This document shows positions 1 to 29,664 of a stretch of 29,664 nt of DNA, piece after piece. Source of the stretch: a virus (lineage: Duplodnaviria; Caudoviricetes); the IMG/VR virus record IMGVR_UViG_3300011339_000132, positions 1 to 29,664 of that record; one strand, written 5' to 3'. The position numbers and the translations under genes are program-made. The notes below the pieces were generated by a model. That model had not been told where the DNA came from. It did no database searches and worked only from the letters and a program-made list of their open reading frames with translations. Numbering within the stretch: position 1 is the stretch's first letter; each line of letters begins with the position of its first letter.

Positions 1-30
1 ACTGGCCAACCCGAGCAGGATGTTAACTAA
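1..30 (+). CDS. 3' end of an upstream ORF (TGQPEQDVN*), probably genome A's native HNH C-terminus
   Basis: Open frame 1-30 ends in TAA overlapping the terL ATG (TAATG). Same position as the HNH/terL overlap at 15436-15439. Confidence 0.55.
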   Translation, partial: TGQPEQDVN

Positions 31-1448
31 TGGCAACCAAACCTAGCCAGCCCTTACGAGGGGCGGTGAAACCACGGCTAGAAAACAAACCGCTGAAAGG
101 CCCAAGCCGCGGCGATGAGGTTGCGCAGCTAGCAGAGGATATTGGCCTGCCGCTTTTACCCTGGCAGCGCTATGTAATGCAAGATATGTTAACGATAGAT
201 AAAAATAAAATGTTTATACGTAAGACCAACTTGCTTTTGACCTCACGCCAACAGGGCAAAAGTCACCTGGCGCGTATGCGTATCCTGGCGGGCTTATTTT
301 TGTTTAACGAGCGTAACCACGTAGTAATAAGCTCAGCTAGGTCAATGGCATTAACCACTTTTAGAGAGGTGGCACAAGCTATAGAGGATGCACCGCAACT
401 AAAAAAAGAGCTAAAAAGCATACGGTATGCAAACGGTAATGAGGCCATAGTCTTAAAATCAGGTGCGCGCTTAGATGTGAGAGCTGCTACCCGCGATAGT
501 GCGCGCGGTGCCACGGCAGATTTTTTATTTATAGATGAGCTACGCGAAGTTGACCAAGTTGCCTTTGCAGCTGCTATGCCAGTAACGCGCGCACGGCCAA
601 ACGCCCAAACCCTACTGGCTAGTAATGCCGGCGATGCTTTTAGCGTAACGTTAAACGAGTTACGCGAGCGATGCCTTGCACACCCGCCGGAATCGTTAGG
701 GTATTACGAGTACAGCGCCCCACAGTTTGCACCTTTAGATGACCGTAAAGCTTGGGCGCAAGCTAATCCAGCTTTAGGCATACTTGTAACTGAGGCCTCA
801 ATTCAAGAAGCGCTAACGACACAAACCACAGAGCAATTTAGAACAGAGACGTTATGCCAATGGATAGATAGCTTGCAAAGCCCCTGGCCTCACGGCAGCG
901 TTGAGGATGCTAGCGACATCAACCTAAAAATGGCCCCTGGGCCGCTTACTATTTTTGCTTTTGATGTTAGCCCGTCTAGGCGCGATGCCAGCCTTGTTAT
1001 GGGTCAGATTTTACCGGACGGGCGCATAGGCGTAGCGGTGTTGGAAACCTACAGCTCACAGGTTGCCGTAGATGAGCTAGTAATAGCTGCAAGTATTAAA
1101 AAATGGGCTGACCTGTATTACCCACGTTTGGTTTGTTATGACAAGTACACTACGCAAAGTATTGCTCAACGTTTGCAAAATGCCGGCGTACAAACCCGCG
1201 ATGTATCGGGGCAGAGCTTTTATACAGCTTGCTCAGACTTTCACGATGCTTTAGTTAATGACCGGCTACGCCATAGCGGCCAGGATTTACTTATTCAACA
1301 AATGGCCAACTGCGCGGCCAAAATTACACCGGATGCCTGGCGTATTGTGCGCCGTAAATCAGCTGGCCCGGTAGATATACCTATAGGCCTAGCTATGGTT
1401 GTACATATTTTGGCGCAGCCAATATCTGAGGCTAAAGTTTATGTTTAG
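30..1448 (+). CDS. terL: Terminase large subunit
   Basis: Walker A SRQQGKS, Walker B FLFIDE, LLPWQ adenine-binding motif, C-terminal nuclease Asp residues (FDVS, VDIP). Confidence 0.95.
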   Translation: MATKPSQPLRGAVKPRLENKPLKGPSRGDEVAQLAEDIGLPLLPWQRYVMQDMLTIDKNKMFIRKTNLLLTSRQQGKSHLARMRILAGLFLFNERNHVVISSARSMALTTFREVAQAIEDAPQLKKELKSIRYANGNEAIVLKSGARLDVRAATRDSARGATADFLFIDELREVDQVAFAAAMPVTRARPNAQTLLASNAGDAFSVTLNELRERCLAHPPESLGYYEYSAPQFAPLDDRKAWAQANPALGILVTEASIQEALTTQTTEQFRTETLCQWIDSLQSPWPHGSVEDASDINLKMAPGPLTIFAFDVSPSRRDASLVMGQILPDGRIGVAVLETYSSQVAVDELVIAASIKKWADLYYPRLVCYDKYTTQSIAQRLQNAGVQTRDVSGQSFYTACSDFHDALVNDRLRHSGQDLLIQQMANCAAKITPDAWRIVRRKSAGPVDIPIGLAMVVHILAQPISEAKVYV

Positions 1449-1503
1449 ACACGCCGAAAGGCTTTTAACAACACAAAACTACAATTTAGGACATTATTAG
1501 GGT
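1448..1503 (+). promoter_or_regulatory. Putative portal promoter with GACACGCC box, probably leaderless transcript
   Basis: GACACGCC at 1448-1455; -10-like TACAAT 1480-1485 or CATTAT 1492-1497; no strong SD before ATG 1504. Similar layout in B at 16881-16933. Confidence 0.5.
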
Positions 1504-2667
1504 ATGGGATTACTGCAAACTCTAGGCATATCTAAAAAAGATGTCACCGCGCAGCTAGCCCCTGCCATTATGTCGCAAGGTTATGGTGCAGGCGTTTATA
1601 GTTTTGGTGGGCTTTATGGTTCAGGCACCGGCGCACCGTTTATGGATAGATTTACAGCGTTACAAGTACCAGCTGTTGCACGGTGCCGTAATTTAATTGC
1701 AGGCGTAATCTCTAGTATAGATTTAGAGTTATACAAAAAATCTACAGGCGTAAAAATGGAATCGCCTTTATGGTTAGACCAACCGGATTTACGCCAGCCA
1801 CGTAGCGTTACTATTGCTTATACAGTTGATTCATTATTATTTTATGGCGTTGCATATTGGCGCGTTACAAGTTTGTACGCCGATGACGGGCGCCCTAGTG
1901 GCTTTGAGTGGGTAGCTAATACTCGCGTAACAGTTACAACTAATCAAACTGGCGATGAGGTTCAATACTACAGCGTTAACGGTGTACGTGCCCCTATGTC
2001 GGGTATTGGCAGCCTTGTTACTTTTCAATCTTTGTTACCTGGCGTGTTAGAAACTGGCGCACGTACAATACAAAGCGCTTTAGATATTCAAAAAGCCGCA
2101 AGTGTTGCAGCTGCTACACCAATGGCTACAACAGTTATTAAAAATAGCGGTGCAGATTTACCTGAGGCACAAGTAAGCGGCATTTTGGCATCTTGGAAAG
2201 CCGCTAGAGCTAGCAGGTCAACGGCCTACCTCACTAGCACTTTAGACGTGCAAAATATTGGCTTTAGCCCTAAAGATATGACCTATAACGAGAGCAGCCA
2301 ATATTTAGCAACTGAAATTAGCCGTTTAATGAACGTACCTGCATATTACATAAGTGCAGATATGAATAACTCAATGACGTATCAAAATATTTTGGACGGG
2401 CGCAAAGAGTTTGTAGCTTATTCTTTGCAGCCGTTTATTAGCGCTATTGAAAACCGTTTATCTATGGATGATATTACGGCGCACGGTAACGTAGTGCGCT
2501 TTGCACTAGATGAAACTTTCTTACGTGCCGATACAGCTGCACGTTTAGATGCAATAGAAAAAATGCTAAATCTTGGTTTAATAGATTTAGAGCAAGCGCA
2601 AAGTATGGAGCAACTTAGCCCTAGTGGCCTTAATGAAGGGAACGCAGTCCGTGATATTAACCTTTAG
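1504..2667 (+). CDS. HK97-type portal protein
   Basis: Follows terL, 387 aa, motifs VPAVARCRNLIAG, LLFYGVAY, EISRLMNVP, LQPFISAIE. Confidence 0.93.
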   Translation: MGLLQTLGISKKDVTAQLAPAIMSQGYGAGVYSFGGLYGSGTGAPFMDRFTALQVPAVARCRNLIAGVISSIDLELYKKSTGVKMESPLWLDQPDLRQPRSVTIAYTVDSLLFYGVAYWRVTSLYADDGRPSGFEWVANTRVTVTTNQTGDEVQYYSVNGVRAPMSGIGSLVTFQSLLPGVLETGARTIQSALDIQKAASVAAATPMATTVIKNSGADLPEAQVSGILASWKAARASRSTAYLTSTLDVQNIGFSPKDMTYNESSQYLATEISRLMNVPAYYISADMNNSMTYQNILDGRKEFVAYSLQPFISAIENRLSMDDITAHGNVVRFALDETFLRADTAARLDAIEKMLNLGLIDLEQAQSMEQLSPSGLNEGNAVRDINL

Positions 2668-4291
2668 TGGCAATATTGAAGCTGTAGATAGCGGCGAGCG
2701 CCGCACTATCTCAGGCAAAATTGCACCGTATAATGAAATTGGTTATACAAGCGCTGGCAAAGTAGTTTTTGCTGAGGGTTCAATTAGCGCACCTGAGCCA
2801 AGTAAAATAAAGCTTTTAATGTCGCACGATAATTCTAAGCCAGTTGGCCGTATGCAGAGTATTACCTCAGCTAAAGACGGTTTATATGCCAGTTTTAAAG
2901 TAAGTGCCTCATCACGGGGCGCAGATGCAATTTTGCTAGCCCAGGAACAACTTATGGACGGCTTATCCGTTGGTGTTGAAGTTACCGCATCAAAGCCTGA
3001 AAAAGATTATCTCCTGGTCACCGCTGCTACCTTACGCGAGGTTAGCCTTGTAGAAAGCCCCGCTTTTGCTGGGGCAGCGGTGCAAAAAATTGCTGCGGCT
3101 GAGGGCGATATGCCAGTAGATGCAGCTGCATCAACAAGTACAAAGATTACGACTACTAACACCGTAATAAATACAACAACAACCGAAACCGAAACCGAAA
3201 CCGAAAGCGAGGCCGCTGTGACTACAGCCCCCGAAGAATCCGCACCTGAGGCAACCGAAGCCGCAGAGCAGGCTGCACCTACAGTAGAGGCAGCTCGTAA
3301 AATCATCCTACCAAGCGCGCTAAACTCACAGCGCGTACGTACACCAATTACATCTATGGCGACATACACAGAGCATAAAATCAAAGCCGCACTAGGTAAT
3401 GATGAGTCAAAGCTCTATGTAACAGCTGCCGATGATTCTTTTACAACGAATCCTGCATTTAATCCAACACAGTACCTATCTGAGTTTGTATCTAATACTA
3501 ACTTTGATACTCCTACAATTAACGCGCTATCACAGGGAGTTTTGCCTAATTCCGGTATGACTATTAGCGTGCCTTCACTTGTTACCTCAGCTGGTGGCCA
3601 GGCTGGTACTGCACCTGTTGTAACTGTTGAGGCCGAAGCTGGCGCCGTACAAAATACAGGTATGGTTACAGAATACCTATCAGGTACAGTAAAGAAGTAC
3701 TCAGGTATGAACACACTTAGCGTTGAATTGCTAGAGCGCTCAGACCCTAATTTCTATGCTGAGTTGACTAACCAACTACAGCGCGCATATTCACTAGCTA
3801 CCGATGCAGCTGTAATTGCTGACATTGTGGCAGGTGGCGTACAAGGTACAGCTGTAGCAGCTACATCAGCTGGCATTATCAGCTATGTATCAACAGAGTC
3901 AGCTAACGTGTACAAAAACACAAGCTATTTTGCACGTAACTATATTGCTGGCCCTTCACAATGGAGCTTGCTAATGGGTGCAACTGACTCAACAGGCCGA
4001 CCAATTTACAACGCAGCTCAGCCAATGAACGCAGGCGGGCTATCTACACCTACAAGCATCCGCGGTAACGTGTTAGGGCTAGACCTATATGTTGACCATC
4101 AAATGGTTGCAACAACTATTGACGATTCAGCGTTTATTGTGGCACCTGAGGCTATGACTGTTTACCGCAGCCCACAGGCTTATATGTCAGTTAACGTTGT
4201 ATCTAACCTACAAATCCAGGTAGCAATTTATGGATTTATGGCCACTATTGTGAAGATGCCTAAGGGCCTCGTCCGATACAACCTCACCTGA
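2651..4291 (+). CDS. Prohead protease - major capsid protein fusion
   Basis: N-terminal HK97 protease motifs (LLMSHD, GLSVG, LREVSLV), T/E/A-rich linker, HK97-fold capsid C-terminus (DSTGRPIY). Start moved to GTG 2651 by SD GAAGGG and alignment with B. Confidence 0.9.
   Translation: MILTFSGNIEAVDSGERRTISGKIAPYNEIGYTSAGKVVFAEGSISAPEPSKIKLLMSHDNSKPVGRMQSITSAKDGLYASFKVSASSRGADAILLAQEQLMDGLSVGVEVTASKPEKDYLLVTAATLREVSLVESPAFAGAAVQKIAAAEGDMPVDAAASTSTKITTTNTVINTTTTETETETESEAAVTTAPEESAPEATEAAEQAAPTVEAARKIILPSALNSQRVRTPITSMATYTEHKIKAALGNDESKLYVTAADDSFTTNPAFNPTQYLSEFVSNTNFDTPTINALSQGVLPNSGMTISVPSLVTSAGGQAGTAPVVTVEAEAGAVQNTGMVTEYLSGTVKKYSGMNTLSVELLERSDPNFYAELTNQLQRAYSLATDAAVIADIVAGGVQGTAVAATSAGIISYVSTESANVYKNTSYFARNYIAGPSQWSLLMGATDSTGRPIYNAAQPMNAGGLSTPTSIRGNVLGLDLYVDHQMVATTIDDSAFIVAPEAMTVYRSPQAYMSVNVVSNLQIQVAIYGFMATIVKMPKGLVRYNLT
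3182..3205 (+). repeat. (ACCGAA)x4 coding tandem repeat (TE repeats in the protease-capsid linker)
   Basis: Directly visible. Confidence 0.85.
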
Positions 4292-4307
4292 GAATAACCC
4301 ACTAATA

Positions 4308-4345
4308 GTTTGGTAGGCCTCTTAGCCCTTTGAGGCTTACCAAAC
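4308..4345 (+). terminator. Post-capsid hairpin (terminator/attenuator-like) with loop containing TAGCCCT
   Basis: GTTTGGTAGGCCTC / GAGGCTTACCAAAC 14-bp stem with one G-U pair; no U-tract, so termination is uncertain. Confidence 0.6.
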
Positions 4346-4368
4346 CTAAGTAAGTAAGGAGTACAAAA

Positions 4369-5022
4369 ATGCCAGCCACATACGTAACCGCTGCTACCTT
4401 AAAAGCTAGTTTAGGCGTTGGCACTTTGTACGATTCTTATACTTGGATAGAGGATACGTGCCAAGCCGCACAAGATTTAATAAACGGCTTTTTGTGGTTT
4501 GATAATGCGCCCGTAGTAGGTACTGCGTTAGTAAATAATGTTGCTACGGTAATGGTGGCTAACCCAGGCATCTTTACTACAGGCCAATCCGTTACAGTTG
4601 CCGGGGCAGGTTCAACTTTTAACGGCACTTATACAATTACAGGCACTATCCCCTTTTCTACAGGCACCGCTAATATTTTGCCAGCGTTTAATATGCAGCT
4701 TAACTATTGGCAATTCCCACAGGGCTATAGTTTTATCCAATATGCAAAAACTGCAGCTGACCAAAACTTTAGGCGCGTATTGCCTTATGGCACTATGACA
4801 GGTGACGATACAAAAACCGCTACTTATGCCAATACGCCAGCTATAAACGCCGCGGCTTTGATGTTAGCTGAGAATATATGGACATCTCGCTTTAGCACTC
4901 AAAACGGCGGTACTAGTGTGGACGGCTACAGCCCTAGCCCGTTTAAAATGTCAAATACACTTATGGCATCTATACGCGGTTTGCTAGCGCCATACCTTAG
5001 CCCTAATTCAATGGTGGGCTAA
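4369..5022 (+). CDS. Head-tail adaptor (gp6/gp15-like) with inserted beta-rich domain
   Basis: Position after capsid; YVTAATLKASLG start, INAAALMLA and IRGLLAPY C-terminal motifs; SD AAGGAG. Confidence 0.75.
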   Translation: MPATYVTAATLKASLGVGTLYDSYTWIEDTCQAAQDLINGFLWFDNAPVVGTALVNNVATVMVANPGIFTTGQSVTVAGAGSTFNGTYTITGTIPFSTGTANILPAFNMQLNYWQFPQGYSFIQYAKTAADQNFRRVLPYGTMTGDDTKTATYANTPAINAAALMLAENIWTSRFSTQNGGTSVDGYSPSPFKMSNTLMASIRGLLAPYLSPNSMVG

Positions 5023-5415
5023 ATGACAGCAGCTATAACTACCTTACGTAGCACTATTGCCGCTGCCCTGGCTAACCCTGGCGTGTGGACAGTATTTAAC
5101 TACCCGCCAGCTACTATGCAAAGTAGCGCCATAGTGGTAGCCCCGGCTGACCCATACATCACGCCTAGCAATAATTCACAGGCCACTATTTCGCCTATGG
5201 CTAATTTTAAAATTATTATGACCGTACCAATGTTTGATAATGCCTCTAACCTTATTGGCATAGAGGATACGATAGTAGCCGTATTTAATAAATTGGCATC
5301 TAGCGCTATCGTCTTTAACGTTACCGGCGTAAGCGCCCCTAGCGTTTTGAGCGTTGCCGCAGGTGACTATCTAACGGCAGATTTACAAATAAGCATACTA
5401 ACGAGCTGGAGCTAA
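5023..5415 (+). CDS. Tail terminator / tail completion-like protein
   Basis: 130 aa, lies before the tail tube gene, homologous to 20241-20633. Confidence 0.6.
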   Translation: MTAAITTLRSTIAAALANPGVWTVFNYPPATMQSSAIVVAPADPYITPSNNSQATISPMANFKIIMTVPMFDNASNLIGIEDTIVAVFNKLASSAIVFNVTGVSAPSVLSVAAGDYLTADLQISILTSWS

Positions 5416-5418
5416 CTA

Positions 5419-5532
5419 ATGGCACTTACAGATGAAGAAAAAGCATTTTTAATCAAAATTGGCCAAGACCTGCCAAAAGAGATTAAAGAAACCCAACCAA
5501 AAGACACAACAACACAGAAAGTAGAGGAATAG
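5419..5532 (+). CDS. 37-aa micro-protein (MALTDEEKAFLIKIGQ...)
   Basis: Fills the gap exactly; FLxKIGQ motif conserved in B at 20635-20736. Confidence 0.75.
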   Translation: MALTDEEKAFLIKIGQDLPKEIKETQPKDTTTQKVEE

Positions 5533-5537
5533 CCCAA

Positions 5538-5954
5538 ATGGCAATTTTCTTATCAAACGGCGTAGTGGCTACTCTTAACTCAGTAGTCCTATCTGACCAC
5601 GTTACAAGTGCCAGCATTTCACGCGCTTTTGACGAGCTAGAAGTAACGGCTATGGGCGACACAGCTCACAAGTTTGTTAAAGGCCTAGAAGCTAGCACCA
5701 TTACTTTAGATTTTCTAAACGATGATGCAGCATCCGGGGCAGGTTCAGTACGTGCAACTTTGCAAGCTGCCTGGGGTACAACCGTGCCACTAACACTAAA
5801 GCAAACAAGCGCTGCTACATCTGCAACTAATCCGCTATACAGCACTACTGTTTTGGTAAATAACACCACAGACATTAACGGCGCTGTAGCTGACGAGTCA
5901 ACACAAAGCATTACATTTACTTGTAACTCACCAATCGTAATTACAACAAGCTGA
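5538..5954 (+). CDS. Major tail (tube) protein
   Basis: 138 aa, DELEVTAMGD..FVKGL motif, upstream of chaperones, highly conserved in B. Confidence 0.8.
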   Translation: MAIFLSNGVVATLNSVVLSDHVTSASISRAFDELEVTAMGDTAHKFVKGLEASTITLDFLNDDAASGAGSVRATLQAAWGTTVPLTLKQTSAATSATNPLYSTTVLVNNTTDINGAVADESTQSITFTCNSPIVITTS

Positions 5955-5978
5955 GAATAAAGAAAAGGGGCTAACACA

Positions 5979-6236
5979 ATGGCAAAACTCAAAATAACAA
6001 GGGCTGACGGTACGGTATCTGAGCATCAGATAACGCCAAAAATCGAGTGGGCCTTTGAGTTATATGCAAAAAAAGGTTTTCACAAAGCCTTTAGAGATGA
6101 TGAAAAGCAAAGCGATGTTTACTGGCTGGCACACGAGTGCCTTAGGTCAGCCGGCGTTGAAGTGCCTGTTTTTGGAGCGTTATTTTTAGATACCTTAGCT
6201 AAGGTTGAGGTGTTGGATGATGACCCTTCGCAATAG
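5979..6236 (+). CDS. Tail assembly chaperone (G-like)
   Basis: Position after tail tube; ends at a CCCTT slippery site followed by an overlapping -1 ORF. Confidence 0.75.
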   Translation: MAKLKITRADGTVSEHQITPKIEWAFELYAKKGFHKAFRDDEKQSDVYWLAHECLRSAGVEVPVFGALFLDTLAKVEVLDDDPSQ

Positions 6237-6424
6237 TGGGGCGCGGTAGTTTTGGTTACCTGGTAGCCCAGCTAGCCGTAGAAACGGGAATCGCGCCCCA
6301 GTACTTGCTAGACCTAGACATAGAGATGTTTAAAAATATGTTAAAGGTCATACACGATAGAAATAAGGAGATGCAAAATGCCAACAGAGCTAGAAGGGGC
6401 CGTACAGCTCCGCGTAGCACTTAA
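6224..6424 (+). CDS. Tail assembly chaperone -1 frame extension (T-like)
   Basis: The -1 frame opens at CCC 6224; LAVETGIAPQYLLDLD is homologous to LSIRLGIAPQQLLELD in B. Confidence 0.7.
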   Translation, partial: PFAIVGRGSFGYLVAQLAVETGIAPQYLLDLDIEMFKNMLKVIHDRNKEMQNANRARRGRTAPRST

Positions 6425-7088
6425 ACGTTTTGCACCTGACTTATCTAAAGAAACCCAAACACAAATGGCGGCAGCTTTAAAAACTGTTACTACAGTAGCT
6501 AGAGGATATGTGCCTAATGACGGCGCAGTATTATCGGGCTGGACTAAAAACCTATCGGGAGCAGATAACTTTGTTTATCGGCCCTTCCCTAAATTTAATG
6601 CCGTACAAGCTAAAGCGGGTATTACTTATTCAACCTCACCGTCTCAGCCTAATAAAAACGGCTTTGTGGCCTTAGCTCGTATCCTAAATAAGTCTGCAGC
6701 TGGAGCTATTTACGAAACTGCAGGGCGTAAAAATGCACAAGGCCAACCTAACTATAAACCTGCTAGCGTTGTTTATCGTACGGGTAATAATGGCCCTGGA
6801 GATTTTCAGATTAACTATTATCAAGAAAAGGCCAGCGGCGAGCGTAAAGGCTATAACAACTCACTTAACCCCAATGCTGGCAAGCAATTTATAGATAACC
6901 TAAATAGTACCGGCCAACTGGTCAATGCCCGCCCTAAGGGTTTAGTAGGTAGCCCAGGGCGCAAGTTAACTGGCCGTTTAATTTTTAGAGCTTGGGCCGA
7001 AGATAATGGGCGGGCTAATGCTGCAGTTATTAAAGCTATAGAAAATGCCTCAAAAATGTTTTATGAGCATACGAGAAGGGCCGCCTAA
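6378..7088 (+). CDS. Virion morphogenesis protein, possibly HK97 gp10-like
   Basis: SD AAGGAG; basic protein with LEGAVQLRVAL start and AGAIYETAGR, IFRAW motifs conserved in B. Family is inferred. Confidence 0.55.
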   Translation: MPTELEGAVQLRVALKRFAPDLSKETQTQMAAALKTVTTVARGYVPNDGAVLSGWTKNLSGADNFVYRPFPKFNAVQAKAGITYSTSPSQPNKNGFVALARILNKSAAGAIYETAGRKNAQGQPNYKPASVVYRTGNNGPGDFQINYYQEKASGERKGYNNSLNPNAGKQFIDNLNSTGQLVNARPKGLVGSPGRKLTGRLIFRAWAEDNGRANAAVIKAIENASKMFYEHTRRAA

Positions 7089-8968
7089 TGGCTACCGATT
7101 TAGTTGTAAATATAGCCAGTCAATTTTTAGGTAAAAAAGCTTTTCTTGATGCTGACAAAGCTACTAAAAAACTTACAGGTAGTGTTAAAACCTTAGGCCG
7201 TACTTTAGGCGTAAGCCTGAGCGCTGCGGCTGTTTTAGCCTATGGCAAAGCATCCGTAAAGGCAGCTAGTGAGGATATTAAAGCTCAAAAGCTATTGGCT
7301 AATAGTCTTAAAAACGTTGGCTTAGCTTATGCAACTGTTGATGTAGAGGGCTTTATATCTCAGATGCAAAGCCAAACCGGTATATTAGATGACCAACTAC
7401 GCCCGGCTTTTGCTAAATTGGCTGGGGTTACGGGCTCTGTAGCCAAAACTGAAAAACTCTTAGCTTTAGCTTTTGATGTATCAAGCGGCAGCGGATTAGA
7501 TTACGCCTCAACTGTTGACTTATTAAGCCAGGCTTATTTAGGCAATACAAAAGGATTAAAACAACTTAATTTAGGACTTACACAGGCCGAGATTAAGGCT
7601 ATGTCGTTTGACGATGTTATGGCATTACTTAATGAGCGCTTTGCTGGCTCAGGTAAGGTGGCCCTTGATACATACGTAGGGCAGATGTCTTTACTGTCAG
7701 CCTCTGCATCTAATGCTACAGAGATTATTGGCGTAAGCTTATTGGGCGCTATTGACTCATTAACGGGTAGTGACGGCATAGCTAACGTAGGTACAGACAT
7801 AGAAAATGCAGCTAGGTCACTAGCTAATTTTATAGATAGTATAGTTTATCTTAAAGAGCAAATAGCAACTATCCCAGGAGCAGGCATAGTTAAAAGCGCT
7901 TTTGGTTTAATTGGCAACGTATTGGGCCGCTTTAGCCCACAGCGCGCCGCTGAGTTGCTTAAAGAGATTAAAGGCCCACAGCCTTTTAAACAGCCAATGA
8001 CTTTAGCCAATCAAGATACAGGCCGGGCCGCAGCTGCAGCTGCTAAAAAGGCAGAGCTAGATGCTATTAAACGTAATAAAGAGCTTGCAAAATTGGCTGC
8101 GGCTCAGGCTAAAAGCGCAGCGGCTGCCCTGAAATCTAAGAAAGAGCAAGCGGCTTTAGATAAGGCAACAGCCGCCGGGCAATTAGCTTTAAGCAAAGGT
8201 ACAGAAGTTTTTGATATGGAGAAAATCCAACTCAATGCAGCCCTTATTGGCCAGGCTGAGGCGTTGGGTAAAGCAACAACTGGGGCACAAGTACTAGCTA
8301 TTGCTAATGATGTACAACGCTTGAAGATTAAACAAGATATTTTAGAATTAGAGGATGCAATAGCCTCTAAAGATGTTGCTCGTATTGTGACTGCTACTAA
8401 ACAACTCAATGAAGATTTAAAAATCTTGGCTACCCTACAAGGTCAAAACTTTACTTTGTTAAGTATTAAAACAATTTTAGATAGTATCAAACCAATAAAC
8501 TTAATAAATCTATCTAATCTAGATGAAGCTTTACTTAAAATATTAGAAATGTTAAAAACTTTAGGGGTACAAAAAGGAGACCCAATATATCAGGACTGGC
8601 CTTTGAAAAAAGTTTATGAACCGCCAGTTAGAATAGTACCTAAAATAAACCCTTTAACGGGTAATGAGTCAATCGCAGCTATTTTAGAATACTCAGATGC
8701 CGTTACAACTTTAGCTACTGTTATGGCAGATACTTTAGATGCACAGAATTACGCAGACTTTTTATCGTTAATAGAGTTCCAAAGAAAATTGGGCGATTTT
8801 GGCGGCTACAGTAGCAATATGAACGTGGGCCGTGGCTATGGCTATAGCGGTACACCAGTAGTAATTGAGGTTATAGACAAGACAAGCGGGCTTATTGAGG
8901 TAGTCCAAAACGCCGTACAAGAAAATAACAGGTTTGGCAATAACCTTAACTTTGCTGGGGCATTATGA
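7088..8968 (+). CDS. Tape measure protein (short, 626 aa)
   Basis: Longest tail gene, Ala/Leu/Lys-rich helical sequence, precedes tail tip genes. Confidence 0.85.
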   Translation: MATDLVVNIASQFLGKKAFLDADKATKKLTGSVKTLGRTLGVSLSAAAVLAYGKASVKAASEDIKAQKLLANSLKNVGLAYATVDVEGFISQMQSQTGILDDQLRPAFAKLAGVTGSVAKTEKLLALAFDVSSGSGLDYASTVDLLSQAYLGNTKGLKQLNLGLTQAEIKAMSFDDVMALLNERFAGSGKVALDTYVGQMSLLSASASNATEIIGVSLLGAIDSLTGSDGIANVGTDIENAARSLANFIDSIVYLKEQIATIPGAGIVKSAFGLIGNVLGRFSPQRAAELLKEIKGPQPFKQPMTLANQDTGRAAAAAAKKAELDAIKRNKELAKLAAAQAKSAAAALKSKKEQAALDKATAAGQLALSKGTEVFDMEKIQLNAALIGQAEALGKATTGAQVLAIANDVQRLKIKQDILELEDAIASKDVARIVTATKQLNEDLKILATLQGQNFTLLSIKTILDSIKPINLINLSNLDEALLKILEMLKTLGVQKGDPIYQDWPLKKVYEPPVRIVPKINPLTGNESIAAILEYSDAVTTLATVMADTLDAQNYADFLSLIEFQRKLGDFGGYSSNMNVGRGYGYSGTPVVIEVIDKTSGLIEVVQNAVQENNRFGNNLNFAGAL

Positions 8969-10203
8969 CCCTGCCAATAATTAACGCCGTCATTAACTTT
9001 AGTACCGGGCCTAGCTTTGCTCAGGCTATGATTTTAGATAGCGGCATATTAGGCACCAATATTTTAGCCGATGCAGCTAGTGTTATTGTGGATGTATCTG
9101 ACGTAGTAGATAGTATTGAGACAAAGCGCGGGCGTAATCCTCAGGCTGACCAATTCCAAACCGGCACGCTTACTATGCGTATAGTTGACCAAAACGGCGA
9201 TTTCAACCCGCAAAACCCAAGTAGTCCTTATTACACCCTTTTAACTCCTATGCGTAAAGTGCAGATTACAGCTACTTACGGTGCAACCACTTATCCTATT
9301 TTTGCCGGTTTTATTACTAGCTATACAACCAGTACCCCTAAAAATGCCCTTGATGTGGTTTATACCACTATTACAGCCGTAGATGCTTTTAGACTTGCTC
9401 AAAATGCTCAGATAAGTACGGTAGCCGGCACGCCTGCGGGCCAGCTTAGCGGTGCAAGAATTAACGCTTTGTTAGATGCTATTAGTTGGCCGGCTACTAT
9501 GCGTGACGTGGATGCAGGGTTAACCACAATGCAGGCAGACCCAGGCACGGCCCGTACCGCCTTAGCTGCTATGCAGACTGTAGAGACTAGCGAGTATGGC
9601 GCTTTGTATGTAGATGCCGCTGGCTCGTTTGTATTTCAAGACCGTAACGTAACGGCAGGCAGTACAGGGGCTACACCCACAGTATTTAACGATGACGGCT
9701 CAGATATTGGCTATTTTAATGCGGTGTGGCGCCTTGACGATACGCTTGTTTATAACTCAGCCAGCATCACCCGCACAGGCGGCACGGCGCAAACAGCCAT
9801 AAACCAAGCCAGCATAGATAAGTATTTTATCCACAGCTATAACCAACAAAACCTACTAATGCAAACCGATGCCGTAGCCCTGGATTACGCTCAGGCATAC
9901 GTTGCATCTAGAGCTGAGACAAGTATTAGATGCGATGCGATACAGCTAGACCTTTATACCGATAATTACAATACTGGCATAATTGCCGCCTTAGACCTTG
10001 ATTACTTTGACCCAGTAACTATTACAACTAATCAACCTGGGGCATCAACGCTTACTAAGACTTTGCAGGTGTTTGGCGTGGCTCAAAGCATTACGCCTAA
10101 CAGCTGGAAAACAACACTCACCACTTTAGAGCCAATTATTGACGGCTTTATATTAGACTCAGCGATATACGGCTTGCTTGATAGCGGCGTATTAAGTTAT
10201 TAA
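8965..10203 (+). CDS. Tail tip / hub minor tail protein
   Basis: Follows tape measure; conserved throughout in B (23877-25124). Confidence 0.7.
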   Translation: MTLPIINAVINFSTGPSFAQAMILDSGILGTNILADAASVIVDVSDVVDSIETKRGRNPQADQFQTGTLTMRIVDQNGDFNPQNPSSPYYTLLTPMRKVQITATYGATTYPIFAGFITSYTTSTPKNALDVVYTTITAVDAFRLAQNAQISTVAGTPAGQLSGARINALLDAISWPATMRDVDAGLTTMQADPGTARTALAAMQTVETSEYGALYVDAAGSFVFQDRNVTAGSTGATPTVFNDDGSDIGYFNAVWRLDDTLVYNSASITRTGGTAQTAINQASIDKYFIHSYNQQNLLMQTDAVALDYAQAYVASRAETSIRCDAIQLDLYTDNYNTGIIAALDLDYFDPVTITTNQPGASTLTKTLQVFGVAQSITPNSWKTTLTTLEPIIDGFILDSAIYGLLDSGVLSY

Positions 10204-10214
10204 GGAGCAATAAA

Positions 10215-11543
10215 ATGGCAGCTGGATTAGGGTTTAAGACCTTTACTACTGGCGAAGTACTAACGGCAGCTGATACTAACGGCTATCTAATGCAGGGCGT
10301 GTTAGTTTTTGCCTCAGCCGCAGCTAGAGATGCAGCTATCACCTCACCGCAAGAAGGCCAATGCTGTTATTTAAAAGACACCGATGCGGTGTTAACTTAT
10401 TCAGGTTCAGCCTGGGTTGGCTTTGACGATAGCAACGCTATTCAGAATACAATCGTCGATGCAAAGGGCGATTTAATTACTGCAACCGCAGCAGATACAC
10501 CAGCTCGCCTAGCAGTAGGCAATAACGGCGAAACTCTTGTAGCCGATAGTGCCGCCACAACAGGCTTGCGATATAGCGCAACACCAAGTGCGAGCAATCC
10601 AATTCTCAATTCTGCTTATCAAGTAGCACAACGAGGTACTTCTTTTACTATTGCTTCCTCTACTGCAACTTATACGCTAGACCGCTGGCAGGCTTATCGC
10701 ACTGCAACGGGTATGACAGTTACCCAACAAAATACAGGCGATACAACTAATCTGCCTTTTATTCAAAAGTGTGTGCGTTTAGCGCGTGATTCAGGTACTA
10801 CTTCAACTGCTGCAATTCAATATATTCAAACTATGGAAAGCGTTAATTCAATTCCTTTTGCTGGAAAAACAATAACCTTGTCTTTCTATGCTAGAGCAGG
10901 AGCAAACTATTCTCCTACTTCTTCCGCTTTGTTGGTATATCTACAAACTGGAACAGGTACTGACCAAAATTACATAAACGGATTTACAGGTGCGACTAAT
11001 ATAGTCAGCGGCTCAACAGCCACTCTTACAACAACTTGGCAGCGATTTACATTTACTGCAACAGTTGGCGCAACTGCCACTCAGTTGGCAATGGCTCTAA
11101 ATATGAATCCGACTGGTACTGCTGGTGCTAATGACTATTGTGAAGTGACTGGCTGGCAAATTGATGTCGGCAGCGTGGCACTACCTTTTAGAACCTATGC
11201 CGCTACTATCCAAGGGGAATTAGCCGCTTGCCAGCGTTACTATCAAATAGTTCATTCTTTCACAGGTAACGCCTCAACCACTACACAAATCCACGCACCT
11301 CTTAATTTCGTAATGCCTATGCGTACATCTCCTAGTGTTGCTGGTTCGGCTGCTCTGTATGTTTCAGATGGCACAAATGACTTTCAGCAATCATCAACAA
11401 GTGTGGCCTTTGTTAATGGCAACAGAGTAACATCTCAAAACTGCCAATTAGTTATGACAAACTTTACGGGTATGACGCAATGGCGTAGTTATATGCAGGT
11501 TTCAACTGCTGGTGGCGATATTCAACTAAGTGCGGAGTTATAA
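10215..11543 (+). CDS. Tail fibre / receptor-binding protein with carbohydrate-binding-like C-terminal region
   Basis: About 120 N-terminal aa shared with B; then DRW, GKTITLSFYAR, LTTTWQRF and ELAACQRYY motifs typical of phage fibre beta-sandwich modules. Confidence 0.75.
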   Translation: MAAGLGFKTFTTGEVLTAADTNGYLMQGVLVFASAAARDAAITSPQEGQCCYLKDTDAVLTYSGSAWVGFDDSNAIQNTIVDAKGDLITATAADTPARLAVGNNGETLVADSAATTGLRYSATPSASNPILNSAYQVAQRGTSFTIASSTATYTLDRWQAYRTATGMTVTQQNTGDTTNLPFIQKCVRLARDSGTTSTAAIQYIQTMESVNSIPFAGKTITLSFYARAGANYSPTSSALLVYLQTGTGTDQNYINGFTGATNIVSGSTATLTTTWQRFTFTATVGATATQLAMALNMNPTGTAGANDYCEVTGWQIDVGSVALPFRTYAATIQGELAACQRYYQIVHSFTGNASTTTQIHAPLNFVMPMRTSPSVAGSAALYVSDGTNDFQQSSTSVAFVNGNRVTSQNCQLVMTNFTGMTQWRSYMQVSTAGGDIQLSAEL

Positions 11544-11544
11544 A

Positions 11545-11715
11545 ATGATTAAATATGAAATCAGAAAAGATGAAGAAGGCAACGACCTACTTTTCAAGAT
11601 TGAAGAAAACGGCAAGGAGTGGTCAGTACCTATGATTGACGGCAATTCTGACTATGCTGCATACCTCAATCCAGAAGCGGCACTATCCACACCAATAGTA
11701 AGCGATGCAGACTAG
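11545..11715 (+). CDS. Small acidic protein, putative fibre chaperone
   Basis: Follows the RBP; SD GGAG before ATG 11545; NSDYAAYL motif. Confidence 0.6.
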   Translation: MIKYEIRKDEEGNDLLFKIEENGKEWSVPMIDGNSDYAAYLNPEAALSTPIVSDAD

Positions 11716-12172
11716 CTACAACGGCTGGCCGGCATCTAAAGACCAGGCCGAAATAGGCATAAAAACCTATACAGTAGAGGGCACAAGCCTAAAGCTGCGT
11801 TGCGCCGAAAAGGTAGCGCCGTTACTTATTAACTTTGCTAAAGAGTTTAACGAGCTAATAGAGCCGTTAGAAGGCGGGGCGCTAGATGACTGGGGCTACT
11901 GTTACCGTATGGTGCGGGGTACTACCGACAAACTGAGTAACCACAGTAGCGGCACAGCTATAGACCTAAACGCAACTAAACACCCGCTTGCTAAAGTAGG
12001 TACGTTTGAAGCTGGCAAAGTGCCAATGATTAGAGCTTTAGCTAAAAAATACGGCCTCACTTGGGGCGGGGATTACAAAAACCGTAAAGATGAAATGCAC
12101 TTTGAAATAGCTTTAAGCCCTGAAAAGGTCAGGGCGTTAATTACAAAGTTAGGATTAGATGATGCCAACTAG
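11705..12172 (+). CDS. Endolysin, M15-family Zn peptidase
   Basis: R...SNHSSGTAID and WGGDY...DEMHFE motifs. Confidence 0.88.
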   Translation: MQTSYNGWPASKDQAEIGIKTYTVEGTSLKLRCAEKVAPLLINFAKEFNELIEPLEGGALDDWGYCYRMVRGTTDKLSNHSSGTAIDLNATKHPLAKVGTFEAGKVPMIRALAKKYGLTWGGDYKNRKDEMHFEIALSPEKVRALITKLGLDDAN

Positions 12173-12419
12173 CGCACAGGTAAGCGTAGGTACAACACCA
12201 ACACTTTTGGTAGCCTCAACAGGCTTTGACCAAACCGTATGGCTGCACAATTCAGGCGGCGGTATTGTGTATTTAGGCGATAGCAGCGTTACAACGGCAA
12301 ACGGCTATAAATTGGATAACGGCGATAAAATGCAGCTTTTAGTAGGTGACCACGAAGGGCTTTATGCCATTACAGCGGCGGGTACTAATACCGTTGGTGT
12401 ACTTAAACAAATAAACTAA
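12159..12419 (+). CDS. Hypothetical small beta-rich protein in the lysis region
   Basis: Overlaps lysin stop; no counterpart in B. Confidence 0.7.
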   Translation: MMPTSAQVSVGTTPTLLVASTGFDQTVWLHNSGGGIVYLGDSSVTTANGYKLDNGDKMQLLVGDHEGLYAITAAGTNTVGVLKQIN

Positions 12420-12436
12420 GGGCACTAAGGAGCAAA

Positions 12437-12628
12437 ATGAATAAAGAGCAACTAAAGGCCGCTGGCCTATCCTACCTACGTGCGGCCCTATCGTGCGTGG
12501 GTGCGCTGTACCTTTCAGGTATTACAGACCCTAAGATATTAGCTAATGCTTTTATTGCAGGCCTTATCGGCCCACTATTAAAAGCTGCTGACCCTAAAAA
12601 CGGTGAGTTTGGCGTAAAGGCCAAGTAA
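12437..12628 (+). CDS. Putative holin
   Basis: SD AAGGAG, 63 aa, two hydrophobic segments, basic C-terminus. Confidence 0.65.
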   Translation: MNKEQLKAAGLSYLRAALSCVGALYLSGITDPKILANAFIAGLIGPLLKAADPKNGEFGVKAK

Positions 12629-12843
12629 TGACACAAGCCCAGGCATATATGGCGTTGTTATTGGGGATAGCCACGCTCGCAACTTTTATGGCTGGGCTTG
12701 TTAGGCACCTTGTTAAATATTATCTAGCTGAGCTGCGCCCTGACGGCAACGGGGGGCATAACCTTGTAGGGCGTGTTGAGCGTATCGAGGTGCGAGTAGA
12801 TAAAATCTACGAAATGCTCATAGAGGACAGATTAGCTAAGTAG
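12628..12843 (+). CDS. Single-TM membrane protein with coiled-coil tail (lysis accessory)
   Basis: TAATG coupling; RVDKIY motif shared with B 26725-26874 (RVDEIY). Confidence 0.65.
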   Translation: MTQAQAYMALLLGIATLATFMAGLVRHLVKYYLAELRPDGNGGHNLVGRVERIEVRVDKIYEMLIEDRLAK

Positions 12844-12917
12844 GGCGTGTCGCGTTGCCTTATGTCGGTGGGTAGGTTCATACTTTAACTACACGCTGAG
12901 AGGGCTACTCAGGTAGT
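12844..12917 (+). promoter_or_regulatory. Putative early promoter with inverted GACACGCC box and 5' leader hairpin
   Basis: GGCGTGTC 12844-12851; TTGCCT-N18-CATACT; hairpin ACTAC..CTGAG-AGGGCTA-CTCAG-GTAGT at 12888-12917. Confidence 0.6.
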
Positions 12918-12947
12918 AGCTTTATCGGCCTTAACAAAGGGCGAATA

Positions 12948-13109
12948 ATGAATAGTTTAGACTTAATTGTAGTAGGTATGGTTTGCCTGTTTATGGGCTT
13001 GTTTATTTATGCAGCTTATGAAATGGGTTACAAAGTTGGCTTAGGTGAAGGTTACCTACGTGGCCGTAATATCGCTAAGGCGTTACGCGAAAGCGAGGCT
13101 GCTAAATGA
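12948..13109 (+). CDS. 53-aa membrane-anchored early protein
   Basis: N-terminal TM then GLGEGYLRGR; ATGA overlap with next gene; positional homologue at 27982-28143. Confidence 0.75.
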   Translation: MNSLDLIVVGMVCLFMGLFIYAAYEMGYKVGLGEGYLRGRNIAKALRESEAAK

Positions 13110-13708
13110 GTAACTTTCTTGAAGGATACGAGGACGTCAACGCCAGGATTATTAGAGCACGGGCTGAATATCCCACTTTGCGCTTAGTTGCCTATATTGA
13201 AGATATAGATATAACAAAAGGTTATATTCTTGTTAAAGCTGAGGCCTACAAAGAGTACGAAGACCATTTACCTAGCGCTGTTGATTATGCGTTTGAGATG
13301 CGCAGCGATAGAGGCGTGAACCTGCATTTTTGGGTAGAAAACGCGGTAACCAGCGCTTATGGGCGCGTTATAGGCCTGTTAACACCTGGCGGCATAGCTC
13401 GTAGCACTAAACAAGATATGGAAAAGGTAGAAGCATTAAGCGCTAAAGATGTTGCACCAGCTAGTGAGGATTTATGGGCTACGACACCGGTAGCGCAGAC
13501 CATAGAGGCAGTTAAAAATGAGCTAGGAGGTGTTTACCTACAAGGCAAGCCGGAGTGCATCCACGGCGCCCGTGTGTGGCGGGAAGGATTCTCCACTAAG
13601 ACCAACAAAAAATGGGGCAATTACAGCTGCACAGAAAAGAGCAAAGCATCACAATGTGAGCCAGTTTGGTATATGCAAACCTCTACAGGTTGGGCGCCCC
13701 AGGTATGA
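13106..13708 (+). CDS. Rad52/Sak-like ssDNA annealing protein with C-terminal Zn finger
   Basis: ENAVTSAYGR motif; C-terminal CxHG...C...C. Confidence 0.65.
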   Translation: MSNFLEGYEDVNARIIRARAEYPTLRLVAYIEDIDITKGYILVKAEAYKEYEDHLPSAVDYAFEMRSDRGVNLHFWVENAVTSAYGRVIGLLTPGGIARSTKQDMEKVEALSAKDVAPASEDLWATTPVAQTIEAVKNELGGVYLQGKPECIHGARVWREGFSTKTNKKWGNYSCTEKSKASQCEPVWYMQTSTGWAPQV

Positions 13709-13896
13709 GCGATAGATACGAGCTAATTAACTTGCAGACTATGACGGGCAAACTCTTCATAGAGGGTGAGCTTGCAGCTGAGTACAAAGTAGAAACGTGC
13801 GACAGATGCGCAAAAGTTAGCCAATTAGACCAGTTTGGTTATCAAAAGTCAGACCCGGTTGAAAACGTTATATGGTTTTGCAAGGATTGTAGGTAA
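13705..13896 (+). CDS. Small Zn-ribbon protein
   Basis: CDRC...CKDC; start moved to ATG 13705 (ATGA overlap). Confidence 0.7.
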   Translation: MSDRYELINLQTMTGKLFIEGELAAEYKVETCDRCAKVSQLDQFGYQKSDPVENVIWFCKDCR

Positions 13897-14312
13897 TGAG
13901 CGTATCTAAGTCCGATTGGGATTTAGATTTAAGATATGGCCAGGACGGCGAAGAGTCGGTACGGCGTTTACTTACGATAGACACCGTAGAGGTCAAACGT
14001 GATAGGCGCTGGAAAGAGACGGGTAACCTCTACATAGAGACGTCTTGCTATTACGTCAATGACGGGGCTTTCAAGCCCTCAGGCGTGTCAGTATCTAAAG
14101 CTACGCATTTTGCCTTTGTTATAGAGGATTTAACTATCCTTGTATCCAAATCTGACCTTATCAACACGGTAAAAGAATACGGCAGAAATATCAGCTGTAA
14201 GATTGAGCCTAACGTCTCTTTTGGTTACCTTATTACTATTGATTCATTACTTAAATGGCAGTTAGAAAAGGCTGAAAGATTGGATTTTATCTATGGACAG
14301 TATCCGCTTTGA
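13896..14312 (+). CDS. PD-(D/E)XK-like nuclease-fold protein
   Basis: GQDGE...TVEVKRD...TGNLYIE pattern. Confidence 0.55.
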   Translation: MSVSKSDWDLDLRYGQDGEESVRRLLTIDTVEVKRDRRWKETGNLYIETSCYYVNDGAFKPSGVSVSKATHFAFVIEDLTILVSKSDLINTVKEYGRNISCKIEPNVSFGYLITIDSLLKWQLEKAERLDFIYGQYPL

Positions 14313-14451
14313 GTGTCGCAGCTGTAAAAAGATAACTGAGCAGCTAGAGCGCATAGTTACCGATAACCTGCCGCCTAACGTAAAGGTCTTACAATGCAAG
14401 GTATGTAGCAAAATGAGCGTATGCCTGTTGGTTACTTATGCCGATGTATGA
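14293..14451 (+). CDS. 52-aa Zn-ribbon protein
   Basis: MDSIRFECRSC...LQCKVC, overlapping its neighbours; not in the supplied track. Confidence 0.7.
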   Translation: MDSIRFECRSCKKITEQLERIVTDNLPPNVKVLQCKVCSKMSVCLLVTYADV

Positions 14452-14605
14452 GTATGAGTGCATAAGCTGCAGTATGCGCGTAGAGCTACAACGCTCAGTA
14501 CACGATGAAAGCGAGCCGTTATGCTGTGGCGTGACTATGCGCCAAATCTATGGCTCAATAGGTACCATATTTAAAGGCACCGGTTGGGGTAAAAATGCTA
14601 AATAG
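14438..14605 (+). CDS. FmdB-family Zn-ribbon protein (55 aa)
   Basis: MPMYEYECISC start and FKGTGW end are characteristic of this family. Confidence 0.8.
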   Translation: MPMYEYECISCSMRVELQRSVHDESEPLCCGVTMRQIYGSIGTIFKGTGWGKNAK

Positions 14606-15101
14606 TTATCCACAGAGGTTATCCACAGGGTTAAATAACTGTGGAGACACGCCCAAGACTACGCTTAAAGTTGCATTTCGTTTGACATCGTTGGTACGCT
14701 GGTACCGCGCAGGCGAGCCGCTGAGGCGTAGCTCAGCCAAGCGCTATCAGCTAACGCCACACTTATGCTTATTGCTAAGCCTATTACAAATATTTAACGT
14801 GCAAAGCGCAAGTGCATATGACCCAAACGTAGAAAGCTATAAGTTATATGCTCATATGAAGCTACTCAATGATAAGCAATATAGATGCCTGGTAACGCTA
14901 TGGCGTTTAGAGAGTAACTGGTCACCAACGGCTAAGAATCCTAAAAGTAGTGCGTTCGGCATACCTCAACTATTAAAGATGACTGAGACTAATCCATATA
15001 AACAGATAGACTTAGGCATTAAATATATTACTCATCATAAGCTGTATAAAGGTGATACGTGCAAAGCGTTAGATAGGCACAAGAAGGTAGGGCATTACTA
15101 A
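14595..15101 (+). CDS. Lytic transglycosylase (SLT / lysozyme-like); true start probably downstream of ~14700
   Basis: CLVTLWRLESNW...SSAFGIPQ...NPYKQIDLGIKYI motifs; hydrophobic signal-like segment ending ASA. Confidence 0.8.
   Translation: MLNSYPQRLSTGLNNCGDTPKTTLKVAFRLTSLVRWYRAGEPLRRSSAKRYQLTPHLCLLLSLLQIFNVQSASAYDPNVESYKLYAHMKLLNDKQYRCLVTLWRLESNWSPTAKNPKSSAFGIPQLLKMTETNPYKQIDLGIKYITHHKLYKGDTCKALDRHKKVGHY
14606..14648 (+). promoter_or_regulatory. DnaA-box cluster, putative replication origin
   Basis: Perfect TTATCCACA at 14606-14614 and 14619-14627; degenerate inverted box TGTGGAGAC at 14640-14648. Confidence 0.75.
14646..14700 (+). promoter_or_regulatory. Putative late promoter with GACACGCC box
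   Basis: GACACGCC 14646-14653; TTGCAT-N18-TACGCT. Confidence 0.5.
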
Positions 15102-15439
15102 TGGCTAATCGCGGTGACCCCAGGCTAAAGCGTGCATATCGTGACGGCTTTCGCACTAAGATACTGCAGCGCGACGGGTACGTATGCTTCTACTGTGGCC
15201 AAGATGCAGACCAGGTTGACCACGTAATCCCAATATCTAAAGCGCCTGAGCTAGTAGTAAGTGCCGATAACGCTGTTGCCTGTTGCAAGCGTTGTAACAC
15301 ACGTAAGGGTAATAGGTCACAGGGCGTTTTTTTAGCCACGACTGCTACCCCCCCTGTCTTTTCAGGACGTATATACCCGATGCAGTCCGAGCCGATGCTG
15401 GACAGTCCTTTTACAGTCCGACCTAGTCCGAGTCAATGA
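15101..15439 (+). CDS. HNH endonuclease (packaging-associated), probably chimeric A/B across the junction
   Basis: RDGYVCFYCG, DHVIP, CCKRCNTRKG; ATGA overlap with terL. Confidence 0.9.
   Translation: MANRGDPRLKRAYRDGFRTKILQRDGYVCFYCGQDADQVDHVIPISKAPELVVSADNAVACCKRCNTRKGNRSQGVFLATTATPPVFSGRIYPMQSEPMLDSPFTVRPSPSQ
15321..15434. other. Putative cos / packaging region and A-B junction
   Basis: T7 run, C7 run (15348-15354), TGTCTTTTC, then phased AGTCC repeats, directly upstream of terL. The exact cut site is not determinable here. Confidence 0.5.
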
Positions 15440-16881
15440 CAACTAAGACCAAAAAGACCCAGCCGTTGCGAGGGGCAACGCAACCGAGGGTTCATTCACC
15501 ATTTCTCAAAGGCAAAACTAGAGCTGGTGAAGTAATTGAAATGATTGAGCGTCTAAAAATGGACAAGCTCATGCCATATCAGGAGTTCGTCTTAAAACAG
15601 ATGATGATGGTGGATAAAAAAGACCAGTATCGAATCAAGACGGCTCTGTTGCTTATTGCGCGTCAGAATGGTAAGTCTCATCTAGGCAGAGTGCGTGTTA
15701 TCTGGGGCATGTTTTATGGTGGCGAAAAGAAGCACATCATCATGTCCTCAAACCGAGCTACTGCTCTTATGACCTTTAGAGAAATTGCATGGATCATAGA
15801 ATCAACGCCGGAATTAAAGGCAATGACTAAAGCAGTGCGTTATGCCAACGGTGGTGAGCGAATAGAGCTGCTCAATGGCGCAACGCTTGACTTAGTATCA
15901 GATACGAGAGATTCAGCGCGTGGTCGAACTGCTGACTTCTTGTGGATTGATGAAGTGCGTGAAATATCTGAGGACGGCTATAAAGCGGCTATTCCAACTA
16001 CTCGCGCTAGAGCTAACGCTCAGACATTCTTGACATCAAATGCCGGTGATGCATTCTCAACAGTTCTCAATGGGCTTGTCGAACGCGCTAAGGATTATCC
16101 TCCAGAAACCTTTGGCTATTATGAGTATTCCGCACCGCAGTATTGCAAGATAGACATCAGATTAGAAGCATTTTGGCGAGATGCAGTAGCACCCAGTAAT
16201 CCTGCACTGGGTTACACAGTCACTAAAGAGTCAATCGAAGAAGCAATCGCAACTGCTCCTATTGAGACCACTCGAACCGAGACTTTATGCCAGTGGATTG
16301 ATTCATTACAAAGCCCGTGGCCACATGGCATTCTAGAGGAGACTAGCGACAATACTTTGGAAATAGCAGTTGGGGCTTATACTGTATTCGGTTTCGATGT
16401 CAGTCCTTCTAGAAGGAATGCATCTTTAGTCGCTGGACAATTACTTCCAGATGGGAGGATTGGCATTGGAATCATGGAGACTTGGACTTCTCAGGTCGCA
16501 GTTGATGATCTAAAAATTGCAGCAGCTATAAAAGGCTGGTGTGACCTTTACAAACCGCGTTTAGTCTGCTACGACAAGTACGCAACTCAATCCATTGCCG
16601 ATAGGCTTAAGCAGGCCGGAGTAATGACCGAGGATGTCTCAGGCCAGCAGTTCTATCAAGCTTGTGGGGATTTACTGACTGGATTGGTAACGCATAAGGT
16701 CGTTCATAATGGTCAGGCGGAATTGATCCAGCAGATGAATAACTGTGCAGCTAAGGTCAATGATTCGGCTTGGAGAATTATTAAGAGAAAGTCAGCGGGT
16801 GACATTTCTGCCCCAATCGGTTTGGCAATGGTCGTAAGCAAGTTAATGCTTCCAGCCCCTAAGCCACAAATCGTTGCCTAG
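15436..16881 (+). CDS. terL: Terminase large subunit
   Basis: ARQNGKS Walker A, FLWIDE Walker B; homologous to 30-1448. Confidence 0.95.
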   Translation: MTTKTKKTQPLRGATQPRVHSPFLKGKTRAGEVIEMIERLKMDKLMPYQEFVLKQMMMVDKKDQYRIKTALLLIARQNGKSHLGRVRVIWGMFYGGEKKHIIMSSNRATALMTFREIAWIIESTPELKAMTKAVRYANGGERIELLNGATLDLVSDTRDSARGRTADFLWIDEVREISEDGYKAAIPTTRARANAQTFLTSNAGDAFSTVLNGLVERAKDYPPETFGYYEYSAPQYCKIDIRLEAFWRDAVAPSNPALGYTVTKESIEEAIATAPIETTRTETLCQWIDSLQSPWPHGILEETSDNTLEIAVGAYTVFGFDVSPSRRNASLVAGQLLPDGRIGIGIMETWTSQVAVDDLKIAAAIKGWCDLYKPRLVCYDKYATQSIADRLKQAGVMTEDVSGQQFYQACGDLLTGLVTHKVVHNGQAELIQQMNNCAAKVNDSAWRIIKRKSAGDISAPIGLAMVVSKLMLPAPKPQIVA

Positions 16882-16933
16882 ACACACCTTTGGTGGTATG
16901 TCAAATACTTGACATGTGCTACCATTTATGTCT
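16881..16933 (+). promoter_or_regulatory. Putative leaderless portal promoter with GACAC box and palindrome
   Basis: GACACACC 16881-16888; ATGTCAA-N4-TTGACAT 16898-16915; -10 TACCAT 16920-16925. Confidence 0.55.
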
Positions 16934-18055
16934 ATGGGTCGCATTCTGCAAACATTCGGGTTACAGCCTAAGCCTTTATTAGAAGCTCAGTCTGCACCAC
17001 AAGTTCTTGGCGAGTATTCACCTTATGCAATGCCTTTCCAGTTTGCATATGTTGGCAGAACAGAAGCAATGTCCGTTCCAGCATTAGCACGATGCCGTAA
17101 TTTACTGGCTGGCACTATTGGTGCGATTCCTTTAGAGCTGTATAAAAAATCAACTAATGAAGAACTTGGCTCACCTGCATGGTTAGAGCAGCCTTCATAT
17201 TCACAGCCAAGATCAGTAACGATTGCATGGACTGTTGATTCATTATTATTTTATGGTCAAGCATTCTGGCAAGTAGTTGAAGTGTATGCAGAAGATGGCC
17301 GACCATCTCGTTTTGAATGGGTTGCTAACTCTCGCGTTACTGCAACACTAGATGCAACTAATACATTCGTTAAGTCTTACGCAGTTGATGGAACAACATT
17401 ACCAATGGATGGATTAGGTTCTCTAATCACATTCCAGTCACTTAGCGATGGCATTCTCAATACTGGCACTTCTACTATTCGTGCAGCTATTGATGTGCAA
17501 AAAGCAGCAGCTATTGCAGCGGCTACTCCAATGGCTTCTGGTTACATTAAAAACACAGGCGCAGATTTAGATCCAAAAGAAGTGCAGGGATTACTTGCTT
17601 CATGGAAAAATGCTCGTCAGAATCGCGCTACTGCATATCTCACATCTACTTTAGAATATAACCCAGTTTCATTCTCACCTAAAGACATGATGTATGGGGA
17701 AGCCATTTTCAACCTTGCGACTGAATGCGCCAGACTGTGCAATGTGCCTGCTTATTATGTTTCAGCAGACCAAAACAATTCTATGACTTATGCCAATGTG
17801 CAAGATGAGCGCAAGCAATTCCTTACACTATCTCTACAACCATTTATCACAGCTATTGAAGATCGTTTATCTATGGACGATATTACTGCTCGCGGTAATG
17901 TAGTGAAGTTTGATATTGACAAAAACTTCTTGCGTACTGACCCTATGCAAGAACTCGCAGTAATTGAAAAACTTTTATCCCTCAACCTCATCACACAGGA
18001 ACAGGCGATGGAAATGACTGATCTAACACCTAATGGAAGTCAAGGTATGCAATGA
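16934..18055 (+). CDS. HK97-type portal protein
   Basis: Homologous to 1504-2667; start set at MGRILQTFG by alignment to MGLLQTLG. Confidence 0.93.
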   Translation: MGRILQTFGLQPKPLLEAQSAPQVLGEYSPYAMPFQFAYVGRTEAMSVPALARCRNLLAGTIGAIPLELYKKSTNEELGSPAWLEQPSYSQPRSVTIAWTVDSLLFYGQAFWQVVEVYAEDGRPSRFEWVANSRVTATLDATNTFVKSYAVDGTTLPMDGLGSLITFQSLSDGILNTGTSTIRAAIDVQKAAAIAAATPMASGYIKNTGADLDPKEVQGLLASWKNARQNRATAYLTSTLEYNPVSFSPKDMMYGEAIFNLATECARLCNVPAYYVSADQNNSMTYANVQDERKQFLTLSLQPFITAIEDRLSMDDITARGNVVKFDIDKNFLRTDPMQELAVIEKLLSLNLITQEQAMEMTDLTPNGSQGMQ

Positions 18056-19602
18056 ACCAAGTAATTACCTTCTCGGCTGATTTAACAGCCGACTCAGCAA
18101 GTCGCACAGTCTCAGGCAAAATTGTGCCTCTTAATGTTGAGGCAGGCTCGACCAATATGGGCAAAGTAATCTTTGCTTCTGGCTCTATTGAGATTTCAGA
18201 CCCTAAGTCAATTAAACTTTTAAGCTCTCACGACACAAAGAAGCCTTTAGGTCGCATGGTTTCATTTAGCGAGTCAGAGAACTCCATCGATGCAGTATTT
18301 TCTGTCAGTCGTTCACAACGCGGCACAGAAGCTCTCATCCTTGCAGAAGAAGGCTTGCAGTCAGGTCTTAGCATCGGTGCAGAAGTCCTCAAGTCAAAAA
18401 TCAAGGACGGCGTGACTTATGTGTCTGCTGCTCGCTTGATTGAAGTAAGTTTAGTAACCGAGCCAGCATTCAAGTCAGCTCAGGTTACTGATATTGCAGC
18501 AGAAGAATCTGCTGTAGAAGAAACAACCCAACCAACAGAAAGCGAGACAGCCATCGTGGAAGAAACCACTTCAGCAGTCGAAGCAACACCAGTTGAAGCA
18601 CAAGCGGTTGAAACTGCTCGCCCAACTGTATCAGCAGCATATTACACAAAGCCTCGCATTGAAGTAACAGCAGCTAAGTATGCTGAAAACTCAATTCGTG
18701 CAGCACTAGGTGATGAGTCAGCTCGTCAATACCTACTAGCAGCAGACAACACAACAGACAACGCAGGTCTAGTACCAACACGCCAGTTGTCAGAAATCAT
18801 CAATCCACTTGGAACAACAATCCGTCCAAGCATTGAAGCAATCTCACGCGGGGTTCTTCCAGATGCAGGTATGACTTTTGAGATTCCAAAAATCACAGCA
18901 ATGCCAACAGTTGCAGACACAGCAGAAGATGCAGCATTCTCAGACACAGATCAGACTTCAGCGTTCTTGTCAGTAACAGTCAAGAAGTACGCTGGACAAC
19001 AGACATTCTCTGTCGAATTGCTAGATCGTACATCTCCAGCATTCTTTGATGAGCTAGTCCGCAATATGGCAGCAGCTTACGCAAAGGCAACAGATGCAGC
19101 AGTTAATGCAGCTCTCATTGCAGGTGCAACAGCAGATGCAACCACAACAGTAACTTATCCAACAGCTTCAGAGTTGCTTGGAATCGTTGCTCGCGGTTCA
19201 GCTTCTGTCTATAACGCAACACTAGGTTTGGCTAACCCATTTGCTCGCAACATGATTGTGAATACAAGCCAATGGAGCAACATCATGACACTAAATGACG
19301 GCGGGCGTCCAATCTATAACGCTTCACAGCCTATGAACGCTGGTGGATTAGTAACACCAACAGCACTACAAGGAAATGTTGCAGGACTTAACCTCTATGT
19401 AACACCAAACACAGCTTCTGGAACAGACACAGACGGCTCAATCGTCATCGTAAACCCAGATGCATACACATGGTACGAGTCACCAACATACCGCTTACGC
19501 GCTGAATCAACAGCAGCTGGTTCAGTTACTATCGGTTACTACGGCTTTGGAGCAATTGCTACTAAGGTCGCAGCAGGCGCATTCAAGAACAACAAGGCGT
19601 AA
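18052..19602 (+). CDS. Prohead protease - major capsid protein fusion
   Basis: LLSSHD, GLSIG, LIEVSLV protease motifs; acidic linker; capsid domain (DGGRPIY). Confidence 0.9.
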   Translation: MNQVITFSADLTADSASRTVSGKIVPLNVEAGSTNMGKVIFASGSIEISDPKSIKLLSSHDTKKPLGRMVSFSESENSIDAVFSVSRSQRGTEALILAEEGLQSGLSIGAEVLKSKIKDGVTYVSAARLIEVSLVTEPAFKSAQVTDIAAEESAVEETTQPTESETAIVEETTSAVEATPVEAQAVETARPTVSAAYYTKPRIEVTAAKYAENSIRAALGDESARQYLLAADNTTDNAGLVPTRQLSEIINPLGTTIRPSIEAISRGVLPDAGMTFEIPKITAMPTVADTAEDAAFSDTDQTSAFLSVTVKKYAGQQTFSVELLDRTSPAFFDELVRNMAAAYAKATDAAVNAALIAGATADATTTVTYPTASELLGIVARGSASVYNATLGLANPFARNMIVNTSQWSNIMTLNDGGRPIYNASQPMNAGGLVTPTALQGNVAGLNLYVTPNTASGTDTDGSIVIVNPDAYTWYESPTYRLRAESTAAGSVTIGYYGFGAIATKVAAGAFKNNKA

Positions 19603-19616
19603 GCCACACTAAGTCG

Positions 19617-19649
19617 CTCTGAGGGGCAGTAGCCCTCTGCCCCTCAGAG
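19617..19649 (+). terminator. Post-capsid hairpin with TAGCCCT loop
   Basis: Perfect 13-bp stem CTCTGAGGGGCAG / CTGCCCCTCAGAG followed by TCTTT. Confidence 0.7.
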
Positions 19650-19668
19650 TCTTTAGAAAGGACAAAGC

Positions 19669-20241
19669 ATGGCACTTACCACAGTTGCAGAACTCCGTAG
19701 CACTCTCGGAGTCGGTACGCTGTATCCAGATGCCACTTTGCAGGAAGTGTGTGACGCTACAGATGCAGTCCTACTTCCAATGCTATGGGCAGACACCAGT
19801 TTTAATATCGCACACAGCAACACAACTACAGTGGGCACTTTATATTTTAATGAACTCGTTAAAGACACATTTTATGTAGGTCAAACAGTTGTAGTAACTA
19901 ACAACAAATCCCATCTTAATGGATCAAAGACAATTACAGTCGTTGGCGATTACTCAATTTCTTATGCAATTACCGGCACTCCAGCAGCCGAGCCACGACA
20001 CAATGTCAATCCTTATGGAATAGTAACCGTTGCTCCATCAACCGATTGGACTGCCGATGCAGCCATTCAAAATGCAGCTTTGATGATATCTGTTGAAATC
20101 TGGCAAGCCCGAACCGCTACCCTTTCAGGTTCTAACTTGGTCGATTTCCAGCCAAGCCCTTACCGAATGAGCGCACAGCTTCTCGCTAAGGTGCGAGGAT
20201 TGATAGCACACGCACTAGACCCTCGCTCGATGGTGGGATAA
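19669..20241 (+). CDS. Head-tail adaptor with inserted beta-rich domain
   Basis: Homologous to 4369-5022; SD AAAGGA. Confidence 0.75.
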   Translation: MALTTVAELRSTLGVGTLYPDATLQEVCDATDAVLLPMLWADTSFNIAHSNTTTVGTLYFNELVKDTFYVGQTVVVTNNKSHLNGSKTITVVGDYSISYAITGTPAAEPRHNVNPYGIVTVAPSTDWTADAAIQNAALMISVEIWQARTATLSGSNLVDFQPSPYRMSAQLLAKVRGLIAHALDPRSMVG

Positions 20242-20633
20242 TGACAGTTGCTATCACTACACTTAGAACGACACTTGCCACAGCTCTAGTCGATAACTCA
20301 AAATGGCAGACCTTTGCATTCCCGCCTGCCACAGTTTTGGCTAACTCGGTTATTGTCAGTCCCGATGACCCATACCTGACACCTAACAATAATCAGCACA
20401 TCACCATAAGCCCAACGGCTAATTTTAAGATTATTATTACAGTGCCTTTATTCGATAATGAAGGCAACCTTAATGGCATTGAAGATTTCGTAGTGCGAGT
20501 GTTTAACCTGCTCGCTGCATCATCTCTGGTCTATAATGTAAGCGCAATTAGCGCACCTAGTGTTCTCAATGCTGCGTCTGGAGACTTACTCAGCTGCGAG
20601 ATGTCCATAAATATATTAACGAGTTGGGGATAA
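20241..20633 (+). CDS. Tail terminator / completion-like protein
   Basis: Homologous to 5023-5415. Confidence 0.6.
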   Translation: MTVAITTLRTTLATALVDNSKWQTFAFPPATVLANSVIVSPDDPYLTPNNNQHITISPTANFKIIITVPLFDNEGNLNGIEDFVVRVFNLLAASSLVYNVSAISAPSVLNAASGDLLSCEMSINILTSWG

Positions 20634-20634
20634 T

Positions 20635-20736
20635 ATGTCCGAGTGGGAAAAAGAAAATGCAGACTTCCTGAAGAAAATCGGGCAAGTTAGCGAACCAGCA
20701 CCAAAGCCAGCACCTACTAAGAAAGATGAGGAATAA
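20635..20736 (+). CDS. 33-aa micro-protein (MSEWEKENADFLKKIGQ...)
   Basis: Syntenic with 5419-5532 and sharing its motif. Confidence 0.75.
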   Translation: MSEWEKENADFLKKIGQVSEPAPKPAPTKKDEE

Positions 20737-20741
20737 TCCTA

Positions 20742-21161
20742 ATGGCTGTATTTCTAAATAATAATGTCGGCGTTAAGATTAACTCAGTTGATCTTAGCGA
20801 CCATGTCACAGCAGTAACAATCAACCGTTCATTTGATGAGCTAGAAGTCACCGCAATGGGTGACACAGCACACAAGTTCGTTAAGGGCTTGGAAGCATCA
20901 ACAGTTACTATTGATTTCCTTAATGACACAGCATCAGCGAATGTTCTTGCAACATTGCAAGCTGCATGGGGAACAACAGTTACAGCAGTATTCCTTCAAA
21001 CAAAGGGAACAGCAGTATCTGCAACCAATCCTCTTTACACAGTCTCATTGCTAATCAATAACACAACTGACATCAATGGCGCAGTCGGTGATATTGGCAC
21101 ACAGTCAATCACTTTTACTGCTAACTCAACAGTTGCAGTAGCTACATCAGGTTCATTCTAA
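20742..21161 (+). CDS. Major tail (tube) protein
   Basis: Homologous to 5538-5954. Confidence 0.8.
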   Translation: MAVFLNNNVGVKINSVDLSDHVTAVTINRSFDELEVTAMGDTAHKFVKGLEASTVTIDFLNDTASANVLATLQAAWGTTVTAVFLQTKGTAVSATNPLYTVSLLINNTTDINGAVGDIGTQSITFTANSTVAVATSGSF

Positions 21162-21184
21162 ACAATTAAACAAAGGGGCTAAAC

Positions 21185-21442
21185 ATGGCAAAACTAAAGA
21201 TAGTTCGAACAGATGGAAGCGTGGTCGAGGGTGAGATTACTCCAGCAGTGGAGTATGCATTCGAGCAATTCGCTAAAAAGGGTTTTCATAAGGCTTTTCG
21301 TGATGATGAGAAGCAGTCGGATGTCTATTGGATTGCATGGGAAGTCCTACGCCGTTCAGGTGAGACGGTTAAGCCTTTTGGGCTTGAGTTCATCGAAACA
21401 CTCAAAAGTGTTGAGGTGCTTGACTCAGACCCTTTGTCTTAA
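21185..21442 (+). CDS. Tail assembly chaperone (G-like)
   Basis: Homologous to 5979-6236; slippery heptamer CCCTTTG at 21430-21436. Confidence 0.75.
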   Translation: MAKLKIVRTDGSVVEGEITPAVEYAFEQFAKKGFHKAFRDDEKQSDVYWIAWEVLRRSGETVKPFGLEFIETLKSVEVLDSDPLS

Positions 21443-21612
21443 AGCGCGATCTCCCGTTCACTTACCTCATTGCTAGGCTAAGCATAAGGTTGGGAATCGC
21501 GCCACAGCAGTTATTAGAATTAGACCCAGTAATGCTCCAAGCCTTATTGCAAGGTCTTAAAGATGAAGCAAAGGAGATTCAAGATGCCAGTAAGCGTAAA
21601 GGGCGGTATTGA
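21430..21612 (+). CDS. Tail assembly chaperone -1 frame extension (T-like)
   Basis: PFVLKRDLPFTYLIARLSIRLGIAPQ...; no start codon before the conserved part. Confidence 0.75.
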   Translation, partial: PFVLKRDLPFTYLIARLSIRLGIAPQQLLELDPVMLQALLQGLKDEAKEIQDASKRKGRY

Positions 21613-22264
21613 ACTCCGCAAGGCTTTAAAACAATTTACGCCTGATCTTGCTAAAGAAACTCAAAAAGAGTTGGGTTTGATTTTAAAACCGATTACAGCT
21701 AAGGCGCGTGGATTTATACCCTCAACCACACCTTTAAGTGGTTGGGCTAAAAGCAGTTCAACTAAATGGGGAACAGATCGTATTTGGAGTTCTGGAACCG
21801 CAAAGCGTGGAATTGGATTCAAAGCCACACCATCAAAGCCTAATCGTTCTGGATGGCGTTCTTTGGCTCGCATTGTCAATGCATCAGCAGCTGGTGCAAT
21901 TTATGAGACTGCAGGTCGCAAAAATCCTAATGGCAGACCTCAGGCAAAAATGCAGGAAGTGGTTATTCCTACTTTTCGTGCTGATACTGGAGCGGGCGAA
22001 CGCCGTTATATGACTTCTACTGGTAAAAATTATGGTAAAAGCAATAACCCTAATGCTGGCCAACAGTTTGTTGATGCTCTGAATAATACAGGCAAGATAG
22101 TTGATGCTTATCAGCGCGGAGCAGGCGAAGCTGGAAGAGCCTCACGCAAAATGAAAGGTCGCGCAATCTTTCGGGCATGGAAAGAAGATGAAGGCAAGGC
22201 CACGGCAGCAGTTATTAAAGCCATTGAAAAGTCACGCGATAAATTAGAAGCGAGGGTTGGCTAA
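21584..22264 (+). CDS. Virion morphogenesis protein, possibly HK97 gp10-like
   Basis: SD AAGGAG before ATG 21584; homologous to 6378-7088. Confidence 0.55.
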   Translation: MPVSVKGGIELRKALKQFTPDLAKETQKELGLILKPITAKARGFIPSTTPLSGWAKSSSTKWGTDRIWSSGTAKRGIGFKATPSKPNRSGWRSLARIVNASAAGAIYETAGRKNPNGRPQAKMQEVVIPTFRADTGAGERRYMTSTGKNYGKSNNPNAGQQFVDALNNTGKIVDAYQRGAGEAGRASRKMKGRAIFRAWKEDEGKATAAVIKAIEKSRDKLEARVG

Positions 22265-23877
22265 TGGCTACTGATGTAAAAATTGATATAGCGGCAGAGT
22301 TCACTGGCAAAAAGGCTTTTAAGCAAGCAGAGACTGCAACCGATAAACTTAATAAAGGTGTGTCTAACCTTGCCAAAGGTGTTATTGCTGCATTCAGCGT
22401 AGGCAAAGTATTGGCTTTCTCTAAGGCATCAATTAAAGCAGCAGCAGCTGATCAGAAGGCTCAACAGCAACTAGCACTAGCTCTTAAAAATGTTGGTCTC
22501 GGTAGAGATGCAGCAACGGCTGAAGGATATATCCAACGCCTTCAGAGTGAGTTTGGCATAGTTGATGACAAGTTGCGTCCTGCTTATCAAGTTTTGGCTA
22601 TTGCTACACGCAATACTGCTGAGTCTCAAAGACTTATGGGCATTGCGATGGACGTCAGTGCTGCAAGTGGTATCGATTTACAATCAGTCTCAAAAGCATT
22701 AAGCAAGGCATATTTAGGCAATAACACTGCCTTGTCTAAATTAGGTGTTGGAATATCTAAGGCAGACCTTAAAACTAAATCTTTTAAGGAAATCACAGAT
22801 CAGTTATCCCTTACCTTTGCTGGTGCTGCAACAGAAGCTGCAAGTGGTTATCAAGGCTCATTAGATAAACTCACCGTTGCTTCCAATAATTTTAAAGAAT
22901 CTATTGGCGTTGGCTTAATTGAAGCCCTACAGATTCTTTCAGGTGATCAAGGACTTGGTGCAGCAACATCTGCTTTTGAAAAATATGGCCAAAAAATTTC
23001 AGATGCCACAGTAGGCACAGCTTATTTATTAAATGAATTGAAGAAGATTCCAGGTGCTTCACTGGCTTTAGGTCTGCTTAGTGACCCTCTTGGTATCAAT
23101 AGTCTGCTTAATGCAGCTCAGGCATTCAAGCAACAGCCAAGACCGTTCAAAACCCCTATGACTATTTCAGGTCAAGTTGAAAAGAAAACATCAAGTTCTG
23201 CTCAAAACAAGCTTGCTAAAGAGACTCTTAAGGTCAATAAAGACAGTCTTAAACTGGCTAAAGCTAAAGCAATCTTTGACCTACAAAAGATTCAGATTGA
23301 AGCCGCCCTCAAGGGTAAGATTTCAGAAGAAGAACGCATTCGCCTTAAGCTCATGCAGGCTATTGAAAATGAGAACATTGACCAGATTGACAAATACACC
23401 AAGCAACTGGATGAAGCTCAAAAGAATACTGAAAAGTTAGTTGCGACTCTTCAAAGCATTAAGCCTTTGGATGACATATTCAAGAATTGGTCATTTATGG
23501 GAGTCCAGCAGCAACTGGCCACACTTTCCAGTTATTTCAATAACTTTGCTGGATCAGCGGCTTCAGCCTTTGCTTCTTTAGGTTCAGCACAAAAGGCTGC
23601 ACTTGGTGGCTATGTGCCATTCGTAGGTGCAACCAATGCATCACTTGGCATCACTTCAACTGGTGGCAATACAACATCAATGCCATCAACAGTAGGCTTG
23701 GGAACTAACGGCACTGGCAATCAACTGCCAGCAGGCGTCACGATTAACACGACTGTTCAAGGTTCAGTCATTGTAGAAAATGACCTTAATGAAGCAATCA
23801 ATAAAGCGTTGGCAGCTTCAGGATGGGCTGGCACAGCTATTGGATATAATCGTCAAGCAGTCATAACGGCGATATAA
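22264..23877 (+). CDS. Tape measure protein (short, 537 aa)
   Basis: Homologous N-terminal half to 7088-8968. Confidence 0.85.
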   Translation: MATDVKIDIAAEFTGKKAFKQAETATDKLNKGVSNLAKGVIAAFSVGKVLAFSKASIKAAAADQKAQQQLALALKNVGLGRDAATAEGYIQRLQSEFGIVDDKLRPAYQVLAIATRNTAESQRLMGIAMDVSAASGIDLQSVSKALSKAYLGNNTALSKLGVGISKADLKTKSFKEITDQLSLTFAGAATEAASGYQGSLDKLTVASNNFKESIGVGLIEALQILSGDQGLGAATSAFEKYGQKISDATVGTAYLLNELKKIPGASLALGLLSDPLGINSLLNAAQAFKQQPRPFKTPMTISGQVEKKTSSSAQNKLAKETLKVNKDSLKLAKAKAIFDLQKIQIEAALKGKISEEERIRLKLMQAIENENIDQIDKYTKQLDEAQKNTEKLVATLQSIKPLDDIFKNWSFMGVQQQLATLSSYFNNFAGSAASAFASLGSAQKAALGGYVPFVGATNASLGITSTGGNTTSMPSTVGLGTNGTGNQLPAGVTINTTVQGSVIVENDLNEAINKALAASGWAGTAIGYNRQAVITAI

Positions 23878-25124
23878 TGGCATTACCAGCAACCCTTACG
23901 GTATCGATTAACTTTGCTAATGGCCCAGCATACGGCATCCCATTTACTTTAGATGATCCGGCTAAAGGTATTCTTGGCACGAATGTATTAGCCGATAATG
24001 CTGCTTTGGTTATTGACTATTCAACATCGACTACTAACATTGCTATTCGCAGAGGTCGCAATGTATTGCAGGATACATACGATGCTGGTCAGGCAACCGT
24101 CAAAATCTTAGACCCTAACGGTGATTTCAATCCTCAAAATACATCATCACCGATTTATGGTTATTTACAACCAGCTAGAAAACTACGCATCTCTGCTAAC
24201 TATGCTGGCACTGAGTATTACCTATTCTCAGGCTATACAGCCGATTATCGCTACACTTTCCCACAAGGTCAAGAAACTGCTTATGTCACCATTACAGCCT
24301 TTGATGCCTTTAAGATATTCAACACGTCAGCCATCACTACGGTTACTGGATCAGCAGCAGGTCAAACTACTGGCACACGCATAGGCAAGATTCTGGACAC
24401 AATTAGCTGGCCAGCAACTATGCGAGATATTGATACAGGCCAGACCACCTGTCAGGCAGACCCAGCAACCTCTAGAGCAGCCCTCACAGCCCTTAAGACA
24501 GTCGAATTGACTGAGTATGGCGCTTTCTATATCGACCCTGCTGGCAACGCTGTATTCCAAGACAGAGCCTTCACAACGGCATCTATTGGCGGTACTCCAA
24601 CAGTCTTTAACCAGACTGGCACAGGCATTTCTTATGCCAATGTCAAGTTTGCCTTTGATGACAAGCTGGTCTATAACCAAGCCAACATCCAGCGCACAGG
24701 CGGTACTACTCAGACTGCTAGCGATACTACGTCCATTGACACTTATTTCTTGCACTCCTACACACAGCAGAACCTGCTTATGGAGACTGACGCTGAAGCT
24801 CTTAATTTTGCTAAGGCTTATGTGGCATCTCGCAAGGACACCAGCATCCGCATTGATGCTTTAACTTTAGACCTAATGACTCCAAGTTATTCAGCAGGGG
24901 TTACAGCAGCTCTAAGCCTTGATTACTTTGACCCAGTTACTATTACTAACACCACAGACAACGGATCAACAATAACTAAGACCCTACAGGTTCAAGGCGT
25001 CAGTCATGATATAACCCCTAATTCATGGCTAACGACATTTACAACATTAGAGCCAATAATCGATGGCTTTATTCTCGATTCGACATTATACGGTATCCTA
25101 GGGGTATCGTCTTTTAGTTACTAA
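23877..25124 (+). CDS. Tail tip / hub minor tail protein
   Basis: Homologous to 8965-10203. Confidence 0.7.
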   Translation: MALPATLTVSINFANGPAYGIPFTLDDPAKGILGTNVLADNAALVIDYSTSTTNIAIRRGRNVLQDTYDAGQATVKILDPNGDFNPQNTSSPIYGYLQPARKLRISANYAGTEYYLFSGYTADYRYTFPQGQETAYVTITAFDAFKIFNTSAITTVTGSAAGQTTGTRIGKILDTISWPATMRDIDTGQTTCQADPATSRAALTALKTVELTEYGAFYIDPAGNAVFQDRAFTTASIGGTPTVFNQTGTGISYANVKFAFDDKLVYNQANIQRTGGTTQTASDTTSIDTYFLHSYTQQNLLMETDAEALNFAKAYVASRKDTSIRIDALTLDLMTPSYSAGVTAALSLDYFDPVTITNTTDNGSTITKTLQVQGVSHDITPNSWLTTFTTLEPIIDGFILDSTLYGILGVSSFSY

Positions 25125-25133
25125 GGAGCAATA

Positions 25134-25952
25134 ATGGCAGGAGCAGGCTACAAGCTGTTTAGCACTGGAGATGTGCTATCGGCAAGCGATGTTAATACTT
25201 ATTTACAGCAACAGACAGTTATGGTCTTTGCTAGTGCAGCAGCGCGTACAACTGCTCTTGCAAGCGTTCTCGCAGAAGGAATGGTCACATACCTTAAAGA
25301 CACAGATGTAGTGGAAATCTACACAGGTGCTGCTTGGGTCTCACTTGATGATCCAAACGCAATCCAGAACTCAATCGTGGATGCTAAGGGCGACATCATT
25401 ACAGCAACTGCTGATAACACACCAGCACGCTTAGCAGTAGGAACCAACGGCCAAACACTTGTGGCGGATAGTTCCACTGCAACAGGCTTAAAATGGGCAA
25501 CAGTTTCATCAAGTCCAACATACAAAGGCGTTAGATTGACTGCAAGTTCTGACCCTTCTATTGCCAATGCTACTTTTGTTGCTACTACTTGGGATACAGA
25601 AACTTATGATACGGATTCATTTCATAGCACTTCAAGTAATACTTCTAGAATTACAATCCCTACTGGTTTAGGTGGCTATTACAATATTGAAATTGCAATT
25701 AACTGGGCTGCTGCTGGTTCTGGTGCTTTTTATACTTCAATATATAAAAATGGTTCTTTAGTTTCGGGAACTTATGGGGGATATGATACTTCTCAAAGAA
25801 GTCCAATGTATTATTCATCAACATTAAATCTTTCTGCTGGAGATTATATTGAAGCATATGTTCAACAAAACTCAGGCGGTAGCAAGCAATATGGCTCAAA
25901 CGCTAATTACACAGGTATGAGTTATTTCCAAGCCACATATTTAGGAGCATAA
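25134..25952 (+). CDS. Tail fibre / receptor-binding protein with C1q/TNF-like C-terminal domain
   Basis: Shared N-terminus with A; WDTETYDT...SRITIP...GYY and LSAGDYIE pattern. Confidence 0.72.
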   Translation: MAGAGYKLFSTGDVLSASDVNTYLQQQTVMVFASAAARTTALASVLAEGMVTYLKDTDVVEIYTGAAWVSLDDPNAIQNSIVDAKGDIITATADNTPARLAVGTNGQTLVADSSTATGLKWATVSSSPTYKGVRLTASSDPSIANATFVATTWDTETYDTDSFHSTSSNTSRITIPTGLGGYYNIEIAINWAAAGSGAFYTSIYKNGSLVSGTYGGYDTSQRSPMYYSSTLNLSAGDYIEAYVQQNSGGSKQYGSNANYTGMSYFQATYLGA

Positions 25953-25955
25953 ACT

Positions 25956-26129
25956 ATGTCACTTTATGACAAAATAATTGCAGCACTTCCAGAATTAGCC
26001 GATATGCCTTCAGAGTTTCAACATAAAGGTTCAATAACTTTACGAGATGATTCTGATGGATTAGGTGAATACATTGAGCGTTGGGAATACTCCAAGCCAA
26101 TTCCTAACGGCCTTAAACTGGGCAAATAG
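25956..26129 (+). CDS. 57-aa XkdW-like putative fibre chaperone
   Basis: SD AGGAG; LRDDSDGLGEYIERWEYSKPIP motif. Confidence 0.65.
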   Translation: MSLYDKIIAALPELADMPSEFQHKGSITLRDDSDGLGEYIERWEYSKPIPNGLKLGK

Positions 26130-26156
26130 TGGAACACTTGACTGAGATGATTACTC

Positions 26157-26588
26157 ATGAAGCCGCGTTTATCTAAAGCTGCTATTCAGTTACGGGAGCA
26201 GATAGATGATTCCTTCTCGGATCGTGACAGAGCAAGTGACGGCTGGCTCGGTGATAGCCGACACGCTTCTCGCAAGTCTGATCATAATCCAGATGAGCAA
26301 GGCTGGGTTCGTGCCATTGACATTGATGCAGACTTATTCGGTGCAGGAGTCAAACCGCATATCATGCCAGACCTTGCGGATCAGCTTCGAATCAGTTGCA
26401 AGTCTAAGGCAGAAAAGCGCATCTCGTACATTATATTTAACGGCAGGATTGCGTCTCCCATCCTTAACTGGAAGTGGCGCAAATACACAGGGGCTAACAA
26501 ACACACTCACCACATGCATGTCAGTTTTAAAAAAGAAGCTGACCTTCTGGGTGAGTTTTTTCAGATACCTATGCTAGGAGCAAACTAA
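26157..26588 (+). CDS. Endolysin, M15-like Zn peptidase of a different subfamily from A
   Basis: SDHNP...RAIDID and HTHHMHVS metal-ligand motifs; lysin position. Confidence 0.7.
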   Translation: MKPRLSKAAIQLREQIDDSFSDRDRASDGWLGDSRHASRKSDHNPDEQGWVRAIDIDADLFGAGVKPHIMPDLADQLRISCKSKAEKRISYIIFNGRIASPILNWKWRKYTGANKHTHHMHVSFKKEADLLGEFFQIPMLGAN

Positions 26589-26728
26589 TGAATATGAAGA
26601 ACCCTTATGTCCTTACTGCCGGAGCATTCCTATCAGCTTGGGCTGCTACTAACTTTGCAGCTGACTATCGTGCAATTCTTTGGGCTGTCCTTGCTGGTGT
26701 CTTTGGATATGCGACTCCTAAAAAGTGA
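26588..26728 (+). CDS. Putative holin (46 aa)
   Basis: SD AGGAG, two hydrophobic segments, PKK end. Confidence 0.65.
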   Translation: MNMKNPYVLTAGAFLSAWAATNFAADYRAILWAVLAGVFGYATPKK

Positions 26729-26874
26729 CACAATCCGACTTCTTCACGCTCTACCTAGCAACGCTGGCAATAGTCGGTGGCTTGTCTGGGTATGTAATCA
26801 CCCACTTGTTGTCTGAGATTAAAAGACTCAACACGCGAGTCGATGAAATCTACAACATCTTACTAGACAGGTAA
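26725..26874 (+). CDS. Single-TM membrane protein (49 aa)
   Basis: GTGA overlap; homologous to 12628-12843. Confidence 0.7.
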   Translation: MTQSDFFTLYLATLAIVGGLSGYVITHLLSEIKRLNTRVDEIYNILLDR

Positions 26875-26883
26875 CATTCTGCT

Positions 26884-27108
26884 ATGGCAAGAAAAGCAAC
26901 TAAGGCATTAGAGGATCAAGGTTACTCAAAGCTAGATGCTTATTGCATTGGGCTTTATGAGTATTTCTGTAGTCTTAAAAGAGCAGGCTTCAAAGAAGAT
27001 GTAGCCATGTTCATGATTACTGAGCCTAATGCTTACCCTGCATGGATATTGCCTAACCCTGTCGATCCAGAGAAGTTCGGCAACTACGAAGATGAGGACG
27101 ATGACTAA
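26884..27108 (+). CDS. Hypothetical protein with acidic tail, probably leaderless
   Basis: -10-like TAACAT 6 nt upstream of ATG; absent from A. Confidence 0.7.
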   Translation: MARKATKALEDQGYSKLDAYCIGLYEYFCSLKRAGFKEDVAMFMITEPNAYPAWILPNPVDPEKFGNYEDEDDD

Positions 27109-27841
27109 AGCCCGCTATCTTGTTATATCGGATTTACAAATCCCATATCACCATGAGCAAGCTGTTAAGAATCTTATCAAGTTAGTAAAGCGGGAGAAGT
27201 TCGACCTTGTGTTAAACACAGGCGATGAGCTAGATATGCAGAGCCAGAGCAAGTGGGCTCAAGGTACTAAGTTGGAGTGGGAAGGTACGCTAGATGCTGA
27301 CAGAAGCCTTGCGCAGGATATTCTCTATGAACTCGGCACAACAGATGTCACTCGGAGCAATCACACAGACCGCCTATACCACACACTATTACGCGCACCT
27401 AGCCTCATCGGATTACCAGAATTGGAATACGCAAAGTTTATGGACTTCAACGGGCTTGGAATCAGATTCCATAAAAGACCATTCGAGTTTCACAAGGGAT
27501 GGGTCTTAGTGCATGGCGATGAAGGATCGATGAACTCTAGCGCCGGACTTACAGCTCTAGGCTTGGCTAAGAAGTTCGGCAAGTCTGTTGTCTGTGGTCA
27601 CACGCACAGGGCAGGCATTAGTGCCTTCACAGAGGGCATAGGAGCCTCATACAGGACACTTTGGGGCTTAGAGGCAGGAAATGTCATGGACAAGAAAAAA
27701 GCCTCTTATCTCAAGGCTGGAGCCGCTAATTGGCAGATGAGCGTGGCAGTCATTGAAACGCATGGAGACCATGTATCGCCCATGCTAGTGCCAATCAACA
27801 AGGATGGGTCATTTACCCTTTATGGACGACTTTACGCTTGA
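27101..27841 (+). CDS. Calcineurin-like metallophosphoesterase
   Basis: ISDLQ, GDELD, SNH, HGD, GHTH motifs; SD GAGG before ATG 27101. Confidence 0.85.
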   Translation: MTKARYLVISDLQIPYHHEQAVKNLIKLVKREKFDLVLNTGDELDMQSQSKWAQGTKLEWEGTLDADRSLAQDILYELGTTDVTRSNHTDRLYHTLLRAPSLIGLPELEYAKFMDFNGLGIRFHKRPFEFHKGWVLVHGDEGSMNSSAGLTALGLAKKFGKSVVCGHTHRAGISAFTEGIGASYRTLWGLEAGNVMDKKKASYLKAGAANWQMSVAVIETHGDHVSPMLVPINKDGSFTLYGRLYA

Positions 27842-27883
27842 TGTAATTCGCACCATTGACACGATGCTGGACGAAGTAGATTC

Positions 27884-27972
27884 GTTACCATATCGTTATC
27901 AAAATGTCCGTTAATTAGTCTGGACTCTGTGCAACACTAATCCTGTAGCCAGCCGAGGGCGTTGGCACAGAT
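27884..27972 (+). promoter_or_regulatory. Putative early promoter region with direct repeat and 5' leader hairpin
   Basis: GTTAC-N6-GTTAT 27884-27899; -10-like AACACT 27933-27938; hairpin 27943-27970 with loop CGAGGGC. Confidence 0.5.
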
Positions 27973-27981
27973 AGGTACAAG

Positions 27982-28143
27982 ATGAGCAATAACGATAAGC
28001 TGCTAATTATCTGCCTTATTGGTGCAGGTATTAGTTTTATAGTGTATGCAGTTTCAGCATACAAAGAAGCCTACGAACGCGGATTGCGCGAAGGCTGGCA
28101 TAGGGGCAGAGCAGTCAATCGCTCAGAGTTTTGGTCAGAATGA
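27982..28143 (+). CDS. 53-aa membrane-anchored early protein
   Basis: TM then GLREGWHRGR; homologous to 12948-13109. Confidence 0.75.
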   Translation: MSNNDKLLIICLIGAGISFIVYAVSAYKEAYERGLREGWHRGRAVNRSEFWSE

Positions 28144-28418
28144 AACATGGAGAAATACTTAGTCATGCCACTAATCTATACAAAGACAGAGGACTCGCTT
28201 ACGGCCATCCAAGTGACAATATGGCACGCGCCGCACGACTCATCAGTGCATACCTTGAAATGCCGGTGGAAGATTACCAAGTCGCAGTTATCCTATCGCT
28301 GGTCAAAATCGCCAGAACCATTGAAGATGGAACGCGAGTTGATTCATGGATAGATGGAGCAAGTTATCTAGCAATAGCTGGACAACTACAGACAGAGGAG
28401 AATGACCTATATGTTTAA
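28140..28418 (+). CDS. DUF6378-like small phage protein
   Basis: RGLAYGHP...LVKIAR...DSWIDGASYLA pattern; ATGA overlap start. Confidence 0.7.
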   Translation: MKHGEILSHATNLYKDRGLAYGHPSDNMARAARLISAYLEMPVEDYQVAVILSLVKIARTIEDGTRVDSWIDGASYLAIAGQLQTEENDLYV

Positions 28419-29103
28419 TTTAGCCGATTACGAGCCAGTAGAGGTGAGACTTGAAAAGTTTATTAAGGACTATCCAGATTTTCGTATTAGCACTGAGTTG
28501 GAAGTTGTGGAAGCTACTCGATATATCGTTAAGGCTTATCTCTTTAAGACTAGCCAAGATAGCATCGCATGGGCAACAGGGTATGCTGAGGAGACGGTTA
28601 GCTCTAGGGGCGTCAATCAAACTTCTGCACTGGAGAATTGCGAGACATCTGCTATTGGCAGAGCGCTTGCAAATGCGGGTTATGCTCCTAAAGGAAAGCG
28701 TCCTAGCAGAGAAGAAATGAGCAAGGTTGCACCTAACCATCCAGTTCTTAAAGTAGTGAAACAAGAAGTACCGCCAGCACCACAGGACATCAAAGAGGGT
28801 GATGTTGATTATTGGACTACACCAATCGGATCATCTGTCAAGACCACACAAGCTCCAGTCACATTAGAGACTGCAATGGCAACGGTGACAGATATTCTAG
28901 GTACGGCAGAAGCGATGGATGCACCTAGTTGCAATCATGGCCACATGGAATGGCGAACCGGCCATTCGGTCAAGACCGGAAAAGACTGGGCAGGATTCTT
29001 CTGTGCCACCAAGGGTCAAAGTGGTGGGATGGATAAGTGTCCAACGCATTGGTATAACTTATCAAGCAGTGGTAAATGGGAACCACAGAAAGCGAGAGTA
29101 TAA
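28411..29103 (+). CDS. Rad52/Sak-like ssDNA annealing protein with C-terminal Zn finger
   Basis: ENCETSAIGRAL motif, CNHG...C...C; SD GAGGAG. Confidence 0.68.
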   Translation: MFNLADYEPVEVRLEKFIKDYPDFRISTELEVVEATRYIVKAYLFKTSQDSIAWATGYAEETVSSRGVNQTSALENCETSAIGRALANAGYAPKGKRPSREEMSKVAPNHPVLKVVKQEVPPAPQDIKEGDVDYWTTPIGSSVKTTQAPVTLETAMATVTDILGTAEAMDAPSCNHGHMEWRTGHSVKTGKDWAGFFCATKGQSGGMDKCPTHWYNLSSSGKWEPQKARV

Positions 29104-29297
29104 TGGGATATGCACAGATCCATACTCCAGAAGGTTGGGTTAATGTCGAGGACATTCCAATGATTGAGACAGTTAATTGCCAACTATGCAATGAGCCAAC
29201 ACAAGCTTCTGACATCACAATCACTGCAAGAATTGTCGAAGGTGTCGTAGTTGCAGGCACTTGGTCTTGCAATAAATGTAAGGCAGTCAATGGATAA
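29103..29297 (+). CDS. Small Zn-ribbon protein
   Basis: CQLC...CNKC; TAATG coupling. Confidence 0.7.
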   Translation: MGYAQIHTPEGWVNVEDIPMIETVNCQLCNEPTQASDITITARIVEGVVVAGTWSCNKCKAVNG

Positions 29298-29379
29298 AGA
29301 AACGCTGCTTATGATATTAACGTTAGCTCTATTTATCGGTGGAGTTGCAATGGGCTACATGGCTGGGATGTCTCATTAG
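29290..29379 (+). CDS. 29-aa hydrophobic peptide
   Basis: MDKETLLMILTLALFIGGVAMGYMAGMSH, overlapping neighbours. Confidence 0.55.
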   Translation: MDKETLLMILTLALFIGGVAMGYMAGMSH

Positions 29380-29664
29380 CCAACACAGAAAGCACAGAGG
29401 TTTTCGCACAGAGCGAGTTGTCGCTGAGTACCTATCGACTCAATGGCAAGGCGCATGTGTGGGAAGGGGTAGTGGCAAGGATATTGTTAATGTGCCATTC
29501 GATGTTGAAGTCAAAGCCCGCGCTGGATTTCAACCGCTTGCGTACTTGAAGCAATTAAAGGCTCGGACATCCATTTCGGGGGAATTGGGATTCGGAGTCA
29601 TACGGCTAAATGGGCAGGGAGAAGATGCAGGTGATTATGCTTGTGTCATCCGATTAGCTGATCT
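29375..29664 (+). CDS. Holliday-junction-resolvase-like PD-(D/E)XK nuclease (partial, start uncertain)
   Basis: RKHRGFRTERVVAEYL...GKDI...DVEVKAR; frame open to window end. Confidence 0.7.
   Translation, partial: MSQHRKHRGFRTERVVAEYLSTQWQGACVGRGSGKDIVNVPFDVEVKARAGFQPLAYLKQLKARTSISGELGFGVIRLNGQGEDAGDYACVIRLAD

Follow-up and report, generated by a model that had tools for sequence, protein, structure and literature searches.

A 29.7-kb virus record joins two divergent mini-phage genomes at a cos site shared across lineages, probably through their sticky ends in vitro

Introduction

How do two different phage genomes, each with its own terminase, come to lie head-to-tail in a single record, and why does the gene that spans their boundary remain in frame? 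The stretch of DNA analysed here (29,664 nt, hereafter the window) poses both questions. An initial annotation, made from the sequence, placed the boundary inside an HNH gene at a likely cos site, and left open whether the join is a true hetero-concatemer, a product of library ligation or an assembly chimera. Here we examine the two genomes, the site at which they meet and the distribution of similar joins in public assemblies, and weigh the possible origins of the record against each other.

Results

Two collinear genomes in one record

The following features describe the layout of the window:

1..15348, plus strand: genome A, nearly complete, with terL, portal, protease-capsid, tail module, endolysin, small genes, a transglycosylase-like gene and the N-terminal part of an HNH gene
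15362..29664, plus strand: genome B, with an exact left end; its own HNH N-terminal part lies outside the window
1..30, plus strand: end of A's own HNH tail, TGQPEQDVN-stop, the stop overlapping the terL A ATG at 30
30..1448, plus strand: large terminase of A (terL A), PHROG 9, E 3e-63
15436..16881, plus strand: large terminase of B (terL B), PHROG 9, E 1e-62, its start overlapping the HNH stop

Both halves follow the order terL-portal-protease/capsid-tail-lysis-small genes at an offset of ~15.4 kb, and PHROGs 12, 80 and 2263 (portal, maturation protease and major head gene) are matched in A and in B, all after terL. The halves are collinear by tblastx, with a DNA identity of 65-81% that is confined to short patches, and the two large terminases are 58% identical, all of which bears out the initial description of two syntenic but divergent ~15-kb genomes that abut. 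The unit of genome A measures ~15.4 kb, with 51 nt absent at its left end, and that of genome B ~15.9 kb, with ~1.6 kb absent at its right end as judged from the distance to cos in a relative (L174); single-unit relatives of the A type are 15-16 kb long. A self-comparison of the window revealed no long direct repeat. The initial claim that host DNA and an integrase are lacking held up as well, as the ORFs scanned included no host genes and an integrase match was found neither among 45 ORFs compared with PHROGs nor among 28 compared with Pfam, these being the main plus-strand ORFs out of 102 listed. Further genomes flanking the window, a possibility raised at the outset, do not exist, since the window is the entire 29,664-base virus record.

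Several other traits of the two genomes deserve mention. In each, the protease and the major head protein form one ORF (2624-4291, 555 aa, and 18052-19602, 516 aa). The genes in the endolysin slot are unrelated between A (11705-12172) and B (26157-26588), the tail fibres (10215-11543 and 25134-25952) have only their N-terminal part in common, and a metallophosphoesterase (27029-27841) is present in B and absent from A. One relative of the A clade (L124, 15093-15716) carries tandem repeats of ~135-140 nt in a tail-region gene.

Among cultured phages, actinobacteriophages give the best terL matches, at 27-29%. Four contigs of relatives (L378-L381) have been binned in metagenome-assembled genomes (MAGs) of four unrelated bacterial groups, and one of these, L380, has its first base exactly where the genome begins on the left. 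Because of the unrelated bins and this start, these contigs are likely free phage rather than prophages.

A cos site shared by three terminase lineages

The join and the elements around it are as follows:

15349..15361, plus strand: cos and A/B join, the 13-mer CCCCCCTGTCTTT, with a predicted 13-nt 3' overhang
15327..15333, plus strand: T-tract, candidate terminase recognition element, 16-22 nt before cos
15370..15380, plus strand: motif, candidate terminase recognition element, 8-18 nt after cos
15101..15439, plus strand: hybrid HNH ORF of 112 aa, with residues 1-82 from A, TPPVF over cos and the tail from B

The 13-mer CCCCCCTGTCTTT occurs once in the window. Defining the cos termini from contig ends, not read ends, we found that 48 of the 144 terL A and terL B loci listed begin with the base that directly follows the 13-mer, 21 of them 80 nt before terL A and 27 of them 74 nt before terL B, the latter corresponding to window position 15362. 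On the other side, 11 of the 80 HNH-recruited loci listed end at the base equivalent to 15348, and any other start or end offset occurs at most twice. The 13-mer itself is missing from both the left-end and the right-end contig sets. According to the text of PMC5557969, end repair trims 3' overhangs and leaves a gap between termini, which would account for the 13 missing bases, and a 13-nt 3' overhang is therefore the likely structure of the genome ends. The pile-ups on both sides of the 13-mer support a cos site at the join, and they sharpen its position, initially given as near 15350, to exactly 15349-15361.

A third terminase lineage, C2, carries the same 13-mer and starts at the same place in 14 of the 53 loci listed. 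Its terL is 47-49% identical to terL A and terL B, and as such three terminase lineages that are pairwise 47-58% identical have a cos in common. C2 (L386, which is G005 13875-15314 on the minus strand, and L416, L417 and L420-L465) combines an A-type portal and capsid with an HNH gene of its own, and its portal shows 74-91% DNA identity to that of window A. Judged from these genes, C2 appears to be a natural swap of the HNH-terL module in which cos was kept and the two parts of HNH stayed with their terL; an origin by exchange at cos was considered and rejected, since the HNH N-terminal part and terL of C2 travel together.

Around cos, the T-tract is conserved at 94-100% per position in 159 junctions, and six positions of the motif after cos at 98-99% in the same set. 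Among distant terL relatives (24-25%) no similar cos motif was found. One locus (L377, 1551-1597) has two copies of cos at a spacing of 34 nt; this local duplication probably arose as an artefact of assembly or library.

An HNH gene that reads across cos

The HNH domain (Pfam PF01844, above the cut-off) covers residues 29-72 of the hybrid ORF and lies entirely within the part derived from A. This N-terminal part is 95-99% identical to A-type right ends, and the tail is identical to the B-type left ends L147 and L174, ending VRPSPSQ-stop and overlapping the terL B ATG at 15436. A's own tail, TGQPEQDVN-stop, also comes after cos in the A-A junctions L002, L003, L008 and L009. The two different tails reported initially were thus recovered on reading the ORFs. 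L147 and L174 have exactly the left end of B and match the last 300 bases of the window at 94%, and by this resemblance B's own right end is probably like theirs.

Reading through cos is a general property of the family. Of 190 distinct junctions listed, 159 have enough flank to be read, and in all 159 the HNH frame crosses cos as TPPVF and reaches a stop 26-38 codons on, compared with 53 and 79 of the 159 for the same read-through in the control frames. In 147 of them the HNH stop overlaps a start codon at the terL position, and TPPVF is present in 99 of the 120 protein relatives listed. In the packaged genome the HNH domain and the tail would consequently sit at opposite termini, right and left respectively, and in the phage cycle the HNH gene would be whole only once the ends have rejoined. 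The tail varies with the terL lineage and may be a terminase-binding peptide.

Which tail follows an A-type right end was counted in 19 junctions listed: the A tail in 14, the tail of a sister lineage, A3, in three and the B tail in two, namely the window and L001. In a protein collection, 106 of the 122 members with A's HNH N-terminal part have A's tail and 10 the A3 tail, and a foreign tail occurs in six one-member clusters, including that of the window, whose exact hybrid is found nowhere else in the collection. A-type right ends therefore normally take an A-type tail, and the HNH gene of the window is, as first proposed, an in-frame A/B hybrid.

Joins between lineages cluster in a few assemblies

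For 182 junctions with at least 35 nt on each side (the window left out, 8 of 190 dropped), we grouped the junctions by public assembly number, the hetero-joins being called by hand from clusters. Cross-lineage junctions make up 11 of 18 in one numerical block of 8 assemblies, versus 1 of 164 across the remaining 129 (Fisher p 3e-12, for a block drawn after the data were seen); when the block is disregarded, a permutation by assembly gives p 1e-5 for the tendency of hetero-joins to fall in the same assemblies. Three of the scans targeted hetero-joins or B's left end, which raises the hetero count, and the counts are among the matches listed, so the junction fractions are not population rates. 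As a control, 13 assemblies outside the block contain at least two lineages, and not one of their 34 junctions crosses from one lineage to another. The single cross-lineage join outside the block is L001. Joins occur both from A to B and from B to A (L001, L081, L083).

Hubs are apparent among the joins of the block. A single B-type left end is shared by four different right ends in one assembly; one right end is joined to four lineages across four assemblies, and another meets the left ends of A1, B and C2 in addition to its own. We also compared redundant ends in 31 whole contigs, chosen for length or discordance. In four block contigs these ends are 68-85% identical, and among 19 contigs with redundant ends outside the block, 11 are 95-100% and eight 79-93% identical. 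This shows that mixing within lineages is not confined to the block, with breakpoints that are not placeable at cos. A contig of 25.3 kb (G030, comprising L411 and L412, 1-25302), in which 10 kb are redundant at 99% identity, is a self-dimer through cos and the homo counterpart of the window.

A metagenome scan for partners of A-type right ends returned eight loci, none with a B-type left end, and five of these eight end at cos or at most 3 nt from it. None of the loci fetched aligned at 90% or more across the join of the window. Of three matches to the A-to-B pattern, one (L344) was rejected as a hetero-join, being an ordinary B-B junction instead.

Foreign right ends enter B's left end in k=31 contigs

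Four runs that hold both genomes (X1, X3, X5 and X7), and that are possibly not independent of the window, were studied through contigs assembled at k=31, not through reads. In all four, foreign right ends pass through cos into B's left end (X1 record 3, X3 record 11, X5 record 18, X7 record 21): an A-clade-like right end in X1 (7.9x) and X3 (10.5x), where the records extend only 11 nt beyond cos, and, in X5 (18x) and X7 (53x), two further right ends that are likewise foreign, the lineage of short pieces being read from listed differences and loose ends. Trunk contigs start 2-5 nt before cos, where several right ends converge. The exact A-B join of the window was not found among the contigs listed from these runs.

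Depth over cos compared with that just after it was 176 versus 190 in X1, 115 versus 92 in X3, 18 versus 18 in X5 and 53 versus 53 in X7, and since the two are about equal, nearly all ends look sealed. In X1, A has a depth of ~20-30x versus ~190x for B's left end. The contexts of A-A and B-B junctions share 19-20 nt (the 13-mer, 4-5 nt before and 2 nt after), and the shared context in L001 is about 18 nt.

Discussion

Origin of the join

On balance we think it probable that A and B are separate mini-phage genomes joined in vitro, their virion ends having been annealed by abundance during library preparation. The terminase, probably with help from HNH as in HK97, would cut at cos, and the resulting 13-bp duplex, with a computed Tm of 43-53 C (10 mM magnesium, 1-100 nM), would melt and re-form during warm library steps. 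Ring closure of the intact 15.4-kb genome is computed to compete with joining up to ~15 ug/ml only, and after fragmentation a right end would no longer be favoured to meet its own left end, and rare ends would therefore go to abundant ones. In standard library chemistry two paired 3' overhangs prime each other; the join would then be fixed by a ligase, or by a polymerase that extends the paired 3' ends, after which the assembler would walk from A to B. Random annealing implies that rare genomes are glued to abundant ends, that hubs form and that the outcome depends on the protocol, which is the pattern seen, with the proviso that an effect of sample type or assembler can mimic a protocol effect in the block. 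Because polymerase can extend paired 3' overhangs, omitting ligase would be a weak test, and a ligase-free library need not abolish the join. The origin that the initial annotation had left undecided can therefore be narrowed: a library artefact is better supported than either co-infection or misassembly alone. It is likely that the predicted sticky ends, not nature, made the join, and the shared, HNH-coding cos revealed by the record is real.

Alternatively, A and B may have infected the same cell, where their compatible ends annealed and were sealed by host ligase into a mixed concatemer with a hybrid HNH gene. Such an origin is consistent with a cos and flanking motifs common across lineages, with a hybrid that stays in frame, with joins in both directions and with the one join outside the block; moreover, the computed ring-closure concentration of ~1.5 nM for 15.4 kb would lie below one molecule in a very small cell. 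We nonetheless regard it as unlikely, as co-infection would give a majority of self-joins and pairs limited by host, whereas self-joins are the minority in the block, hetero-joins hardly occur outside it, also where several lineages are found together, and the hubs track a few ends and not fixed pairs. At least six lineages would, furthermore, need common hosts and near-simultaneous infection. In a wider form of this idea, which seems to us similarly doubtful, a universal cos would let co-infecting mini-phages with terminases about half identical splice their genomes in the cell, hybrid HNH proteins would arise directly, either terminase would package from the mixed concatemers and one crossover would swap whole arms of the genome. 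G005, in which a C2 left arm sits on a body 92% identical to A, has the form that a cos join plus one crossover would give; however, this is a lone example that comes from the block, and outside the block C2 junctions retain an HNH of their own.

That no molecule ever held the join, the assembler having crossed from A to B at the common cos context, would agree with the exact join being present in one record only, with a batch effect that could reflect one assembler, and with a very diverse population that breaks graphs into short pieces. The smallest k of common assemblers is usually 21, however, which exceeds the common context of 19-20 nt in the window and about 18 in L001; in the separate k=31 assembly foreign right ends still enter B's left end, and lineages that co-occur in 13 other assemblies were not misjoined. 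A pure assembly chimera therefore has little to recommend it. Least credible, and in our view very improbable, is a heritable 30-kb composite phage or tandem prophage with two full gene sets, even though the record is contiguous and the join free of frameshift: both halves exist as free 15-16 kb units that end at cos, contig ends pile up at the internal site, the hybrid HNH never recurs, and the ORFs scanned include neither integrase nor host DNA. In cos phages an internal intact cos is cut during packaging, and the one inside such a composite would be too. A concatemer of a satellite or PICI-type element, which would lack virion genes and depend on the capsid of a helper, was rejected, since terL, portal, capsid and tail genes are present in each half.

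Implications

The 29.7-kb record should be split into two genomes. At the same time, it allowed the site at which an abundant but uncultured phage family packages its DNA to be mapped to the base. This cos is constant across three terminase lineages and coding in the HNH gene, in phages where a small terminase is undetected, and what recognises the DNA becomes directly testable. For viromes, the joins point to a systematic artefact: where a cos is common to a family, contigs can combine different species, proteins can be spurious hybrids and genomes can look complete when they are not. Such cos chimeras will not be exposed by read support if the library itself contains the joins. Should it prove true that joins form in cells, divergent phages would have in them a means to exchange genomes and to package one another's DNA. 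In the main texts of the literature searched, among them passages of PMC8008629 and PMC8443750, we found neither cos-mediated joins between different phages in viromes nor a description of the cos of this small-phage family.

Comparison with known systems

The proposed joining resembles that of lambda, whose cohesive ends form concatemers in vitro in concentrated DNA, complementary single-stranded ends annealing between molecules. Unlike in lambda, the DNAs that pair here come from different members of a natural phage community, and their ends, predicted to be 3' overhangs, would be able to prime each other.

In size and habitat the genomes resemble the freshwater miniphages described by Kavagutti et al. 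(2019, PMC6802176), which have a genome-size peak at ca. 15 kb: the sizes fit this peak, and relatives occur in riverine, lake and estuary runs. The likeness is one of size description, and with 15.4 kb for A and 15.9 kb for B both lie just over that set, which comprises genomes under 15 kb. A term search of the main text of PMC6802176 found no passage on a cos site or concatemers.

The packaging module invites comparison with that of HK97, described in PMC11331095 as consisting of the small terminase gp1, the large terminase gp2, the HNH protein gp74 and a 10-nt 3' cos. In common with HK97, the genome has a 3' overhang, here predicted from the absent terminal bases, begins on the left with terL, has its HNH gene at the opposite end, and keeps the order of portal, protease and capsid. 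No match to a small-terminase family was obtained with PHROGs (45 ORFs) or Pfam (28 ORFs), the last 1.6 kb of B lying outside the window, and for this reason we do not file the module as a member of the HK97 type. Moreover, terL starts 74-80 nt after cos and this space is taken up by the HNH tail, which leaves no room for a small terminase gene there. Unlike in HK97, then, the overhang measures 13 nt, cos lies inside the HNH ORF with a tail of 26-38 codons filling the space before terL, and one cos serves terL lineages that are 47-58% identical, with the small terminase gene undetected. By analogy with HK97, the HNH protein probably assists terminase cleavage at cos.
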